This document shows positions 1 to 64,000 of a DNA stretch of 64,000 bases, piece by piece. The DNA is taken from positions 124,001 through 188,000 of IMG/VR virus record IMGVR_UViG_3300026292_000003, one strand, 5' to 3'. The notes under the pieces are model-generated. The model had not been told where the DNA came from. It worked only from the letters and a program-made list of their open reading frames with translations, and did not search any database. A program made the translations under genes and the position numbers. Positions within the stretch are counted from its first letter, which is position 1. Each line of letters starts with the position of its first letter.

Positions 1-2
1 GA

Positions 3-89
3 TTTAAGCTAGATTTAGCGATGGCCAAGCAAGGTCAAGCGGTTCAGAAGATGAATGAGGCGAAAAAACAGATCAAATCCTGCCTATAA
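3..89 (+). CDS. 3' end of a CDS truncated by the window edge
   Basis: Open frame FKLDLAMAKQGQAVQKMNEAKKQIKSCL ends at TAA 87-89, immediately before a late-promoter motif. Confidence 0.5.
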   Translation, partial: FKLDLAMAKQGQAVQKMNEAKKQIKSCL

Positions 90-91
90 GC

Positions 92-98
92 ATAAATA
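92..98 (+). promoter_or_regulatory. Late promoter motif ATAAATA (representative; also at 3276, 15025, 15284, 16001, 25180, 26839, 31494, 34295, 35047, 38302, 39306, 40532, 44031, 45080, 51414, 52427, 52651, 56982, 59409, 59855, 63003 and on minus strand 37094-37100, 42983-42989)
   Basis: Motif recurs in intergenic gaps just upstream of gene starts and matches the T4 late -10 element TATAAATA. Confidence 0.75.
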
Positions 99-132
99 CA
101 ATATATTACAAAAAACCTGAAGGGGTCAAATT

Positions 133-891
133 ATGGATTTAAACAATTTAAAAGTAAACAAAATAACGAAATTAGATTCAGCTCTAAAAGAGGTATTTGG
201 TGTTAACTTTAACTTTGGTGCAGACGGTGCCAAACTACAAAAAGTTAAAACATTTACAGAATCTAAAATTAAGTCATTACGTGATAATGGTATCGCAGTA
301 AATGACAAACAATATCAGAAGTTATTGTTAGTATTAGAAGGTATAAAAGAAGCTATGTCAAATAAACCAGTAATGGAAAGCGAATTAGACCAAGCTGAAG
401 TACTTCTAGCCGCAAAACAAATGGCTGACGACTTACAAAAAATGGCTGAAAATTTAGCAAGTATGCAAGTAGAAGAATTAATGAGTATCACTAACGCAAT
501 GAAAGAAGAAGTTGGTGTTGCAGAAGCTGAAACATTTTCACAAAGTGCAGAGATGGCAATTGGTACAGCTCTTGAAGCAGTTAAAAAAGCCAACGATGAT
601 GTAAGTAACGCAGTATTAGTAGCACAAGGTCAAGCACCAGAAACAGATATGAGTATGGAGCCTGCACCAGAAGCACCTATGGATATGGATGCACCTGCTG
701 AAGAACCAGCTGGTGATGATTTTGAAGGTGTTGATGCCGCTAGTGCAGAGTCAGATGCTGAAGGTAGAGAGATGAAAGAAGAATCAGTCGATCCTTATCT
801 TAAAGCAATCAAGATGGTTAAAGAAGCACAATCAGAAGGTAAAGTTAGCAAAGACGTTCTTAAAAGAGCATTTGCGGAACTAAAGAGGTAG
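133..891 (+). CDS. Acidic hypothetical protein, possibly head/scaffold-associated
   Basis: 252 aa ORF with coiled-coil N-half and E/D/P/A-rich linker; follows a late promoter. Confidence 0.75.
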   Translation: MDLNNLKVNKITKLDSALKEVFGVNFNFGADGAKLQKVKTFTESKIKSLRDNGIAVNDKQYQKLLLVLEGIKEAMSNKPVMESELDQAEVLLAAKQMADDLQKMAENLASMQVEELMSITNAMKEEVGVAEAETFSQSAEMAIGTALEAVKKANDDVSNAVLVAQGQAPETDMSMEPAPEAPMDMDAPAEEPAGDDFEGVDAASAESDAEGREMKEESVDPYLKAIKMVKEAQSEGKVSKDVLKRAFAELKR

Positions 892-895
892 TAAC

Positions 896-1225
896 GTGAG
901 GTACGCTGAACTCTTCGAATTAAATTCTGAAGTAGATTCAAAAGTAATTGATCTGCTTTCAATTCTAAGTAGCGAAGGCGTTGATAATATTCCTCTCGAA
1001 ACTTTAGTTAATGAGCTTAAGGCTATGGGTGTTGATGCTGATGTTGAATCATTATTTGATGAGATATCAAATTTACCTATAGTTAATAATATAAAAGATG
1101 GAATGGTTTATTTTAATACTTCAAGTCTTGATGCTAGTAATTTAAACAAGGTTGACCCCGAAAAAGCAGATAAGACCGTAACTAATATGGCTAAGAAGCA
1201 AGTTAAAAAAGAGTTAAACAAATGA
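896..1225 (+). CDS. Hypothetical protein
   Basis: 109 aa ORF, GTG start after GAGG. Confidence 0.75.
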   Translation: MRYAELFELNSEVDSKVIDLLSILSSEGVDNIPLETLVNELKAMGVDADVESLFDEISNLPIVNNIKDGMVYFNTSSLDASNLNKVDPEKADKTVTNMAKKQVKKELNK

Positions 1226-1839
1226 GTGTAGGACTAAACGCGGCACAAGCAAGATCAAAAGCATCACAAGATATGATTGTGTTTACTGAAACGCAAGAAA
1301 TAATGAAAGCAATTATTTCAGAAAGTGCATTAGGTAATTTTGAAGCATATGTAGATGATGCTACAACAATGACAGAAGCTACTCCAAGTATTCAAAAAAT
1401 TGGAACACAATTAAATCCAACAATTACAGTAGGCGACACTCTTATATTTGATAATAATACAATCACACTAGGTACTACAGGAACATCATTAAATGCAATA
1501 GTTGCAGATATTAATGATGCAAACGTCGCAGGATTGACAGCATCAAAAGATAGTAGTTATCTTGTACTTACTATTTCAGAGCCACAAGGTTCTACATGGT
1601 CATATGAGATAGGTGCAGGTACTGCAAATACAGCTCTTGGATTTGTAGCAGGTGTATACAGTATAGCAAATCCATCAAGTGTTGATTATTTTAATATTTG
1701 GCAAGGTACTGCTACTGATCGTGGATTAACAAATCAAATGGAACAAGTAATTAAATATTTCCAAAACCTAGGATACAAAATAGAAAGACTAACCAATACT
1801 AATACCAGTAAAACTTTTAAATGGTATGTGTATTGGTAA
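1222..1839 (+). CDS. Putative virion structural protein
   Basis: 205 aa, T/G/A-rich beta-type composition; overlaps the upstream stop. Confidence 0.6.
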   Translation: MSVGLNAAQARSKASQDMIVFTETQEIMKAIISESALGNFEAYVDDATTMTEATPSIQKIGTQLNPTITVGDTLIFDNNTITLGTTGTSLNAIVADINDANVAGLTASKDSSYLVLTISEPQGSTWSYEIGAGTANTALGFVAGVYSIANPSSVDYFNIWQGTATDRGLTNQMEQVIKYFQNLGYKIERLTNTNTSKTFKWYVYW

Positions 1840-2580
1840 ATGAAAATCGCAATCATAGGCTGTAGTTATTCAGCATATTCTCACACAAACGTAGAAAAAG
1901 ATAGCTGGTCTTACCAGTTATATGAACGTTTCCCACAACATACATATTATAATTATGCATTAGGAGGTAGAGGTATAGACTATGCTCAATGGTGTATACT
2001 TGATGCAAAAATGAATGACGTGGATTTTGTTTTTGTAAATAGAACCTTTTATTCAAGAGTAAGTATGTTAAAAGATACTGATGAACCATTTAATGAATTT
2101 GGTTTTGATGATACATACGTAAATGAAAATTTTATTTTAAAATATATACGTGGTAATATGTTATGGAGAGGTACGTCTCAACCAGGAGTAGGAACAACAC
2201 GTGAAACAAAGCCACCAAATAATGAGAAACCTAGAAACTTTGTACATAATACATTAGACGAATTAGCAACATCAGAACATAGAAACTCTTGGCAAAAACA
2301 TTTATATAATAACATAGAAAAATTATACAATTTTAAACATTTTAGATTATTAGAATTTTTAAGAAGTGAACCTAATAATGTATGGAAAATGATGATAGAA
2401 GCACACGGCGGCGACGATGAAAAAATTAAAAGATCAGGACAAAACAGACATGAATGGTTATGGACTCGTGGATTAACTTTAGCACAAAATGATGATCACT
2501 GGAATAGAGAAGGTAATAAGTGGGTGTTAGAAAATTATATATTAGACAAAGAAACCATTGACATTTTAACAAAAGGATAG
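1840..2580 (+). CDS. SGNH-hydrolase-like hypothetical protein
   Basis: N-terminal IAIIGCSYS, a later YALGGRGID block and C-terminal DDHW resemble SGNH blocks. Confidence 0.5.
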   Translation: MKIAIIGCSYSAYSHTNVEKDSWSYQLYERFPQHTYYNYALGGRGIDYAQWCILDAKMNDVDFVFVNRTFYSRVSMLKDTDEPFNEFGFDDTYVNENFILKYIRGNMLWRGTSQPGVGTTRETKPPNNEKPRNFVHNTLDELATSEHRNSWQKHLYNNIEKLYNFKHFRLLEFLRSEPNNVWKMMIEAHGGDDEKIKRSGQNRHEWLWTRGLTLAQNDDHWNREGNKWVLENYILDKETIDILTKG

Positions 2581-2586
2581 TAAACT
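2558..2586 (+). promoter_or_regulatory. sigma70-type promoter
   Basis: TTGACA-17 bp-TAAACT; an in-frame ATG at 2593 lies at the expected +1. Confidence 0.6.
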
Positions 2587-3273
2587 ATGAGTATGCTTAA
2601 AATAAAATCCCCTTACGATTATAAAGAATTCAAAAGAACGTCAGTAGACGGTAAACGTCTTTATGAAAACCCTTGGGGTGATCCTGTTCCTAGTGTAACT
2701 ACTATTTTAAGTGCTACACAGTCAGCAGAAAAGAAAGCAGGACTTGCTAAATGGAAAAAACGTGTAGGTGATGCAGAAGCACAACGTATTGTAACTGAAG
2801 CATCTAATGTTGGATCTGTAATGCATAATATATTAGAAAAATGGTTTAAAAATGAAGAATATAATCCAGGAAATAATATGGTGCATAAACAAGCAAAAGG
2901 TATGGCACAGGTTGTAATAGATAATGTAGAACCCGATATTAATGAAGTATGGGGATCAGAGGTTAATTTAGTAGCAAAAGATTTATATGCAGGTACAACA
3001 GATTTAATAGGTGTATATAAAGGCAAAGAAACTATTATGGACTTTAAGCAGACTAATAAACCCAAAAAACGTGAATGGATTGATGACTATTTTATGCAAG
3101 GTGCGGCATATGCGAATGCTCATAATGAGATGTACGGAACAAACATATCAAATATAGCAGTTTTTATGTGTAGTAGAGCAGGTGAGTTTCAGCTATTTGA
3201 AGTAGATAGCACAGAATTTAAGCAATGGGAACTTAAATGGGCAGAACGTTTAGAACAGTTTTATAATCTATAA
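2587..3273 (+). CDS. PD-(D/E)XK exonuclease (RecB/Cas4-like phage exonuclease)
   Basis: Motifs PSVTTIL, YAGTTDL, IMDFKQ, YFMQGAAY; true start may be ATG 2593. Confidence 0.85.
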   Translation: MSMLKIKSPYDYKEFKRTSVDGKRLYENPWGDPVPSVTTILSATQSAEKKAGLAKWKKRVGDAEAQRIVTEASNVGSVMHNILEKWFKNEEYNPGNNMVHKQAKGMAQVVIDNVEPDINEVWGSEVNLVAKDLYAGTTDLIGVYKGKETIMDFKQTNKPKKREWIDDYFMQGAAYANAHNEMYGTNISNIAVFMCSRAGEFQLFEVDSTEFKQWELKWAERLEQFYNL

Positions 3274-3304
3274 AGATAAATACATTATATTTAAGGAATA
3301 AACA

Positions 3305-4060
3305 ATGACAACAACGACAGCTAGAATGACAGTTAGAAAAGGTAACTTGGCAGATTTGCCAAAGTTGCTACCGGGTGAATTTGGACTTGCACAAGATATT
3401 CAAAGATTATTTATAGGACAGGCTTCAGTAAATGGAACTTGTCAAGTAAGTAACAGTGACGCAACGACAGCTAAAGTAGAATTTACTTCAGCAAATGGCG
3501 ATCCTATTGATTTAGACTTAATAGCTAATTTAGATCAATATACATATGGAATAACAGTAAACCCAGCAAGTGATAATATTTCTATAACAGGTAATAACAT
3601 AACATTCAAAGATGCAGTTGCATCATTCTCGCATGGCTTATCTTCAGCTCCTACATCTAGTACAGTATTTGAACTTTACTATAATAAAGAAGTTGGCTAC
3701 CATGCAGAAGCATTCCCAAATCCAGTACAGTCGCAAAGTCTAAACAAACTGACTGCAGATTCTGCAGGACCTAAAGAATCAGGAATTGAATTTATTTGTG
3801 CTAATAAAGATAAGATTACAATTGATTATAGTTTAAAAACGGCGTCTGCTTCAAGACACGGACAGTTATTAATTCTAATTGATGACAATGCAGGCACTCC
3901 TACAACAAGCTCAATTAAAGATGTATATGACATTAGCAATGGCGCAATGCCATTAGTCTTTAGCCTTTCACATAATAGTACAGACAAATTTAGTTTAATG
4001 TTTGACACTACAGACCTTGATACCGTACATACATTCAAATACGTACAAAAATCATTTTAA
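3305..4060 (+). CDS. Putative virion/tail-associated protein
   Basis: N-terminal LPKLLPGEFGLAQDIQRLFIG resembles tail-fibre N-terminal repeats; late promoter at 3276 and AAGGA RBS. Confidence 0.55.
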   Translation: MTTTTARMTVRKGNLADLPKLLPGEFGLAQDIQRLFIGQASVNGTCQVSNSDATTAKVEFTSANGDPIDLDLIANLDQYTYGITVNPASDNISITGNNITFKDAVASFSHGLSSAPTSSTVFELYYNKEVGYHAEAFPNPVQSQSLNKLTADSAGPKESGIEFICANKDKITIDYSLKTASASRHGQLLILIDDNAGTPTTSSIKDVYDISNGAMPLVFSLSHNSTDKFSLMFDTTDLDTVHTFKYVQKSF

Positions 4061-4064
4061 ATAA

Positions 4065-4499
4065 ATGGACGAAGTATGGCAGTTGCCACCTAGACAAAGA
4101 ATTCAAAAGTGGCGAGAATTAAGAAAACGGATTTGTGAATATTCCAACATCTTAGAACAATTACAAGTTGTTTTAGATTTTTGGAATAGTACACCGATAG
4201 GTGTTAGAAAAGTTGACTTATATGATGAATCAACTTGGTCCACACCTTGGGAAATGCTACACCAAAATGATTATGATGAAAATGTTGTTTCATTGGGTAT
4301 GGCATACACGTTACACTATAGTAATATTGCCTGTAGATTATTGCTTGTACAAAATGTGGAAAAAAATGATATAAAGTTAATAGTTTTAGTTGACAACAAG
4401 TACATTTTAAACTATACTTATAACGTAATAGACACCACTGACATCGTAGCTGAAGTAGATATACTAAAAGATATTGATGTGAGTACATTAAGCAAATAG
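4065..4499 (+). CDS. Hypothetical protein
   Basis: 144 aa ORF with WSTPWEML motif. Confidence 0.7.
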   Translation: MDEVWQLPPRQRIQKWRELRKRICEYSNILEQLQVVLDFWNSTPIGVRKVDLYDESTWSTPWEMLHQNDYDENVVSLGMAYTLHYSNIACRLLLVQNVEKNDIKLIVLVDNKYILNYTYNVIDTTDIVAEVDILKDIDVSTLSK

Positions 4500-4555
4500 T
4501 TATCTATAAAACTACTTGAGTAAATACAAAAAACTATTTGAGAAAAACGGACAAA

Positions 4556-6865
4556 ATGAACATTATAATTAATAAACGAGACGGAACAAAGGAAGAGCTA
4601 GACTTAGAAAAAATGCACAAAGTTGTATTTTATGCTTGTGAAGATATTGCTGGTGTAAGTGCTAGTGAAGTAGAAATTAAAAGTCATTTACAATTCTATG
4701 ATGGGATTGAAAGTGCAGATATACAAGAAACATTAATCAAAGCGGCGGCTGATCTTATTTCAGAAGAAACACCAAATTATCAATGGGTAGCTGGTAGACT
4801 TATTAATTACCATTTACGTAAACAAGTTTATGATAAATTTGAACCACCACATTTACGAGAGATAGCTCGTAAGAATGTTGATCGTGGTTTATACGATCCA
4901 GAATTTTTTTCTGTTTATAGTGAAGATGAAATTAATCAAATGCAAGAGTTCATTAAACATGAACGTGATGAAGATATGACATATGCGGCCATGGAACAGT
5001 TCCGTGGAAAGTATCTAGTACAAAATAGAGCAACAGGTGAAATTTTTGAAACACCACAAGTATGTTATATGATGATCTCAGCAACATTGTTTAGTCAATA
5101 TCCAAAAGAAGAAAGAATGAAATGGGTTAAAGATTACTATGACGCAATTAGTAATTTTGATATTAGTTTGCCTACGCCAGTAATGGCAGGTGTACGTACA
5201 CCACAAAGACAATTCTCTTCTTGCGTTCTAGTAGAAACTGATGATGATTTAGATAGTATTAATGCTACATCATCTGCTATTGTAAAATATGTTTCTCAAA
5301 AGGCAGGTATTGGTATAGGCGCAGGTTCTATTCGTGCCATTGGATCAAAAATTAGAAAAGGTGACGCAACACATACAGGTGTTATTCCATTTTATAAATT
5401 ATTTCAAAGTTCTGTTAAGTCGTGTAGTCAAGGTGGAGTACGTGGCGGAGCGGCAACATTATATTATCCGATATGGCATTTAGAAGTTGAAGACTTACTT
5501 GTTTTAAAAAACAATAAAGGTACAGAAGATAACAGAGTACGTCATATGGATTATGGTGTACAGTTTAATAAAGTAATGTACGAACGTCTACTTACAAATG
5601 GAGACATCACTCTTTTCTCACCTGCAGATGTTCCAGGTCTATATGATGCATTTTTTGAAGATCAAGACAAGTTTAAAGAGTTGTATGAAAAAGCAGAAAA
5701 GAAAAATGGAATTAGAAAAAAAGTTCTTAAAGCATCTGAGTTATTTGGAATGTTTATGGAAGAACGTAAAAATACAGGAAGAGTTTATTTAATGAATGTA
5801 GATCATGCTAATTCGCATGGTTCATTTAAACCTGAAGTAGCACCTATTAAACAAAGTAATTTATGTTGTGAAATTAATTTACCTACTAAACCTTTGTATA
5901 GTGTTAGAGATAAAGAAGGTGAAATTAGTTTATGTACGTTAAGTGCAATCAATTGGGGAAACATCACTGAACCTAGTAAGTTTAAAAAAGTTTGTAGACT
6001 AGCAGTACGTGGATTAGATGCATTATTAGATTATCAACAGTATCCGGTATTAGCGGCAGAATTAAGTACAATGAAACGTAGACCTTTAGGCATAGGAATT
6101 ATTAACTTCGCTTATTGGTTAGCAAAAAATGATTTAACATATCAAAATATTGGCAAACGTGGATTAGCTAAAGTAGACGAATGGGCAGAAGCTTGGAGTT
6201 ATTATCTAATTGAAGCTAGTGTAGAACTTGCAGAAGAATATGGACCAATAACTGGCACAGGTGAAACAAGATACGGAGATGGTATTACACCTAATATGAC
6301 ATACAAAAAAGAAGTAGATGAGCTAGTAGCTCATAAAGAACGTTTACCTTGGGACGAATTACGTGAAAGATTAAGAAACAGTGGTATACGTAACAGTACG
6401 TTAATGGCTTTAATGCCTGCTGAAACTTCAGCACAAATAAGCAATAGTACTAACGGAGTTGAACCTCCTCGTGCCTTTGTAAGTGTAAAGCAATCTAAAC
6501 ATGGTGTTTTAAAACAGGTTGTACCCGGATATGCACGTTTAAAGAATAAATATGATCTGTTATGGTCTCAAAAAAGTCCAGAAGGTTATTTAAAGATTAT
6601 GGCTGTATTACAAAAGTACATAGATCAAGGTATTAGTGTAAATACTAGTTATAACCCGGAGTTTTTTCCAGATGAAAAAATTCCATTAAGTGTAATGCTA
6701 CAACATCTTGTAATGTTTTACAAGTACGGTGGCAAACAGTTGTATTATTTTAATACATATGACGGTCAAGGTGAAATTGAATTTAAAGATAAGACATCTA
6801 AGAGCCGTGAAGATTTTGAAACAGATGAACAGTACGACGACTATTGTGAAAGTTGCGTAATATAG
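4556..6865 (+). CDS. nrdA: Ribonucleotide reductase class Ia alpha subunit
   Basis: ATP-cone, FSSC, SNLCCEI, LYYF and C-terminal CESC; ATG 4556 preferred over TTG 4538. Confidence 0.97.
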   Translation: MNIIINKRDGTKEELDLEKMHKVVFYACEDIAGVSASEVEIKSHLQFYDGIESADIQETLIKAAADLISEETPNYQWVAGRLINYHLRKQVYDKFEPPHLREIARKNVDRGLYDPEFFSVYSEDEINQMQEFIKHERDEDMTYAAMEQFRGKYLVQNRATGEIFETPQVCYMMISATLFSQYPKEERMKWVKDYYDAISNFDISLPTPVMAGVRTPQRQFSSCVLVETDDDLDSINATSSAIVKYVSQKAGIGIGAGSIRAIGSKIRKGDATHTGVIPFYKLFQSSVKSCSQGGVRGGAATLYYPIWHLEVEDLLVLKNNKGTEDNRVRHMDYGVQFNKVMYERLLTNGDITLFSPADVPGLYDAFFEDQDKFKELYEKAEKKNGIRKKVLKASELFGMFMEERKNTGRVYLMNVDHANSHGSFKPEVAPIKQSNLCCEINLPTKPLYSVRDKEGEISLCTLSAINWGNITEPSKFKKVCRLAVRGLDALLDYQQYPVLAAELSTMKRRPLGIGIINFAYWLAKNDLTYQNIGKRGLAKVDEWAEAWSYYLIEASVELAEEYGPITGTGETRYGDGITPNMTYKKEVDELVAHKERLPWDELRERLRNSGIRNSTLMALMPAETSAQISNSTNGVEPPRAFVSVKQSKHGVLKQVVPGYARLKNKYDLLWSQKSPEGYLKIMAVLQKYIDQGISVNTSYNPEFFPDEKIPLSVMLQHLVMFYKYGGKQLYYFNTYDGQGEIEFKDKTSKSREDFETDEQYDDYCESCVI

Positions 6866-6875
6866 AGGGAAATTA

Positions 6876-8003
6876 ATGGGCGTTATAAATGTAAAAAATG
6901 AAAAATACCATACAGAAGCAAATGCTTTCTTAGATGGTGATTTAGGATTTCAAAGGTATGATACATTAAAGTATAAACAATTTGATAAACTAACAGATAA
7001 ACAGTTAGGTTTCTTTTGGAGACCTGAAGAAGTAGATGTAAGTAAAGATGCAAAAGACTTTAAAGATCTTACCGAGCATGAACAACATATTTTTACAAGT
7101 AATCTAAAACGTCAGATTCTATTAGATAGTGTACAAGGTAGAGCTCCTAATGAAGCATTTAGTCCTATTGTCAGTTTACCAGAATTAGAAAATTGGATTA
7201 TTACTTGGACATTTAGTGAAACAATTCATAGTAGAAGTTATACACATATTATTAGAAATGTATATGCTAATCCTACTAAGATATTTGATGAGCTAACAGA
7301 CAGTCAAGAGATTTTAGATTGTGCTGGAGATATTTCTAAATATTACGACAGCTTAATTGAATTAACAAGTTATTATAATTTACTAGGTGAAGGAAAACAT
7401 ACAGTAAACGGTAAAAAAGTTGAAATAGATATGTATGACTTAAAGAAAAAATTATGGTTAACTTTAAATAGTGTTAACATATTAGAAGGTATTAGATTTT
7501 ATGTTTCATTCGCTTGTAGCTGGGCATTCGCTGAGCTTAAGAAAATGGAAGGTAATGCTAAAATAATTAAGTTTATTGCACGTGACGAAAATGTTCATCT
7601 TGCAAGTACACAATACCTTTTATCAAAAGTACTACCAAAAGAAGATCCAGACTTTGAAAAGATTAGAGTAGAATGTCAACAAGAAGTTACTCAAATGTTT
7701 ATTGATGCAGTAGATCAAGAAAAGCAATGGGCAGACTATTTGTTTAAAGATGGAAGTATGATTGGACTTAATTCAAAATTATTACAAGATTATATTGAGT
7801 GGATTTGTTGTAAACGTATGACAGCATTGGGTATGAAGTGTCCTTATAGCCCAGGTCAAACTAATCCATTACCATGGACACAAAAATGGATTGCAGGAGC
7901 AGAAGTCCAAGTAGCACCACAAGAAACTGAAATTAGTTCTTATGTAATTGGTGGTGTTAAAAAAGATGTAGGTGAAGATACATTTGAAGGAATGAGTTTA
8001 TAA
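6876..8003 (+). CDS. nrdB: Ribonucleotide reductase class Ia beta subunit
   Basis: FFWRPEE, ETIHSRSY, LEGIRFYVSF, RDENVH and C-terminal VAPQETE. Confidence 0.97.
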   Translation: MGVINVKNEKYHTEANAFLDGDLGFQRYDTLKYKQFDKLTDKQLGFFWRPEEVDVSKDAKDFKDLTEHEQHIFTSNLKRQILLDSVQGRAPNEAFSPIVSLPELENWIITWTFSETIHSRSYTHIIRNVYANPTKIFDELTDSQEILDCAGDISKYYDSLIELTSYYNLLGEGKHTVNGKKVEIDMYDLKKKLWLTLNSVNILEGIRFYVSFACSWAFAELKKMEGNAKIIKFIARDENVHLASTQYLLSKVLPKEDPDFEKIRVECQQEVTQMFIDAVDQEKQWADYLFKDGSMIGLNSKLLQDYIEWICCKRMTALGMKCPYSPGQTNPLPWTQKWIAGAEVQVAPQETEISSYVIGGVKKDVGEDTFEGMSL

Positions 8004-8258
8004 ATGATAGAGATATGGGGTAAACCACAATGTGGTTATTGCGATGCCGCAAAAAGATTATGTGAATCAAGAAATTATGAATTCGTCTATAAACAATTAG
8101 GCGTAGATTTTAATAGGGAACAAGTTTTCGAAAACTTCCCTGAAGCTAGAACATTTCCACAAATTAAAATATATGGTAAAGTAATTGGTGGATATGATCA
8201 GTTTCTAAAATACATTGAGGATACTGGTTTTAATGGAACTGGTGAATCAACAGGATAA
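8004..8258 (+). CDS. Glutaredoxin
   Basis: CGYC active site, TFPQI and IGGY; directly after nrdB. Confidence 0.92.
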   Translation: MIEIWGKPQCGYCDAAKRLCESRNYEFVYKQLGVDFNREQVFENFPEARTFPQIKIYGKVIGGYDQFLKYIEDTGFNGTGESTG

Positions 8259-8261
8259 TAT

Positions 8262-8567
8262 ATGTTAATAGAAACACAATACCAAGTAGGTGATGTAGTA
8301 AGTATTAAACTTTCTTCAGGTGAAGAAATGATTGCAAGGTTAGACACAGAAACTGATGAAACAGTTACGTTAGCTAAACCTTACATACTTGTTGCCGCAC
8401 AAAACGGCATGGCCCTAGCGCCTTATATGTTTACCGTTAGTCCAGATACTAAGATCAAATTAAAGATAAATAGTATTATATGCATAGTTAAATCAGCGAA
8501 AGATGCAAGTGATATGTATATAAAACAAAGTACAGGATTAACAGTAGCAAATGCAAAAAGTTCATAG
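8262..8567 (+). CDS. Conserved phage hypothetical protein (Sm-like fold likely)
   Basis: GDVVSIKLSSGEEMIARL pattern. Confidence 0.65.
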   Translation: MLIETQYQVGDVVSIKLSSGEEMIARLDTETDETVTLAKPYILVAAQNGMALAPYMFTVSPDTKIKLKINSIICIVKSAKDASDMYIKQSTGLTVANAKSS

Positions 8568-8835
8568 ACACGGAGATAAACGTTCATGTGGTGCATCAAC
8601 AGAAGCACAAGGATATAGTAACGTTTTTGTAAACAACCAACCTATTAGTGTTGATCGAGATCCAAACAGTCATGGTGGCGGTGCTCTTAATGCACAATGC
8701 AACAATGTATTTGTAGGCAACAAATTAGTGGTTGTCGTTCCAAACAATTCAGATGCAGATAGACTATGTCCATTACCTGGACATTGCAATCCAAAATCAG
8801 ATAGTGGTAGTCCTGACGTTTATATAGGACAATAA
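8551..8835 (+). CDS. PAAR-family baseplate spike tip protein
   Basis: RHGD..SCG, VFVNN, DPNSH, GSPDVYIG with Cys/His metal ligands. Confidence 0.85.
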   Translation: MQKVHRHGDKRSCGASTEAQGYSNVFVNNQPISVDRDPNSHGGGALNAQCNNVFVGNKLVVVVPNNSDADRLCPLPGHCNPKSDSGSPDVYIGQ

Positions 8836-8836
8836 C

Positions 8837-9034
8837 ATGATTAAGAATTTAAAAGATCTAATCATAGTAGCTCTAACTATAGGGGTACTTACATTGCTAG
8901 GTGTTATTATAATTGGCGACTATTATGTTGCCTTACAAGAAAATAGACCAGTAGATGAATCAGTAATCACTTTAATGAAAATGTCATTAACAGGAATGAT
9001 TGGAATTATTGCAGGTTACATAGGATCAAAATAA
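8837..9034 (+). CDS. Small two-TM membrane protein
   Basis: 65 aa with two hydrophobic stretches. Confidence 0.7.
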
Positions 9035-9035
9035 A

Positions 9036-10673
9036 ATGAGTGTAGGTGATTTTAAAGACGGTTTAGAAGATTTTAACGATTACATTAACGGTACCAAAGT
9101 TGATATACCAACTGGTAGAGTAGATGTAGATGTTAACGATGGTACAATCACTGCACAAACTCAAGCATACAGTTTAAAAGAAATTATTTGTAGTTTATTA
9201 GCAGGTAATGGAATTAGGTTACCTAACTTACAAATATGTTTAAAAGTTAACCTTGGTAGATTAATACCAGAAATTCCCGAAGCACTAGCAGATTTAAGAG
9301 GAGCATTAGAAGATGCAGAAAAAGCTCTTGACGATTTTATTGCACATACAAATATTGATAATGCATTAGGTAGATTAAATTCTGCCGTTGCTGAATTTGC
9401 GGCCATTGCAAATATGATTAACTTCTGTGGTACACCTGTTGTACCTAGAGCTATTCCAAATGTTTTAAGAGATGCAATGGGTAGTTTTATAGGTGCAGGT
9501 AAAGGTATACTTGATACATTAGGAACTATGGCAGATGGTGACATAGGCGGATGTATAGGAACAGATGGTAAATTTAATCCTAACTTATTTACAAGTGGTA
9601 TATTAAAACGTTTAGGCGATCAATTTGATGACCTTGCTAATTTACCAGCGAGTGTTAAACAAGGAATAATTGATGACCTAAATGCTTTCAAAAATGATAT
9701 TGAAAACTTAATTGAATTTGAGAATAACTTTAAAGGTTCAAGTTCAACAGGTGGTAGTATATTTGCTCCTACAAATAGAGTAAACACAAATGTTGGTGTA
9801 GCAGTTGATAATGATAATATGACACTAGCAAAAAGTCAACAATATGCTAGTAACTTACAATCACTATATAATAGTTTAAAAGCATACGAAGTAGATGAAG
9901 CAGGAAATAATATATTTTCATATTTACTTGAACCAGAATTAATAGCAAAATTAGAAAATGATGGTGCTCCTACAGTAGCACTAGCAGAAAGACAACCAAT
10001 ATATGATCATTGTGGAAGGGTAACAGGATATACTCAAAGAAGTATTCAAGCAGTACAAGAAACAAGTGTAGGTGACCCTGCACAAACTAATACACAACCA
10101 GGATTAGCAGGATTGGCTGAAAGTGGTACAGTAGTTACTTCGCCTCCTGCAACAACAACAAATTTAGGCGGTGGTGGTAGCATTAGTTCAACTTCAACTT
10201 CAAGTACAGGAGCAGATGGTGCAACAGGACCACAAGGCCCAGAAGGTCCACAAGGTCCACAAGGAGATACAGGACCACAAGGACCACAAGGAGATACAGG
10301 ACCTCAAGGTCCACAAGGAGATACAGGACCACAAGGACCACAAGGAGCAACAGGTCCTCAAGGACCACAAGGACCAGCTGGTTCAGGTGGAAGTGGTGGA
10401 AGTTATCCAACAACCCCGACATTTACAAGTGTAACAACAAATGATCTTACAGTTACAGGTACAGGAAACGTAGTATTTGAAAGTGGTAATAACTTATCAC
10501 TAACTGCGGCACAAAGAGTAGAAATAACAGGAAAGGTGCCAATGAAACTTGCAACAATGACAACAGTAGAAAGAAATCAAATAGCATCACCAGAAAGTGG
10601 TGATATGATTTATAATACTGATATTAATAAGTTTCAAGGTTACGCCAATAATGCGTGGGTGAACTTAAATTGA
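9036..10673 (+). CDS. Virion protein with collagen-like triple-helix region
   Basis: 545 aa with 19 G-X-Y triplets near the C-terminus; next to the PAAR gene. Confidence 0.75.
10209..10379 (+). repeat. Collagen-coding repeat (GPQ GPQ GDT)n
   Basis: Imperfect 27-bp units such as ggaccacaaggaccacaaggagataca. Confidence 0.9.
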
Positions 10674-12178
10674 TAGAAAAAGAATATATTGTTACATTAA
10701 AGAAAGACGTTGACTACCAAAAGTTTAACGAAGAAATGGTACAGTCAACTGGTGCTGGTTCTATTCCCAATAGAACAGTAGATGTAGCTGATGCTAGACC
10801 AGGTAGTAAAAGAAATACACACTATGCCTTAACAGAAGCAGAAGTAATTCAATTAAGAAATGATCCTAGAGTAGACGCAGTAGAAATCCCACCAGAACAA
10901 AGAACAGATATTTCACCTGAACCTTTAGCCATACAAAACGGAAATTTTTTAAAAACAACATCTGATGCTGGCAGTTATATGAATTGGGGAATGCGTAGAT
11001 GTATTGAAAGAGATAATCCATATTCAGGCTCAAACCCAAGCAGTAGCCAGTTTGCTTATACACTAGATGGCACAGGAGTAGATATAGTCGTACAAGATAC
11101 TGGTGTACAAGTAGGACACCCTGAATTTGATGATGCAGATGGAAATAGTAGAATACAACAAATAAATTGGTATACAGAAGCTGGAGTAAGCGGATCAATG
11201 CCATCTAGTTTTTATTCAGATTACAATGGTCACGGAACACACGTTACAGGTACAGTAGCAGGTATAAACTATGGCTGGGCTAAAAATGCACGTATCTATT
11301 CAATGAAAATACCTCTAGGTACTGGCGGAAGTGGTATTTCTATTACATCATCATTTGATCTTATAAAATTATGGCATAGAAATAAACCTATCACAAGTAC
11401 AGGATATAGAAGACCAACTATAGTCAATATGAGTTGGGGATATGGAAGAAGTTTTAGTGGTATCACTGGTGGTAATTACAGAGGAACCAGTTGGACAGGA
11501 ACTAGTAAAAGAACTGATTATGGAATGGTAGGAAGTGCATTCTATAGTAGACACCCGGTAAGATTATCAGTCTATGATGCAGATGTTGACGAATTGAATG
11601 ATGAAGGAATACACGTCTGTATAGCGGCAGGTAACTCTAGTCAAAAAATTGACGAAGTTGGCGGTGTTGATTATAACAATTATTATAACACTAGTAATTT
11701 TAGTGGAGGAAGTAGCAGAATATATTATCATAGAGGTGGATCTCCTTTTGGTACAGATGCTATGATGGTTGGTAATCTAGATAGTAATATACACAGTGGT
11801 GGATTAGAACAAAAAGCAAGTTCAAGTGAAACCGGTCCAGGAATTACAGTATATGCACCAGGAACAAATATAATGAGTGCGTGGAAAAGTACAGGCGGAA
11901 TGCCATATCATCTTAATAGTTCACATAGACAAAATAATATCACAGGTACAAGTATGGCAAGTCCACAGGTTTGTGGATTAGGTGCTTGTATACTACAATT
12001 AGAACCTTACCATACTGCTGAATCATTAAAACAGAAGATTAGAAACTTGGCAACCCAAGATAAAATATTTTCAACAGGTCAAGATGACGATTATACTAAC
12101 AGTAGATCCATACTAAATTCGGCGAATAAACTGCTATATACGCCTTTTAACAGTGGTTATCCTATAAAGACAAGTTAA
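10655..12178 (+). CDS. Subtilisin-like S8 serine peptidase with N-terminal prodomain
   Basis: Catalytic triad motifs [21 protein letters not shown] and oxyanion AAGN. Confidence 0.92.
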
Positions 12179-12231
12179 TGTACATAGAAGTAAAAAACAT
12201 TGAAAAAACCAATAAAAATAACATTTCTTGG

Positions 12232-12260
12232 TTGACAAAAGAAGCTCTTGCTTGTATATT
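12232..12260 (+). promoter_or_regulatory. sigma70-type early promoter
   Basis: TTGACA-17 bp-TATATT. Confidence 0.75.
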
Positions 12261-12291
12261 AATACTAATAAACAATTAATGGAAGGTAATT

Positions 12292-12675
12292 ATGACTAGA
12301 ATAATTTTTACAATGGCAGTGATATTAGGAATGGCAGGTTCAGCAAATGCTGAATTTAATCCAAAAAATCCTAAAGCATTAATGTGTTCACCGTTTTTTG
12401 CAACGGCGTCAGTAAATGGCGTACACAATCAAGAAATGAGTGATAGCATACTTAAACAAAGTTATGAAAAAGGTGAATATCAGTTATGGCTATATACACC
12501 GGAATATACAATGATTAAAGATTCTAAACCACCACATCATACGTGGATAGGTGTAAAATCTGAAAATGGTGTTACTACAGTAGCTGAAATGAATTTCGTT
12601 TCAATGTATCACACTATAACATCAACGGCAGGTAACAACGTAGGTATACTTGTTAATAAATGCGAAAAAAGATAG
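12292..12675 (+). CDS. Secreted/periplasmic hypothetical protein
   Basis: N-terminal signal peptide ending SANA; GGAAGG RBS. Confidence 0.7.
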   Translation: MTRIIFTMAVILGMAGSANAEFNPKNPKALMCSPFFATASVNGVHNQEMSDSILKQSYEKGEYQLWLYTPEYTMIKDSKPPHHTWIGVKSENGVTTVAEMNFVSMYHTITSTAGNNVGILVNKCEKR

Positions 12676-12713
12676 GCAACTAAAGGCTAATATAAGTAAT
12701 AGAGTAAAATAAT

Positions 12714-12995
12714 ATGAGAGCAACAAAATACGAAGACGGGATTAAACGGATCAAAGCTAAGATCGAAGTACCAATGTGTGTCGACGATGTTAGTAAATAT
12801 ATCCTGAGTGCTCTTACTAGTAATATTGTAGATTTAGCAAAAATTCAGAAACTTAACAAAAGAGAATTATTGCAATTAGCAAAAGACGAAGTAAGGCATA
12901 AAGGAACCGGTAAAATTTCTATTGAAACTGTTGACAATGATACAAAAGTTATAGTAAAGAACTATGTAAAGCAGATGTTTCCTGAGTTACAATAG
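12714..12995 (+). CDS. Hypothetical protein
   Basis: 93 aa ORF. Confidence 0.7.
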   Translation: MRATKYEDGIKRIKAKIEVPMCVDDVSKYILSALTSNIVDLAKIQKLNKRELLQLAKDEVRHKGTGKISIETVDNDTKVIVKNYVKQMFPELQ

Positions 12996-13204
12996 TGGGC
13001 GACGACTTAGACATTCTAGACAGATATGAGAAACTGGCTAACGATATTAATGACATATATCAAAAGTCAGAAGATCTTGTAAGCAGTTACACTTATGATG
13101 ATGAACGAGATACGTTCATTGATCCCTGGTCTCAAATGGAAGATGTACTTGGAGTAGATATATTACTGCAAGTGGCAAAGGTTAATAGACAAGTTCAAAA
13201 CTGA
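12995..13204 (+). CDS. Hypothetical acidic protein
   Basis: 69 aa, GTG start overlapping the upstream stop. Confidence 0.6.
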   Translation: MGDDLDILDRYEKLANDINDIYQKSEDLVSSYTYDDERDTFIDPWSQMEDVLGVDILLQVAKVNRQVQN

Positions 13205-13218
13205 ACTAATTAAATTAT

Positions 13219-13294
13219 GCCGTTATAGCTCAGCTGGTAGAGCAACTGATTTGTAATCAGTAGGTCCGCGGTTCGAATCCGTGTAACGGCACCA
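13219..13294 (+). tRNA. tRNA-Thr(UGU)
   Basis: Cloverleaf with acceptor gccgtta/taacggc, loop tttgtaa, TTCGAAT and encoded CCA. Confidence 0.97.
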
Positions 13295-13304
13295 TCAAGT
13301 ATTT

Positions 13305-13389
13305 GCCCTTGTGGTGGAATTGGTAGACACGTAGGTCTTAGGAACCTATGCTTCACGGCGTAAGAGTTCGAGTCTCTTCGAGGGCACCA
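13305..13389 (+). tRNA. tRNA-Leu(UAG)
   Basis: Cloverleaf with long variable arm, loop cttagga and CCA. Confidence 0.97.
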
Positions 13390-13390
13390 A

Positions 13391-13530
13391 ATCGGGTTGT
13401 GCCGTAATACACACGTTTAACACTCACGGTTAAGTGTTAAGGACTATAACGAGACGGACGACTTACACTAGTAACAAAAAACATACACAAAGGATAAAAC
13501 AGGACCGGGCCCTTTTGAAATAAGCCCAAC
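13391..13530 (+). ncRNA. Candidate structured RNA downstream of the tRNA pair
   Basis: Non-coding; hairpins tgtg/caca, ttaacact/agtgttaa and gggc/gccc; complementary loops ccgt and acgg. Confidence 0.35.
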
Positions 13531-13647
13531 GTAGGACATACACAAAACTAAATATAATTATAAAAAGAATTTACAAGAAGTAAAGGAGACATTGAAGTAA
13601 GCACTCAAGTAGGTTTATAAACGGTGTGTAGCATAAGAAAGGAATTT

Positions 13648-13854
13648 ATGTTGAAAGAAGTAATGATAAATGCGGCGAAGAAACACGCCGAAGCAGAAAT
13701 TGACCTTCATAAAGCCAACATAGAAGTCTATATGCAACAAGTGGTTGGAATTGGTGAACATTCAGATATTATTGAAACGATCCAAAAAGAATTAGACAAA
13801 ATGGCTATGGCACATGATAGACTTGAGATGCTTAATAAGTATTTCAATGCATAA
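13648..13854 (+). CDS. Conserved marine-phage hypothetical protein
   Basis: AAAGGA RBS then ATG 13648; VGIGEHSDI motif. Confidence 0.75.
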   Translation: MLKEVMINAAKKHAEAEIDLHKANIEVYMQQVVGIGEHSDIIETIQKELDKMAMAHDRLEMLNKYFNA

Positions 13855-13860
13855 AAATTT

Positions 13861-13892
13861 AAGTTAACACATTTTTGTGTGTTAACTTTTCT
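13861..13892 (+). terminator. Putative intrinsic terminator or processing hairpin
   Basis: aagttaacac/gtgttaactt 10-bp stem followed by tttctt, just before tRNA-Ala. Confidence 0.5.
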
Positions 13893-13895
13893 TAT

Positions 13896-13971
13896 GGGGG
13901 ATTAGCTCAGTAGGGAGAGCGCCTGATTTGCATTCAGGAGGTCGCAGGTTCGATTCCTGTATCCTCCACCA
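13896..13971 (+). tRNA. tRNA-Ala(UGC)
   Basis: Cloverleaf with G3-U70, loop tttgcat and CCA. Confidence 0.97.
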
Positions 13972-13989
13972 ACTTTTAAGAGAACTATT

Positions 13990-14097
13990 TTGCCTTTTTA
14001 TACAGAACGTATTACAATTTATAAAGAACCTAAGCCAAAGTGGCCTTGGGTAGTAGTGGCAATTTTAATAATAATGGTAGTATTATGGATATTATAA
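13990..14097 (+). CDS. Small single-TM peptide (not in ORF track)
   Basis: TTG start; MPFYTERITIYKEPKPKWPWVVVAILIIMVVLWIL; overlaps the next start. Confidence 0.5.
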   Translation: MPFYTERITIYKEPKPKWPWVVVAILIIMVVLWIL

Positions 14098-15029
14098 TTT
14101 ATCAAAATAACACAGGATCAGCACCAGCAATTAATTGGTGGCTATCACAAGAACTAAACATAGGTCCAGAGTTTTATGCATTTAATGATGGATATTGTAG
14201 ACCTAGAGGACATCATGTAGGAGGAGTAGTAATTGAAGATAGTAACTCACCTTACCACGAAAAGCATAGAGAATCAATTAACTTATTAGAATCACAAAAT
14301 GAAGAATCAAATCACGAAACACAACACCTTGTAGTAAATGGTAAATTAACAAAACCAGAAATAAAACAACAAGGAACTATAGATGTAACAAAACCTTTTA
14401 TTAAAGATAAAAGTAAATTTGATTATTTTGTTTGGAGTAATTATGGTGGCAATTTAGTTAATCCTGAAACTATAATTAAAGCAGATAAAACTTTATTAGT
14501 TGATAATAGTGTAGCAGAACAATTATTTTTTTATATAAGTCAATATGCTTTCGCTTGGATTGAAACACCTGATGACATATCAGAACAAACAGAATCGTGG
14601 ATACAAGAACATCCTAGTATTAATAATTGGAAAGAAATATGGTATAAAAAACACCACAACAATGTTCTTGCAAAATGGAAAGATGGTGACTTAAAATATA
14701 TGTGGCAATTAAACTTTGCTCACAATGATTTAAGAACTGCTATAGAAAATGGTAAAGAAGATATTGAATTTATTAATGCAGATGATCATCAAAGATTATT
14801 TGAAGTAAAAAAACAAGAAGAAGATTTTTCAGAAACACTTTTCTCATATACAAATAAAGAAGTAGATCATATTGTTGTAGGAGATGATTGGTTTACTAAA
14901 ACAGAAGACATTATGGCATATTTGGGAATAGTTAATTCATTTAGATTAAAAAAGTTCTTAATTGATTACATCAAAGTGTATAAACAAAAGAAACAGTTAT
15001 ATACAGACACCTTCTCAAAATATCTATAA
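14085..15029 (+). CDS. Hypothetical protein
   Basis: ATG 14085 preferred over GTG 14040. Confidence 0.7.
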   Translation: MDIIIYQNNTGSAPAINWWLSQELNIGPEFYAFNDGYCRPRGHHVGGVVIEDSNSPYHEKHRESINLLESQNEESNHETQHLVVNGKLTKPEIKQQGTIDVTKPFIKDKSKFDYFVWSNYGGNLVNPETIIKADKTLLVDNSVAEQLFFYISQYAFAWIETPDDISEQTESWIQEHPSINNWKEIWYKKHHNNVLAKWKDGDLKYMWQLNFAHNDLRTAIENGKEDIEFINADDHQRLFEVKKQEEDFSETLFSYTNKEVDHIVVGDDWFTKTEDIMAYLGIVNSFRLKKFLIDYIKVYKQKKQLYTDTFSKYL

Positions 15030-15043
15030 ATAAACAAGATTAT

Positions 15044-15119
15044 TCCTCGATAGCTCAGTTGGTAGAGCAGTTGACTGTTAATCAATTGGTCGCAGGTTCG
15101 AGTCCTGCTCGAGGAGCCA
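15044..15119 (+). tRNA. tRNA-Asn(GUU)
   Basis: Cloverleaf, loop ctgttaa, CCA; TATAAATA at 15025. Confidence 0.97.
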
Positions 15120-15120
15120 G

Positions 15121-15195
15121 GCGGGCGTAGCTCAGTGGTAGAGCGATTCGTTGCCAACGAATAGGTCGTCGGTTCGACCCCGATCGCCCGCTCCA
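15121..15195 (+). tRNA. tRNA-Gly(GCC)
   Basis: Cloverleaf, loop ttgccaa, U73 discriminator, CCA. Confidence 0.96.
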
Positions 15196-15201
15196 AATTT
15201 T

Positions 15202-15278
15202 GGCTCTGTAGCTCAGTTGGTTAGAGCATCCGACTCATATTCGGAAGGTCAGAAGTTCGAATCTTCTCAGAGCTACCA
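15202..15278 (+). tRNA. tRNA(CAU): elongator Met or Ile2
   Basis: Cloverleaf, loop ctcatat; lacks initiator features (no C1-A72, no three G-C pairs in the anticodon stem). Confidence 0.93.
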
Positions 15279-15307
15279 AACCGATAAATACATTATAGGA
15301 AAAAATA

Positions 15308-15784
15308 ATGAGAAACATTTATATAATATTAATTTTATCAGCAGTACTTACAATACTTCATTTGTTATATGCTCCAGCAATAGCAAAAGAAATAGAAATG
15401 AAAGTATACAATTACGAAATCACAAGAGTAATTGATGGAGACACAGTAGCATTTGCGGCACCATTTCTTCCAGCACCACTTAAACAAGAATTAAGTATAA
15501 GAGTATATGGAGTTGATACTCCAGAAAAAGGTTGGAGAGCAGAATGTGAGTCAGAAGCAAAATGGGGTGAAAAAGCTTCGCAGTTTACTAAAGATCAATT
15601 AAACAATGCTAAAAAATTACAAGTAGCCATTGCTAAATGGGATAAATTTGGTGGTAGAGTTTTAGGTGATATTATCATTGATGGCAAAAGTCTTAGACGT
15701 ATGCTTATTGAAAATGGATTTGCCAGAGAATATTACGGTGACAAAAAAGAAACTTGGTGTAAGCCAAAAAGACAAAAATCTTAG
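15308..15784 (+). CDS. Staphylococcal nuclease (SNase)-like protein with N-terminal TM/signal
   Basis: VIDGDT, IRVYGVDTPE and DKFGGRVLG. Confidence 0.9.
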   Translation: MRNIYIILILSAVLTILHLLYAPAIAKEIEMKVYNYEITRVIDGDTVAFAAPFLPAPLKQELSIRVYGVDTPEKGWRAECESEAKWGEKASQFTKDQLNNAKKLQVAIAKWDKFGGRVLGDIIIDGKSLRRMLIENGFAREYYGDKKETWCKPKRQKS

Positions 15785-15786
15785 TA

Positions 15787-15815
15787 TTGACATCTAATCA
15801 AAACAATAGTATAAT
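15787..15815 (+). promoter_or_regulatory. Consensus sigma70 promoter for tRNA-Asp/Glu
   Basis: TTGACA-17 bp-TATAAT. Confidence 0.85.
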
Positions 15816-15829
15816 AATAACTTAATTTA

Positions 15830-15906
15830 GGGGGTGTAGCTCAGTTGGTTAGAGCGCCTGCCTGTCACGCAGGAGGTCGAGGGTTCGAGTCCCTTCACTC
15901 TCGCCA
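15830..15906 (+). tRNA. tRNA-Asp(GUC)
   Basis: Cloverleaf, loop ctgtcac, G73, CCA. Confidence 0.96.
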
Positions 15907-15911
15907 CAAAT

Positions 15912-15986
15912 GGTCCCTTCGTCTATCGGTTAGGACACATGGTTTTCATCCATGAAAGAGGAGTTCGATTCTCCTAGGGACTACCA
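15912..15986 (+). tRNA. tRNA-Glu(UUC)
   Basis: Cloverleaf, Glu-type D-arm gtcta..ggac, loop ttttcat, CCA. Confidence 0.95.
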
Positions 15987-16038
15987 AAATTTAGAATTTC
16001 ATAAATAACATATAATAACTCCAAAGGAAATTCTAAAT

Positions 16039-16284
16039 ATGAAGATACGTTACTATCATAAGATTGACGGCTTTAGATGGGCTGGTTTTATATTGGCCAT
16101 GTTAAGTGCATATCTATTGAGTGGTGGTAATGCTGAAGTTCAATGGGTAGGTTGGGGTGTAGCTTGTTTTTCTTGTACCATATGGTTATATATGGGATAT
16201 AAAGACAAAGACATACCTAGAGCTTTAATGGAACTGATGTATTTGTGTCTTGCAATTAGAGGAATAATAAACTGGTTACAATGA
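16039..16284 (+). CDS. Small three-TM membrane protein
   Basis: Three hydrophobic helices; resembles 32409..32684. Confidence 0.7.
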   Translation: MKIRYYHKIDGFRWAGFILAMLSAYLLSGGNAEVQWVGWGVACFSCTIWLYMGYKDKDIPRALMELMYLCLAIRGIINWLQ

Positions 16285-16970
16285 AAAATATAGAATGCCA
16301 CCTGTGTGTACACAGTCAAGGGTATTATGGTAATTTATTTGTCTGGTTCTTTAACTTACACAAAGGACTTTTACCTGCACCTTTACGTCCACGACTAACG
16401 GTGAAAAGCAATGCAGATGATCAAGGAGACTACAGTAAAGAAAACTTTGCTAAAGGGTTCTTTCATTTTAGACCTGATGATTATCATAAATGGTTTGTAG
16501 AAGATAATACTTGGGAAGAATTTTTAGAAAGTATTAGTAACAGACAAAAAGAACATGATTGGTTGCCTGAACTTAATTTTAATAAGATAGTATTAAAAAC
16601 ACATATTCACGCACCACATAAATTATATAAATTAGATTTATATAAAAAAATTAATCCAACAGTTATATATAATTTAACAGTTGATAGAAGTAATACAGAA
16701 TTTTTTGAAAAACTTGTTAATAGATTAAGATTATTAAATACACATAACGATCATGTAAGTACTTCTTTTTTATTAGAACAATATGATATTGCAAGTGAAG
16801 CTATAAACAATATTAGAAAAAATTATACAGTATGTGATGTAGATGTAGATAAACTTTTATTTAAGTATGATATAGAAGAATATAAAAAAGTTTTAAAGTA
16901 TTTAAATACACACCCTGTAGATAAATGGAATTATAAATTAAAATATGCAAAGGAATTAATAGGTGAATAA
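16281..16970 (+). CDS. Hypothetical protein, sulfotransferase/P-loop-like paralogue family
   Basis: N-terminal HSQGYYGNLFVWFFNLH and C-terminal DVDKLLF..EY..L...P...W shared with paralogues. Confidence 0.55.
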   Translation: MKNIECHLCVHSQGYYGNLFVWFFNLHKGLLPAPLRPRLTVKSNADDQGDYSKENFAKGFFHFRPDDYHKWFVEDNTWEEFLESISNRQKEHDWLPELNFNKIVLKTHIHAPHKLYKLDLYKKINPTVIYNLTVDRSNTEFFEKLVNRLRLLNTHNDHVSTSFLLEQYDIASEAINNIRKNYTVCDVDVDKLLFKYDIEEYKKVLKYLNTHPVDKWNYKLKYAKELIGE

Positions 16971-17691
16971 AACAGAATGTCATTTGCTTATGCATACGGC
17001 TTGTATGAGTGGTAATATGTTTTTATGGTTTATGTCACAACATGATGGATTCTTAGATGGCCAATGTTGGGGTAGAGACAGAATGATAGATAAGTTTTGG
17101 GGACAAAAATCTGAAAAACCTTTACACTTCTCAGTTGAACTTCATAATCTTTGGAAAGTAGTAAAAGGAGAATCAAGAAATACTCCTCACTTACACACAA
17201 ACAATGATACAATAGGTTGGGATGAACACGTTATATATTCGTACATAACTGCCAGTAAAGAAAAAGGAAGAATTAAAAACGTAAAAACTTTTACTAAAAT
17301 TGCCTGTAAGCCTAATTTGTTACACAATGTTAAAGAATGTATGAAAGAAGGTGGCATTGAGCAAATATTTAATAAAGTAACACCAGAATGTTTGTATCTA
17401 TTAGATTGTGAAAACCCAGAACATTTTCAAAGAATAGTTGAAAGAGCAAACAGACTAAGACCGTATGGTGAGTTAAAGAATAAATTATTGTTAGAAGATA
17501 ATTTGGAAGGGCAACGTGAACAAACAGAATTTTTAAAAAAGCATTGTTCTGTATGTACAGTTGATATAGGAAAATTAATGTTTGACTATGATGACAAAGA
17601 ATACAATAAGGTTGCTGAAGCATTAAATTCAAACCCATTAAGAAATTGGAAAGAATTAATTAAGGATAAAATGGACGTATACGATGGCTAA
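16963..17691 (+). CDS. Hypothetical protein, same paralogue family
   Basis: HTACMSGNMFLWFMSQH ... DIGKLMF..EY...P..NW. Confidence 0.55.
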   Translation: MNKTECHLLMHTACMSGNMFLWFMSQHDGFLDGQCWGRDRMIDKFWGQKSEKPLHFSVELHNLWKVVKGESRNTPHLHTNNDTIGWDEHVIYSYITASKEKGRIKNVKTFTKIACKPNLLHNVKECMKEGGIEQIFNKVTPECLYLLDCENPEHFQRIVERANRLRPYGELKNKLLLEDNLEGQREQTEFLKKHCSVCTVDIGKLMFDYDDKEYNKVAEALNSNPLRNWKELIKDKMDVYDG

Positions 17692-18466
17692 AATAAAAGA
17701 AAGAGTATTAGAAGTAAAGCATTATACTGACACATTGTTTTACTTTAAAACAACAAGAGACCCAGGCACTAGATTTATTGATGGTGAATTTATGATGGTA
17801 GGGTTAGATAATTGGTCAGAAAAATTACAAAGAAATAAGCCTATTATGAGAGCTTATAGTGTAGTAAGCCCTAATCATCAAGAACATTTAGAGTTCTATA
17901 GTATTAAAATTCCAGATGGACCACTAACTAGTAAGTTAAAAGATATTAAAATTGGTGACGAAATTGAAGTAAATACAAAAAGTACAGGAACATTAATTAA
18001 TCAAAATATGTTACCTGGACGTAACTTATACTTGATGGCTACAGGTACTGGTATAGCACCATTTATGAGTATTGCTAGAGGATTAGATACTTATAAACAT
18101 TATGAAAAGGTTATTATAGTATGGGGAGCAAGATATTTAAAAGAACTACCTTTTAAAGAATATTTAGAAGGGTTGAACGATGATCCAATATATGGACAGA
18201 TAACACAAAACAAACTTTGTACATATATGACCACTACACGTGAGGAAAGTGAAAACGAAGGACGAGTTACAACCGCACTATACGAAGGTAAGATTCAAAA
18301 GAAACTAGGGCTAGAACCGTTAGATGCGGAAAACGATAGAGTCATGATTTGCGGTTCAATGCCTATGAATTTAGAATTACAAGAATTCTTAGAAGATAAA
18401 GGATTCAAAGAAGGCACCATGAAGGAGCCTGGTACATATGTACTAGAAAAGGCATTTGTAGGATAG
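17684..18466 (+). CDS. fpr: Ferredoxin/flavodoxin-NADP+ reductase (bacterial FPR)
   Basis: RAYS, GPLT, TGTGIAPF, MICGS and C-terminal EKAF. Confidence 0.92.
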   Translation: MAKIKERVLEVKHYTDTLFYFKTTRDPGTRFIDGEFMMVGLDNWSEKLQRNKPIMRAYSVVSPNHQEHLEFYSIKIPDGPLTSKLKDIKIGDEIEVNTKSTGTLINQNMLPGRNLYLMATGTGIAPFMSIARGLDTYKHYEKVIIVWGARYLKELPFKEYLEGLNDDPIYGQITQNKLCTYMTTTREESENEGRVTTALYEGKIQKKLGLEPLDAENDRVMICGSMPMNLELQEFLEDKGFKEGTMKEPGTYVLEKAFVG

Positions 18467-18476
18467 GAGTATAAAA

Positions 18477-19196
18477 ATGAGAACAGAAGAAGATAAAGAG
18501 AAGGTACTTGATAGATATAAACCTACCAAATATATGGTTGGTGCTGTCACGCCAGCAATGATTGAATACTTGTTAGATCATTTTCGTGGCTCTGAAAAAA
18601 TTATAAAATATAAAGAAGCTGGATCAAAAGGACCTGTAGTAATGAATTACAGTCCTGACAGAGAAGGTCCTAAAGAATGGTTTGAACCAGTACAAGAATT
18701 AGTATGGGATATATTAGGATCAAACTGTTATGTATGGGGAAGTAATATATTTAGAGTAGAGAAACCGCATATTGCACACAATGATGATTATCACGAAAAA
18801 ATTTATCCTATATATAAAACGTTAGTATTACCTTTAGAAATAAGTAAACCAACAAACTTTATAACATTTGATCAAGCATATTTAGACGGACCTGTTAAGT
18901 TATTTAGAGGATACGATCCTATACCAGAAAGTTTTTATAATAAGAGTTTAACAGATTATTCAAATATTGTTAATTATACTGATAAACCTTTTGATAAAGA
19001 AACACACGAGAAATATTTGTCTCATATACCAATTGAAGCATTGCATGGTTTAACTGTAGAAAAGGTAGTACCTTGGGTACCAGGAAATGCTATTGTATTT
19101 GATATGGGTAGAATACATTCAGCATCAAACTTTGTAGCTGAAGGTATAAGTCATAAGATAGGTTACAGTATATTTACTGCCAAAGATTTTAACTAA
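18477..19196 (+). CDS. 2OG-Fe(II) oxygenase-like protein
   Basis: HND (HxD) and distal IHSA; VFDMGRIH and KIGYSIF. Confidence 0.65.
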   Translation: MRTEEDKEKVLDRYKPTKYMVGAVTPAMIEYLLDHFRGSEKIIKYKEAGSKGPVVMNYSPDREGPKEWFEPVQELVWDILGSNCYVWGSNIFRVEKPHIAHNDDYHEKIYPIYKTLVLPLEISKPTNFITFDQAYLDGPVKLFRGYDPIPESFYNKSLTDYSNIVNYTDKPFDKETHEKYLSHIPIEALHGLTVEKVVPWVPGNAIVFDMGRIHSASNFVAEGISHKIGYSIFTAKDFN

Positions 19197-19281
19197 ATAG
19201 TATAGTAGGTTATTTTGGCCCGGGATTGAAAATCTTATAGGACAAAAGCCAGCGGAAGAGACCTATTTAGTGGAGAAGAAG

Positions 19282-19533
19282 ATGAGTTTAATAGGACACA
19301 ACTCAAAAACTAAATTAATAATAGATATTACTGATATCTATGATCAACGTGACAGAAAGAAAAAAGAATTAAAGTTCTACACTTTAGAACTTGAAAAACT
19401 AATGGCAAAGTTAGGTATGATACAACAAGACATTGGTGTAACAGAAACTATTATTAGATTAATAGAAAACGAACAAATACTTGATTTACAAGAAGCCATA
19501 AGAGAAAAAAGAAGATTAAAACCAAAGGAATAA
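19282..19533 (+). CDS. Hypothetical coiled-coil protein
   Basis: GGAG RBS then ATG 19282; begins MSLIGHNS. Confidence 0.7.
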   Translation: MSLIGHNSKTKLIIDITDIYDQRDRKKKELKFYTLELEKLMAKLGMIQQDIGVTETIIRLIENEQILDLQEAIREKRRLKPKE

Positions 19534-19534
19534 A

Positions 19535-20287
19535 ATGAATACATTATATCTAGTATGCAGTCATAGCTGTCTTAGTCAAATGGAAGTACCGTATTTGCTA
19601 AACAATAGTCCAAATTTACATGGTACAAGTCAAGCAGGTGAACATTGGGCTTCATACGAACTTGATGGTAAAGCAATAGATCACGAGCCAGGTATTTTAG
19701 GTAAAATAAGAGTACATGATGACTATTGGAATATAGAAGGAGGTGATAGTCAATATTACAATCATACAGTAAGAAACACTATGGAAATAACAGTTCCACA
19801 ATTAGATGGACTATTAAATTTAATTAATAACAAAAGTATAGCAGTATTATTACACGCCCAAAATTATCATGAAATATGGAAATGGAGTAGAAACCTTCCT
19901 GTTATTATGATTAGAACTGCTATAGACGAATGGGATGGAAACGTAGTACATTGGGCGGCAAGAGAATATAATACTCTTATGTTAGATTCTAAAAATAATA
20001 ATAACAGTACTGACAGTCATGCATGGCCAGGAGTAAAAGAAGTAGTAGACAAATTTCAATCTAAAAAATCATATAATAATTTAATTGATGATTGTGAAGG
20101 AGATATTATTCTTAAACAAAGTCAATGGACAACACTAGAAGGTTTAGATACATTATGGAAAACTGTAGGTATCGATGCACCAGATCAAAATTGGATAAAT
20201 CAATATTATGAAGATTTTCAAAATCATCAAGAAATTGATAAAACAGTAGCAACAGAATTAACGAATGAATATAATCGTAGATCATAA
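19535..20287 (+). CDS. Hypothetical protein, distant member of the sulfotransferase-like family
   Basis: N-terminal LYLVCSHSCLSQMEVPYLLNNSP. Confidence 0.45.
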   Translation: MNTLYLVCSHSCLSQMEVPYLLNNSPNLHGTSQAGEHWASYELDGKAIDHEPGILGKIRVHDDYWNIEGGDSQYYNHTVRNTMEITVPQLDGLLNLINNKSIAVLLHAQNYHEIWKWSRNLPVIMIRTAIDEWDGNVVHWAAREYNTLMLDSKNNNNSTDSHAWPGVKEVVDKFQSKKSYNNLIDDCEGDIILKQSQWTTLEGLDTLWKTVGIDAPDQNWINQYYEDFQNHQEIDKTVATELTNEYNRRS

Positions 20288-20648
20288 CAACGTAGTTTTA
20301 TTTTCAGAAACAATTAAAATATATCTTTTTAAGAAAGAAAAAGAAGTAAAGATATCTTTTAAAATTACTGATTATGTAGTTACAAATATAAAAGTAACTC
20401 AAGAACAGTTTGAAGAAATACTAGCCAACTGGAAAGTAGAAGATGGCATACAAGGTATGGAAACAAAAGACTGTGGTAAACTTTGGTGGTTTTATAATGA
20501 CTGTGGTCCTAGACCAGCACGTCTACCAGCAAGTTATGTAAATGTAAGTTTTAGAAGATATAGTTTTAGATTTTCTGTAGCCGAAATGGTTAAACTAAAG
20601 GAAGAATATTTTAGACAGAAAAATAACAAAATGCATTGGGACGAATGA
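20265..20648 (+). CDS. Hypothetical protein
   Basis: 127 aa, translationally coupled. Confidence 0.7.
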   Translation: MNIIVDHNNVVLFSETIKIYLFKKEKEVKISFKITDYVVTNIKVTQEQFEEILANWKVEDGIQGMETKDCGKLWWFYNDCGPRPARLPASYVNVSFRRYSFRFSVAEMVKLKEEYFRQKNNKMHWDE

Positions 20649-21748
20649 GAGAACATTTAAAAAATTTAAAAGCACACAGTTTAGACATATGTGTAGGTTG
20701 GCACTTACACGATGATCTAGATGGCTTTGTAAAAGGTTTTTCACAAAACTTAATAGAGTATTATCATAAACAATTAGAAGATTATGGAGTACAACAGTTT
20801 ATTGGTGACTCTGTAGATGATTTAAGAAATATAGCTGACATAAATGGTTTTAAAAGAGTACTAGTTATAAAGCAAGGGCAAGTGTTTCATAACTTTAGTC
20901 AGTTTATGACTGATGTATCAAAAGCAGAAACTGGTACAGTAATATTTCCTGATTCATTTGATGGTGTGTTAGATTTTAATAATCCAGATACAGATAATAT
21001 GTCAAAGTTAATTGATATGTTAAATTTACAGGTTTCGTTTGTAGCAAATACAGATAATGCAAACCTTGCTAGACGTTATATGTCAGTAGATAAAGATATT
21101 AAGTTTACAAAATTAATTACAAGTGCAGGAGGATTAAATCCTATATTATATCCGTTTGCATTAAACTTTGGTGCAGGTACAAATGTTGATGTTGTAGATA
21201 TAAGCAACATAGCATTAATAAATGCAAAACGTTGGGTTACTGAATGGGATGGGCATCAACAAGATGTTTTAAGTTTCGTGGATAAATTGATTAAATCAAT
21301 GTCACCTAGTATACATCAAGAAGCATTTATTACACGTGGTGCTAGAATGAAGAATGATATGCAATACTTGTTAGACGAACAAGAAGGATTTGATTTATGG
21401 TTTGATGCTGAATTTCCTGGAATACAATATAATTATTATAAGCACGATTTCTTTAATACTAAAGATAATGCAAGATTGGTAAAAATGATATCAAATAATA
21501 TAGGTAATGTTTATATACATTTAAGCAACATATTTGATTATCAAGCTACGGCATTTTATTACAGTTTAAAAACAAGAATACAATTATTAAATAATTTTAT
21601 AAGTTTAATAAAATCAAATAACCTTGGCAAAAAGGTTATGATAGCATATGTGGATCCACAAGGACAACACAAGCCAACTCCTATGTGGGTTGATGATATC
21701 GTGACCCAAGATATGCTACCTAAATTCCAAGTATTTCCTTGGCAATAA
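20645..21748 (+). CDS. Hypothetical protein, paralogue of 41579..42979
   Basis: Shared motifs GG(L/I)xP, WDG, SN(I/A)FxY and terminal FPWQ. Confidence 0.65.
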   Translation: MREHLKNLKAHSLDICVGWHLHDDLDGFVKGFSQNLIEYYHKQLEDYGVQQFIGDSVDDLRNIADINGFKRVLVIKQGQVFHNFSQFMTDVSKAETGTVIFPDSFDGVLDFNNPDTDNMSKLIDMLNLQVSFVANTDNANLARRYMSVDKDIKFTKLITSAGGLNPILYPFALNFGAGTNVDVVDISNIALINAKRWVTEWDGHQQDVLSFVDKLIKSMSPSIHQEAFITRGARMKNDMQYLLDEQEGFDLWFDAEFPGIQYNYYKHDFFNTKDNARLVKMISNNIGNVYIHLSNIFDYQATAFYYSLKTRIQLLNNFISLIKSNNLGKKVMIAYVDPQGQHKPTPMWVDDIVTQDMLPKFQVFPWQ

Positions 21749-21792
21749 TCCAAAAAATCGCATAAAATAAGGGTATTTTTTTCTCTTTTTCT

Positions 21793-21840
21793 GGTTGACA
21801 TTTATACCAAGATGTCTTATTATATATGTATAGTTAGAAA
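21793..21840 (+). repeat. 48-bp direct repeat copy 1 containing a sigma70 promoter
   Basis: ggttgacatttataccaagatgtcttattatatatgtatagttagaaa is identical at 24163; TTGACA-17-TATTAT. Confidence 0.92.
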
Positions 21841-21851
21841 AAGGAGAATAT

Positions 21852-22085
21852 ATGAAACTAGTAGAACAAATGGAAATGGAAGATTTAAGAGCTGAATTAC
21901 AAGAGCTTAAATTAGGCTTAGGTGGAATTGGCACAAAAGATATTATGAGAATGCATAATATAGAAGATGAAATTGATTGGAGACAGGAAAGCGGATTTGC
22001 TGATTATACTGCTCAAGAAATACAAGATGAGTTAATTGAAAAAGGTGACATTACTGAAAAATATATACAGGAAGAGGTAATATAA
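21852..22085 (+). CDS. Early hypothetical protein
   Basis: AAGGAG RBS; follows the repeat promoter. Confidence 0.75.
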   Translation: MKLVEQMEMEDLRAELQELKLGLGGIGTKDIMRMHNIEDEIDWRQESGFADYTAQEIQDELIEKGDITEKYIQEEVI

Positions 22086-22348
22086 TGAGACATTTTAAAA
22101 TTAATCCATATTTGGTTAAAAAAGGTTTTTATGTTAGTTCAATGTATTGGGGAGATTTACCCGGTGATGGATTTAAACTTATTTCAAGTGATGTTGTAGC
22201 AGGTCCTTTTAAAACTGCTGAAAGAGCACACGAAATTATGGAAAAGAATTTTAATTCTAATCCAATGGAATATGCAGTACACGGTCCAGCTAAAACTCCA
22301 AATGGAGATATTTGGTATAACAAAAATTACTATGGGGAGATTGTTTAG
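22085..22348 (+). CDS. Early hypothetical protein
   Basis: 87 aa, coupled. Confidence 0.7.
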   Translation: MRHFKINPYLVKKGFYVSSMYWGDLPGDGFKLISSDVVAGPFKTAERAHEIMEKNFNSNPMEYAVHGPAKTPNGDIWYNKNYYGEIV

Positions 22349-23460
22349 TGGAAAACATTACAAAACTAGAAACTTTATATAAAAGAGATACAACAGGTAA
22401 AGTCCGTATTTGGGAAGTTGAATACGGACATACAGGTGATACTGCTGGTACAAGAACTATTAGTGGTACACAAGATGGTCAAAAAGTTACTAGTGAATGG
22501 AATATAAGCACTCCTAAAAATGTAGGTAGAGCAAATGCCACTACTGCATTATCACAAGCACAATTTGAAGCACAGGCTTTATGGGATAAGAGAGTTGAAA
22601 AAGAGTATTTTACAGATGTAAGTAAAATTGACTCTTATGAAAAGTTTAAGCCAATGTTGGCACAAGACTATACTAAAAGACCACAGAGTAGTGGATACAG
22701 TCAACCTAAATTAGATGGTATCAGATGTATAGTAGATAAAAATGGAATGTGGACTAGAGCTGGAAAGCCTATTAATAGTTGTCCTCATATTTTTGAATCA
22801 TTAAAAACATTTATAGATGCAAATCCAAATATGATTATAGATGGTGAATTATATAATCATGAACTAAAAGCAGATTTTAATAAAATTACAAGTCTTGTTA
22901 GAAAAGTAAAATGTAGACCTAATGAGATTGCTGAAGCAAAAGAGTTAGTACAATATCACGTATATGATTGTTTTGATAGTAATAATCCTACTGCTAATTT
23001 TGTAGATAGAGTTAAAGTATTAAAAGAATTAAAAGATGAATATATCAGACCTGTAAGAACTGATATTTGCGAAACTCAGGAAGAATTAGATGTTTGTTAT
23101 AGTGACTATATGGAAAATGGTTATGAAGGACAAATGGTTAGAAACAATACACCTTATGAAAACAAAAGAAGTAAGAACTTGCTAAAAAGAAAAGAGTTCA
23201 AATCTGAAGAATATAAGGTTGTTGAAATGTTAGAAGGACAAGGTAACTGGTCAGGTTACACAAAAAGATTTGTACTTGAACTTCCAGATGGAAGACAGTT
23301 TGGAAGTGGTGTTAGAGGACAACAAGCACAATTAAAAGAATTATGGGAATCAAAAGAAACGCCAGATTGGGCTACTTGCAGATTCTTTGATTATACTCCA
23401 GATGGTGTTCCAAGATTTCCTGTAATAGTTGATTATGGAAAAGGACAAAGGGAGGACTAA
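22348..23460 (+). CDS. ATP-dependent DNA ligase
   Basis: Motif I QPKLDGIR, IIDGELY, YHVYDC, YEGQMVR, LLKRK and OB-fold with FFDYTPDGVPRFP. Confidence 0.92.
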   Translation: MENITKLETLYKRDTTGKVRIWEVEYGHTGDTAGTRTISGTQDGQKVTSEWNISTPKNVGRANATTALSQAQFEAQALWDKRVEKEYFTDVSKIDSYEKFKPMLAQDYTKRPQSSGYSQPKLDGIRCIVDKNGMWTRAGKPINSCPHIFESLKTFIDANPNMIIDGELYNHELKADFNKITSLVRKVKCRPNEIAEAKELVQYHVYDCFDSNNPTANFVDRVKVLKELKDEYIRPVRTDICETQEELDVCYSDYMENGYEGQMVRNNTPYENKRSKNLLKRKEFKSEEYKVVEMLEGQGNWSGYTKRFVLELPDGRQFGSGVRGQQAQLKELWESKETPDWATCRFFDYTPDGVPRFPVIVDYGKGQRED

Positions 23461-23813
23461 TGATAGAGTATAAAAAAGATAATCCGCATAAGGATATTGG
23501 AAAACAAAAGTTTAGAATTAGAACAAATTATTCTGCTTGGGTAGAATATGATGTTATAGCTGATTCTAAAGATGAAGCTATGGACAAGATGATTGAACAT
23601 GGCGGAATTGATAAAATTGAATGGTCAGATGGCTGTTTAGGTGATGCAGAAGTTTATGCTTGTGATCATAATTTTGTAGAACATGGTGATATTCAAAAAG
23701 TAGCAGAATGTGTACCATATGAAGATACTGATATTGACACAGGTGAAGAAATGCTAAATTATGAAGATCCAGAATGGACTTCAGATGATTTTAGATGGAA
23801 AACAGAGGAGTAA
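23460..23813 (+). CDS. Acidic hypothetical protein
   Basis: 117 aa; GGAGG RBS. Confidence 0.7.
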   Translation: MIEYKKDNPHKDIGKQKFRIRTNYSAWVEYDVIADSKDEAMDKMIEHGGIDKIEWSDGCLGDAEVYACDHNFVEHGDIQKVAECVPYEDTDIDTGEEMLNYEDPEWTSDDFRWKTEE

Positions 23814-23816
23814 TAA

Positions 23817-23978
23817 ATGTTTCAAGTAATCTATATCCCACGTATTCATGATGAAGTTGCAGTAGCAGAATTTGCAACCAAAAGTGAAGCAGAGGCCTAT
23901 ATGGAAATTATTAAAGAAAAAAGGCCAAAAGCATATCCACACCATTATATTAAGGAGCAAAAAGATGGAAGTAACTAA
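23817..23978 (+). CDS. Small hypothetical protein (not in ORF track)
   Basis: GAGGAG RBS; MFQVIYIPRIHDEVAVAEFATKSEAEAYMEIIKEKRPKAYPHHYIKEQKDGSN. Confidence 0.65.
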   Translation: MFQVIYIPRIHDEVAVAEFATKSEAEAYMEIIKEKRPKAYPHHYIKEQKDGSN

Positions 23979-24126
23979 AGAAACAATAGATCTATATAAA
24001 AAGAGAGTAGCTAATTGTATTAAGGCCGCTAAAATGGCTGATAAAGACAGTTGGGCTTATAATTTCTGGATGCAAACTGCATCAAAAATTACAAAAAAAA
24101 TTGAAAGAATGAGAAAACCCTTGTAA
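23965..24126 (+). CDS. Small hypothetical protein
   Basis: AAGGAG RBS then ATG 23965, an internal start of the 23872 ORF. Confidence 0.65.
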   Translation: MEVTKETIDLYKKRVANCIKAAKMADKDSWAYNFWMQTASKITKKIERMRKPL

Positions 24127-24140
24127 ATAAAGGGTTTTTT
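24114..24140 (+). terminator. Intrinsic terminator hairpin
   Basis: aaaaccctt/aagggtttt stem, loop gtaaata, T-tract. Confidence 0.75.
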
Positions 24141-24162
24141 ATTTAACTTTTTTTGATTAAAA

Positions 24163-24210
24163 GGTTGACATTTATACCAAGATGTCTTATTATATATGTA
24201 TAGTTAGAAA
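24163..24210 (+). repeat. 48-bp direct repeat copy 2 containing a sigma70 promoter
   Basis: Identical to 21793-21840. Confidence 0.92.
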
Positions 24211-24228
24211 CAAAGAAGGAGAATATAA

Positions 24229-24564
24229 ATGCAAAAAGAAATAAACACTTTAATCCAAGCGATTAAAACAGACTACATTAATTGGACTACTAATAATGGG
24301 ACAAAAGAAATGAGTAGTTATAGTAAAGATGTAGTTGATTCAATGGAAGATAATATCCAAGTTAAAGAAGGTAAGAAATACATTAAGATTATCAGAGAAA
24401 ATAGTGTTTGGGGTTTTATATCTAAAGTAGATTTCAAACATTTTAGAAAAGGTGATATTCTTAAAGCGGCAGGTTGGAATGCTCCTGCACTTAATGCTCC
24501 AAGAGGTAACATTTTAGATGGTGGATATACTGTTAGATGGACAGGTCCACTTTACTTAAACTAG
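24229..24564 (+). CDS. Conserved phage early hypothetical protein
   Basis: KYIKII..SVWGFI..GDILKAAGWNAPA..RGNI pattern. Confidence 0.75.
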   Translation: MQKEINTLIQAIKTDYINWTTNNGTKEMSSYSKDVVDSMEDNIQVKEGKKYIKIIRENSVWGFISKVDFKHFRKGDILKAAGWNAPALNAPRGNILDGGYTVRWTGPLYLN

Positions 24565-24568
24565 GAAT

Positions 24569-25084
24569 ATGGAATTGATTAGAAGAGCACTTGAATTTTC
24601 TACTGCGGCACACGCCGCAGTAGGCCAGAAAAGAAAGTATACGGGTGAAGATTATATTGTTCACCCTATTGCCGTTTCTGAGATTGTTGCGGCTTTTGGT
24701 GGATCAAAAGAAATGGTAGCCGCGGCCTTGTTACATGATACAGTAGAAGATACTAATGTAACCAGAGAGCAAATTGCTGAAGAATTTGGTTGGAAGATTT
24801 TTAAGTTAGTTGTAGAATTAACTGATGTAACTAAACCAGAAGATGGTAATAGAGCAACACGTAAAGCTATAGAAGCTAAACGTTTAGGTATGGCTAGTAA
24901 AGAAGCACAAATGATTAAACTAGCAGATCTTATTGATAACACAAAAACAATAGTAAAACATGATCCTAAATTTGCAGAAGTTTATATAAAAGAAAAAATA
25001 GATCTATTAGAGGCTATGGATAAAGTTCATGGTACAGATTTGTATATGAAAGCTAACCTTCAATTACAGGAAGTGCATGATTGA
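24569..25084 (+). CDS. HD-domain (p)ppGpp hydrolase-like protein (Mesh1/SAH type)
   Basis: AH..QKRK..GEDYIVHP, LLHDTVEDT and IKLADLIDN. Confidence 0.85.
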   Translation: MELIRRALEFSTAAHAAVGQKRKYTGEDYIVHPIAVSEIVAAFGGSKEMVAAALLHDTVEDTNVTREQIAEEFGWKIFKLVVELTDVTKPEDGNRATRKAIEAKRLGMASKEAQMIKLADLIDNTKTIVKHDPKFAEVYIKEKIDLLEAMDKVHGTDLYMKANLQLQEVHD

Positions 25085-25190
25085 AATTGTTGAATTGTTT
25101 ATGTCAGCACCTATGGAATTACAGATAATATTATTATTTGGTATTGTAGTAGCTATATATGAAGTAGTAAAAAAGAAGGATAAATATTAA
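25077..25190 (+). CDS. Small TM peptide (not in ORF track)
   Basis: MIEIVELFMSAPMELQIILLFGIVVAIYEVVKKKDKY. Confidence 0.5.
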   Translation: MIEIVELFMSAPMELQIILLFGIVVAIYEVVKKKDKY

Positions 25191-25191
25191 T

Positions 25192-25401
25192 ATGATAACA
25201 TTAGAAATGACTATTATTCTTGTTGCATTTACCATTGCCTGTGCATATTTTAATTACAGAAGCGGACATAGAGAAGGTGTAATGCAAGGTATGGAACTTA
25301 CCCTAAGATTGTTACAAGCTGACAATAAAATAAGAATTGTTCGAACCAAAGATGGTAATGAAGAAATTCTACCCATCGAGGTTCATAGTGACAAGTCATA
25401 A
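25192..25401 (+). CDS. Small membrane-anchored protein
   Basis: N-terminal TM; ATAAATA 5 nt upstream of the ATG. Confidence 0.7.
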   Translation: MITLEMTIILVAFTIACAYFNYRSGHREGVMQGMELTLRLLQADNKIRIVRTKDGNEEILPIEVHSDKS

Positions 25402-26218
25402 ATTACTTCCATTAGAAGATATATTTTTATACCAAGAACTTGGTGAATGGCCAATGGTTGATTCACACCTGTTATCTACTACATATAAAGATAGATGGGA
25501 AATGGCTGATAAGCTATTTGCTGAATTAAATAGAGATCTTTTTGATAAAGTAAATGAAGAAAAAGAATACGAACATTGGCAAGATCCAAAAATACCAGAA
25601 AAGAGTTTTTCAAAGAAATATTCAGGTTCAGCATTAAGCTATGATAATGATTATATGGTAGGACCTCACGATTGGGATAATGAGTCAAAAATAGGCGATT
25701 ACGTGCAACGTAGAAAGGCGTATATTTACGATTGGACTAAAGATGGGCTACAACATACTACAGAAGCTATAGATTACTTTGTGGGTATGCATGAAGCTTT
25801 TAAACCGGTACTAGAACACTATTTGTCTGAATGTTATTCTGACCAACTTGATTTAATAGAGAAATTACTTTACAAACTTATGATTATACAGTATAATAAT
25901 CCTAAAGCCACAGAAGAAAACATAGTTCAACATAGGAAGTTCAACACAGAACGTTTTGGTGATGAACATTGTGATGAAACTTTGGGTGGATTACATTTAG
26001 GTGAAAATTATGCTGAATTTAGAGCGAAGAATACAAAGTCAAATAATTGGGAATTGCTACATCAATTAACTAATAATAAGATGTTATGGATGTTTGGAGA
26101 GAATGCAGAACGTAGTGGATTAATACCAACATACCATGGAATGCAACATAACCCAGGAATAGGCTTAAATACTAGATATAGTATAATATTTGATTTACAA
26201 GCAAGATATAAACAATAG
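25388..26218 (+). CDS. 2OG-Fe(II) oxygenase (IPNS-like)
   Basis: HCD, distal HGM and RYSIIF; GTG 25388 after GAGG preferred as start. Confidence 0.7.
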
Positions 26219-26226
26219 GAGATACA

Positions 26227-26814
26227 ATGCTTATACCAACAGTAATAGAAACAACGGGTCGCGGTGAACGTGCATACGACATTTACAGTCGTTTGCTTAA
26301 AGACCGAATTGTAATGCTTAATGGCGAAGTTAACGACCATTCAGCTCAATTAATAGTAGCACAGATGCTATTTTGTGAGTCACAGAATAATGCAGAAGAT
26401 ATAAATTTTTATATCAATAGCCCAGGCGGTGCAGTAACCGCAGGTCTTGCAATTTACGATACAATGCAGTTTATTAAATCTCCAGTAAGCACAATCGTAT
26501 TAGGTCAGGCTTGTAGTATGGGTAGTTTTCTTGCAATGGCAGGAGAACCAGGTAAACGTAATATATTACCTAATGCTAGAACTATGATTCACCAACCAAG
26601 TGGCGGTGCAGGTGGACAAGCTACAGATATGGAAATACAAGTAAAAGAGATTATTAAAATAAAAGAGAAATTAACAAAAATTTATGAAAAGCATAACACC
26701 GCTAATAAGTCATATGATGAGTTAAGCCAAGCTATGGAGAGAGACAATTATCTAAGTGCAGACGAAGCAGTAGCCTTCGGTTTAGCTGATAAAGTAGTTT
26801 CTAGTAAAACATAG
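26227..26814 (+). CDS. clpP: ATP-dependent Clp protease proteolytic subunit
   Basis: [23 protein letters not shown] (Ser), MIHQP (His), ERDNY (Asp). Confidence 0.97.
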
Positions 26815-26891
26815 TACTTTTTAAATCTTAAATATTGAATAAATACATGGCATAGACTATATCTATGTTATTAAAAGAATTGTGAAATTAT

Positions 26892-27251
26892 ATGTATACT
26901 TACAATGCGAAACTAATCAGGGTCATTGATGGTGATACTGTAGATTTAGAAATCGATCTAGGGTTTGATCTATCTATTAGACAGCGACTTAAACTATATG
27001 GTGTAGGTACACCTGATAGTAGATCAGCTGATACTGATACAAAACAAAAAGGCTTAGAAGCTAAACAACGTCTTACTGAATTACTACCAAGACAGTTTAA
27101 GATTACCACTATCCTTAATAAAAGAGGAAAGTATGGTAGAGTGTTAGGTACTATATTCCTAACAGATAAAGATACAGGTAAAGAAGTAAACGTTAACGAA
27201 CTAATGGTCACAGAAGGCCATGCAGTTAAGTATACTATTCAAGGGAAATAA
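26892..27251 (+). CDS. SNase-like nuclease
   Basis: VIDGDTVD, KYGRVLG, VNELMVTEGHA. Confidence 0.85.
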   Translation: MYTYNAKLIRVIDGDTVDLEIDLGFDLSIRQRLKLYGVGTPDSRSADTDTKQKGLEAKQRLTELLPRQFKITTILNKRGKYGRVLGTIFLTDKDTGKEVNVNELMVTEGHAVKYTIQGK

Positions 27252-27254
27252 TAT

Positions 27255-29024
27255 ATGAGGTATTTTGGTTATTGGACAATATTAGTAGCATTGGCAATCA
27301 GTGCAGTAGCGGCCTACTACAGTATCGTTGGCCTAGTTGCTATATTTTCTGCGGCTATGATACCTATTATTATCATGGGTTCCGTATTAGAAATTGGTAA
27401 ACTAACGTCGGCAGTTTGGTTACACTTAAATTGGCGGCAGGCACCCATTCTTATTAAAACGTATCTATCCGTGGCAGTATTGTTGCTTATGTTTATCACA
27501 AGTATGGGTATATTTGGCTTTTTAAGTAAAGCACATATCCAGCAAACAAGTCTAGCCACGGAGAACGTAGCACAAATAGAAATTATTGAAGATAGTATTG
27601 TTAGAATCAAACAAGACGTAGTTAGATTTGAAAATAAAATTAAAGAATATGAGAACAAAGATGATAAAATTGATACTACAATACAAGATAAGATTGCACT
27701 AGAGCAAGAAAGAATTAATACCGCATATGACGGTGTTAATCCTTCTATTGAAGAGTTAAACAAACGTATTGAAAAGCAGTTAGCTGACAGAGAAAAGACT
27801 ATTGAACCATACACACGTGAATTAGATAAGATTCAAAGTGATTTAGCATTAATAGATCAATATGTAGCAGATGAAGAAATTAAAAAGCTACAAGGTATGA
27901 TTGGTGCTAGGCAAGATGGTAGATATGGTAGTAGAACTGCTAAAGCAGTTAAAGAGTATAGAGAAACTTTAAATACACGTAAAGACGAAATTTTAAAAAT
28001 TATAAACAACATAAAAACACAGGAAGATCCAGTAATTACTGATGCTAGAAATGAGATCAAGAGACTAAGAGCATTAGCAGAACAACAGATTGCTGATTCA
28101 AATGAATTGATTACTAGACTCAGATCACAGTTAGGCCAGGGGCAAGTAGAAGATAGTACAGAAGAGATAATACTATTAAGAGATAATATTAATGCATCTA
28201 ACACAGAACTCAGCGAATTATATACTAAAAAAATTGCGTTAGAGGGAGAGAGTAGACAATTAGAAGCAGAAGTAGGCCCGGTTAAATATATTGCAGAATT
28301 AATATATGGCGACGAAGCAACAAGAAATATGCTGGAAGACGCCGTTAGATTTGTTATGTTAATTCTTGTGTTTGTTTTTGACCCGTTGGCCATTGTACTT
28401 GTTATTTCAGGTATCATATTGGTAGAAAGGAATGCCAGGCCAGGCAAAAAGACAAAAATCTTAAATGAAAAAACAGTACAAGAAGAACAAGCTAAACCTA
28501 TCAAAGACAGCGACATCGGAGAAAATGATACAGATATTGAGAGCGGGCCAGAAGCTACCGAAGAGTCTGATGTACAAGATGAAATTCTGGAACAAGAAGA
28601 AGTAATTGAACGTGTTCCTATGACAGAGGAAGAAGAGTATGCCAATGCAGGTATCACTAAAGAAGAAGCAGAAAAAGATCCTGAAATCTACAAAGACGAA
28701 GAAGGCAAAGAATATACAGTTGATGCAAAAACTGGAGAACGTAAGTATGTAATCAACAAAGTACAATGGGAACTAAATAAAAAAGAGAGAGCGGCGGCAA
28801 GAAAAGAAAAGAAACAATTAGTAGATAAAATTGTTGCTGAAATGAGAAGTACAGGAAGTTGGCCAGGTACAAGCTATATGGAAGGCGAAGGTGTTGTTAA
28901 AAAGAAAATTGAACAAATATTTGCCGACGATGCATCTTTAGAGTTAAAAGAACTTATGTCAAGAGCAGATGATTCAGTACTACAAGAAGTATATAACGAA
29001 ATATTAAAAGATACTAAAAAATGA
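27255..29024 (+). CDS. Membrane protein with long coiled coil and acidic C-tail
   Basis: N-terminal TMs, coiled coil, EVGPVKYIAELIYG and FVFDPLAI second TM block. Confidence 0.8.
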   Translation: MRYFGYWTILVALAISAVAAYYSIVGLVAIFSAAMIPIIIMGSVLEIGKLTSAVWLHLNWRQAPILIKTYLSVAVLLLMFITSMGIFGFLSKAHIQQTSLATENVAQIEIIEDSIVRIKQDVVRFENKIKEYENKDDKIDTTIQDKIALEQERINTAYDGVNPSIEELNKRIEKQLADREKTIEPYTRELDKIQSDLALIDQYVADEEIKKLQGMIGARQDGRYGSRTAKAVKEYRETLNTRKDEILKIINNIKTQEDPVITDARNEIKRLRALAEQQIADSNELITRLRSQLGQGQVEDSTEEIILLRDNINASNTELSELYTKKIALEGESRQLEAEVGPVKYIAELIYGDEATRNMLEDAVRFVMLILVFVFDPLAIVLVISGIILVERNARPGKKTKILNEKTVQEEQAKPIKDSDIGENDTDIESGPEATEESDVQDEILEQEEVIERVPMTEEEEYANAGITKEEAEKDPEIYKDEEGKEYTVDAKTGERKYVINKVQWELNKKERAAARKEKKQLVDKIVAEMRSTGSWPGTSYMEGEGVVKKKIEQIFADDASLELKELMSRADDSVLQEVYNEILKDTKK

Positions 29025-29473
29025 AATTAGATAATAGTTCTTATACGGTTACTCCTCCAGATCTAATGTTAACAGAACACGGTGTAAGTATTCTAGTTTC
29101 TAGTACCGACGAAAAGTTAATAAAAAAAGTAAAAGATATATTTGAAAAATATATCGCAACAAGCATTGTATTCTATATACAACAAAAACCAACAAACTCA
29201 AATACCCTACCATGGCTATGGAATGTATCAAAAACTTGTGAATTTATGATCATTGATCTTGATACCTGTGCAGAACCAGATATAATTGCAGGATTAATGA
29301 AATCAAGAGACGGTGAGAATACTGTACTATTTTACAGTGATAAGTACACTAGAAGAGATACAATAAAACTAATAAACGCAACAGGCGAAAATTTAGTAGT
29401 CACTAGGATGGAAGATATACATAACTATATAAGGTTACAAATGAACCCAGAGTATTTTGATGAGACCAAATGA
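29021..29473 (+). CDS. Hypothetical protein
   Basis: 150 aa, coupled. Confidence 0.7.
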   Translation: MKLDNSSYTVTPPDLMLTEHGVSILVSSTDEKLIKKVKDIFEKYIATSIVFYIQQKPTNSNTLPWLWNVSKTCEFMIIDLDTCAEPDIIAGLMKSRDGENTVLFYSDKYTRRDTIKLINATGENLVVTRMEDIHNYIRLQMNPEYFDETK

Positions 29474-30671
29474 TATAATCTGCAATTTTTGCGGAAAAAG
29501 TAGAACCCAAGTAAAAAAATTATTAGCAGGTGAGAATTCTAATCACATCTGTTCAGATTGCGTTGAGCTATGTTATGGTATTCTACAAAACAATGAAGTT
29601 AAAATAGAAAACACAATTCAAAAGAAATTTGTTCTTCCTACACCTAGAGAAATACACAAACATTTAGATGATTATGTTATAAGTCAAGATAAAGCAAAAA
29701 AGACTTTAAGTGTAGCAGTATATAATCATTATAAGAGAATAACATCAAATACAAAAACAAAATTACAAAAAGGCAACGTGTTTATGGCAGGTCCTACAGG
29801 AACTGGTAAAACACTAATGGCACAAACACTAGCCAATCATTTAGATGTACCATTTGTAGTTACTGATGCTACAGTTATTACAGAAAGTGGATACGCAGGT
29901 GAAGATGCAGAAGTGTTAATACACAAATTGTTTCAAGCGGCAGATTATGATATAGAAAGAGCAGAACGTGGAATAATATATATTGACGAAATAGATAAAA
30001 AAGCAAAACGTAATGATTTTGTTAGTTTAAGCAGAGATGTAAGTGGAGAAGGAGTTCAACAAAGTTTATTAAAACTAATAGAAGGTTCTAAAGTAACAGT
30101 ACCTAACAAGCCTCAAAGTAACCCAGAAAAAGTAGTTGTTGATACAACAAATATATTGTTTATTGTTGGTGGTGCATTTGTTGGGTTAGATGAAGTAGTT
30201 GCTAATAGACTTGGTAAATCAAAAATTGGTTTTAATGGCGAAGAAGGACATAAGATAGAAAATTGGACAGATTACTTACAAACTAAAGACTTGGTAAAGT
30301 ATGGATTAATACCAGAGTTTATTGGTAGATTTGCAAGTACTAACGTGTTAAGTAATTTAACCAAGGAAGACCTGGTAAAGATATTAATAGAACCAAAAGA
30401 TGCTATAGTAGAGCAGATCAAAGAGTTATTTTTACTTGACAAAATACAAATAGAGTTTAAAATGGAAGCATTGGAAGAGGTAGCAGATATAGCAATAAAA
30501 GAAGAAATTGGAGCCAGAGGGTTACGTAAGATACTCGATGGTGCATTACTTGAATTGCAATATAGATTACCAGAATTATTTAACGAAGGTATAAGAAAAA
30601 TTATTATTACAAAGAATGTTATTTCTAAAAACGAAGAACCACACTATATCAAAGGCAAAAATGCAACATAA
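29457..30671 (+). CDS. clpX: ATP-dependent Clp protease ATP-binding subunit ClpX
   Basis: C4 zinc finger, GPTGTGKT, IDEIDK, RDVSGEGVQQ and IGF loop. Confidence 0.96.
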   Translation: MMRPNDIICNFCGKSRTQVKKLLAGENSNHICSDCVELCYGILQNNEVKIENTIQKKFVLPTPREIHKHLDDYVISQDKAKKTLSVAVYNHYKRITSNTKTKLQKGNVFMAGPTGTGKTLMAQTLANHLDVPFVVTDATVITESGYAGEDAEVLIHKLFQAADYDIERAERGIIYIDEIDKKAKRNDFVSLSRDVSGEGVQQSLLKLIEGSKVTVPNKPQSNPEKVVVDTTNILFIVGGAFVGLDEVVANRLGKSKIGFNGEEGHKIENWTDYLQTKDLVKYGLIPEFIGRFASTNVLSNLTKEDLVKILIEPKDAIVEQIKELFLLDKIQIEFKMEALEEVADIAIKEEIGARGLRKILDGALLELQYRLPELFNEGIRKIIITKNVISKNEEPHYIKGKNAT

Positions 30672-31182
30672 ACGTTTTAAGAGAAAAGATCTGAAGCCTT
30701 TATATACTGCTAACGAAAGAATTAGATTTCCAGAAATTAGAGTTTCCTTACCAGATGGCGATAGTCAGGTCATGTCTACAAAGGAAGCCTTAGCAAAAGC
30801 AAAAGAAATGCAGTTAGACTTAATACTAATAGCTGAAAAAGCACAGCCACCAGTATGTAGAATAGTCTCACTCAATAAACATTTGTATGAGCTAAAGCAA
30901 AAAGAAAAACTGGCTAAAAAGAAACAACGCGAAAGCATTGTAGAAGTCAAAGAAATACGTATGGGTGTTAATATTGATACTCATGATTTGGAAACAAAAG
31001 CTAATATGGCTCGTAAGTTCTTAGACAAAAATAATAAACTAACAGTTATAGTGACAATGAAAGGCAGAGAACGTAGTAGGCCGGAGTCTGCTAAAGAAGT
31101 ACTAAATACATTTGCTGATAAACTTGGAATTAAATACGAGCAAGTCAGTATTCAGAGTCACAGAATAACTGGAAAAACATAG
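30661..31182 (+). CDS. infC: Translation initiation factor IF-3
   Basis: NERIR..IRV, LDLILIAEKAQPPVCRI, KEIRMGVNIDTHD, KGRE; ATG 30661 preferred. Confidence 0.92.
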   Translation: MQHKRFKRKDLKPLYTANERIRFPEIRVSLPDGDSQVMSTKEALAKAKEMQLDLILIAEKAQPPVCRIVSLNKHLYELKQKEKLAKKKQRESIVEVKEIRMGVNIDTHDLETKANMARKFLDKNNKLTVIVTMKGRERSRPESAKEVLNTFADKLGIKYEQVSIQSHRITGKT

Positions 31183-31188
31183 AAAAAT

Positions 31189-31476
31189 ATGGCATATAAT
31201 AGAAATAATAAAAATTACACCAGTAGTTGGCAGTCAAACGATAGACGCCCTAGACGTGAAGATAAACCTAAAGTTGGAGGTCTAACCGTTGAAGTAAGAA
31301 ACGGAAATCTTGAACAGGCTTTAAGAAGACTGAAAAAGATGATAGCCAAAGAAGGTTTAATGCAAGAAGTTCGTGACCGTAGATACTTTATAAGTAATAC
31401 GGAAAAAAGACTGAAAGCAGAAGCGGCTGGAAAAGCTAGACATCGTAGACGTATCGCTAAAGATAATCCAAAGTAA
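31189..31476 (+). CDS. rpsU: Ribosomal protein bS21 with N-terminal extension
   Basis: VEVRNGNLEQALRRLKK..KEGL..E.R.R.YF..EKR. Confidence 0.88.
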   Translation: MAYNRNNKNYTSSWQSNDRRPRREDKPKVGGLTVEVRNGNLEQALRRLKKMIAKEGLMQEVRDRRYFISNTEKRLKAEAAGKARHRRRIAKDNPK

Positions 31477-31523
31477 ATCTTATACTTTTATAGTATAAAT
31501 ATAGTGTAGTAGGAGGTATAGTT

Positions 31524-31826
31524 ATGACAAGAACTCAAGAGACGGGTGTTGCAGAGATTACCAAGTTAAAATCTCCACCTAAGTATTGTGTAATATTACT
31601 CAATGACGATTCTACTCCTATGGAGTTTGTTATTAATATATGTCAAACTATATTCAACAAGACTAAAGCAAAAGCAGAAGCTATTACATTAGAAGTACAT
31701 AAAAAAGGTAAAGGCGTAGCAGGAGTTTATAGTTACGAAGTAGCAGAACAGAAATGTGTAGAAACTGTAACCGAAGCAAGAAGAAACGGCTTTCCTTTAG
31801 ATGTTACATTAGAAAAAACAGAGTAA
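31524..31826 (+). CDS. clpS: ClpS adaptor
   Basis: PPKY.VILLNDDSTPMEFV, VHKKGKG and FPL; AGGAGG RBS. Confidence 0.93.
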   Translation: MTRTQETGVAEITKLKSPPKYCVILLNDDSTPMEFVINICQTIFNKTKAKAEAITLEVHKKGKGVAGVYSYEVAEQKCVETVTEARRNGFPLDVTLEKTE

Positions 31827-31838
31827 GTTAAAACAAAT

Positions 31839-32408
31839 ATGAAAATCGCAATCACGCAACGTGTGATTGACTTTCGAAATGGTCCATATGACAGCATAGA
31901 TCACGGATTTTATGATATGTTCAATGGACATATATTAAGGCCCATTCCAAACCACTTAGATCATTATCAGACAGAAATAATAGTCAGCAGTGATATTGTA
32001 GTGTTTACAGGTGGCAATAGTATGATACCTGGAAATTGGCAATATAATGAAAACAGATTAAGAGTCGAAAAGCACACGTTAGATTTAGCAAGATTATATA
32101 ACAAACCTATTTTAGGAATAAGCAGAGGATGCCAATTCTTGACCGTAAGTCTTGGCGGTAGTATTAAAGAAAATGGTAGACATAAGGAAGATCATATCGT
32201 ATATTATAATGATAGTGAAGTTAAAGTTTGTAGTAGGCATGAAGAGATATTAGATAAAATACCTACAGGTGCCACTTGTTTAGCTACAGATAAAGATGGT
32301 AATTGCGAAAGTTGGAAATTAGATAACATTATAACAGTATTATGGCACCCAGAAAGAATGAATACACATTGGCTACCATATGAAGCATATGGAATATTAG
32401 GAATATAA
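31839..32408 (+). CDS. Class I glutamine amidotransferase / peptidase C26-like protein
   Basis: FTGG, PILGISRGCQ and WHPE. Confidence 0.8.
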   Translation: MKIAITQRVIDFRNGPYDSIDHGFYDMFNGHILRPIPNHLDHYQTEIIVSSDIVVFTGGNSMIPGNWQYNENRLRVEKHTLDLARLYNKPILGISRGCQFLTVSLGGSIKENGRHKEDHIVYYNDSEVKVCSRHEEILDKIPTGATCLATDKDGNCESWKLDNIITVLWHPERMNTHWLPYEAYGILGI

Positions 32409-32684
32409 ATGATAAAAATATTAAATTTTTTTAAAGAAAGCTATGCTAAAGATAGGCTAGCCTTTTATGCAGAAATAGTAGAGACAACAGTTCTTATTAT
32501 GGCAAGTGCAATATTAAGTTTTACAATACTTGACCCTGCTACAGAAATTTTTATTCCATTATATTTGCTAGGTAGTATACTTGCAGTATTCAGTACATAC
32601 AGACGTGGTAGTAGTGCAGTTGTACTATGTACGTGGTTTACTCTAATGAACGGCTGGGCTTTTATACAGTTGTTTATATTATAA
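32409..32684 (+). CDS. Small three-TM membrane protein
   Basis: Hydrophobic helices. Confidence 0.7.
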   Translation: MIKILNFFKESYAKDRLAFYAEIVETTVLIMASAILSFTILDPATEIFIPLYLLGSILAVFSTYRRGSSAVVLCTWFTLMNGWAFIQLFIL

Positions 32685-32695
32685 GGATTATTTAA

Positions 32696-33124
32696 ATGAA
32701 AATAGGATTTACTTGTTCAACATTTGATTTACTACACGCCGGGCATATTGCTATGTTGCGAGAAGCTAAAGCACAATGTGATTATTTAATAATAGGATTG
32801 CAAACAGATCCTACAATAAGCAGACCAACAAAGAATTCACCTATACAAACAGTTGTAGAAAGATATACACAATTAAAAGCAGTAGGGTATGTAGATGAAA
32901 TAATTCCATATACTACTGAACAAGATTTAGAAGATATACTTTCTATGTATAATATTGATGTAAGGGTATTAGGAGAAGAATATAGAGAAAAAGATTTTAC
33001 AGGAAAAGATATCTGTAAGCAGAGAGATATTGCTCTATACTTTAATAAGCGAGATCACAGGTTCAGTTCAACAGAATTGAGGCAACGTGTTAACACAAAG
33101 GAAATGAAAAATGAGAGTGCGTGA
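32696..33124 (+). CDS. Cytidylyltransferase (TagD-like)
   Basis: TFDLLHAGH (HIGH-like), GLQTDP and RFSST. Confidence 0.88.
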   Translation: MKIGFTCSTFDLLHAGHIAMLREAKAQCDYLIIGLQTDPTISRPTKNSPIQTVVERYTQLKAVGYVDEIIPYTTEQDLEDILSMYNIDVRVLGEEYREKDFTGKDICKQRDIALYFNKRDHRFSSTELRQRVNTKEMKNESA

Positions 33125-34232
33125 AGAAGTTAAACTAAATTTTGAAGATGTATTAATGGAACCAAAACGTTCTACATTAGGTAGTAGACGTGACGTACAA
33201 ATGACTAGAAAGTTTACATTTAGAAACTCTGGTAAAGTGATTGACTTCTGTCCTATATTTGCTAGTAATATGGATGGTGTAGGTACATTTGAAGTAGCTA
33301 AAGTATTACAAGAACATAAAATGATGACTGTAATTACAAAAAGTACACCACTAGAAGAATGGAAAGCGGCCGCTGGTACAGGTTTAAGAATGCAAAGTAT
33401 AAGTGTATGTACAGGTACAAATAAAATGTGGGACCCAGATGCACCAGACTATGCTAATATGAAAGCAGTACTAGAAGCATTTCCTGATGTAAAAATGATT
33501 ACTGTAGATGTTGCTAATGCTTATCACGAGAATTTTGTAGACTTTATTAAGATGATTAGAGATGAATATCCTGATAAAGTTATTGTAGCAGGTAACGTAG
33601 TTACACCAGAGATGGTAGAAGAATTAATTATAAACGGTGCTGACGTAGTTAAAATTGGTATTGGACCAGGCTCAGTATGTACAACAAGAACAATGACAGG
33701 TATTGGAGTACCACAGTTTTCAGCTATATTAGAATGTGCAGATGCGGCAAATGGCGTTGATGGACATATTATGGCAGATGGTGGTTGTGTACACCCAGGA
33801 GATATTGCAAAAGCACTTGGTGGTGGAGCTCATATGGTTATGATAGGTGGTATGTTAGCAGGACACAAAGAAGGTGGTGGTAAACTTATCACTAAACATA
33901 CAGCCACAGGTGGTGCGTATAAAACACCTGAGGGAACATATGTTCCTTATTATGAAGAACAACAGTTTGTTGAGTTCTACGGAATGAGTTCAGATCGTGC
34001 TAGAGAGAAGCATGGCAAACGAAAAGATGGATATAGAGGTAACGAAGGTAGACATATTGTTATGCCTTACAGAGGACCTATTAATGACACAGTTGAGAAT
34101 ATACTAGGTGGTGTTAGATCAGCGGCCACTTATATTGGAGCAAGACGTTTAAAGGATATGCCAAAGTGTGCAACATTCGTAAGAACAAATAATGTTATCA
34201 ATAGAACTTACGAGCAATTCACAGTAAAATAA
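33111..34232 (+). CDS. guaC: GMP reductase
   Basis: VDVANAY, KIGIGPGSVCTTR, ADGG, FYGMSS, ILGGVRSA. Confidence 0.92.
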   Translation: MRVREEVKLNFEDVLMEPKRSTLGSRRDVQMTRKFTFRNSGKVIDFCPIFASNMDGVGTFEVAKVLQEHKMMTVITKSTPLEEWKAAAGTGLRMQSISVCTGTNKMWDPDAPDYANMKAVLEAFPDVKMITVDVANAYHENFVDFIKMIRDEYPDKVIVAGNVVTPEMVEELIINGADVVKIGIGPGSVCTTRTMTGIGVPQFSAILECADAANGVDGHIMADGGCVHPGDIAKALGGGAHMVMIGGMLAGHKEGGGKLITKHTATGGAYKTPEGTYVPYYEEQQFVEFYGMSSDRAREKHGKRKDGYRGNEGRHIVMPYRGPINDTVENILGGVRSAATYIGARRLKDMPKCATFVRTNNVINRTYEQFTVK

Positions 34233-34310
34233 GTATTGCTCAAAATGCATAACAGCCTTTACTAATTAAAACATCAGTTTTTTTCACTTCCGTGATAAAT
34301 AGAAGTGAAG

Positions 34311-34436
34311 ACAAAAAAGCGACCTCAGCTTATAAAAAATGAGTGGCACTAGGGAAAGACCAGGGCGTGCCGACGCCTCAAAACCGACTGACACCGGAAA
34401 AGACTGGAATTGGATTCTTTCCCGAGAATGAATCCC
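34311..34436 (+). ncRNA. GC-rich structured RNA leader (manA-like?)
   Basis: Several stems (ctca/tgag, ggcac/gtgcc, ccgg/ctgg, ggattc/gaatcc) and two RAAAGA loops after a late promoter. Confidence 0.55.
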
Positions 34437-34457
34437 AAAAAATTAATGGAGAAGAAG

Positions 34458-34685
34458 ATGACTCGAACTTTGAGTGCTCTTGTAACGGCGATTTCTGATG
34501 CGTTAACCCCAAAAGGATCAACAGACTCGCAATTACTACTTTGGGCTAAAACAGAATATGGTAATGACTGGCAGTATGCATACAGATGGATGAAAGAGAA
34601 TCCTGGTACTGTACCTTTTAATAAACCAGTTGTAAAAATAGAAGTACAGAAGGATAAAGAACATGATGAATACTTTGGTGTCTAA
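34458..34685 (+). CDS. Small hypothetical protein
   Basis: GGAG RBS then ATG 34458; WAKTEYGNDWQYAY. Confidence 0.7.
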   Translation: MTRTLSALVTAISDALTPKGSTDSQLLLWAKTEYGNDWQYAYRWMKENPGTVPFNKPVVKIEVQKDKEHDEYFGV

Positions 34686-34851
34686 TTATTGTGCTATATG
34701 TGAAGCAGTATCACATTGGACAAGAAGATTTTTCGCAAGATTACTAGAAACTTTTGAAACAGTAGGGAAAGCAAGAGCTTCCGCAGAACTAACCCGACAA
34801 GGGTATCATAAAGAAGCAAAGGCGTTGATGTGCGATGTTAAAAGCGATTAA
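34663..34851 (+). CDS. Small hypothetical protein
   Basis: 62 aa; ARASAELTRQGY motif. Confidence 0.65.
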   Translation: MMNTLVSNYCAICEAVSHWTRRFFARLLETFETVGKARASAELTRQGYHKEAKALMCDVKSD

Positions 34852-34969
34852 GAAATTTTTTAAAAATATAACTATGTCAGAAAGCGAACGTTATCTAGCA
34901 AATTCAGTAGATTTAGTTGACCTTGAAAGAAGACAACGAGAATTAAGAACTAAAGGATTTAGAGTATAA
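34835..34969 (+). CDS. Small protein, DUF3563-like (not in ORF track)
   Basis: MLKAIKKFLKNITMSESERYLANSVDLVDLERRQRELRTKGFRV. Confidence 0.6.
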   Translation: MLKAIKKFFKNITMSESERYLANSVDLVDLERRQRELRTKGFRV

Positions 34970-35013
34970 TGTGGCCTTATACAGAAGAAGAGAACGATTT
35001 TTTAAGTAAATAG
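34969..35013 (+). CDS. 14-aa micropeptide MWPYTEEENDFLSK
   Basis: ATG overlaps the upstream stop (TAATG). Confidence 0.4.
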   Translation: MWPYTEEENDFLSK

Positions 35014-35058
35014 TACCATTGCTCATAAACTATAGTGTTAACTAGCATAAATAGTAGT

Positions 35059-36030
35059 ATGAGCAAGGTACATTTACTATCACAAATTATTACAAGTTTA
35101 CAACAGGAAACTACTCAGCAAGGCAAATATAACATATTAAGCCAATATGAAAAAGAAGCTATTCTGAAAAGAGTAGTAAGTATAGCCTATAATCCTTGGA
35201 TAGATTTAGAAATGCAAAACTTTGAACCCAAAAGAATGGGCAAAAAGTTTGGTATGAGTATACCTAAATTTTTACATATCATTGATGATATGATTGAAGA
35301 TAAATTCACACAAAAAGAAAAAGAGTTTTCTTGTCAAATGGCAATGATGCATATAAATGTTACAGAAGCAGAGTTGTTTATTAAGTTAGTTAGGCAAGAG
35401 TTAGATTTAGGATTAACAGACGAAACTATTAATAAAGTTTGGCCTGGGCTTGTAATGAGTTATCCTATAAGTTACCCAAGTGCAAAAGATTATAAATCGT
35501 TTAATCAATTTCCAGCCGCGGTACAGCCAGTTAGTAGAGGACTAAGAGTAAATATTATAATTCACAAAAATACAGTATCATACAAGGACAAGCTAGGGCA
35601 GGACATATTAGGTTGGGAAATATACAATGAACAATTTATTAATCTTGCACAAGGGAACAATACAGTATTTGATGGTCACGCAGTAGTAGCAAAAGGTCCA
35701 CAAATAGTTGAAACAGATAATCAAAAAGTATTAGAAGCAGATCCTAAAGACGTTAGATTTATGTTATGGGATGTAATTAGATTTGATGGATTTATAAAAG
35801 GTGAAGATACTAGAGTTGGTTATAACTGGCGTCATAACGGCATAGAACATATGCAGATACTAGCAATAGAGAAAAATAAACAACCTTGTTATGATTTAGT
35901 ACGTGCTGACCTTGTAGGTAGTCAAGAACAATTAGAACTTTCAGTAAGTAAAATGAAACCTTGTGTTATTAAAGCATTAGATGGTACGTGGAAACACGGT
36001 ATTGACAATTCGCAAATTATTATTAATTAA
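35059..36030 (+). CDS. Inactive T4-type DNA-ligase-like protein
   Basis: Ligase-type N-terminal domain; motif I reads QPVSRG rather than QxKxDG; no OB domain; ATG 35059 preferred. Confidence 0.65.
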   Translation: MSKVHLLSQIITSLQQETTQQGKYNILSQYEKEAILKRVVSIAYNPWIDLEMQNFEPKRMGKKFGMSIPKFLHIIDDMIEDKFTQKEKEFSCQMAMMHINVTEAELFIKLVRQELDLGLTDETINKVWPGLVMSYPISYPSAKDYKSFNQFPAAVQPVSRGLRVNIIIHKNTVSYKDKLGQDILGWEIYNEQFINLAQGNNTVFDGHAVVAKGPQIVETDNQKVLEADPKDVRFMLWDVIRFDGFIKGEDTRVGYNWRHNGIEHMQILAIEKNKQPCYDLVRADLVGSQEQLELSVSKMKPCVIKALDGTWKHGIDNSQIIIN

Positions 36031-36790
36031 GTCTTCCAACAATTCTTTTAATATATTTTGATCCTAGATGATCATAAAGTCCATCAAATAATTGAAATTT
36101 AGTCCAAGCCTTAATTGTACCTCTACCCTTATCAACAAATCTTTGCCACCAAGTAGTATTAGTTTTAATCTTCATATCGTATGTCATATAATATAATTTA
36201 CCTACGTGTGAGTAGTATCCAAATGGTGGTACTTGACATACAATGTCGTTATTATTAACAAACCTATAAGCTTCTATTTCGTCAAACTGTTTACCCCATT
36301 CTCTATCTCCAACACGTGGACTTCCATAAGTGTAAAGAACTGCATTTTTATATCCTAGCTCAACTAATCTACTTATTACAATAGTAGCCATTGCGGCTCC
36401 TAAACTATGTCCTGTAATAATAAACCTATCTTTTTTATTTTTAGTTTTTAACCATTTTGTAATAGAAGGCCAAAGTTTATCAACTTCACCTTTAAATCCA
36501 GCATGAACGTTTCCTTCAGTTTCACTATCTGCAGGCCATGCTTTAATGTCTGCTAATATGTCTTTAAATGATGTAGGTTCAGTTCCTCTAAATGCTAATA
36601 CATTATAATATGGTGTAGATATTCCATAACCTTGTGCATTTTCTACTTCAAAGTATTTTATTTTTTTAAATTTTAGATTTTGCTCTTTTAAATAGTTTTC
36701 TAAAGTAGCATGGTCTTCGTATGCATATTCACATATGTTGGCACATATTTCTGCAAACATCCAATCTATATTATTTTTCTGGGTGCTCAA
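36023..36790 (-). CDS. Lipase class 3 family protein
   Basis: LAFRGT, VHAGF, ITGHSLG, TYGSPRVG, NNDIV..VP and C-terminal DH. Confidence 0.9.
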   Translation of the reverse strand: MSTQKNNIDWMFAEICANICEYAYEDHATLENYLKEQNLKFKKIKYFEVENAQGYGISTPYYNVLAFRGTEPTSFKDILADIKAWPADSETEGNVHAGFKGEVDKLWPSITKWLKTKNKKDRFIITGHSLGAAMATIVISRLVELGYKNAVLYTYGSPRVGDREWGKQFDEIEAYRFVNNNDIVCQVPPFGYYSHVGKLYYMTYDMKIKTNTTWWQRFVDKGRGTIKAWTKFQLFDGLYDHLGSKYIKRIVGRLN

Positions 36791-37088
36791 TGATCTTCTC
36801 CAGTTTATGCGTAGGTATTCGTTTGTTGTCTATATAACGCCAAACCTTTCCTCTGCCATTACTTACTTGAAATATCGTTTCTCTATAACCTATACTTATT
36901 ATAGTAGCTTTTTCGCCATCTAGGAATACTATATCACCTGGTTCAAAACCTGGTTTCATTTTCCAACGTATACTGGCAATAAGATCACCAACAAGTTCCT
37001 TTACCCATAAAGCTACAAGGGCGGTAAGACCTAGTGCTATAATAGGTGCAAGAATGTTTGATAATTCAAGGGTTTGTTCTTCTAACAT
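36771..37088 (-). CDS. Small MscS-like membrane protein
   Basis: One TM then FEPGDIVFLDGE..IISIG, resembling the MscS beta-domain. Confidence 0.55.
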   Translation of the reverse strand: MLEEQTLELSNILAPIIALGLTALVALWVKELVGDLIASIRWKMKPGFEPGDIVFLDGEKATIISIGYRETIFQVSNGRGKVWRYIDNKRIPTHKLEKIIEHPEK

Positions 37089-37109
37089 AAAACTATTTAT
37101 CTTTTCTGC

Positions 37110-37138
37110 TTGACACTAAGGTTAAAATAGCTTATAAT
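37110..37138 (+). promoter_or_regulatory. Consensus sigma70 promoter, divergent from a minus-strand late promoter
   Basis: TTGACA-17-TATAAT; tatttat at 37094-37100. Confidence 0.85.
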
Positions 37139-37190
37139 GAGTACATAATTTGGCACAAAGAAGTGCAATTTAACAGAGAGTTATACTATT

Positions 37191-37724
37191 ATGAAAGGTT
37201 TAAAGATACCGTCAGTTACTTTTAGAGTTAGACAAGGTGACGAAGAAGTACCGGGAGAAGCTGGTTGTCCTATTGGAGGAGAATGGATTACTACAACAAC
37301 AGATGATTACTTCAAAGGTAAACGTATTGTATTGTTTAGTTTACCAGGTGCATTTACACCAACTTGTTCCTCAAAGCAGTTACCGGGTTTTGAAGGAAAT
37401 TATGAGACAATTAAGGCAAAAAACATTGATGAGATTTACTGCATAAGTGTAAATGACAGTTTCGTTATGAATGCTTGGGCAGAAAAAATGCAAATTAAAA
37501 ATGTTAAAATGATTCCAGATGGCTCAGGAAACTTTACTAGGTTTATGGGTATGCTAATTGGAAAGAACCATTTAGGATTTGGAATGCGTAGTTGGAGATA
37601 TATGGCAGTTATTAACGATGGAGTTGTTGAACATTGGTGGCAAGAACCAGGAATCAATAACGAAGGTGATGATAACGATCCATATGGAGAAACTTCTCCA
37701 GAAAATTTAATGAAAACTTTATAA
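37191..37724 (+). CDS. Peroxiredoxin (Prx5-like)
   Basis: LPGAFTPTCS, SVNDSFVM, DGSGNFT, RSWRY. Confidence 0.93.
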   Translation: MKGLKIPSVTFRVRQGDEEVPGEAGCPIGGEWITTTTDDYFKGKRIVLFSLPGAFTPTCSSKQLPGFEGNYETIKAKNIDEIYCISVNDSFVMNAWAEKMQIKNVKMIPDGSGNFTRFMGMLIGKNHLGFGMRSWRYMAVINDGVVEHWWQEPGINNEGDDNDPYGETSPENLMKTL

Positions 37725-37734
37725 AGAGAATATT

Positions 37735-38259
37735 TTGAAACAAGTAAAAGATACAATTAATAATTTCTTTAAATGGGTAAAAGGTACAGAATTAGTAGAG
37801 CTAACAGATATAGATGTTTCTGAAGATCCTGTAAGACCTGAATTAACACTTGAGTGGAGATTATCTGCTGAAAGAAAGATTTATGGACTTAAATTTGAGG
37901 ATAGCATAGAAGCAATAGTTTGTGTAGCATATACTAATGAAGTACCAATTACTGTTAGAGAAATGGACTATATGAGTCAGGTAGCTTGTCAAGAAAACCA
38001 ATCTGGTTCTATTGCAGTAGCTTATACAGTATGGTCAAGAAAAAGAGGAGCAGGTAAAGAGATAATTAATAAGTTACACGAGTTTTTAGTTAGCGAAAGA
38101 ACTGCGACGAAACGATTAGTAACATTGTCTCCTCTCACGCCTATGGCAACACATTTTCATATTAAAAATGGTGCAAAACAAATAAGTATTAATGATACTA
38201 CACAAAATTTTGAATATAGTTTAGTAAATTCAAAAACAAATTATAGTACATATAATTAA
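37735..38259 (+). CDS. GNAT-like hypothetical protein
   Basis: YTVWSRKRGAGKEII acetyl-CoA-loop-like motif; TTG start. Confidence 0.55.
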   Translation: MKQVKDTINNFFKWVKGTELVELTDIDVSEDPVRPELTLEWRLSAERKIYGLKFEDSIEAIVCVAYTNEVPITVREMDYMSQVACQENQSGSIAVAYTVWSRKRGAGKEIINKLHEFLVSERTATKRLVTLSPLTPMATHFHIKNGAKQISINDTTQNFEYSLVNSKTNYSTYN

Positions 38260-38279
38260 AAAATTAATCCACAATTCGG

Positions 38280-38309
38280 TTGACAATTAAACTTTTACGT
38301 GTATAAATA
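38280..38309 (+). promoter_or_regulatory. Overlapping sigma70-like and late promoters for tmRNA
   Basis: TTGACA-16-TATAAA with TATAAATA at 38302-38309. Confidence 0.65.
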
Positions 38310-38314
38310 TACAA

Positions 38315-38600
38315 GTAAGCGATGAAGCGACTTAACGGTAGACTGGACCTCGGGGCAGTACCGAGCAGGTCCACCATAAACACTTTGTAGTTACCAGAAC
38401 TAGATGGTACCCTAAAGTAAGGACAGACGCAGAGTGTTTATGATGGGCCTGAATTAGGATCGACAGATATTATAGGGAAGTGGAGTTTACCGGGTGATTG
38501 CGTAATTGATCAAATTTTATAAACGCAGAAGATAATTTTGCAATAGCGGCCTAATTTAGGCACGTAGGGGTGGGAACTACCTGGCAACAGAAGTGCCACT
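38315..38600 (+). ncRNA. ssrA: Circularly permuted two-piece tmRNA (alphaproteobacterial type)
   Basis: Acceptor piece ends caggtcc-a-cca (38366-38376) with T-arm ctcgg/ggcagta/ccgag; 68-nt intervening segment; coding piece starts gggcctg (38445) with G3-U70; tag AEDNFAIAA* at 38525-38554. Confidence 0.9.
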
Positions 38601-38665
38601 GTATTCTTTAGAATTCAGTTACTACAAAAAGATAAACTTCTTATCTTTATATCAAGGAAATATAT

Positions 38666-39259
38666 ATGAAATATATAATGACAGCGGCGTTCGTCGCTTT
38701 TATGTTTTCTACTGCTAACGCAGAAGATTACAACAATACATCAATAACTATGGCCGCAGAAGGACCTGAATATGGTGTAGAATTATCAACAAATGACACT
38801 ACAAGAAAAGTAAGTGTCTACAATACTAATGGCGCATTAGATCTAGGAGTACAGTTATTAGATAACGGCACTAACACAGATTTTAATGTATCTGTTGGTA
38901 AGACTATCGATAGAAATATTGGAATGGCAGAATCACCATTAGCTACAGTTTATGTATCTGCAGAAGCTGAGTATAATTGGGGCGATAGTTTTACTAAAAA
39001 CGAAATGCATTTTACTCCTAAAATTGGAGCTAAAAAAGCTATTGGAAACCTAACACCATTTGGTGAAATAGGTTACGGTCTAAAATCAATTGAAGGTGAT
39101 TATCTTGATATTGATAGAGACACACCGTTTGCTGAAATCGGTACATCAGTTGGTCTAACTGATAATACGTCATTAAAAGCATCAGTAACACAATCAATGA
39201 ATACTGATTGGGAAAAGACTGATCGTGAAATTGGACTAAAGCTGACAGTTCAGTTTTAA
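38666..39259 (+). CDS. Putative outer-membrane beta-barrel protein
   Basis: Signal peptide (ANA), alternating amphipathic strands and C-terminal Phe. Confidence 0.7.
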   Translation: MKYIMTAAFVAFMFSTANAEDYNNTSITMAAEGPEYGVELSTNDTTRKVSVYNTNGALDLGVQLLDNGTNTDFNVSVGKTIDRNIGMAESPLATVYVSAEAEYNWGDSFTKNEMHFTPKIGAKKAIGNLTPFGEIGYGLKSIEGDYLDIDRDTPFAEIGTSVGLTDNTSLKASVTQSMNTDWEKTDREIGLKLTVQF

Positions 39260-39269
39260 TTAATTAGGT

Positions 39270-39304
39270 TGCGGGTTACCCTTTACACAAAAACCCGCAT
39301 TTCC
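39270..39304 (+). terminator. Putative terminator
   Basis: tgcgggtt/aacccgca stem, short U-run. Confidence 0.55.
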
Positions 39305-39340
39305 GATAAATATTATAGACAGGCAAGAGGAGATTTTATC

Positions 39341-40420
39341 ATGCCGCCTAGAAATCATAAAAATTGGTTAGCAAAACCAAACGTAGAATATGTAAGTAGT
39401 GAAATATATTCAGATCAAAAAATTTTCGAAGAAGAAATAAAACATATCTTTAGTAAGGTATGGGTACCAGTATGCCATACAAGTGAAATGAATATGACTG
39501 GTTGTTTTAGAACAACACAAATTGCATTTCAAAATATAATTGTTATTAAATTTAGTAGTGGAATTGTTAGAGCATTTCATAATAAAGATGTAACAAAAGT
39601 ATCAGGTATGGATATGTCGCTTTGTTATCATGCATTAAGTTGGAAAGAATTGCCGTGCGAAATAAAGCATGGTGGAATGGTATGGGTAACTTTAGATACA
39701 GAAACAACACAGAGTGTAGATCAATGGACGGCTGGTGCATTTGATTGTATTAGTGATGCAATTGATGCAGAAGACTTAGAAGTATTTCATTACCATAAAG
39801 CAATTATACCAACAAACTATAAACTATGGCATGATACAAATAGTGAATTTTATCATGACTTTATGCATTATTTTAATAGAGTAACTGGTTTTAATGATGA
39901 ATATTTTGCTAGAAAAAATATTCCATTTGATAACGGTCACGTAAATGTAAGTAGCTTTACAGTTAATTATACAGAATTTAATAAAGATGGTGACCGAGGA
40001 GAATTAAGTTTTCCTAACTTACCACCAAACCAATGGTATATGGTAGACTTGTTTCCAGGGTTTAATTTTAATTTGCGTGGTAGTGCGTATCGTAGTGATA
40101 GTGTTACTCCACTAGGGCCTAATAGCACACTTATAGAGTTTAGGGGCTATGGGCTAGAAAAAGATACTAAAGAAGAACGTGAAACTCGTATCAAACATCA
40201 CAATACTATATGGGGACCTTTTGGACGTAATTTGCACGAAGACTTAATTGGAGTTACAGGGCAAGGAGTATCAATGGCAGAAGGCACAGAAAAAAGAAAC
40301 ATTTTACATGGTAGGCACGAAAATGGAACTATACATGATGAGGTTGGTATGAGGCATTATTACGCAGAGTGGGGAAAACACGTAAACTTAGATCCTTCTA
40401 ATCCTATTATTAGTACTTGA
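39341..40420 (+). CDS. Ring-hydroxylating oxygenase alpha-subunit-like protein (MsmA-like), Rieske motif degenerate
   Basis: IFSKVW, RAFHN, NYKLWHDTNSEFYHDFMH and NLHED; no CxH-x(15-26)-CxxH; AGGAG RBS then ATG 39341. Confidence 0.8.
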   Translation: MPPRNHKNWLAKPNVEYVSSEIYSDQKIFEEEIKHIFSKVWVPVCHTSEMNMTGCFRTTQIAFQNIIVIKFSSGIVRAFHNKDVTKVSGMDMSLCYHALSWKELPCEIKHGGMVWVTLDTETTQSVDQWTAGAFDCISDAIDAEDLEVFHYHKAIIPTNYKLWHDTNSEFYHDFMHYFNRVTGFNDEYFARKNIPFDNGHVNVSSFTVNYTEFNKDGDRGELSFPNLPPNQWYMVDLFPGFNFNLRGSAYRSDSVTPLGPNSTLIEFRGYGLEKDTKEERETRIKHHNTIWGPFGRNLHEDLIGVTGQGVSMAEGTEKRNILHGRHENGTIHDEVGMRHYYAEWGKHVNLDPSNPIIST

Positions 40421-40444
40421 CATTATTCTTAAATCTGTTAATAT
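40417..40444 (+). promoter_or_regulatory. sigma70-type promoter for tRNA-Arg
   Basis: TTGACA-16-TAATAT with extended TG. Confidence 0.6.
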
Positions 40445-40450
40445 GTATGT

Positions 40451-40527
40451 GGACCATTAGCTCAGCTGGATAGAGCGCCTGTCTACGGAACAGGAGGCCA
40501 GGAGTTCGAATCTCTTATGGTCCGCCA
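40451..40527 (+). tRNA. tRNA-Arg(ACG)
   Basis: Cloverleaf, A20, loop ctacgga, CCA. Confidence 0.96.
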
Positions 40528-40543
40528 AAAGATAAATAGACGA

Positions 40544-40945
40544 GTGAAACTGCTAGAGCATAAGCATATTATAATAAGAGCGGAAGTACTTGATCCGCCA
40601 CGTGCAGAAAACCCTACAAGTGAACAAGTAAAAACTCTGATCAATGATATTGGAATGAAAATTATGATGGGTCCTTTTGCCCAAAGATCAGAAATGGTAG
40701 GTAATGCAGGACTTACAGTAGCAACAATTATAGAAACATCACACGTAATACTACATACCTGGGATGAAGTGCATCCAGCATTAATGCAATTAGATGTTTA
40801 TACTTGCAGTCATTTAGATCCTAAAATAGTTTTTAAATGGCTAGAACAATTCAAGCCAACCAAAATAGATTACAAATATATTGATAGGGAATTTAAGTTA
40901 GATCTTAAACGGAAAAAGATACCTTTCCATATTGAACAGGATTAG
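40544..40945 (+). CDS. S-adenosylmethionine decarboxylase-like proenzyme (class 1b)
   Basis: GLTVATIIETSHVILHTW and QLDVYTCS; GTG 40544 (the ORF-track start lies inside the tRNA). Confidence 0.8.
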   Translation: MKLLEHKHIIIRAEVLDPPRAENPTSEQVKTLINDIGMKIMMGPFAQRSEMVGNAGLTVATIIETSHVILHTWDEVHPALMQLDVYTCSHLDPKIVFKWLEQFKPTKIDYKYIDREFKLDLKRKKIPFHIEQD

Positions 40946-41594
40946 TTAAATATCTTTTAATATATTTTTTAGCGACATCTTCGTTATGCCAATGTTCGTG
41001 TGACACTTGTTTTAAATCTTCACACCAAAAAATATTAATAAACCCATTCTTTTTATAGTGTTCGTGTTGATATGTATCATCTACTAGTGATTCACTATAC
41101 GTGGAAATTAAAACTTCATTAGGAACATGATTATTATATGTTAATCCATTCCAAGCATCGTCTACATTATTAAATTTTGTATAAGGCAATTCTTTTGTAG
41201 TACCATAATCAGGAAAATTAAAATCTAAAACTATACATTCAGTAGATAAATTTTGTGCCCATCTTGCATTTAATCTACTTACACCTGGGTGGCAAAAAGT
41301 ATTACCAGGTTCTCTTCTTACTATTGGTTTGTATACTATGGATTGATCAGCCATCCATAAACATTGAACAGCACCTCTTACACGTCGGTGAAAGTCATCT
41401 ATTAAATGATTGTCTGTATAATGTTTCCAATTAATATTATTGTGATAGTTCCTTATAAACCTAGTCCATTCTTTTGGTCTTTCTAAGTAACGTTCTTCGG
41501 TATCTGTTATATCAGCAGTACCTATGTTACCTCCACGTTCTATAAGGTTATAGTAAAACTTTTTAAAATTATTATATGCTAAATTTTCTGCCAT
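40905..41594 (-). CDS. Hypothetical protein
   Basis: 229 aa; HPGVSRL motif. Confidence 0.7.
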   Translation of the reverse strand: MAENLAYNNFKKFYYNLIERGGNIGTADITDTEERYLERPKEWTRFIRNYHNNINWKHYTDNHLIDDFHRRVRGAVQCLWMADQSIVYKPIVRREPGNTFCHPGVSRLNARWAQNLSTECIVLDFNFPDYGTTKELPYTKFNNVDDAWNGLTYNNHVPNEVLISTYSESLVDDTYQHEHYKKNGFINIFWCEDLKQVSHEHWHNEDVAKKYIKRYLTNPVQYGKVSFSV

Positions 41595-42979
41595 GGAAAT
41601 AGTTTTGATAAGTATGGAAATTTTGGATCTTCATTAACTAAATTAATGTCAAATCCTCTAGTAACAAATTTATCAGGATGTTTATTAAAGAAATCTATAT
41701 AATCACTTTCAAGTCTTAGTCTAATATTTTTACTATATAGTATTGAATTAATTTCATAGTTAAAAGCATTACTTACATCGATAAAAACTTTTTTATCACT
41801 ATCCCAATCTATTTCATCTTTTAATTCTTTTTTTATTCTTGCTATTGCCATAAGATCAAGAACTCTAAATTCGTGTTTAAATGTTTTATAAGTTGTATTC
41901 CACCATTTTACAAAATCTTCACCTAGTCCTTCTATATACTCGTCATTAAAATGTAAGTCTTTTTCGCATACAAATCTACTGCCAATTATAGGATTTTCTT
42001 TTTTATAATCCTTAACAAATTTAGACCAATTTCTTCCGTCCCAATTATTACTAATATACCATTGCATATGTACTGCAACAGTATCAATATCGTATGCAAC
42101 AAGTTTTCCGCCTTCTTCTAAGTTATTAATATATGCATTTGCTATCGGACTTATTCCACCGCTGGTACTATAAACAGTTTTACATTTATGATCTTTTTTT
42201 ATAGTATCTAGTGATTCAGTATTTGCACTATACCATCTTGCGTCCCATAAATCATGACCTACTTGAAATAGTTTTTCATAATGGTCCATCATTTCGCCGT
42301 ACAAATATTCTTTTCCATCTCTTAAATTATCATCCCATATACCAACTTTTTTACCTTGTTCCATAGCAACACGTAACAAGTTATGTCCTTGCCATTTGCC
42401 ACTTGCTTGTACAGTTTCATTTGTAGCCCATATTTCTGTGGGGTTATATGTCTGATCTCTTTTTCCTAATGTTACTTCACTTCTACGTATTTTTGGTGCA
42501 GTCCAATCTATATCGTCAAATTGATTTTCACCAAATTCTGGTCTTCCACTAGCAACCCACCATTCTAAATCAATGAACATACATTGAGGATGAATTTGCC
42601 ACCATCTATGTTTTCTATCTAATATGTGTCCTACAATAACACAATCTTTATATTGGTTATTCCAGTATTCTTTTGACTTTTCAATAAAATTACGTAGTAT
42701 TATACCTTGCTTACAAATAAGTAATTTTTTAAATCCAGTATCATATGCAATACTACATAGCTTAACAAACTCGTTTGCTTGTATTTGAGGTATACGTCTA
42801 TATTTAAAACTGTAAAAATCAAGAAGATTTTGAGTTATACCTTCGGTAGCTTTATCTTTTATTTTGTCGTTTAATAGCCAACCAATACCACAGTTGTCTG
42901 GTAGCTTGTCAGCAGTATGGTCAAACTGGAATATTTTTTCATGTCTCATATTTTGAACCTTTTTATTAACATAGTACAT
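41579..42979 (-). CDS. Two-domain hypothetical protein, paralogue of 20645..21748
   Basis: GT-like N-half (VGHILDR..IHPQC) and shared C-half; start may be ATG 42949. Confidence 0.7.
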   Translation of the reverse strand: MYYVNKKVQNMRHEKIFQFDHTADKLPDNCGIGWLLNDKIKDKATEGITQNLLDFYSFKYRRIPQIQANEFVKLCSIAYDTGFKKLLICKQGIILRNFIEKSKEYWNNQYKDCVIVGHILDRKHRWWQIHPQCMFIDLEWWVASGRPEFGENQFDDIDWTAPKIRRSEVTLGKRDQTYNPTEIWATNETVQASGKWQGHNLLRVAMEQGKKVGIWDDNLRDGKEYLYGEMMDHYEKLFQVGHDLWDARWYSANTESLDTIKKDHKCKTVYSTSGGISPIANAYINNLEEGGKLVAYDIDTVAVHMQWYISNNWDGRNWSKFVKDYKKENPIIGSRFVCEKDLHFNDEYIEGLGEDFVKWWNTTYKTFKHEFRVLDLMAIARIKKELKDEIDWDSDKKVFIDVSNAFNYEINSILYSKNIRLRLESDYIDFFNKHPDKFVTRGFDINLVNEDPKFPYLSKLFPWQKI

Positions 42980-43015
42980 TACTATTTATTATCTTTAATA
43001 AATCAAATTAAGTAG

Positions 43016-43044
43016 TTGACAACGACTACAAATGATGTTATATT
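43016..43044 (+). promoter_or_regulatory. sigma70 promoter
   Basis: TTGACA-17-TATATT with extended TG. Confidence 0.75.
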
Positions 43045-43055
43045 ATTAACATTGA

Positions 43056-43292
43056 ATGAGAAGGAAAACGGATATGATTACAAGCAGACAGGTAGTTGAG
43101 ATAATCAACGAAGAGATTGATAAGAATAATGAAGATAGTATCCGTAAGGCACTACAGAAGGTTAAAGATAGAATTGAGTTTCTTGAAGAATTAGAATTTG
43201 TTCATCAGCACAAACAACCAGTGTATGATGCTAGAAAATCTGAAGAACAGAAAGAAACTGCACAAAAACAGTTTAACGAGTATTTTAAATAG
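43056..43292 (+). CDS. Hypothetical protein
   Basis: 78 aa; start may be ATG 43074 after AAGGA. Confidence 0.65.
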   Translation: MRRKTDMITSRQVVEIINEEIDKNNEDSIRKALQKVKDRIEFLEELEFVHQHKQPVYDARKSEEQKETAQKQFNEYFK

Positions 43293-43294
43293 CC

Positions 43295-43462
43295 ATGGAG
43301 TACAGTGAACTAATAAACAAAATTCAAGTGCTAACGGAATCAGTAGAGGTATTCCGGAGTCGTATACAAGAACATGACACCGGATACCTGTACACTACCA
43401 TAAGCACAATTGAAGACTACATAGAAGAACTTGAAAAACAAGTTAAATCCTTAGATCATTAA
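43295..43462 (+). CDS. Small hypothetical protein (not in ORF track)
   Basis: MEYSELINKIQVLTESVEVFRSRIQEHDTGYLYTTISTIEDYIEELEKQVKSLDH. Confidence 0.6.
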   Translation: MEYSELINKIQVLTESVEVFRSRIQEHDTGYLYTTISTIEDYIEELEKQVKSLDH

Positions 43463-43486
43463 AGTAAAAAAAGTACCAAAAAGATG

Positions 43487-43515
43487 TTGACAAGTCGGTA
43501 ACATTATCGTACTAT
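43487..43515 (+). promoter_or_regulatory. sigma70 promoter
   Basis: TTGACA-17-TACTAT. Confidence 0.7.
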
Positions 43516-43543
43516 GTATATAAATTAAACAGAAGAGACGCAA

Positions 43544-43834
43544 ATGAAACTACAAGATCTTAAAATGGTACAAACTACAGTTCCTAATGGGGTTCAGGCC
43601 CTAGTGAAGTTTGGGCCCCATTACGAGCTGAGCATTGTCAAGAACGATGTCTCATATGGTGGCAAAATGGGACTATACGAAATTGCAGTATTTCTAGATA
43701 ACCAAATGACAGAACTACCCGGCATCACAGAGTCCGGAGATACAGTCAAAGGATTCCTTACAGAAGATAATGTAAATGATATCCTATCCTCAATGACCCA
43801 ATTGACAAAAAGGGAACCTCAACAAACAAACTAA
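43544..43834 (+). CDS. Early hypothetical protein
   Basis: YELSIV..SYGG..GLYEIAV..V.GFLT pattern. Confidence 0.75.
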   Translation: MKLQDLKMVQTTVPNGVQALVKFGPHYELSIVKNDVSYGGKMGLYEIAVFLDNQMTELPGITESGDTVKGFLTEDNVNDILSSMTQLTKREPQQTN

Positions 43835-43843
43835 TCAGCTATA

Positions 43844-43920
<77 letters not shown>

Positions 43921-43926
43921 ATTTAT

Positions 43927-44012
43927 GCGAGTGTGGCGGAATAGGTAGACGCAACGGACTTAAAATCCGTTATCTTTATGGTGTGTGGGTTCGAGTCCCT
44001 CCACTCGCACCA
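43927..44012 (+). tRNA. tRNA-Leu(UAA)
   Basis: Cloverleaf with long variable arm, loop cttaaaa, CCA. Confidence 0.96.
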
Positions 44013-44056
44013 AATTGGAGTCCTGTATTGATAAATATTATCTAAAAAGGAGATTT

Positions 44057-44257
44057 ATGGCAGGATTTAAAGCAACAAGAGGACAAAGAACTCATAACTG
44101 GAAACGTATGCTAAATGGTATTGAGATTAAACCTTGTATGTACGTTAATGAGAATGGTAAAAAAACAATGGCTGGATCAGTTGATGGTGAAGTAATCAGA
44201 GACAGTAACGGAAAAGTATTACCGTATAGATCAATTCAACACACATCGATGGAATAG
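44057..44257 (+). CDS. Small hypothetical protein
   Basis: AAGGAG RBS then ATG 44057 (the ORF-track start is inside the tRNA). Confidence 0.75.
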   Translation: MAGFKATRGQRTHNWKRMLNGIEIKPCMYVNENGKKTMAGSVDGEVIRDSNGKVLPYRSIQHTSME

Positions 44258-44259
44258 TC

Positions 44260-44493
44260 ATGTGGAAGATTATAGCAGTAATCTGTATCCTTGAGTGGCC
44301 AGATTACACAATGAATTCTGAGCTGGTGTGTAGAATGTTTGAAGATTCAACAGATGCGAGATTTCAAACTAAAGAAGAGTGTGATAAATCAGCAATAATA
44401 AAGTATAACAATACTTTAGATAGTTTTGAAAAATATCGTGAAACTTTTGAATCGTTAGAAGTTGCGTGTGTGAGAACAAAAAATGAAGTTTAA
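44260..44493 (+). CDS. Small secreted Cys-containing protein
   Basis: Hydrophobic N-terminus, four Cys. Confidence 0.65.
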   Translation: MWKIIAVICILEWPDYTMNSELVCRMFEDSTDARFQTKEECDKSAIIKYNNTLDSFEKYRETFESLEVACVRTKNEV

Positions 44494-44969
44494 ATATGAC
44501 CTTGAGATCTTAATAGCCATATAAACCCAACAGTTACACCACCTAACAATACTACTAAAAATACAATTAATGCACCATCTATAAGTGCCTGTTTTCTTTC
44601 TTGTTGTTTGTAAATTGTTTCTTCTCTTTCTTGTCTAATCTTTCTTCGCATTTCAATTAGTTCTTTCCACGTGCCAAATCCATAACGCCAATTTAATAGT
44701 GTTTGTAATTCTGCTTCTTGTTCTTTAATTGTTTTTTCGTGGATTAATAATGCAAGAGCTTCTTCTTCAACACTACCTGCTTGAAATAATTTTTTAAATA
44801 GGGGAGGTTTTTGATTATTTTGTTTGGCTTTTCTAACGTCACTTACTGCACCAAACCATTTTCCCATTTGGCCTACAACGTTTTCGAAATCTTGCCCAAC
44901 GGTTACTGCTCTCTTAATTGTATTAAAAGCCGTGGTCGCTACCGCGATCGCTGAAATTGGATCTACTAT
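44490..44969 (-). CDS. Membrane-anchored hypothetical protein with probable ATA start
   Basis: AAGGAG 8 nt upstream of ATA; frame reads (M)VDPISAIAVATTAFNTIKRAV... to a C-terminal TM. Confidence 0.65.
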   Translation of the reverse strand: MVDPISAIAVATTAFNTIKRAVTVGQDFENVVGQMGKWFGAVSDVRKAKQNNQKPPLFKKLFQAGSVEEEALALLIHEKTIKEQEAELQTLLNWRYGFGTWKELIEMRRKIRQEREETIYKQQERKQALIDGALIVFLVVLLGGVTVGFIWLLRSQGHI

Positions 44970-45046
44970 TGGTTTGACTCCTTACTTAACTATATGTATT
45001 TAATACATATATAACCAACATTAAACCCGTATTTAAACGAAATATC

Positions 45047-45086
45047 TTGACAATTTCTTTTATAATGTTTATAATAAGCATAAATA
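45047..45086 (+). promoter_or_regulatory. Tandem sigma70 and late promoters
   Basis: TTGACA-17-TATAAT then ATAAATA at 45080. Confidence 0.75.
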
Positions 45087-45110
45087 CAACGTATTCAAAA
45101 GGAACGAAAT

Positions 45111-45290
45111 ATGACTTTTATACATTCGACTAACGATATTAAGTCTAAGGTTATGGTAATCTTAGATAAGATAGAGTTACTCCAAGAAGCTGAAGTGTTA
45201 GGTAACACAGATTCAAAAAAACACCTGGTAGACGATATCAGAGCTCTTGCGAGAGAAATTGCTAACGATAACGTTAGCAACGTAAAATAG
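45111..45290 (+). CDS. Small hypothetical protein (not in ORF track)
   Basis: AAGGA RBS; MTFIHSTNDIKSKVMVILDKIELLQEAEVLGNTDSKKHLVDDIRALAREIANDNVSNVK. Confidence 0.65.
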   Translation: MTFIHSTNDIKSKVMVILDKIELLQEAEVLGNTDSKKHLVDDIRALAREIANDNVSNVK

Positions 45291-45303
45291 AGGAGAAAAT
45301 ATT

Positions 45304-45474
45304 ATGTTTTCATGGATTAAAGATAGATTTGCAGAACGTACATCTCTAGATGGCGGAATGCTAATTGCAGTAGGTGTAATTGGATTGTTCTTTTCGGCAA
45401 TAATTCCAATGAACCTAATTTGTTGGGCCGCTATAGGTTATGGCGCCTGGACACTATTAAAGTCAGAAGGATAA
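45304..45474 (+). CDS. Small two-TM protein, putative holin (not in ORF track)
   Basis: GAGGAG RBS; MFSWIKDRFAERTSLDGGMLIAVGVIGLFFSAIIPMNLICWAAIGYGAWTLLKSEG; directly before the endolysin. Confidence 0.6.
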   Translation: MFSWIKDRFAERTSLDGGMLIAVGVIGLFFSAIIPMNLICWAAIGYGAWTLLKSEG

Positions 45475-45480
45475 TAATAA

Positions 45481-45933
45481 ATGGCCTTTAAATTAAGTAA
45501 GAGAAGTCTATCAAGGCTTGACGGTGTTAACCCAAAATTAGTAAAAGTTGTAACAACGGCTATTACTATGTCCAAGATTGATTTTGGAGTAATATGCGGT
45601 CTACGAACAATAGAAGAACAACGTGAGCTCGTTGCTAAAGGTGCATCACAGACAATGAAGTCTAAACACATCGATGGCAATGCAGTTGACTTAATGGCTT
45701 ATATTGGTAGTAGAGGATCATGGGAAATGAACTTATATGATGATATCGCTGATGCAATGAAAATTGCCGCAGATGAGCATAACATCCAAATCAGATGGGG
45801 TGCCGCTTGGCATATCACTGATCTAAGAGAATGGGATAGTTCAATGCAGGACGCAATGAATGCCTACATCGACCTAAGAAGAAGTCAAGGTCGAAGACCA
45901 TTCATAGATGGACCGCATTTTGAACTAATGTAG
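45481..45933 (+). CDS. Endolysin, M15 family peptidase
   Basis: GLRT.EEQ..L, SKHIDGNAVD and DGPHFEL. Confidence 0.92.
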   Translation: MAFKLSKRSLSRLDGVNPKLVKVVTTAITMSKIDFGVICGLRTIEEQRELVAKGASQTMKSKHIDGNAVDLMAYIGSRGSWEMNLYDDIADAMKIAADEHNIQIRWGAAWHITDLREWDSSMQDAMNAYIDLRRSQGRRPFIDGPHFELM

Positions 45934-45937
45934 GATT

Positions 45938-47125
45938 TTGACTCAGAATAATCACAGCACTAGTTGGTGTCCTATACCGTTTAATGCTATTTCGTTTCAC
46001 CCAACCGGCAATTTAACTCGTTGTATGATGAGCAATACGCCGATGGGTGAAACCTTTGACAGCCCTCAGATGCAAAAACTGCGTCATGATATGTTGGCTG
46101 GCACCTGGGATAAAGAAGGGTGTATGACTTGTTGGAAAAAAGAACAACAAGGTAATATAAGTCAAAGACAAAAGTGGTTACAACGTAGTCCCTCAGATTT
46201 CAAAAATACAGATGGATTTATAAAACCAAAAATAACAGGAAACCCTGTTAATCACCTTTTTATTAACTATAGCAATATATGTAATTTTAAGTGTAGAATG
46301 TGTGGACCAGATTATAGTACTAGTCTAATACCAGAGCATAAACATTTACATACAATAGGATTACGTAAAGAAGTAAAAATAGAAAATATTAAAAATAGAA
46401 ATTTTATTAATACATATCTAAAAGAAAATCCAGAAAGTTTAAAAGATGTAACTAGTATATGGATAACAGGTGGCGAACCCTTTATGGACGATAACTGTTA
46501 TGATTTAATTGACATACTAGCTGAAAATGGAAATGAATTTGAAACAGATATGGTTATTACTACAAATGGCTCTAAAGTAGATTTAGATAAGTTACAAAAA
46601 TTTGAGAATTTAAAATTCTTTGAATTAGATTTAAGTATTGATGCACCTAATACTATGTTTGAGTATATGCGTAGTGCAGGCGTATTTACTTGGGATCAAA
46701 TGAGTAAGTTAATTGATGATTTAACTTATTTTAAAAAACAGAATAGTAGTTGGTTTCATATGTGTTTTAATGCTAGTATACAAGCATATAATTACGATAC
46801 AATACTTGAATTTGATTCAGTATGTAGGAAAGCAGGAGCATTGAACAATACTAGAATGTTAATATTTCCAGAACATTTTAGACTCAACGTACTACCTTAT
46901 AAATATAGAAAAGAACAATTTGATAAAATCTATGATTATAAAGTAGTAAATGATCCAAGGTTTAAAAGAACTCATATGGATATATGCAAAAATCTTTTAC
47001 AAGAACAAGCAAATGAAACTGTAATCAGTAGATTTAAAGAACTTACGATAGCACAAGACAAGTATAGAAAAATGTCTATAAAAGACTTCCATCCACGGTT
47101 AGCGGAGTTTATATATGAAAAATAA
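45938..47125 (+). CDS. Radical SAM protein with N-terminal twitch/SPASM-like domain
   Basis: CNFKCRMC, GGEPF, TTNG; N-terminal WCPIPF..RC..C..C. Confidence 0.88.
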   Translation: MTQNNHSTSWCPIPFNAISFHPTGNLTRCMMSNTPMGETFDSPQMQKLRHDMLAGTWDKEGCMTCWKKEQQGNISQRQKWLQRSPSDFKNTDGFIKPKITGNPVNHLFINYSNICNFKCRMCGPDYSTSLIPEHKHLHTIGLRKEVKIENIKNRNFINTYLKENPESLKDVTSIWITGGEPFMDDNCYDLIDILAENGNEFETDMVITTNGSKVDLDKLQKFENLKFFELDLSIDAPNTMFEYMRSAGVFTWDQMSKLIDDLTYFKKQNSSWFHMCFNASIQAYNYDTILEFDSVCRKAGALNNTRMLIFPEHFRLNVLPYKYRKEQFDKIYDYKVVNDPRFKRTHMDICKNLLQEQANETVISRFKELTIAQDKYRKMSIKDFHPRLAEFIYEK

Positions 47126-48428
47126 TCAAAATGAAAACGGCTTATGGAGATTTGATCCAAAAAAGCACGTAGTTCCTGCTGACCAAATAGAAACAAAAGT
47201 AGTTGAAAACGATCAATGGAAAAATATACACAGTAACAGTTGGTGTCCAATTCCGTTTAATACAATAAGCTGGCATCCTAGTGGGCATATATCAAGATGT
47301 ATGATGAGTGACGACAATATGGGAACTCATTATGACAGTGAACATATGCAAAGGTTAAGAAGAGATATGTTAGCTGGTAAGTGGGATACTTATGGATGTA
47401 CTAGCTGTCTTAACAAAGAAAAGAAAGGTTATCGTAGTCAACGTATGAGTTGGCTAAGACATGATAAGATTAAGCATCTAGGAAATCCAGAACCTTATCG
47501 TAATCCAAAATTAACCGGTAATCAGATAAGTCATTTGTTTATTAATTTTTCAAATGTATGTAATTTTAAATGTAGAATGTGTAGTGCAAACTTTAGTAAT
47601 AGTTTGATACCTGAAAACAAGCATATGTTAGAAAAATTTCCACTTGAATATAAAAAGGTTCCACTTCAGAATCAAAAAAACTTTAATGATATTATTGGAT
47701 ATTTAGAAAAGAACTTAGACATACTACCTGGTATAAAAAGTATTTGGATGACAGGAGGAGAGCCCTTCATGACTGATGATCCATACAAACTGATTGACTT
47801 AATTGTAGAACACGGCAAGCCAGAAGAACTTGATATAGTTATTACTACAAATGGATCAAAATTAGATTTTGAAAAGTTAGAAAAGTTTAACAAAGTTAAA
47901 AAATTAACATTAGATTTAAGTATTGATGCAGTAGGACCTTTGTTTGAATATATGAGAAGTAATAAGGTTTATACTTGGAGTCAAATGGAAAATACTTGTG
48001 GTAAATTATATGAATATAAAAAAGTAAATAAGAAATGGTTTGATTTTTTTATTAATAGCAGTTACCAAATATTTAATTATGATAACTTATTAGAATTTTA
48101 CGATTTTATATATGATCATAAATGTGAAAGTAATATAAGAATGTTAATGTTTCCTGAACATTTTAGAGTGGGTAACTTGCCAAAAGTATTTAAAGATGAA
48201 GCTAGAGCAATGTGTGATAAGATAGAATTAAGGTATGGAAATAGAAATGTACATAAGATTAAAATTCTAGATGATATTAGAACTGCATTAGATATTGAAG
48301 AACCTTACTTACATAGAACTTTAAGAGTAGTACCAGAACAAGATAAATTTAGAGGAGTATACTTAACTGACTATCACGATAAACTAGCTGACTTAATATA
48401 TGGACCAAAACAATTATGCCTGTTTTAA
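47115..48428 (+). CDS. Radical SAM protein with N-terminal twitch domain (tandem paralogue)
   Basis: CNFKCRMC, GGEPF; closely similar to the upstream gene. Confidence 0.88.
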   Translation: MKNNQNENGLWRFDPKKHVVPADQIETKVVENDQWKNIHSNSWCPIPFNTISWHPSGHISRCMMSDDNMGTHYDSEHMQRLRRDMLAGKWDTYGCTSCLNKEKKGYRSQRMSWLRHDKIKHLGNPEPYRNPKLTGNQISHLFINFSNVCNFKCRMCSANFSNSLIPENKHMLEKFPLEYKKVPLQNQKNFNDIIGYLEKNLDILPGIKSIWMTGGEPFMTDDPYKLIDLIVEHGKPEELDIVITTNGSKLDFEKLEKFNKVKKLTLDLSIDAVGPLFEYMRSNKVYTWSQMENTCGKLYEYKKVNKKWFDFFINSSYQIFNYDNLLEFYDFIYDHKCESNIRMLMFPEHFRVGNLPKVFKDEARAMCDKIELRYGNRNVHKIKILDDIRTALDIEEPYLHRTLRVVPEQDKFRGVYLTDYHDKLADLIYGPKQLCLF

Positions 48429-49177
48429 CAAGACCTCAACATAGAACATACACAATAGTTTATAATACAGGATTACCTGGAGAATGGTTTTCTTGGTTTA
48501 TTAATATGCATCATGGATTTCCACGTATTGATTTATTAGATATTAGAACAGAAACTACAAAGCCTGGGCAAGAACCTATTGCACATCAAGGTAGAGTGTG
48601 GGTTCCAGAAAGTAGAAAATTTGAAAATCATGAAGGTGAATATTGGACTATTGAACGTAACCATTTTTATACTGCTATAGAAAAAGGTTTAGAAATGGGT
48701 GTAGGTGATTTTGATAAATTAATAATTAAAATACATCCATATCATTACTTAAATTATATATGGGATAATTTTAAAAAGATACATAACAAAGATACTAATA
48801 TAACAAATCATATTGTATTAGAAGTAAGCGATAAAGACATATTAGGTATACTAGAAGCTGATCATGAATTTTATCGTCCTAGGCATAGACCTAAGTTTCA
48901 ATATAGTGTTACTCCCCAATGGGAAGGATTGTCATATGATACAGATGGTGATCTACCTGTGTTTAATGACTTTAATGAAGGTTATGTACACTATAAAAGT
49001 CAATTTGAAGAAAAAGGTGTACACGTAGATAAGATAGATGTTGCAAAAATATTCCAACAAGATGTAAGTGAATACTATAAATTATTACATATATTAGATA
49101 GCCCACCTTTAAAAAAATGGAAAACCCTAGTAAAAGAATATACAGATTTTAGATTTGATGGTATAAAATTTACTTGA
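48416..49177 (+). CDS. Hypothetical protein, sulfotransferase-like paralogue family
   Basis: YNTGLPGEWFSWFINMH ... DVAKIF..EY...P..KW. Confidence 0.55.
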   Translation: MPVLTRPQHRTYTIVYNTGLPGEWFSWFINMHHGFPRIDLLDIRTETTKPGQEPIAHQGRVWVPESRKFENHEGEYWTIERNHFYTAIEKGLEMGVGDFDKLIIKIHPYHYLNYIWDNFKKIHNKDTNITNHIVLEVSDKDILGILEADHEFYRPRHRPKFQYSVTPQWEGLSYDTDGDLPVFNDFNEGYVHYKSQFEEKGVHVDKIDVAKIFQQDVSEYYKLLHILDSPPLKKWKTLVKEYTDFRFDGIKFT

Positions 49178-49202
49178 CATTGATAAGAATAAGTGTTATA
49201 TT
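49174..49202 (+). promoter_or_regulatory. sigma70 promoter
   Basis: TTGACA-17-TATATT with extended TG. Confidence 0.75.
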
Positions 49203-49232
49203 GTTAATACAATTTTGTAACGGAGTTATTTT

Positions 49233-49682
49233 ATGACTATGCATCTAGCACGTGGTCTTACCACGTTGAATACTAAAAAACGTAAAGCAAAGAAAAGAAA
49301 ATCTGCTGATCATTATATTGCTGGATGGCGTAAGCAAAATAAATTCTATAAAGAAAAAGGTTTAGAAATGATGACACTAGATGAATATATTGACTATGTT
49401 CATGGTGTCTATAAACCTAAACAAGAACCTCGAGCAGTACAAGCACCATGGCACCATACTGATTCTGCATATCATAGGGAATCCCCAAAAGTTCCTAGCA
49501 GTAATTCAAAGCATGGTATTGGTACTGCCACTAAAAGACCATCTATGCAATACACAGGTGAACGTAAACTAGTAGGTATTGCTATGATGCACAAAAGTAA
49601 TTTAGTTCCTGTATTTGCAGATGATGACGATAAAACAGGATCTAAACAAGCCACTGAAATCGCACAGATGCGAAGGAACTAA
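49233..49682 (+). CDS. Conserved phage basic hypothetical protein
   Basis: MTMHLARG ... YTGERKLVGIAMMHKSNLVP. Confidence 0.75.
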   Translation: MTMHLARGLTTLNTKKRKAKKRKSADHYIAGWRKQNKFYKEKGLEMMTLDEYIDYVHGVYKPKQEPRAVQAPWHHTDSAYHRESPKVPSSNSKHGIGTATKRPSMQYTGERKLVGIAMMHKSNLVPVFADDDDKTGSKQATEIAQMRRN

Positions 49683-49686
49683 ATCA

Positions 49687-49989
49687 TTGGAAAGCAAAGT
49701 TTGGAGTGTGACTATAAATGGTCAGAACGATTGTGTTGTATTGACTGATTTTGAAGCAATGCAAGTCAAGATGAAATTTATGCCAGATATTGAGATGTAC
49801 GATATGACAGAACGTCATGGATTAAAACCAGCTCACTTGCATAAGTTAGATCGTAAAAAACAAAGCATACCAGGTCTATCTTGGATAGGTCCAGAACCTA
49901 CATACACTAAAGGCGTTGGTCCAGGTATGTTTGGTGGTGCGGCAGATATGATTTGGGAATTTAAGGACCTAATGGATATGGATATTTAA
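49687..49989 (+). CDS. Hypothetical protein
   Basis: AAGGA RBS then TTG 49687, an internal start of the 49615 ORF. Confidence 0.6.
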   Translation: MESKVWSVTINGQNDCVVLTDFEAMQVKMKFMPDIEMYDMTERHGLKPAHLHKLDRKKQSIPGLSWIGPEPTYTKGVGPGMFGGAADMIWEFKDLMDMDI

Positions 49990-49990
49990 T

Positions 49991-50572
49991 ATGGAAAAGA
50001 TTATTTTAACTGATGTAGACGGAGTTCTACTAGATTGGGAGACTGCTTTTTATGAATGGATGAAAAATAAAGGGTATGATGCAAAGAACGAAGGCATTTA
50101 TAATATGGAAGCTGTTTTTGAAATGCGACAGGATAAAACAAAAGCATTAATTAGAGAATTTAATAATAGTGCGTGGATGGCTTATTTACAACCATTACGA
50201 GATGCTAGAAGTGGGGTAGCTAAATTAGTAGAAGCAGGATATACGTTTCATGCTATAACTAGTATAAGTCTAGATCCTAATACAAAAGAATTGAGACAAC
50301 AAAACTTAGATAGTGTATTTGGTAAAGGTGTATTTACAAAACTTGTTTGTCTAGATACTGGTGCTGACAAAGATGATGCATTAGCTGAATATAAAGATAG
50401 TGGATTATATTGGATTGAAGACAAGACAATGAATGCTAATCTTGGAGCAAGATTAGGTCTTAAGAGTATACTTATTACTCATAACCACAATAAAAATGAT
50501 AGCGAATTAGATTCTTCTGTTCAACGAGCAGGCAAATGGACCGAAATAGTTGACATCGTTGTTAACTGTTAA
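49991..50572 (+). CDS. HAD-family 5'(3')-deoxyribonucleotidase-like protein
   Basis: DVDGVL, AITS, ADK and WIEDK. Confidence 0.85.
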   Translation: MEKIILTDVDGVLLDWETAFYEWMKNKGYDAKNEGIYNMEAVFEMRQDKTKALIREFNNSAWMAYLQPLRDARSGVAKLVEAGYTFHAITSISLDPNTKELRQQNLDSVFGKGVFTKLVCLDTGADKDDALAEYKDSGLYWIEDKTMNANLGARLGLKSILITHNHNKNDSELDSSVQRAGKWTEIVDIVVNC

Positions 50573-51318
50573 ATTTCGTTATCACCATAAATTGTTAGAA
50601 CTTCTGTTACTGCAACGTGTCTTTCTACGTCGCCTGTAGTAAATTCTACTACACCAATTAAATTACTTTGTTTTTGTTTTAACAATTTAATAAATTCTTT
50701 GAGGCCATTGTGTTCAAAGCCTCTATCATGTTGTGCTAAATCTCCTGTTACTATAATTTTTGAATTATCACCAATACGTGTTAGCAACATCTTCATTTGA
50801 GATGGTGTTGCATTTTGCATTTCGTCAGCAATAATCCAACTGTTTTTGAAAGTTCTACCTCTCATATAAGCAAGTGGTGCAATTTCAATAACATTGTCCT
50901 CGATCATAGACTCGATTCTTTTGGGTGACCAGTATTCTTCCATAACGTCAAAAATAGGTCTTGTCCATGGTGCCATTTTTTCAACAAGTGTTCCGGGTAG
51001 GAATCCGTGTTGTTCATCAACGGAAACAGCTGGTCTAGTAACAACGATTTTTTCGCACTCACCATTATTATATGCGTCAATCGCAGAAAGAACACCAAGT
51101 AAGGTTTTACCTGTACCTGCTGGACCCATAGAAAATACTATATTCTTTGTGTGGTCGTCAAGCATAGTTACATAGTCTTCTTGAGCTATGTTGCGTGGAA
51201 TTATAGTCACGTGTTTTTTTCGTTGCTTGAATGCTTCTTTTACGTGGATTACGTTACTGTTTTCGTAATGTTGTTGATAGTGTTGTTGTTTTTTTGTTTT
51301 TCGAGCTCGTTTAGCCAT
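50569..51318 (-). CDS. phoH: PhoH-like ATPase
   Basis: GPAGTGKT, GFLPG, AYMRGRT, DEMQN, TGDLAQ; AGGAG RBS then ATG 51318. Confidence 0.95.
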   Translation of the reverse strand: MAKRARKTKKQQHYQQHYENSNVIHVKEAFKQRKKHVTIIPRNIAQEDYVTMLDDHTKNIVFSMGPAGTGKTLLGVLSAIDAYNNGECEKIVVTRPAVSVDEQHGFLPGTLVEKMAPWTRPIFDVMEEYWSPKRIESMIEDNVIEIAPLAYMRGRTFKNSWIIADEMQNATPSQMKMLLTRIGDNSKIIVTGDLAQHDRGFEHNGLKEFIKLLKQKQSNLIGVVEFTTGDVERHVAVTEVLTIYGDNEI

Positions 51319-51439
51319 ATTAACTCCTGTATTCGGGATGGAAGGCCCAATTTGCCTGCTCATAAGTATTTAACATCGAAAATCTCTAATTAACTGAATG
51401 TTAAATAAAAGTGATAAATAATATAAAGTAAGGAATATT

Positions 51440-51967
51440 ATGATGGATCAAAATTACATATTAAACAATTTAAAAGCTAATACTAGTAGGAATAGTGCAT
51501 TAGAAACACTTATGAATTTAGAAAGTGTTATCGACCATGCTAACATATATGCCTATCCTAATTGGATAGAAGGTGAAGTAGTTGAAGGACCTCATATTGA
51601 TAGATATTGGGTTACAGTTACTTTAATGTATCCACATAAACTTATGCCAGATCCAGAAGGTGCTGAAAGATTGTTAAAACATGGTTGCAAAGTATACTAT
51701 GCTAAAGACGAATTAGAAACTGCGGCTAAATTAAAAAGTCCAGATGATAGTGAAGGTCAAGATAATGCTAGTGAAAGACGACCAGGACAAACTAGAGCTA
51801 AGGTAGTTAAAAAACCAATTTGGTTAGTTACATTAGTAGTACCAAGAAAATTTATGGATGATATTGAAGCTAGTAAATTAAGAATAGAAGACCAAGCTAT
51901 TAATAGTGATGCAGTAGAACAAGCAAACGTAGAGGCTATGGCACCACAACCTGAAGGTGAAGTATAA
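51440..51967 (+). CDS. Conserved jumbo-phage hypothetical protein
   Basis: IYAYPNWIEGEVVEGP..RYWV..MPDP.G..RL. Confidence 0.75.
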   Translation: MMDQNYILNNLKANTSRNSALETLMNLESVIDHANIYAYPNWIEGEVVEGPHIDRYWVTVTLMYPHKLMPDPEGAERLLKHGCKVYYAKDELETAAKLKSPDDSEGQDNASERRPGQTRAKVVKKPIWLVTLVVPRKFMDDIEASKLRIEDQAINSDAVEQANVEAMAPQPEGEV

Positions 51968-52437
51968 TGAGTATTCAAAATAATGATTTAGAAGATTTAA
52001 TATCTACTGTAGTAAGCATAGACCAATATAAAAGTAAAATTGGTAAAGATGAGAATGTAGTGGTAATAGCATTTGATATAAAAGATAGCGACCCTGCAAA
52101 AGATTTAAGTCAATTTATTGAAACAGGACATGAATGTATTGATGTAGATGTTTCACCTGGACCAACTAAAGATGGTACATATAAAGTTTTTATAGAATTA
52201 GAAAGAAATAGTAAGTTATTTGATTCTATTGATAAGATATTAAAAGACATTTCAAGAGTTGATAATTTAGCAAAGGATTTTAGATTTAAAGCATACAAGA
52301 GTGGTGATGTTCCTAAATCATGGAGCAAAGACAACTTTGAAAGGTTTGTTATTAGTAGCAGTTACGATTATCTATTAGCAAATAATTCAGAAGCTAAAAA
52401 CATCACAGAAAGACTAAAATTCTTAAATAAATATTAG
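51967..52437 (+). CDS. Conserved hypothetical protein
   Basis: IDQYKSKIG..DL..FIE.G..DVDVSPG. Confidence 0.75.
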   Translation: MSIQNNDLEDLISTVVSIDQYKSKIGKDENVVVIAFDIKDSDPAKDLSQFIETGHECIDVDVSPGPTKDGTYKVFIELERNSKLFDSIDKILKDISRVDNLAKDFRFKAYKSGDVPKSWSKDNFERFVISSSYDYLLANNSEAKNITERLKFLNKY

Positions 52438-52440
52438 CAC

Positions 52441-52659
52441 ATGGCAAAACAAGAATCTATTAAATTTTCTGGTCGTGTGTTAGACTCGTTACCGGGTTCC
52501 TTTTTTAAAGTGGAACTAGATAACGGACACAAAATAACAGGTGTTATGAGTGGAAAGATCAGAAAAAATAATATCAAGATTTTGCCTGGCGATAAGGTTG
52601 ACATAGAAATGTCACCATACGATCTTAGTAAAGGTCGTATAGTTTTTAGGTATAAATAA
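52441..52659 (+). CDS. infA: Translation initiation factor IF-1
   Basis: MAKQESI..G.V...[34 protein letters not shown]. Confidence 0.96.
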
Positions 52660-52663
52660 AAAT

Positions 52664-53149
52664 ATGTTTGGAATATTTGGAAGACTAAAAGTTTATTTTA
52701 TAATGTTTGCGGCATTCGCAGTATTTGCCGGAGTCGCTTATTGGTACTATCAAAGTACACAAAAGCAGATTATAGCATATGCTAAAAATCAAGCAACATT
52801 AGAAACTACTGTAGAACTGCAAAAGCAGACTACATTAGCTCTACAAAAAGACCTAAAGAAAGCAAATGATGCATTAGTAACACTAACTGACGAATTTGCT
52901 GAAAGTAGAAAAAACGTTAAAGAATTGGAAACAATCTTTAATCAATCTAAAGATGGAACTAAAAGAGACTTCGGTGAAGAATCAATTAAGAACCCAGAAT
53001 ATATTGAGGGCGAAATTAATAAAGGTTCAAATCAAGTTTTCAGATGTTTTGAATTATTAAGTGGGCAGAAGCCTATGGAAGGTGATAAAAATGAAGAACA
53101 GTATATTAATTGTATTAATGGCACTACTAACTCTAACGGGTTGCAGTAG
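52664..53149 (+). CDS. Putative i-spanin (Rz-like)
   Basis: N-terminal TM plus coiled coil with C-terminal Cys; overlaps a lipoprotein gene. Confidence 0.65.
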   Translation: MFGIFGRLKVYFIMFAAFAVFAGVAYWYYQSTQKQIIAYAKNQATLETTVELQKQTTLALQKDLKKANDALVTLTDEFAESRKNVKELETIFNQSKDGTKRDFGEESIKNPEYIEGEINKGSNQVFRCFELLSGQKPMEGDKNEEQYINCINGTTNSNGLQ

Positions 53150-53453
53150 TCTAAAAGTACCACAAATACTAAAAGTTAACACAGCACCTATAGAGAAACA
53201 TTCTTTAAAACTCCCTAAGGTTGATCAATATGATGCAAGATCATTGGAGTGGATAGTTCTTACTCCTGACAATGTAGACGAAGTGTTTGCAAAACTAAAA
53301 GCTAATAACATAGACCTCGTACTTTTTGCTGTAACTGATGATGGATACCAAAACTTATCGCTTAATATGGCTGATATAATTAAATTGGTAAAACAACAAA
53401 AATCCATTATAGCGGCTTACGAAAAGTACTTGGACAATGAAGAAGCTCAATAA
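53091..53453 (+). CDS. Putative o-spanin (Rz1-like lipoprotein)
   Basis: [18 protein letters not shown] lipobox; GGAAGG RBS then ATG 53091. Confidence 0.7.
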
Positions 53454-54114
53454 TCCTTGGTATATTCTTGGCGTTGAACCTAACGCATCGCTTACCGCGA
53501 TAAAAAAAGCATATAAAAGATTAGCAATTAGAATGCACCCAGACAAAGGTGGCTCTGTAGCTGATTGGTTAAATGTAAGTCAAGCATATGAAAAGATTTT
53601 AAAGAAAGAACACGTACCTGTAAAGAAAGGTAAAGATGTTAAATATGTTGATATATACTTAACTATACAACAACAAATAAATGGTTTTGAAGGCTTTGTA
53701 GTAATAGATGAAGAAAAAGAATTATATTTAAAAGTAAAAATACCAGCAGGTGCATTAAGAAATGATAAGTTTAGAGTAATACACAATGCTAAAAAGTACA
53801 TTATAAATATTAAAGAAAAAGCAGATAAAGTCTTTACAAGACAAGGAAATAATGTTATAGTATATAAAAAGTTAGATATAATAGACATAATGAAACAAAA
53901 ACCGTTTGTTGTTATATCTCCTTTAGGTGAATATCTCGAAGTACAAATTCCACCAAATACAGATTCTGGAAGTATAATTGTCGTAAAAGGACAAGGCTTA
54001 TACAACAGAAGAACAAAGAAAAGAGGAAACTTAAGAATTAACGTGAAAGTAAATATACCCACAGTGAACAAAGATAATGTTCAACAAATTATAAAAAGAT
54101 TAAAAGATGACTGA
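53437..54114 (+). CDS. DnaJ/CbpA-like co-chaperone
   Basis: J-domain with HPD and DnaJ C-terminal domain (GQGL..RGNL); no zinc finger. Confidence 0.88.
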
Positions 54115-56368
54115 TATAGAAAAAATTGTTATAACTGCTATTAACCTAGCAAAGAAATTTAGACACGAGTATGTTACTATTGAACATTTGTCGGCTGTTA
54201 TATTAGATGACCCAGAAGTTCAAGCAATGTGTTATGAAGTACAAGCAGATCATGAACAGTTACAAATTTCATTAGTAAATTATTTAGAGCATGATTGTAA
54301 AGAATTAATAAAAAGTAAAAAAGAAGAACCTAATCCATTTAAGACTCAAATGTTAGAAAGGGTTTTTAACAGAGCATTAACTCAAGCATTGTTTCAAGGT
54401 AAGAAAGCAATTAATCAGTTAGATTTAGTATTAAGTATATTAGGTGAAGAACATAGTGTTGCGGCAACATATGCAGATCAATGTGGACTTAATAAAAATA
54501 AAGTTATGGCTTGGATGCAAGATACAGCTCAAGCACAAATTGATACAATATTTACAGCCATGCCACCAGGTATGGATCCTTATGGACACAATGGTCCACA
54601 AACTCCACTTGCAGTATTAAATCAATATTGTAATAATCTAAATGAAGCAAGTCAAGACTTTGATGATGTAGTAGGGCGTAGAGATGTGTTAAGAGATTTA
54701 GTTCAAACTGTAGCACGTAAGAAAAAATCAAATGCAGTATTAACAGGAGGCAGTGGTGTAGGTAAAACAGCCATTGTACAAGGATTAGCAAAATTAATTG
54801 TAGAAGGTAAAGTTCCTGAAGTTATAAAAAGTAAAACTGTATGGGAACTTGATATGACAAAACTAGTAGCTGGTACAAAATACAGAGGTGACTTTGAAGA
54901 ACGTATGAAGCAATTAGGAGAAGCATTACGAAAACAACCAGACATTATTTTATTCATAGATGAGATACATCAAATAATTGGTGCAGGTAGTACAAATCAA
55001 TCAATGGACGCAGGTAATATGTTAAAGCCTGCATTAGCAAGTGGAACATTAAAAGTTATTGGTGCTACAACAGATGAAGAATATAGAAGAGTATTTGAGA
55101 AAGAAACTGCATTAGCACGTAGGTTTACAAAAGTATCAGTAGATGAACCTAGTGTAAAAGATGCTAAAGAAGTATTAAAACATACTATAGTTTCTTATGA
55201 AGGATATCATGATGTAGAAATTACAGATGAGGCTTGTGAACTAGCAGTTGATTTAAGTCATCAATATATGTTTAATAAAAAGTTACCAGATAAAGCATTT
55301 GACATAGTTGATAGAGCCTGTGCATATAATACAATATTACCAGTAAAAGATAGATTAAAGGTTATTGGTGTAGATGAAATTAGAGCAGAAGTATCTAAAC
55401 TTACTACAATACCTGAAGAACATTTAGGACTTTCAAAAGATAAAGAAACTGCTACTAAACATAGCGAAGTAAGATCATTCTTAGAAAAAACTGTATTTGG
55501 ACAACAAGGTGCTATTAATCGTGTAGTTGATAGTATTACAGTTAGTATGGCAGGATTAAAAGATCCTGTTAAACCTATTGCAAGTTATTTGTTTACTGGT
55601 CCAACTGGTGTTGGTAAAACAGAATTAGCAAAAAGATTAGCACAAGCAATGACTATGAAACTGGTACGTTATGATATGGCAGAATATCAAGAACGTCATA
55701 CAGTATCAAAACTTATTGGATCACCTCCAGGATATGTAGGGTTTGCAGATGGAAAAGCAGGTGATGGTTTATTAATTACACAACTAGAAGATAATCCAAA
55801 TTGTGTACTATTATTAGACGAAGTAGAAAAAGCACACCCAGACTTAATGAGTGTATTATTAAGTTTATTAGACGAGGGTACAATTACAAGTAGTACTGGT
55901 AAAATAGTAAATGCAAAAAATGCAATAATTATTATGACTAGTAACTTAGGTGCCAGAGATGCGTCAATTAAAAGTATAGGTTTTAACGAAGAAACTTATA
56001 ATCACAAAGCAGTAGATGAAGCAATAAACAATTACTTCTCGCCAGAATTTCGTAATAGGCTTGATGGTATAGTAAAATTTAATTCATTATCACGTGAGAA
56101 TATGAACAGTATTGTTATTAAATTCTTAAATGAATTAGAGAGTTATGTAGCTCAAAGAAACATAGAAATTTCTTGGGGTCCTGCATTACAAACTATGCTA
56201 GAAGATAAAGGGTATGATCCTCAGATGGGAGCAAGGCCTTTAGCAAGACTAATTAACGAAAAAGTAAAACTTCCATTAGCTAAATACTTACTAGATAGAG
56301 AAGGTAAGAAAAAGCTAAACTTAACAGTTGATTGGAAGAAAGACGAGCTAGTAATTAATGGAAAATAA
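54107..56368 (+). CDS. clpA: ClpA-type AAA+ unfoldase
   Basis: Clp N-domain, two AAA modules (GSGVGKT, KYRG, FIDEIH; [18 protein letters not shown]), IGF loop; no ClpB M-domain. Confidence 0.9.
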
Positions 56369-56981
56369 ACCAACATTAAAATTATTTTATGGATTATATG
56401 ATACTTGTATTAAGTTAAATTCCATTCCGCTAGGCTACGAATTCAGTTATAACAAATTTTCAAAAGATGCTCACTTTCCAGGTTGGAGAGGTGTAAAGCA
56501 TATTAATAGAAGCAAATCAACATATGATTGTTTAGTATATACATCAAGCAAATATATAATCAATGATATATTAAAAAATGATTTTTTACAAAGTAAGATA
56601 GTATCTATACAACGTCCTATAAGTCAAAAGCATAAAGAAATGTTAAAGAAGAAAGATAGGAAAGTTATTTTAAGAGAATCTCTATGGTTTGGCAAATATA
56701 AGCATAGAGTACAATGCACTCATAATTGGGATAGACCAGTTACAAAAGATGAGAGCTTTGAAATAGTACAATGGATATATAATAATTTTAAAAAATCTGA
56801 AACACGTATAGTTAATACTATGGGAGCTTATTTAGGTTATCACAGAAAAAACCAACGATTAGCACCTATTCCTACAGTTTTTACTACAAACGAAGAGACT
56901 ATAATGTTGTTTAAACTAACATTTAGTGATCGTTTGAACATGAATATAGAAACAATCATTCAGGTAAACGATATAGATTAG
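56358..56981 (+). CDS. Hypothetical protein
   Basis: 207 aa, coupled. Confidence 0.7.
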   Translation: MENKPTLKLFYGLYDTCIKLNSIPLGYEFSYNKFSKDAHFPGWRGVKHINRSKSTYDCLVYTSSKYIINDILKNDFLQSKIVSIQRPISQKHKEMLKKKDRKVILRESLWFGKYKHRVQCTHNWDRPVTKDESFEIVQWIYNNFKKSETRIVNTMGAYLGYHRKNQRLAPIPTVFTTNEETIMLFKLTFSDRLNMNIETIIQVNDID

Positions 56982-57011
56982 ATAAATACTTGTAGATACA
57001 GGAGAACATAC

Positions 57012-57383
57012 ATGGCTAGTTCCATAATTTTATTAACAAATAAGAACGAATTATCATATACAAGTAACGCCGTTAAAGGCGACGGTTACTACGGTTTTAG
57101 TGATGGCTTACATACTATGAGCTTTCACGTAGTAAACTTTACAGGTAGAATACATTTAGAAGCTACAATCGTTGAGAATCCTACTGATGACGATTGGTTC
57201 CCTATCGAACTAGACGCAGTAACTCCTTATTACCAATTCACCGCTGAAACTGCAACCAAAGGTATTAGTTTTGAAGGAAACTTTGTATATTTAAGATGCA
57301 AAGTGGATAGAGCATACTTAGGTGCAAACTCATATGATCCTGCATTACATGGTTCAATTGACAAAGTGGTGGTTCTACTATAG
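57012..57383 (+). CDS. Putative virion protein
   Basis: Late promoter at 56982, AGGAG RBS, beta-rich. Confidence 0.6.
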   Translation: MASSIILLTNKNELSYTSNAVKGDGYYGFSDGLHTMSFHVVNFTGRIHLEATIVENPTDDDWFPIELDAVTPYYQFTAETATKGISFEGNFVYLRCKVDRAYLGANSYDPALHGSIDKVVVLL

Positions 57384-57393
57384 GAGATAAACT

Positions 57394-59400
57394 TTGGCCA
57401 TTAAAGCATTCAGCGGCGGTATTCAAAATCAACCATTACCAGAAATTAACCTAGCTAATATTGCAGACGGTGATATCCTAGTCTATGATGTAAGCACAAA
57501 AGCATTTGAGAACACCGCAGGTAGTTTTACTACATTAGACCAAGTTAATGCTCTTATAGCAAACATTAACAGTGGTGGAACAGTAGATTTAAGTAACTAT
57601 GCTACCACAGCCTCACTTTCTACAGAAGTCACAAATTTGACAGCTTTAATTAACTCTAAGACTACTGAATCTTATGTAGATGCACAGATAGCCGCACTTC
57701 CTGGACCTACTGATTTAACTAACTATGTTACAAATTCAGATCTTGCGGCGGCAATAGCAAACTTTGATACTAGCACAGAAATTGATGGAAAAATTAATAC
57801 GGCTATTGCAAACGCCACATTCTTTGATGGCGATTACAATAACCTTTTTAACACTCCCCAAATTCCATCATTAACTGGATATGCTACACAAGTTTGGGTA
57901 CAACAACAAATTAATGCTATACCCGGTGGCGGTGGAGGTGGTTCAACAACACTAGATGGATTAACTGATGTTGATACTACAAGTGCAACAGCAGGTCAAG
58001 TATTAAAATATGATGGTAATTCATGGGCACCAGCAGATGATGCAACAACTGGAGGTGGCGGAACTGATGCAGATACATTAGATGGTTTTGATAGTTCTTA
58101 TTATTTAGATTATACTAACTTTACTAATACTCCAGCTCCTGTTACACCATTTAGTGGTGACTATGCAGACCTAACAAACAAGCCAACATTATTTGATGGA
58201 GCATATGCTTCGTTAAGTGGTGCACCAACTGTTCCAACAGATTTAAGTGATTTAACTGATACAACTAATTTATTATCAGGTGCGGCTTATACTGATGCAA
58301 GTGTAGATATACATATTAATAAAGCATCAGCGGCATCTGGTCAAGTATTAGGTTGGGATGGTTCAGATTATGTTTGGGTTAACAATGCAGGTGGAGGCGG
58401 CGGTGCTACTTCTTTAGGTGGACTAACAGATGTAAGTAATACTGCACCATCATCAGGAATGGTTTTAAAATGGAATGGTACTGAATGGGCTCCAGCAGTT
58501 GACGCAACTACAGGCGTTGGTGGAAGTAACTATGCAACAGAATCTTATGTAGATCAAAAATTAACAGAACGTGGACCACATTTTAGTGGTGACTATAATG
58601 ATTTAACAAACACACCTGTTTTATTCTCAGGTGACTATACTGACTTACTTAACAAACCAGCAGGTAATGCAGATTTAAGTTTACAACTTGTTGGTACTGA
58701 TTTACAATTATTAAATATAGAACCTGATCCAGATACAATTATTAGTTCAGTAAGTTTATCTTCATTAGGTGCGGCGATAGGTACTAGTATAGATTATACA
58801 GATTTACAAAACTTACCTAACTTGTTTAGCGGTGACTATAATGATTTAGTTAATAGACCAAATTTATTCTCAGGCAATTATGATGATTTAGCAAATAAAC
58901 CAGTAGTACCTAGTATTGCAGGATTAGCATCTACTGCTTATGTTGATGCGGCAGTTACTGGTGCAACAACAGGAGATAAAGTATTTGAAGGTAACGTAAG
59001 TCAAGTAGCAAAAGTTTCTAATGTTGTTGCGGCATCGCAAGATAATTATATTATATCTATTACAACAACAGATGCAACAATTACTGAAGCATTATTAATG
59101 AGTGGTAATAGAATAGAAATTGAAGATAATAGTACAGTTATGTACGATATTCATGTTGTAGGTGCAGATAGCACAGAACATCATGGTGTAAAAATTAAAG
59201 GAATCATAGATAGAACTAGTGGAACTACCGCATTAGTTGGTACTCCTGCTAAAGAAATATTAGTAGAAAATGATGATGGGTGGAATGCAGACGTTATTGC
59301 AGACACCGTAAATGGTAGTTTAAAGATTACAGTTCAAGGAGAAGCAAGTAGATCCGTACAATGGACTATATTTGTGGAACTAAAAACCGTAAAAAGATAG
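57394..59400 (+). CDS. Tail-fibre-like protein with internal repeats
   Basis: TTG start after AGGAG; about 8 (F)SGDYxDLxNxP repeats and GQVLxWxG/LxxLTDV repeats. Confidence 0.8.
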   Translation: MAIKAFSGGIQNQPLPEINLANIADGDILVYDVSTKAFENTAGSFTTLDQVNALIANINSGGTVDLSNYATTASLSTEVTNLTALINSKTTESYVDAQIAALPGPTDLTNYVTNSDLAAAIANFDTSTEIDGKINTAIANATFFDGDYNNLFNTPQIPSLTGYATQVWVQQQINAIPGGGGGGSTTLDGLTDVDTTSATAGQVLKYDGNSWAPADDATTGGGGTDADTLDGFDSSYYLDYTNFTNTPAPVTPFSGDYADLTNKPTLFDGAYASLSGAPTVPTDLSDLTDTTNLLSGAAYTDASVDIHINKASAASGQVLGWDGSDYVWVNNAGGGGGATSLGGLTDVSNTAPSSGMVLKWNGTEWAPAVDATTGVGGSNYATESYVDQKLTERGPHFSGDYNDLTNTPVLFSGDYTDLLNKPAGNADLSLQLVGTDLQLLNIEPDPDTIISSVSLSSLGAAIGTSIDYTDLQNLPNLFSGDYNDLVNRPNLFSGNYDDLANKPVVPSIAGLASTAYVDAAVTGATTGDKVFEGNVSQVAKVSNVVAASQDNYIISITTTDATITEALLMSGNRIEIEDNSTVMYDIHVVGADSTEHHGVKIKGIIDRTSGTTALVGTPAKEILVENDDGWNADVIADTVNGSLKITVQGEASRSVQWTIFVELKTVKR

Positions 59401-59470
59401 CAAAGATGATAAATAAATGTAGTAGCAAAAGCTACAGAACATTAAATATACATTTTAAGGAGAACTAAAA

Positions 59471-59776
59471 ATGGCAACAAGAAATCCAGCAAACGTAATT
59501 GAGTTCGGTAAAGTTAACTTTGGCGCACCTATTACAGTATTCGCAATCGCATCTGCATCAGGTATCGATGGACAAGTAGCTCCAGGTGAAGACCTAGAGA
59601 AATTTGTAGAAGCAGTACAATCAAAAGGTACAGTTATCGGTCTAGGTGCTGAATCAGGTGGAGCATTCAACTGTTATGTTGAAAACTCTTCTTGGACAGC
59701 GGCTGACTTAGAAACAGCAGTTCAAGCATTAGGCGGAACTCTAGCTTCAGCAACAGTTACTGACGCAGGTCTATAA
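59471..59776 (+). CDS. Small putative virion (head decoration-like) protein
   Basis: Late promoter at 59409, AAGGAG RBS, strong terminator after. Confidence 0.55.
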   Translation: MATRNPANVIEFGKVNFGAPITVFAIASASGIDGQVAPGEDLEKFVEAVQSKGTVIGLGAESGGAFNCYVENSSWTAADLETAVQALGGTLASATVTDAGL

Positions 59777-59805
59777 TATTTAAATTATAGATATTAAAAC
59801 AATTC

Positions 59806-59843
59806 AAAAGCCCAGTATACTTAATTGTGTACTGGGCTTTTCC
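59806..59843. terminator. Intrinsic terminator, potentially bidirectional
   Basis: aaaagcccagtatac / gtgtactgggctttt, about 15-bp stem with A and T tracts. Confidence 0.85.
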
Positions 59844-59890
59844 TTTGACGATAGATAAATACTATATACACACTATAGGAGTACAATAAA

Positions 59891-60253
59891 ATGTCAACAG
59901 ATATAAACAAAGACGGTAAAGTTTCATGGCTTGAAGCATTTCCTTATTGGTTTGATAAATTACGTATATTTCCAAGAATATTCATTTCTATGTATATCTA
60001 TTTGTTATACAGAGTAACTGAATGGTTTATGGCTTTGCCAGAACCAAGTATGCCACAAGCTGGTTTAGTAAGTGTTGTAGTTGGTGCCGGTGCGGCATGG
60101 TTTGGACTATATGTAAATAGTACAAGTGAGAATCCAGGTAAAATTGTAGTACAAACAACTGCAAGTCCTACTTCAACAAGCGGTTCCTCTTATTCAGGAG
60201 CGGCGTCAGCTGAAGCAGAATACTCAGATGAATATAAGGGTGGAAAATATTAA
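59891..60253 (+). CDS. Two-TM membrane protein
   Basis: RIFPRIF..TM..PSMPQAGLVS..TM. Confidence 0.7.
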   Translation: MSTDINKDGKVSWLEAFPYWFDKLRIFPRIFISMYIYLLYRVTEWFMALPEPSMPQAGLVSVVVGAGAAWFGLYVNSTSENPGKIVVQTTASPTSTSGSSYSGAASAEAEYSDEYKGGKY

Positions 60254-60804
60254 TGTATCAACATCATATTATATTAAAAACAAAAGAACCACTGGAAGCC
60301 AAACTCGTTGCTGAATGGTTAAAAACAGTAAAAGAGTTTGGACCAGATGATATTGCATTTGCATATCAGCACGGTGATCACGAAGTAAGTATGGAATATG
60401 GAACAAATGAAGAAAGTCCACTACCGCATAGTTACGTAGTTCCATTAAAAAGAGATATGACAGCAGATGAAACATTTGTTGTTGTTTCAGCTTGGGAATA
60501 CAAATATATGCCAGACTTTAATATAGAAATTTCTAATATGTATGATACAATGCAAGACTTTGAAATAGACATCGATGAAGATGTTAAACAAAAAGCAACA
60601 CTAGATCTTAACAAGTGGCATCATAATAGATGGCGTGACGAAATGTTAAAAGAAGGTTGGCATTATGGATTGTACTTTAGTTCAAAAAACAAAAGTCACC
60701 CTGCATTAAAAGATTGGGATTCATTACCAGAGAGTCATAGAAGAAGTCCACAGTTTAACAATAAAGAGATATTTGAATGGTTGCGTAAAAACGGCGTAGC
60801 ATAA
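60253..60804 (+). CDS. RyR-domain-containing protein
   Basis: HNRWRDEMLKEGWHYG..KSHPALKDWDSLPE. Confidence 0.7.
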   Translation: MYQHHIILKTKEPLEAKLVAEWLKTVKEFGPDDIAFAYQHGDHEVSMEYGTNEESPLPHSYVVPLKRDMTADETFVVVSAWEYKYMPDFNIEISNMYDTMQDFEIDIDEDVKQKATLDLNKWHHNRWRDEMLKEGWHYGLYFSSKNKSHPALKDWDSLPESHRRSPQFNNKEIFEWLRKNGVA

Positions 60805-60805
60805 A

Positions 60806-61714
60806 ATGATATCTAAAAACGACTTTGTCGTACTTACAGAAGACGGACAAATCAAATCAACACAAACTCATTTCCTTATTAAGAATAATCTTACAGATTT
60901 TATAAGATGGGATTGCGAAGTATTTTCACACACAAAGAATATCAATTCACAAACTGGTAAAACAGGTTACACAGCCTGTGGTAATAAATCTACAACTTGT
61001 AACGTAGGAATATGCTCGTGTCCTACTGATATATATTTGCCTAAAGGTTTAAACGAGCATTGGCTTTTTTTATTAAGAGAAAAAGTTAGAAAATTATCTA
61101 CAAATGACATATTAGATAGTTACCAATTAGAAGATGGTAAAATTGTTGCTTGTGGTCAACTAGGATTATTAGTTAATACAAAATTTGTAGTAGACTGGAA
61201 CTTATTAAGAAGATGTAATTTTTCTTGTACCTATTGTGCTCCAGATATACACAGTTATACAAGTGAGTTTCCACCTTTTGAACAATTACAAAAAGAATTT
61301 AATGATATAAAAATTCCACAAGGTAAAGAAGCATATTTTAACCTAAATGGTGGTGAACCAACATTACACCCAAATATATTTGACATAGTAAAAATGTGTT
61401 ACAATGTTGGACACGTAGAACTATTATCAAATGGAACTGCTTCAGTTTCAATGTATAATGATTTACTTGATTATACTAAAATTAATATAAGTTTACACCA
61501 CGAATTAATTAACGAAAAACATATGAAAAAATTTGTTAAAATAGCTGAATTAAATAAAGGTGAATTAGTGTTTAAATACTTTAATACATTTGACGAAGAA
61601 AAATACAAAGAATACTTGGATAAATTATCAACATTTAACCATGTATCAATTATTACCAACAAACGTCTTATCTTACGTGGTCAACGTAACCAAGATAAAT
61701 CTTGGGCAACATAG
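60806..61714 (+). CDS. Radical SAM protein with N-terminal Cys-rich module
   Basis: CNFSCTYC, GGEPTLHP and LSNG. Confidence 0.85.
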   Translation: MISKNDFVVLTEDGQIKSTQTHFLIKNNLTDFIRWDCEVFSHTKNINSQTGKTGYTACGNKSTTCNVGICSCPTDIYLPKGLNEHWLFLLREKVRKLSTNDILDSYQLEDGKIVACGQLGLLVNTKFVVDWNLLRRCNFSCTYCAPDIHSYTSEFPPFEQLQKEFNDIKIPQGKEAYFNLNGGEPTLHPNIFDIVKMCYNVGHVELLSNGTASVSMYNDLLDYTKINISLHHELINEKHMKKFVKIAELNKGELVFKYFNTFDEEKYKEYLDKLSTFNHVSIITNKRLILRGQRNQDKSWAT

Positions 61715-61715
61715 G

Positions 61716-61744
61716 TTGACTTCTATTTTATAATCTGTTATAAT
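61716..61744 (+). promoter_or_regulatory. sigma70 promoter
   Basis: TTGACT-17-TATAAT with extended TG. Confidence 0.75.
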
Positions 61745-61767
61745 AAAGCTAACAAGGAAGGAAAAAA

Positions 61768-61971
61768 ATGACTAAAACTATAGCATCAATAATCGTCCTA
61801 GGATTTCTAGTAGGGTGTAGTGCAATACCAGAAAATCCAAGAATGTCTTTTGGTAAGAAATGTTCAGTTACTGAAGAAAATCAGGTTGCATATTCTTATG
61901 TATGGTTGTACAATAAAGACTCAGGACTAGAAGCAAATAAAGAAACTTGTAAAAAATTAGAAGAGAAGTAA
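61768..61971 (+). CDS. Small lipoprotein
   Basis: LVGC lipobox. Confidence 0.75.
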   Translation: MTKTIASIIVLGFLVGCSAIPENPRMSFGKKCSVTEENQVAYSYVWLYNKDSGLEANKETCKKLEEK

Positions 61972-61977
61972 TATATA

Positions 61978-63003
61978 ATGACTTTAGGTAAAGTTGGTTT
62001 TGCTTGTAAGTATTTACATCACGATCAAACACAAAAGAAGAAAATCCTAGAGGAACTTCAAAGACCACTTACTGAAAAATGTACAACAGTAAGGTGGCTT
62101 AATAGTCAACATAGAGATGTAGCAGAGCAAAGGCTATGGGACATAATGGTCCATAATAGTCAAGCAGTTTACAACCTAATAGAATATGTTGGCAGTTTAC
62201 CAGAACGACAGAGAATGGTTAGGCTGGGCAGTAATCAACTGCCCGTCTATACTCAAGATGATTGGCGATATTTCTGGAAACGCACAGACGTAATTGATTA
62301 CGCAAATAAGTATTATAGTAGAGCAGGTGAACTTGCAAGGAAACTTGGTGTACGTCTTAGTATGCACCCAGGGCAATTTACAGTACTAGCAAGTGATAAT
62401 CCTGAAATTGTAGAACGTAGTATAGAGGAGTTTGAATATCATGCGAATATCATCAGGTGGATGGGCTACGGTAAGAGTTGGCAAGACTTCAAGTGTAACG
62501 TCCACATCTCAGGCAAAAAAGGTCCAGCCGGTATCAAAGCCGTCCTTCCAAGATTGTCTACAGAAGCAAGAAACTGTATTACTATTGAAAACGATGAAAA
62601 CTCGTGGGGCATCGATGCCTCGCTTGAACTTGAGAAGGAGGTAGCACTCGTTGCAGACATACACCACCACTGGGTTCATAGTGCCGGAGAGTATATACAC
62701 GTCAATGACGACAGAATTAAACGTATTATTGATTCTTGGCGTGGCGTTAGGCCTGTGTTGCATTATAGTGTTAGCCGTGAAGATTATATCAACTCGGATA
62801 ACAAAAGACATAGACCGGACTTTCAAGCCCTTATTGAGCAAGGATACAAAAAAGCCAAATTAAGAGCCCATAGCGACTATATGTGGAATACAGCCGTTAA
62901 CGAATGGGCTGGAACATTCCGTAAAGACTTTGATATCATGGTAGAAGCTAAAATGAAGAATTTAGCTAGTATCCCATTTGAGGAACAAACAGCTCTTATT
63001 TGA
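61978..63003 (+). CDS. uvsE: UV damage endonuclease
   Basis: GFAC, RLSMHPGQF, NVHISG, TIENDE, DIHHH and AHSDY. Confidence 0.92.
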   Translation: MTLGKVGFACKYLHHDQTQKKKILEELQRPLTEKCTTVRWLNSQHRDVAEQRLWDIMVHNSQAVYNLIEYVGSLPERQRMVRLGSNQLPVYTQDDWRYFWKRTDVIDYANKYYSRAGELARKLGVRLSMHPGQFTVLASDNPEIVERSIEEFEYHANIIRWMGYGKSWQDFKCNVHISGKKGPAGIKAVLPRLSTEARNCITIENDENSWGIDASLELEKEVALVADIHHHWVHSAGEYIHVNDDRIKRIIDSWRGVRPVLHYSVSREDYINSDNKRHRPDFQALIEQGYKKAKLRAHSDYMWNTAVNEWAGTFRKDFDIMVEAKMKNLASIPFEEQTALI

Positions 63004-63029
63004 TAAATACTACAAATAGGAGATACATT

Positions 63030-63368
63030 ATGAATGATATTCAAAGATTAAAAGAACTTTCAGGCATCATATCTGAAGCACCAAAACCCGTAGCAAAAAT
63101 AAGCCAAGGCGGATTTATGGACTGGAAATATTCTAGTCGTGATGATATAATAGACTTGGGACATAGTGTAGCCGACTCATTAAAAGTAGAGGGTACATAT
63201 ACTCACGATTTAAACAAAGAATGGGAACAAACTGGTTACATTAATTTAGCTATGATACAGAATTGGGAAGAAATCAAAGGACAAATTCCAAGTGAAGATT
63301 TAGAACAAATTTTAGAAGATGAAGAAATTATCGAACCTGCAAGATGGTTAGATGTAGATTGGGTTTAA
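63030..63368 (+). CDS. Putative internal head protein
   Basis: AGGAG RBS then ATG 63030; starts MNDIQRLKELSGI..E. Confidence 0.6.
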   Translation: MNDIQRLKELSGIISEAPKPVAKISQGGFMDWKYSSRDDIIDLGHSVADSLKVEGTYTHDLNKEWEQTGYINLAMIQNWEEIKGQIPSEDLEQILEDEEIIEPARWLDVDWV

Positions 63369-63369
63369 T

Positions 63370-64000
63370 ATGAAATTTAATGATATAAAACAAATGCCAC
63401 AAGAAGGCGACATTGTAGGTTTAGAATTTGGCGATGTGATGATCGAATCTAAATTTGTGGAATATCTAGATGATGGTATCGTAGTAGAAATGGCTCCTAA
63501 AGGCGAACAACTATTAAAAGAATTTTTACCTCTTATACCTGCGGCAGTATGGGCAGGCGGTGCGGCGTGGAGTGCATATGATGCATGGCAGGCAAAAAAA
63601 GCATATGACAGAGGTGAAATTACAAAAGGTCAATTAGCAGGAAGAATTGGTACTGATGCGGCACTTACAATTATAGGTGGTGGATTAGCAAAAGGTGCAG
63701 TAAAAGCAACAAAAGCAGTAGCAAAAATGTTTAAGAAAAAACCAGATGTAAAAATTGATGTACCAAAAGTAGAACCAGTTAAAACAAATAATGTTCCAGT
63801 TAAAACAAACAATGTTCCAGTTAAAACAAATAATGTTCCAGTTAAAACAAACAATGTTCCAGTTTCAACAACTGGTGGAGCAGTAGCAGGTAAGACAACT
63901 AGTAAAGTAGTCACAAAGAAAGTTGACGATATAAAAAATAAAAATAAGAATAAAAAGAAGAAAAGTAAACTTAATAGATTTGGTGGTAACCTAGCACCAA
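63370..64000 (+). CDS. Putative virion protein, 3'-truncated by the window edge (not in ORF track)
   Basis: Open frame from ATG 63370: MKFNDIKQ..LLKEFLPLIPAAVWAGGAAWSAY..(PVKTNNV)4..; no stop before 64000. Confidence 0.75.
   Translation, partial: MKFNDIKQMPQEGDIVGLEFGDVMIESKFVEYLDDGIVVEMAPKGEQLLKEFLPLIPAAVWAGGAAWSAYDAWQAKKAYDRGEITKGQLAGRIGTDAALTIIGGGLAKGAVKATKAVAKMFKKKPDVKIDVPKVEPVKTNNVPVKTNNVPVKTNNVPVKTNNVPVSTTGGAVAGKTTSKVVTKKVDDIKNKNKNKKKKSKLNRFGGNLAP
63775..63864 (+). repeat. 21-bp tandem repeat, four copies plus a partial
   Basis: ccagttaaaacaaa(t/c)aatgtt encoding PVKTNNV. Confidence 0.92.

What the first reader, a model, noticed from the sequence alone, without database searches (positions are those of the whole stretch)
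38315..38600. Phage-encoded circularly permuted (two-piece) tmRNA of alphaproteobacterial type
Seen: the tRNA-like 3' end (T-arm ctcgg-GGCAGTA-ccgag, caggtcc-A-CCA, ending 38376) lies upstream of the 5' end (GGGCCTG, 38445). The two give a 7-bp acceptor stem with G3-U70. The 68-nt intervening segment is closed by a 13-bp stem (cataaacactttg/cagagtgtttatg). cggtagact pairs with agtttaccg, and the tag reads AEDNFAIAA*. Known: permuted tmRNA with a GGCRGUA T-loop is characteristic of alphaproteobacteria. Inference: the phage supplies its own ribosome-rescue RNA from dual early and late promoters, which points to an alphaproteobacterial host. Standard one-piece tmRNA searches could miss it.
Basis: partly seen in the sequence, partly recalled or inferred. 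Interest (0 to 1): 0.85.

Follow-up and report, generated by a model that had tools for sequence, protein, structure and literature searches.

The report
Phage-borne two-piece tmRNA gene

Summary
ARAGORN calls a permuted tmRNA (38280-38645, tag AEDNFAIAA*). Rfam scores it at about twice the gathering threshold with both tmRNA_permuted (98.3 bits) and alpha_tmRNA (97.1 bits). All stated coordinates check out: CCA ends at 38376, G1 is at 38445, the acceptor stem has 7 bp with G3.U70, and a 13-bp stem closes the 68-nt intervening segment.

The carrier is a phage. The window is bases 124001-188000 of a 221.6-kb contig with tail sheath, T4 gp13/gp15 domains, terminase and a T4-like replication module.

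In 32 related viral tmRNA genes the acceptor stem, T-arm, P2a and the precursor stem covary.

A TTGACA-N16-TATAAATA promoter precedes the gene. TATAAATA sits at the same distance in 48 of 99 viral homologues.

The host inference is weak. The closest cultured homologue, the Melnitz SsrA, belongs to a phage of a non-alphaproteobacterium.

No SmpB was found in 73% of the contig. ClpP, ClpX and a ClpA-like gene lie nearby.

Phage two-piece tmRNAs are published, so this is a new member of a known kind and of modest interest.

The parts
38280..38285 (+). -35-like box TTGACA of the tmRNA promoter
   Evidence: Sequence. Invariant TTGACA in the five closest viral homologues. A TTGACW box 15-17 nt before TATAAATA occurs in 39 of 99 viral tmRNA loci. 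TTGACA-N17-TAWAAT sites are enriched in the window, 15 found against 3.8 expected.
38302..38309 (+). TATAAATA box: T4-type late-promoter consensus, overlapping a TATAAA -10-like hexamer 16 nt after the -35 box
   Evidence: It ends 67 nt before the CCA end. The same box ends at -66 or -67 in most of the 48 of 99 viral homologues that carry it (background 0.0065 per 70 nt). In 121 kb of this contig there are 9 copies on the + strand and 1 on the - strand, against about 18 expected per strand. One lies 18 nt before the terminase gene. Function as a promoter is inferred.
38315..38376 (+). Predicted acceptor piece (62 nt): P2 strands, T-arm 38349-38365 with loop GGCAGUA, acceptor 3' strand 38366-38372, discriminator A 38373, encoded CCA 38374-38376
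   Evidence: The Rfam RF04321 match starts at 38315. That is where a transcript from the TATAAATA box would be expected to start (inference). T-arm and acceptor pairs covary in 32 sequences.
38377..38444 (+). 68-nt intervening segment removed on maturation; closed by a 13-bp stem (38375-38387 with 38430-38442)
   Evidence: Fold z = -6.1. The stem is predicted on the 32-sequence alignment, and all 10 of its predicted pairs show a change on both sides in at least one sequence. Length varies from 5 to 224 nt among viral homologues. Excision itself was not tested.
38445..38606 (+). Predicted coding piece: 5' acceptor strand 38445-38451 (G3 = 38447), D-loop analogue with invariant AGG.UCGAC 38456-38464, P2 strands, tag frame, 3' conserved block ACCUGGCAACAGAA 38579-38592; the 3' end is approximate
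   Evidence: The Rfam alpha_tmRNA match runs to 38602. Invariant columns are listed. A terminator-like hairpin lies at 38582-38598.
38525..38554 (+). Tag reading frame: resume codon GCA 38525, AEDNFAIAA, stop TAA 38552-38554; the stop lies in hairpin 38549-38553 with 38557-38561
   Evidence: ARAGORN, direct reading and the MFE fold. Related viral genes keep the frame through synonymous changes, for example AAC/AAT and GCG/GCA between L072 and L057.
38338..38345 (+). Acceptor-piece strand of conserved helix P2a: 38343-38345 pairs with 38464-38466, and 38338-38340 pairs with 38468-38470
   Evidence: Standard pairs in 99% and 91% of cells in 32 sequences, with changes on both sides; shifted controls 6-60%. 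All six pairs form in the window.
38315..38319 (+). Acceptor-piece strand of distal P2 helix: GUAAG pairs with UUUAC 38486-38490
   Evidence: Standard pairs in 85% of cells, with changes on both sides at 5 of 5 pairs; shifted controls 24-48%. The Rfam RF04321 alignment gives the same pairing.
26227..26814 (+). ClpP homologue (context: likely protease for tagged proteins)
   Evidence: Pfam CLP_protease E 1.2e-76. NCBIfam NF001368 291 bits, above the 249 cut-off. The Ser, His and Asp motifs align with solved ClpP.
29457..30671 (+). ClpX homologue (context), followed directly by an IF3 gene at 30616-31182
   Evidence: NCBIfam ClpX equivalog 502.6 bits, cut-off 359. Zinc finger and IGF loop are kept. 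The pore-1 loop is GYAG, and the RKH loop is replaced by QSN in a shorter loop. IF3 is TIGR00168, 131.8 bits.
54107..56368 (+). ClpA-like double-AAA+ unfoldase (context), preceded by a short DnaJ-like gene at 53437-54114
   Evidence: TIGR02639 ClpA 759.6 bits over its full length, but below the 993 equivalog cut-off. Clp_N and AAA_2 domains. DnaJ and DnaJ_C domains.

Best explanation
This is a functional ssrA gene of a large T4-related phage that encodes a two-piece tmRNA.

Shown:
- The gene has the permuted order, with the 3' half of the tRNA-like domain first and the 5' half plus the tag frame second.
- It matches the alphaproteobacterial tmRNA model over its full length.
- It keeps every element needed for function: G3.U70, the GGCAGUA T-loop, the GGAUCGAC D-loop analogue, the conserved resume context, an in-frame tag ending in AA, and the 3' conserved block.
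- The helices of the tRNA-like domain and of the precursor covary among 32 viral homologues.

Inferred:
- A precursor of about 290 nt starts near 38315 from a composite TTGACA/TATAAATA promoter. This promoter could be used both by host sigma-70 polymerase and by T4-type late transcription.
- Host tRNA-processing enzymes cut it. RNase P cuts at G38445, and 3' trimming stops at the encoded CCA at 38376. The long helix made by the acceptor stem stacked on the 13-bp stem guides these cuts and releases the 68-nt loop.
- The acceptor stem and helix P2 hold the 62-nt acceptor piece and the coding piece of about 160 nt together.
- Host AlaRS charges the RNA with alanine.
- With SmpB, probably the host's, it enters ribosomes stalled on broken mRNAs and adds Ala-AEDNFAIAA. 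This frees the ribosome and marks the peptide for Clp proteases.
- The likely benefit is to keep ribosomes available and recycle amino acids while infection degrades host mRNA.
For: - Detectors: with bit scores about twice the gathering scores.
- Anatomy.
- Covariation: 20 of 29 predicted pairs change on both sides, and G3.U70 is invariant. P2a and distal P2 are supported against shifted controls.
- Compensatory differences between the window and its nearest relatives L072 and L124 in P2a and distal P2.
- Of 128 pattern matches (the 127 loci fetched by pattern plus the window), 115 have the exact complementary 5' acceptor strand within 450 nt downstream.
- Conserved promoter boxes.
- Phage identity of the contig: sheath, T4 gp13 and gp15 domains, TerL, PolB, UvsX-like protein and endonuclease VII, and no integrase among the genes listed.
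- Identical sequence in three assemblies.
- Precedents: PMC9004378 and PMC7162821.
- ClpP, ClpX and a ClpA-like gene lie in the same window.
Against: - There is no expression, processing or charging data.
- No SmpB gene was seen in the 64-kb window or in the precomputed Pfam lists for record positions 59.9-221.6 kb, so function depends on a compatible host SmpB.
- In this sequence the minimum-energy pairing of the two pieces is not the family-conserved P2a. It is a competing 9-bp helix: -32.2 against -19.9 kcal/mol for the two core structures.
- The small hairpin conserved in relatives (ACGUUG-AAG-CAACGU) is degenerate here.
- The phage ClpX lacks the RKH loop and has GYAG in pore-1. In E. coli ClpX these loops contact the ssrA tag (my own knowledge of the ClpX literature). 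Degradation by the phage's own ClpXP is therefore uncertain.
Confidence: 0.85

Rival explanations
1. The RNA is functional, but ribosome rescue is not its main role. It would work as a phage-controlled tagging device tied to the phage's own Clp machinery. Its short, atypical tag would direct nascent host chains to phage ClpXP or ClpAP, either to remodel the proteome or to blunt host defences that cleave mRNA or tRNA.
For: - ClpP, ClpX, a ClpA-like gene and a DnaJ-like gene are in the same window.
- The tag has only 9 encoded residues and begins AED where most viral homologues begin ANDN.
- The ClpX substrate-contact loops differ from those of E. coli and of phage Phosso.
- Buchholz et al. suggested selective tagging of host proteins.
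Against: - Trans-translation tags whatever ribosome is stalled, so no selectivity mechanism is visible.
- The Clp genes lie 8-16 kb from the tmRNA gene and are not in one operon with it.
- Clp genes were found near the tmRNA gene in only a few viral homologues: ClpP in L006, ClpX in L121.
- The altered ClpX loops could equally mean that this ClpX does not recognise the tag at all.
Confidence: 0.1
2. The gene is a passenger or remnant. It would be a host ssrA copy picked up by chance or kept as an integration-site mimic, without function in the phage.
For: tmRNA genes are common integration sites, and fragments of them occur in prophages (PMC9004378; PMC4383910, listed). Some of the IMG/VR matches lie at contig ends and may be host DNA.
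Against: - The gene is complete, lies in the middle of a T4-related lytic-type genome, and no integrase appears in the listed genes.
- Its G+C fits the phage, and it differs from all cellular genomes sampled. Only the 32-nt tRNA-like segment matches, in high-G+C MAGs with tags of 20-24 residues.
- It carries a phage-type promoter box conserved at a fixed distance in half of the viral homologues.
- Its helices covary within the viral set.
Confidence: 0.04

Closest known systems
SsrA of Methylophilales phage Melnitz and of pelagimyophages (Buchholz et al. 2022, PMC9004378)
   Same: - A phage-encoded, two-piece, alphaproteobacterial-type tmRNA.
- It is the best match among 50,697 GenBank phage records: 75% identity over 51% of the query.
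- It has the same TTGACA-N17-TATAAATA upstream arrangement and the same taaacac... start of the intervening segment.
   Different: - Melnitz is a 141-kb member of Kyanoviridae. This contig is at least 221 kb, and its terminase and sheath are closest to the PA5oct, Phosso and Atu_ph07 jumbo phages.
- The Melnitz tag is the common ANDNY... type and longer.
- The glutamine riboswitch reported 3' of the Melnitz gene has no counterpart here. No Rfam hit other than tmRNA appears at E up to 1.
Cellular two-piece tmRNA of Alphaproteobacteria (Rfam RF01849; Caulobacter, Keiler, Shapiro and Williams 2000, cited)
   Same: Same permuted gene order, GGCRGUA T-loop, G3.U70, encoded CCA, resume context and 3' ACCUGGCAACAGAA block, with a full-length model match.
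   Different: - The tag is shorter: 9 encoded residues against 20-24 in the cellular genes that share the same acceptor arm.
- The gene is AT-rich.
- P2 is reduced or rearranged. The Rfam alignment marks several non-pairs in the 5- and 7-bp distal helices.
- The promoter box is of the T4 late type.
tmRNA plus Clp, IF3 and DnaJ gene sets of jumbo phages, e.g. Sinorhizobium phage AP-J-162 (PMC11242549); huge phages in general (Al-Shayeb et al. 2020, PMC7162821)
   Same: - A very large myovirus carrying a tmRNA, several Clp genes, DnaJ, and clpX directly next to the IF3 gene.
- The same clpX-infC adjacency occurs in phage Phosso and here.
- Huge phages are reported to carry tmRNAs and SmpB.
   Different: - Those phages are from soil, have higher G+C (47% for AP-J-162) and have known alphaproteobacterial hosts. 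Here G+C is 33% and the host is unknown.
- No SmpB has been found here so far.
- Whether the AP-J-162 tmRNA is permuted was not checked.
One-piece tmRNAs and the tag-less tmRNA-like RNA of mycobacteriophages (phage DS6A, mentioned in PMC11915505)
   Same: A phage-encoded member of the tmRNA family.
   Different: Those are standard or truncated gene forms. The DS6A form lacks a tag frame and inhibits host tmRNA, whereas this gene has a complete tag frame and the permuted form.

Membership tests
Permuted (two-piece) tmRNA, alphaproteobacterial type (Rfam RF04321 / RF01849) | Covariance-model score at or above the curated gathering score | tested here: met
   RF04321 scores 98.3 bits against 47. 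RF01849 scores 97.1 bits against 50. Both are full-length model matches.
Permuted (two-piece) tmRNA, alphaproteobacterial type (Rfam RF04321 / RF01849) | Circularly permuted gene order: T-arm, acceptor 3' strand and CCA lie upstream of the acceptor 5' strand and the tag frame | tested here: met
   CCA ends at 38376 and G1 is at 38445, 68 nt downstream.
Permuted (two-piece) tmRNA, alphaproteobacterial type (Rfam RF04321 / RF01849) | 7-bp acceptor stem with G3.U70 (the alanine identity element) and discriminator A followed by CCA | tested here: met
   38445-38451 pairs with 38366-38372, and G38447.U38370 is the G3.U70 pair. This U.G pair is invariant in 32 viral sequences, while four neighbouring pairs covary.
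Permuted (two-piece) tmRNA, alphaproteobacterial type (Rfam RF04321 / RF01849) | T-loop GGCRGUA, as in the alpha model consensus, rather than the GGUUCGAUU-type loop of the general permuted model | tested here: met
   GGCAGTA at 38354-38360. The two Rfam consensus lines are shown.
Permuted (two-piece) tmRNA, alphaproteobacterial type (Rfam RF04321 / RF01849) | Helix P2 joining the two pieces next to the tRNA-like domain | tested here: met
   P2a and distal P2 form in the window and covary in relatives. A competing 9-bp helix is lower in energy in this sequence, so the exact P2 geometry is not settled.
Permuted (two-piece) tmRNA, alphaproteobacterial type (Rfam RF04321 / RF01849) | Tag reading frame with a GCA resume codon in the conserved context, ending in hydrophobic residues plus AA, then a stop | tested here: met
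   UAUAAAC precedes GCA at 38525. The tag AEDNFAIAA is followed by TAA.
Permuted (two-piece) tmRNA, alphaproteobacterial type (Rfam RF04321 / RF01849) | Processing of one precursor into two stable RNAs; alanylation; SmpB-dependent tagging | not testable with these tools
   Needs RNA end mapping and biochemistry. Only the precursor stem and its covariation are shown.
Complete phage-encoded trans-translation system (tmRNA plus SmpB, as reported for some huge phages) | An SmpB gene in the same genome | tested here: inconclusive
   No SmpB hit among the scanned window ORFs of 110 aa or more. None appears in the precomputed Pfam lists for record positions 59.9-221.6 kb. The first 60 kb of the contig, and the extra sequence of the 330-kb contig, were not seen.
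T4-type late promoter | TATAAATA box about 6 nt before the transcript start, used with the phage late sigma factor gp55 and co-activator gp33 | tested here: inconclusive
   The box is present at 38302-38309 and conserved in position in 48 of 99 viral homologues. The motif is depleted and strand-biased in the contig and precedes the terminase gene. No gp55 or gp33 homologue was identified, and no transcript start is known.
Sigma-70 promoter | TTGACA, 16-18 nt, TATAAT with T at the last position | tested here: inconclusive
   The -35 box is perfect and the spacer is 16 nt, but the -10 hexamer is TATAAA, which lacks the final T. The consensus scan therefore does not list it. The -35 box is conserved in relatives.

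The most novel reading that the evidence does not exclude
The phage runs a private tag-and-degrade circuit. Its unusually short tag begins AED where most relatives have ANDN. This tag would have co-evolved with a phage ClpX whose tag-contact loops are altered (GYAG pore-1, and QSN in place of RKH). Peptides from stalled ribosomes would then go to the phage's own ClpXP or ClpAP, independently of host adaptor and protease specificity.
Probability: 0.1. Interest if true: 0.6.

Novelty: new member of a known kind. Interest (0 to 1): 0.3.

Why it matters
It adds a well-defined example to a published phenomenon: phages of aquatic bacteria that carry alphaproteobacterial-type two-piece tmRNAs. It also extends that phenomenon to a T4-related jumbo phage of the PA5oct/Atu_ph07 lineage, one that carries ClpP, ClpX, a ClpA-like unfoldase, DnaJ-like, IF1-like and IF3 genes and 11 tRNAs in the same 64 kb.

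Two by-products may help annotators. First, a composite TTGACA/TATAAATA promoter at a fixed distance marks about 40% of viral copies of this gene. Second, the helix that closes the intervening segment covaries strongly, so it can be used to place the processing sites.

The case also shows that tmRNA type alone is an unsafe host predictor.

Tried and rejected
- blastn of the gene against GenBank phages at E 1e-5 found nothing. Only at E up to 5 did the Melnitz SsrA appear.
- The single genome-contig scan used the window's acceptor arm. It returned 12 high-G+C alphaproteobacterial MAGs that share only the 32-nt tRNA-like segment, so it gave no host clue and no SAR11/SAR116 tag comparison.
- A DNA search with window 1-8000 hit only ribonucleotide reductase genes of many phages, which is uninformative. 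One call failed on a length limit.
- No Rfam family other than the tmRNA models reached E up to 1 in 38150-38750, so a glutamine riboswitch like the one reported for Melnitz is not detected.
- TATAAATA is not enriched in the window: 7 found against 16 expected. I first read this as evidence against a late promoter. The contig-wide depletion, the 9:1 strand bias and the copy before the terminase gene changed that reading.
- Covariation of the stop-codon hairpin and of the 3' pseudoknot could not be judged, because the MAFFT alignment is unreliable there.
- The small hairpin before the resume codon (38495-38498 with 38509-38512) is only moderately supported: 66% against 27-38% in shifted controls.
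- Walking the contig with all 12 look-ups reached 73% of it. SmpB, gp55 and gp33 were not found, but they cannot be excluded.
- I did not use the count of structure pairs, to avoid typing a 455-character structure string. The counts were made in a script instead.

Full report

Yes. Reading 38100-38800 confirms every element at the stated coordinates:
- T-arm 38349-38365 with loop GGCAGTA.
- Acceptor 3' strand 38366-38372, discriminator A, and CCA ending at 38376.
- 5' strand GGGCCTG at 38445-38451, giving seven pairs with G3.U70.
- A 68-nt intervening segment closed by a 13-bp stem (38375-38387 with 38430-38442).
- A frame from GCA at 38525 to TAA at 38552-38554 that reads AEDNFAIAA.

ARAGORN reports a permuted tmRNA with exactly this tag. 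Rfam at gathering thresholds reports tmRNA_permuted (98.3 bits against 47) and alpha_tmRNA (97.1 bits against 50), both over the full model. The precursor folds better than all 200 shuffles (z = -3.9). The acceptor-plus-intervening hairpin has z = -6.1. Bases 38270-38660 are identical in three independent assemblies.

**2. Is it in a phage?**

Yes. The window is record positions 124001-188000 of a 221,643-bp JGI contig, which is also in IMG/VR. Walking the contig showed these features:
- a tail sheath, T4 gp13 and gp15 domains, tail-fibre genes and a large terminase;
- a UvsX-like RecA, endonuclease VII, a DnaB-type helicase with primase, and a family-B polymerase;
- almost all genes on one strand, and no integrase.

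Terminase and sheath are closest to the jumbo phages PA5oct (54.5%), Phosso (50%) and Atu_ph07 (48%). A 329,779-bp ENA contig carries the same locus, so the genome may be larger still. G+C is about 33%.

**3. Comparative evidence**

ARAGORN finds permuted tmRNAs in 78 of those 120 loci. Of 128 pattern matches, counting later loci and the window, 115 have the exact complementary 5' strand within 450 nt downstream.

RNAalifold was run on 32 viral genes with intervening segments of similar length. It predicts the T-arm, the acceptor stem (U.G invariant), P2a and the stem that closes the intervening segment. Of 29 pairs, 20 show changes on both sides.

My own counts support two P2 helices:
- P2a: 38343-38345 with 38464-38466 and 38338-38340 with 38468-38470. 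These are standard pairs in 99% and 91% of cells.
- Distal helix: 38315-38319 with 38486-38490, paired in 85% of cells with changes on both sides at 5 of 5 pairs. Shifted controls give 24-48%.

It uses the same bases as P2a and the distal helix. It is nevertheless the minimum-energy pairing in this one sequence: -32.2 against -19.9 kcal/mol for the core structures. By my rough estimate, a 9-bp match with at most one G.U between the two pieces has a chance of about 0.17.

Compared with the nearest relatives L072 and L124, both strands of P2a and of the distal helix have changed in concert. This favours the conserved pairing, but the question is not closed.

**4. Promoter**

TTGACA (38280-38285), a 16-nt spacer and TATAAATA (38302-38309) precede the gene.
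- The consensus scan does not list the site, because the -10 hexamer TATAAA lacks the final T.
- TATAAATA ends 66-67 nt before the CCA end in most of the 48 of 99 distinct viral homologues that carry it. The background is 0.0065 per 70 nt.
- In 39 of the 99 loci a TTGACW box lies 15-17 nt upstream of it.
- The published Melnitz gene and the five closest relatives share the arrangement.
- In 121 kb of this contig the motif occurs 9 times on the coding strand and once on the other, against about 18 expected per strand. One copy lies 18 nt before the terminase start, next to a GGAGG. This is the pattern expected of a real T4-type late signal.
- TTGACA-N17-TAWAAT sites are enriched in the window, 15 found against 3.8 expected.

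The dual-promoter idea is therefore well supported comparatively but unproven. A start about six bases after the box would fall at 38315, where the Rfam permuted model begins.

**5. How it most likely works**

These steps are inferred from established knowledge of two-piece tmRNAs: Keiler et al. 2000, and the summary in PMC11915505.
1. One precursor is cut by tRNA-processing enzymes at G38445 and trimmed to the encoded CCA.
2. The two pieces stay paired through the acceptor stem and P2.
3. AlaRS charges the RNA through G3.U70.
4. With SmpB it rescues stalled ribosomes and adds Ala plus AEDNFAIAA.

No SmpB was found in the window ORFs scanned or in the Pfam lists for 73% of the contig. The host's SmpB is therefore the likely partner.

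The window also encodes:
- ClpP, with the catalytic motifs kept.
- ClpX, which scores above the NCBIfam equivalog cut-off and keeps the zinc finger and IGF loop.
- A ClpA-like unfoldase, a DnaJ-like protein, IF3 and an IF1-like protein.

The ClpX has GYAG instead of GYVG and lacks the RKH loop, whereas Phosso ClpX keeps GGRKN and GYVG. In E. coli these loops contact the ssrA tag (my own knowledge). Whether the phage's ClpXP degrades tagged proteins is therefore open.

**6. Host**

The alpha-type RNA and the clpX-infC adjacency shared with Sinorhizobium jumbo phages fit an alphaproteobacterial host. Three results weaken this:
- The nearest cultured homologue is the SsrA of Melnitz, a phage of OM43. 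Its authors used it as evidence for a past host switch.
- The hallmark proteins are closest to Pseudomonas phages.
- The cellular genomes that share the acceptor arm are unrelated high-G+C MAGs with tags of 20-24 residues.

**7. Novelty**

- Buchholz et al. 2022 describe two-piece alpha-type tmRNAs in Melnitz and pelagimyophages. They counted 53 two-piece tmRNAs among 18,146 phage genomes, 50 of them aquatic.
- Al-Shayeb et al. 2020 report tmRNAs and SmpB in huge phages.
- A Sinorhizobium jumbo phage with a tmRNA, Clp genes, DnaJ and clpX next to IF3 is published.
- The tmRNA database covers viral genomes.

This gene is a divergent new member, at most 75% identical to any deposited phage gene, with a short AED-type tag. 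Related IMG/VR contigs carry a similar 9-residue tag, ADENLALAA. Interest is modest.

Noticed in passing
window 13219-15986, 40451-40527, 43844-44012: Eleven tRNA genes. Eight lie in a cluster (Thr, Leu, Ala, Asn, Gly, Met, Asp, Glu), and there are also two Arg genes and one Leu gene. One TATAAATA box (15025-15032) lies 12 nt before tRNA-Asn.
   Followed up: partly
window 26227-31182 and 52441-56368: A set of proteostasis and translation genes: ClpP, ClpX, IF3 directly after ClpX, an IF1-like 72-aa gene (about 52441-52659), a short DnaJ-like gene and a ClpA-like unfoldase. The clpX-infC adjacency is shared with Sinorhizobium jumbo phages.
   Followed up: partly
window 29457-30671: The phage ClpX has GYAG instead of GYVG in the pore-1 loop. 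In place of the RKH loop it has a shorter loop reading QSN. The ClpX of phage Phosso keeps GGRKN and GYVG. This may mean changed substrate recognition.
   Followed up: partly
contig record 95415-216414 (window -28585 to 92414): TATAAATA is strongly depleted and strand-biased: 9 on the coding strand and 1 on the other, against about 18 expected on each. Five of the nine are intergenic, and one lies 18 nt before the terminase gene.
   Followed up: yes
window 21795-21823 and 24165-24193: Two identical 29-nt promoter-like sites (TTGACA, 17 nt, TATTAT) lie 2.4 kb apart, which suggests a duplicated regulatory segment.
   Followed up: no
window 38666-39259 and 39269-40420: A cyanophage-type outer-membrane beta-barrel gene (Pfam Phage_OMP) lies directly 3' of the tmRNA gene, here and in IMG/VR loci L027 and L113. 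The next gene, which has a ring-hydroxylating oxygenase alpha-subunit catalytic domain (Pfam PF00848), lies next to the tmRNA gene in several other viral loci, at 64-78% identity.
   Followed up: partly
window 45938-48428, 60806-61714; L145 6321-8703; L147 12142-13395: At least six radical SAM or SPASM-domain genes lie in the 3' third of the contig. Their function is unknown; peptide or nucleotide modification is possible.
   Followed up: no
window 9036-12178: A 545-aa protein with collagen-like repeats, which matches tail-fibre PHROGs only through that repeat region, is followed by an overlapping subtilisin-family (S8) protease gene.
   Followed up: no
window 22348-23460 and 35035-36030: Two separate ATP-dependent DNA ligase-like genes.
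   Followed up: no
L155 (ENA ERZ27245253 k141_1139821): A 329,779-bp contig from another study carries the identical tmRNA locus. The 221.6-kb JGI contig may therefore be an incomplete genome.
   Followed up: partly
IMG/VR loci L001-L127: Among viral alpha-type tmRNA genes the intervening segment ranges from 5 to 224 nt and the tags from 9 to 31 residues. Several 9-residue tags occur: ANESYALAA, ANANIALAA, ADENLALAA.
   Followed up: partly

What the first reader, a model, noticed from the sequence alone, without database searches (positions are those of the whole stretch)
39341..40420. Rieske-less ring-hydroxylating oxygenase subunit (MsmA-like)
Seen: the catalytic domain keeps the mononuclear Fe ligands (EFYHDFMH, NLHED), but after RAFHN the CxH-x(n)-CxxH Rieske motif is replaced by a short segment with only non-canonical CYH..CEIKH. 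No beta subunit or ferredoxin is adjacent, and an FPR is encoded 21 kb away. The similarity to methanesulfonate monooxygenase MsmA is recalled, not searched. Known: in these oligomers electrons pass from one subunit's Rieske centre to the neighbour's Fe. Inference: it may join host oligomers to boost, redirect or inhibit organosulfur/C1 oxidation.
Basis: partly seen in the sequence, partly recalled or inferred. Interest (0 to 1): 0.7.

Follow-up and report, generated by a model that had tools for sequence, protein, structure and literature searches.

The report
Phage-borne catalytic half of methanesulfonate monooxygenase
A large marine phage carries only the iron-containing catalytic half of the enzyme that splits methanesulfonate; the matching electron-feeding half is found in SAR116 bacteria but in no phage, so this common "viral sulfur gene" probably works only when plugged into a host partner.

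Summary
Window 39341-40420 (+) encodes a 359-aa protein that is 56% identical end to end to canonical MsmA. One 48-residue gap removes CPHR-x26-CMFH, the whole Rieske cluster site. H172, H176, D301 and the bridging E169 are invariant in 195 distinct relatives.

The gene is not new. It is 67.6% identical to ORF61 of SAR116 phage HMO-2011, and the missing Rieske motif in phage and virome "MsmA" was noted in 2015 (PMC4433239). At least 584 IMG/VR contigs carry it.

I found no published account of the partner. In SAR116 chromosomes the same Rieske-less protein ("MsmA-C") sits in the msm operon. There it lies beside a ~800-aa fusion ("MsmA-R") with an intact MsmA Rieske domain, a catalytic domain stripped of its iron motifs, and an FAD reductase. 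The two genes co-occur in 14 of 15 carrier genomes out of 192. Phages carry only MsmA-C. A complex model (0.82 against 0.00 for controls) puts the MsmA-R Rieske ligands against the phage protein's iron site.

Best reading: a half-enzyme that needs a host Rieske partner, like NdmC with NdmD. This is inferred, not shown, and this phage's host is unknown.

The parts
39341..40420 (+). Gene for the Rieske-less MsmA paralogue ('MsmA-C'), 359 aa plus stop. It is the catalytic-only alpha-type subunit of methanesulfonate monooxygenase.
   Evidence: ORF. Pfam PF00848. 56% identity to canonical MsmA. 67.6% identity to HMO-2011 ORF61. AF2 model with pLDDT 91, whose best PDB matches are TPADO, CntA and NagG alpha subunits.
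39320..39340 (+). Ribosome-binding site AGAGGAG, about 8 nt before the ATG.
   Evidence: Read directly from the sequence.
39461..39583 (+). Retained N-terminal strands of the former Rieske domain (aa 41-81, ending in RAFHN).
   Evidence: Matches Rieske profile positions 2-41 of 88 only. Aligns to CntA up to the residue before its CxH.
39584..39670 (+). Short variable segment (aa 82-110) that replaces the two cluster-binding loops. This is the site of the 42-48-residue deletion.
   Evidence: Gap in BLASTP against canonical MsmA and in alignment A2. It is the least conserved part of the protein, with block conservation of 0.39-0.52 over aa 71-100. C95 and H97 are not conserved.
39830..39868 (+). 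Iron-site motif HDTNSEFYHDFMH (aa 164-176): the His ligands H172 and H176, and E169 at the position of the bridging carboxylate.
   Evidence: 100% conserved in 195 sequences. H172 and E169 align with the CntA iron-ligand His and the Glu three residues before it. H172 touches the Rieske His of MsmA-R in the complex model.
40229..40243 (+). NLHED (aa 297-301). D301 is the probable carboxylate ligand of the mononuclear iron.
   Evidence: 100% conserved. It aligns with the conserved D of 'GHDDL' in PDB chain 9o71_A. This stretch is deleted in the Rieske-bearing paralogue MsmA-R.

Best explanation
The gene encodes MsmA-C, the catalytic-only half of a two-gene ('split') methanesulfonate monooxygenase hydroxylase.

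What SAR116 bacteria have. The ancestral MsmA alpha subunit exists there as two paralogues that have decayed in complementary ways.
- MsmA-R keeps the MsmA Rieske centre (CPHR-x26-CMFH). It has lost the iron-binding motifs and is fused to an FAD-dependent ferredoxin-reductase domain.
- MsmA-C has lost the Rieske loops and keeps a nearly invariant mononuclear-iron active site.

Inferred mechanism. In Rieske oxygenases the Rieske centre of one alpha subunit feeds the iron of its neighbour. A mixed MsmA-R / MsmA-C oligomer, with beta subunit MsmB and Rieske ferredoxin MsmC, would restore one complete electron path. That path runs NAD(P)H to FAD, to the ferredoxin, to the MsmA-R Rieske centre, across E169/H172 to the iron of MsmA-C, and on to O2 activation. 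The reaction is methanesulfonate to formaldehyde plus sulfite.

Role of the phage copy. Phages carry only MsmA-C. The phage copy would therefore add to or replace the host's catalytic subunit during infection and depend on host MsmA-R, MsmB and MsmC.

Shown versus inferred.
- Shown: the anatomy, the homology, the operon context, the co-occurrence, and the absence of partner genes from phages.
- Inferred: physical pairing, the substrate, the benefit to the phage, and that this jumbo phage's unknown host has MsmA-R.
For: Homology.
- 56% identity to canonical MsmA, with a single 48-aa gap at the Rieske site.
- RHO alpha fold: pLDDT 91, Foldseek E about 1e-21 to TPADO and CntA.

Selection.
- The catalytic half is 95-100% conserved per column in 195 sequences.
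- The vestigial Rieske segment is at 39-52%.

Host locus L009, on a 606-kb Puniceispirillum contig. Gene order:
- the 815-aa MsmA-R fusion (Rieske + Pyr_redox_2 + Reductase_C)
- MsmB
- Rieske ferredoxin
- a 274-aa gene of unknown function
- MsmA-C
- LysR
- TauE
- C1-folate genes

MsmA-R anatomy.
- It is about 80% identical to MsmA across the Rieske half.
- It lacks LWHDTNSEFYHDFMHY, GRNLHEDL..GQG and ILHGRxENxTIHDE.
- Its vestigial catalytic domain is still predicted to fold.

Conservation of the arrangement. The same gene order is seen in 10 SAR116-type loci.

Co-occurrence in 192 genomes of that order.
- MsmA-C is in 15 genomes, MsmA-R in 15, and both in 14.
- Canonical MsmA is in only one other genome.
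- In the carrier genomes where both places were listed, the two genes lie 4-12 kb apart on one contig.

Phylogeny. All Rieske-less proteins form one clade (99), separate from canonical MsmA.

Phages carry only MsmA-C.
- Nothing else from the operon is in the 221-kb record.
- Nothing else is in 80 IMG/VR loci totalling 883 kb.
- Nothing was found in a motif scan of IMG/VR for MsmA-type Rieske sites.

Complex model of phage MsmA-C with host MsmA-R(1-400).
- ipSAE is 0.82, against 0.00 for the best of 3 controls.
- That mark was reached by 51 of 78 solved complexes and 2 of 108 mismatched pairs.
- Partner pLDDT is at least 72, and the three runs agree in at least 59% of contacts.
- D165, Y171 and H172 of MsmA-C lie against residues 88-97 (with C91, H93) and 121-124 (with H123; the fourth ligand C120 lies just before) of MsmA-R.

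Precedent. In NdmCDE the oxygenase lacks the Rieske cluster and the reductase carries it (PMC4408171).
Against: - No experiment shows binding or activity.
- The complex score may reflect the model's memory of solved Rieske-oxygenase trimers. It cannot tell hetero- from homo-oligomers.
- A ring trimer made of R and C subunits would have only one productive Rieske-to-iron pair. The real stoichiometry is unknown.
- The host of this jumbo phage is unknown. Its tmRNA gave no host match, and its capsid protein resembles jumbo phages of diverse hosts.
- Only about 8% of SAR116-order species carry MsmA-R. MsmA-C diversity (at least 1240 clusters at 90% identity) far exceeds that of MsmA-R (about 40 clusters). 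Some phages may therefore meet hosts without a partner.
- The record is about 60% complete, so a partner gene could lie in the missing part.
- No transcripts of this exact gene were found.
Confidence: 0.6

Rival explanations
1. Autonomous oxygenase. MsmA-C needs no Rieske centre in the hydroxylase. Its iron is reduced directly by a soluble donor, such as a host or phage ferredoxin or flavodoxin, or the phage FNR-like protein. It would then work in hosts that have no msm genes.
For: - MsmA-C is far more diverse and widespread than MsmA-R.
- Only 15 of 192 SAR116-order genomes have MsmA-R.
- The gene occurs in at least two unrelated phage types: 57 of 89 loci are HMO-2011-like and 32 are not.
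- An FNR-like gene lies in the same window at 17684-18466.
- A NifU-like gene follows the gene in the related jumbo-phage loci L082-L085.
Against: - In cells MsmA-C is almost never found without MsmA-R (14 of 15).
- E169, at the bridging-carboxylate position, and the surface predicted to dock the Rieske loops are invariant.
- No Rieske-independent member of this fold was found in the literature searched. Even NdmC uses a Rieske cluster supplied in trans.
- Phage sequence diversity normally exceeds host diversity, so cluster counts are a weak argument.
Confidence: 0.15
2. Decoy or dominant-negative subunit. The phage protein enters host oligomers to shut down or redirect methanesulfonate oxidation.
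For: A subunit without a Rieske centre could interrupt inter-subunit electron transfer in a canonical alpha3 enzyme. This follows from general Rieske-oxygenase architecture (established knowledge). The predicted interface is compatible with it.
Against: - The iron ligands and the whole active-site region are 100% conserved in 195 sequences. A pure blocker would not need them.
- The same architecture is a normal, syntenic operon member in SAR116 chromosomes.
- The published dN/dS for viral msmA is below 1.
Confidence: 0.07
3. Same scaffold, different chemistry. The split enzyme acts on a substrate other than methanesulfonate, such as another small sulfonate or methylated compound.
For: - No member of the Rieske-less clade has been assayed.
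- All strains proven to grow on methanesulfonate have the CXH-X26-CXXH form.
- H110 is invariant in the Rieske-less clade but is F or Y in canonical MsmA.
Against: - The catalytic half is about 70-75% identical to canonical MsmA.
- The SAR116 operon keeps MsmB, MsmC, the sulfite exporter TauE and C1-folate genes, as expected for formaldehyde plus sulfite products.
Confidence: 0.1

Closest known systems
ORF61 of Puniceispirillum (SAR116) phage HMO-2011, annotated 'methanesulfonate monooxygenase hydroxylase alpha subunit', and the viral msmA auxiliary metabolic gene family
   Same: - 67.6% identity over 99% of the length.
- Same length and same Rieske deletion.
- Same clade.
- The lack of the Rieske motif in this phage and in virome 'MsmA' is already published (PMC4433239).
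   Different: - The window's copy sits in a jumbo myovirus with a T4-type capsid protein, not in a 55-kb podovirus.
- It lies among other metabolic genes rather than beside the lysis genes.
Canonical MsmA of the msmABCD methanesulfonate monooxygenase (Methylosulfonomonas, Filomicrobium and others)
   Same: - 54-56% identity end to end, and about 70-75% in the catalytic half.
- Same iron-site motifs.
   Different: - It lacks the defining CXH-X26-CXXH Rieske site.
- No msmB, msmC or msmD lies nearby.
- It cannot receive electrons in the canonical way from copies of itself.
NdmC / NdmD / NdmE N7-demethylase of Pseudomonas putida CBB5
   Same: An oxygenase subunit with non-heme iron but no Rieske cluster is paired with a reductase that carries the Rieske cluster (PMC4408171). 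This is the same logic as MsmA-C paired with the MsmA-R fusion.
   Different: - The origin is independent. Here both halves keep a vestige of the missing domain, which points to duplication followed by complementary decay rather than a clean split.
- The reductase is of the Pyr_redox_2 / Reductase_C type. NdmD instead has an FMN-binding domain and two [2Fe-2S] clusters.
- A beta subunit and a separate Rieske ferredoxin remain.
- No GST-like NdmE was seen.
- One half has moved into phages.
Cyanophage psbA (D1): a phage copy of one subunit of a host multi-subunit redox enzyme
   Same: The phage carries a single catalytic subunit that can only work inside host-encoded machinery. This comparison comes from my own knowledge and is only an analogy.
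   Different: The protein family and process are unrelated. Turnover or damage of MsmA-C has not been studied.

Membership tests
Rieske non-heme iron oxygenase alpha subunit (PF00355 + PF00848) | Catalytic domain of the Ring_hydroxyl_A type and the overall alpha-subunit fold | tested here: met
   PF00848 at aa 144-347, 33.4 bits against a cut-off of 24.9. Foldseek matches to TPADO, CntA and NagG with E 1e-21 to 1e-19 and TMq 0.70-0.77.
Rieske non-heme iron oxygenase alpha subunit (PF00355 + PF00848) | 2-His-1-carboxylate iron site | tested here: met
   H172, H176 and D301 are invariant. H172 aligns with the CntA ligand His, and D301 with the conserved D in 9o71. Metal binding itself was not measured.
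Rieske non-heme iron oxygenase alpha subunit (PF00355 + PF00848) | Rieske [2Fe-2S] site CxH...CxxH in the N-terminal domain | tested here: not met
   Only profile positions 2-41 of 88 are matched, at 14.1 bits against a cut-off of 20.3. A 48-aa gap covers both motifs. The residual Cys/His are not conserved.
MsmA (methanesulfonate monooxygenase large subunit) | Close full-length homology to MsmA of methanesulfonate-operon bacteria | tested here: met
   56% identity to Filomicrobium insigne MsmA. The Rieske-less clade is sister to canonical MsmA in the tree.
MsmA (methanesulfonate monooxygenase large subunit) | CXH-X26-CXXH signature, held by the field to be diagnostic (PMC4433239) | tested here: not met
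   Absent.
MsmA (methanesulfonate monooxygenase large subunit) | msmABCD operon context | tested here: not met
   No msmB, msmC or msmD in the 221-kb phage record. The cellular orthologues do lie in a modified msm operon.
MsmA (methanesulfonate monooxygenase large subunit) | Methanesulfonate-dependent oxygenase activity | not testable with these tools
   Needs reconstitution and an assay.
Viral msmA gene family (HMO-2011 ORF61 type) | About 350-360 aa, PF00848 only, high identity, encoded on phage DNA | tested here: met
   At least 584 IMG/VR contigs. Same clade.
Split Rieske oxygenase of the NdmCDE kind (works-like comparison) | The oxygenase lacks the Rieske cluster and the cluster is carried by the reductase polypeptide | tested here: met
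   The first half is met in the phage protein. The second half is met only in SAR116 host loci, where MsmA-R is Rieske + Pyr_redox_2 + Reductase_C. It is not met in the phage.
Split Rieske oxygenase of the NdmCDE kind (works-like comparison) | GST-like structural subunit (NdmE) and homology to NdmC/NdmD | not tested
   The 274-aa gene between MsmC and MsmA-C has no Pfam match. It was not compared with NdmE. I do not file this system as a member of the Ndm family.

The most novel reading that the evidence does not exclude
MsmA-C is a truly Rieske-independent oxygenase. Its mononuclear iron would be reduced directly by a soluble donor, so phages could install methanesulfonate (or related) oxidation in hosts that have no msm genes at all. 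That would be a new operating mode for the Rieske-oxygenase fold. It would also mean that viral msmA counts in ocean surveys reflect real stand-alone sulfur and C1 flux.
Probability: 0.12. Interest if true: 0.8.

Novelty: new member of a known kind. Interest (0 to 1): 0.5.

Why it matters
Viral msmA is routinely counted in ocean viromes as a gene that lets phages degrade methanesulfonate. The sequence shows that it cannot do this alone, because it has no way to receive electrons in the manner of a Rieske oxygenase.

Finding the complementary half gives a concrete model. That half is a Rieske-only MsmA fused to a reductase, named only 'FAD-dependent oxidoreductase' in databases. It lies in the same SAR116 operon. 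The model can be tested in an existing culturable pair, phage HMO-2011 and Ca. Puniceispirillum marinum IMCC1322.

If the model is right, three things follow.
- SAR116 methanesulfonate monooxygenase is a second, independent case of a split Rieske oxygenase after NdmCDE.
- The viral gene is host-restricted to cells that carry the partner.
- Surveys should score the MsmA-R / MsmA-C pair rather than 'msmA' alone.

Tried and rejected
- Longer TTG start at 39269. Rejected because there is a strong ribosome-binding site before the ATG at 39341 and all homologues start MPPRNHK or MPARNHK.
- 'CYH..CEIKH' as a degenerate cluster site. Rejected because C95 and H97 are not conserved and C106 is also present in canonical MsmA, where it is not a ligand.
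- PHROGs gave nothing useful. NCBIfam matched only the N-terminal 60-70 residues to GbcA, AntA and HcaE models, far below their cut-offs.
- Host assignment by BLAST of the phage tmRNA against 401 alphaproteobacterial genomes. It gave only 33-56-nt patches.
- Host or kin assignment from the RNR and the major capsid protein. The nearest isolates are jumbo phages of unrelated hosts at 57-70% identity.
- Expression evidence. Four metatranscriptomes hold exact pieces of the neighbouring outer-membrane-protein gene. Inside this gene they hold only short patches at 90-95% identity, which come from relatives. That is not evidence of transcription of this copy.
- A conserved phage-encoded partner next to the gene. 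The frequent downstream neighbour (56 of 89 loci) is an HMO-2011 ORF60-like protein with a C-terminal membrane helix, followed by the lysozyme. This reflects lysis-region synteny, not a redox partner, and it is absent from the window.
- Direction of transfer between phage and SAR116. The tree does not resolve it. HMO-2011 branches first, but on a long branch.
- Kang et al. 2013 (PMC3725092) is not held in the library.
Full report
**What is in the window**

Window 39341-40420 (+) is a clean ORF of 359 codons. A ribosome-binding site AGAGGAG lies 8 nt before the ATG, and a hairpin follows the preceding gene.

Pfam finds the catalytic domain of ring-hydroxylating oxygenase alpha subunits (PF00848, aa 144-347). 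It finds only the first 41 of 88 positions of the Rieske domain, below the cut-off.

PDB sequence searches align the N-terminus with carnitine monooxygenase CntA up to "RAFHN". This is exactly where CntA continues with its first CxH. About 32-40 residues are then missing.

An AlphaFold2 model is confident (pLDDT 91.2, pTM 0.90). Its best structural matches are the alpha subunits of terephthalate dioxygenase, CntA and salicylate 5-hydroxylase, with E 1e-21 to 1e-19.

**The MsmA similarity is real**

Against MsmA of Filomicrobium insigne, which sits in a standard msmA-msmB-msmC-msmD-tauE operon, the phage protein is 56% identical from residue 1 to 355. There is one large gap of 48 residues. It removes CPHRGM, the 26-residue spacer typical of MsmA, and CMFHAW.

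I assembled 195 distinct members of the Rieske-less family from the window, metagenome clusters, viral contigs and SAR116 chromosomes. Their conservation pattern is:
- Catalytic half: 95-100% conserved per column.
- H164, D165, E169, H172, H176, H299, E300, D301: invariant.
- Segment that replaces the Rieske loops: the least conserved part, at 0.39-0.52.
- H97: present in 68 of 195.
- C106: present in 151 of 195, and also a Cys in canonical MsmA, where it is not a ligand.

There is therefore no cluster site.

H172 and E169 align with the CntA iron-ligand His and the Glu three residues before it. From memory of the CntA literature, these are H208 and the bridging E205. D301 aligns with the conserved Asp of another Rieske oxygenase.

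**The replicon**

The window is bases 124001-188000 of a 221,643-bp linear IMG/VR virus record, estimated to be 60% complete.
- It has a T4-type major capsid protein that is 65-70% identical to those of jumbo phages such as Phosso, PA5oct and Vibrio phage 2.275.O.
- It has a terminase.
- It has 11 tRNAs and an alphaproteobacterial-type permuted tmRNA.
- It has many metabolic and chaperone genes.
- Nowhere in the record is there a Rieske domain, a beta subunit, an MsmC- or MsmD-like gene, or an MsmA-R.

**Already known**

The best match among sequenced phages is ORF61 of SAR116 phage HMO-2011, at 67.6% identity. It is annotated as methanesulfonate monooxygenase alpha subunit.

Henriques and De Marco (PMC4433239) wrote in 2015 that the Rieske motif is absent from three sets of sequences:
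- the HMO-2011 protein;
- many GOS and virome "MsmA" sequences;
- one of the two "MsmA" proteins of the host, Ca. Puniceispirillum marinum IMCC1322.

Reviews and surveys treat viral msmA as a sulfur-cycle auxiliary gene. They describe it as marine only and under purifying selection.

The family is very common. There are at least 1240 clusters at 90% identity and at least 584 IMG/VR contigs. Of 89 phage loci examined, 57 share HMO-2011's downstream ORF60-like gene and/or its lysozyme gene. The other 32, including the window, are other phage types.

**What explains it**

A scan of one genome per prokaryote species found two groups of relatives:
- Proteins of about 403 aa with the Rieske site, at 54-56% identity, in Hyphomicrobiaceae, Beijerinckiaceae, Microvirga and others. 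This is canonical MsmA.
- Proteins of about 351 aa without it, at 70-78% identity, in SAR116/Puniceispirillum chromosomes, for example on a 606-kb contig.

The second group also includes a few contigs in unrelated bins. Two of these bins were searched whole and hold no other msm gene, and one of the two contigs is itself an IMG/VR viral record.

In the SAR116 loci the gene order is conserved:
- an 795-857-aa fusion;
- an MsmB-like beta subunit;
- a Rieske ferredoxin;
- a 274-aa gene of unknown function;
- the Rieske-less MsmA;
- a LysR regulator;
- the sulfite exporter TauE;
- C1-folate genes.

The N-terminal half of the fusion is about 80% identical to MsmA through the Rieske domain, with CPHR-x26-CMFH intact. 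Its catalytic domain has lost LWHDTNSEFYHDFMHY, GRNLHEDL..GQG and ILHGRxENxTIHDE. It continues into a Pyr_redox_2 / Reductase_C ferredoxin reductase.

The two paralogues are therefore complementary. "MsmA-R" keeps the Rieske centre. "MsmA-C" keeps the iron site. Each keeps a fast-evolving vestige of the other domain:
- In MsmA-R, identity among SAR116 orthologues is 72-81% in the Rieske part, 35-50% in the dead catalytic part, and 63-77% in the reductase.
- The vestigial catalytic domain of MsmA-R is still predicted to fold.

In 192 genomes of the SAR116 order, MsmA-C occurs in 15, MsmA-R in 15, and both in 14. In the carrier genomes where both places were listed, the two genes lie 4-12 kb apart on one contig. 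A canonical 424-aa MsmA occurs in one other genome.

The carriers have no full-length MsmA. The only intact MsmA active site and the only MsmA Rieske centre are on different polypeptides.

**Mechanism**

In Rieske oxygenases electrons pass from the Rieske centre of one alpha subunit to the iron of the adjacent one, through a bridging carboxylate. This is established knowledge. A mixed MsmA-R / MsmA-C assembly would restore that path, and E169 at the bridging position is invariant in MsmA-C.

I ran a complex prediction of the phage MsmA-C with SAR116 MsmA-R residues 1-400.
- The score was ipSAE 0.82 in all three runs, against 0.00 for the best of three controls.
- That mark was reached by 51 of 78 solved complexes and 2 of 108 mismatched pairs.
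- Partner pLDDT was at least 72, and the runs agreed in at least 59% of contacts.
- D165, Y171, H172 and residues 303-333 of the phage protein lie against MsmA-R residues 88-97 (holding C91 and H93) and 121-124 (holding H123; the fourth ligand, C120, lies just before).

This is the canonical head-to-tail geometry. The tool warns that such a pass may come from memory of solved homologues, and it cannot distinguish hetero- from homo-oligomers. I count it as consistency, not proof.

The design has a precedent. NdmC lacks a Rieske cluster and uses one carried by its reductase NdmD (PMC4408171).

**Phages carry only the catalytic half**

No MsmA-R, MsmB, MsmC, reductase, TauE or LysR was found in any of the following:
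- the 221-kb record;
- 80 IMG/VR loci totalling 883 kb;
- a scan of IMG/VR with the MsmA Rieske-motif patterns, whose hits were again Rieske-less proteins.

MsmA-R is rare and poorly annotated, with about 40 clusters labelled "FAD-dependent oxidoreductase".

In the tree all Rieske-less proteins form one clade (support 99), apart from canonical MsmA. The SAR116 chromosomal copies are monophyletic (98). The window groups with metagenomic sequences from large phages. The direction of transfer is not resolved.

**Conclusion**

The gene is the catalytic-only half of a split methanesulfonate monooxygenase. It most likely works by pairing with a host-encoded Rieske/reductase half (confidence 0.6).

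Why a phage would carry only this half is inference. It may supplement or replace a limiting or damage-prone catalytic subunit, to keep sulfite, reducing power or C1 units flowing during infection.

Weak points:
- There is no biochemistry.
- The stoichiometry is unknown.
- The host of this jumbo phage is unknown.
- The phage record is incomplete.
- The partner is rare among hosts.

These leave room for an autonomous, Rieske-independent mode (0.15), a different substrate (0.1), or a decoy role (0.07). The decoy role is disfavoured by the invariant active site.

**Novelty**

The window's gene is a new member of a known and already annotated viral gene family, and its missing Rieske motif is published. 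The complementary MsmA-R partner and the split-enzyme reading were not found in the literature I could search. That search does not cover subscription journals, and Kang et al. 2013 was not available.

Noticed in passing
window 38260-38602 (+): The phage carries an alphaproteobacterial-type, circularly permuted tmRNA (Rfam alpha_tmRNA 97 bits, tmRNA_permuted 98 bits; tag peptide AEDNFAIAA). BLAST against 401 alphaproteobacterial genomes found only 33-56-nt patches, so it gives no host assignment.
   Followed up: partly
window 13219-15986, 40451-40527, 43844-44012: There are eleven tRNA genes, eight of them clustered at 13.2-16.0 kb. One tRNA-Arg(ACG) lies 30 nt after the MsmA-C stop codon.
   Followed up: no
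window 38666-39259 (+): A phage outer-membrane beta-barrel protein (PF24653) lies directly upstream. Exact pieces of it (340 nt and 203 nt with no differences) are present in two marine metatranscriptome assemblies, unlike the MsmA-C gene.
   Followed up: partly
window 17684-18466, 29457-30671, 33111-34232, 37191-37724, 40517-40945, 45938-48428, 54107-56368, 60806-61714: The region is dense in host-like metabolic and chaperone genes: an FNR-like reductase, ClpX, an IMPDH/GMP-reductase family protein, a peroxiredoxin, an AdoMet decarboxylase, two adjacent radical-SAM proteins, a ClpB-like AAA+ protein, and a third radical-SAM protein.
   Followed up: no
L082-L085 9102-9482: In related jumbo-phage contigs (up to 340 kb) a NifU_N / IscU-like iron-sulfur scaffold gene directly follows the Rieske-less MsmA gene. 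A ribosomal protein S21 gene and two 2OG-Fe(II) oxygenase genes lie nearby.
   Followed up: no
G002:C5:71188-73571 (genome of locus L014): In one SAR116 genome MsmA-R is two adjacent ORFs: a 341-aa Rieske part and a 491-aa reductase. It is either an unfused form or a frameshift.
   Followed up: no
L056 4964-10300; also L042, L051: Some marine Rhodospirillales loci have a full-length canonical MsmA but no MsmD. L056 has instead a separate reductase 57% identical to the MsmA-R reductase domain. This could be an evolutionary intermediate toward the fusion.
   Followed up: no
L009 6921-7745: A 274-aa protein without a Pfam match lies between MsmC and MsmA-C in all SAR116 loci. It has 28-40% homologues downstream of msmD in many canonical soil msm operons, so it may be an unrecognised msm accessory gene.
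   Followed up: no
window 39668-39670 (aa H110): H110 (in EVKHGG) is invariant in all 195 Rieske-less proteins. The same position is F or Y in canonical MsmA and in MsmA-R. It is a clade-specific substitution next to the deletion, and its meaning is unknown.
   Followed up: partly
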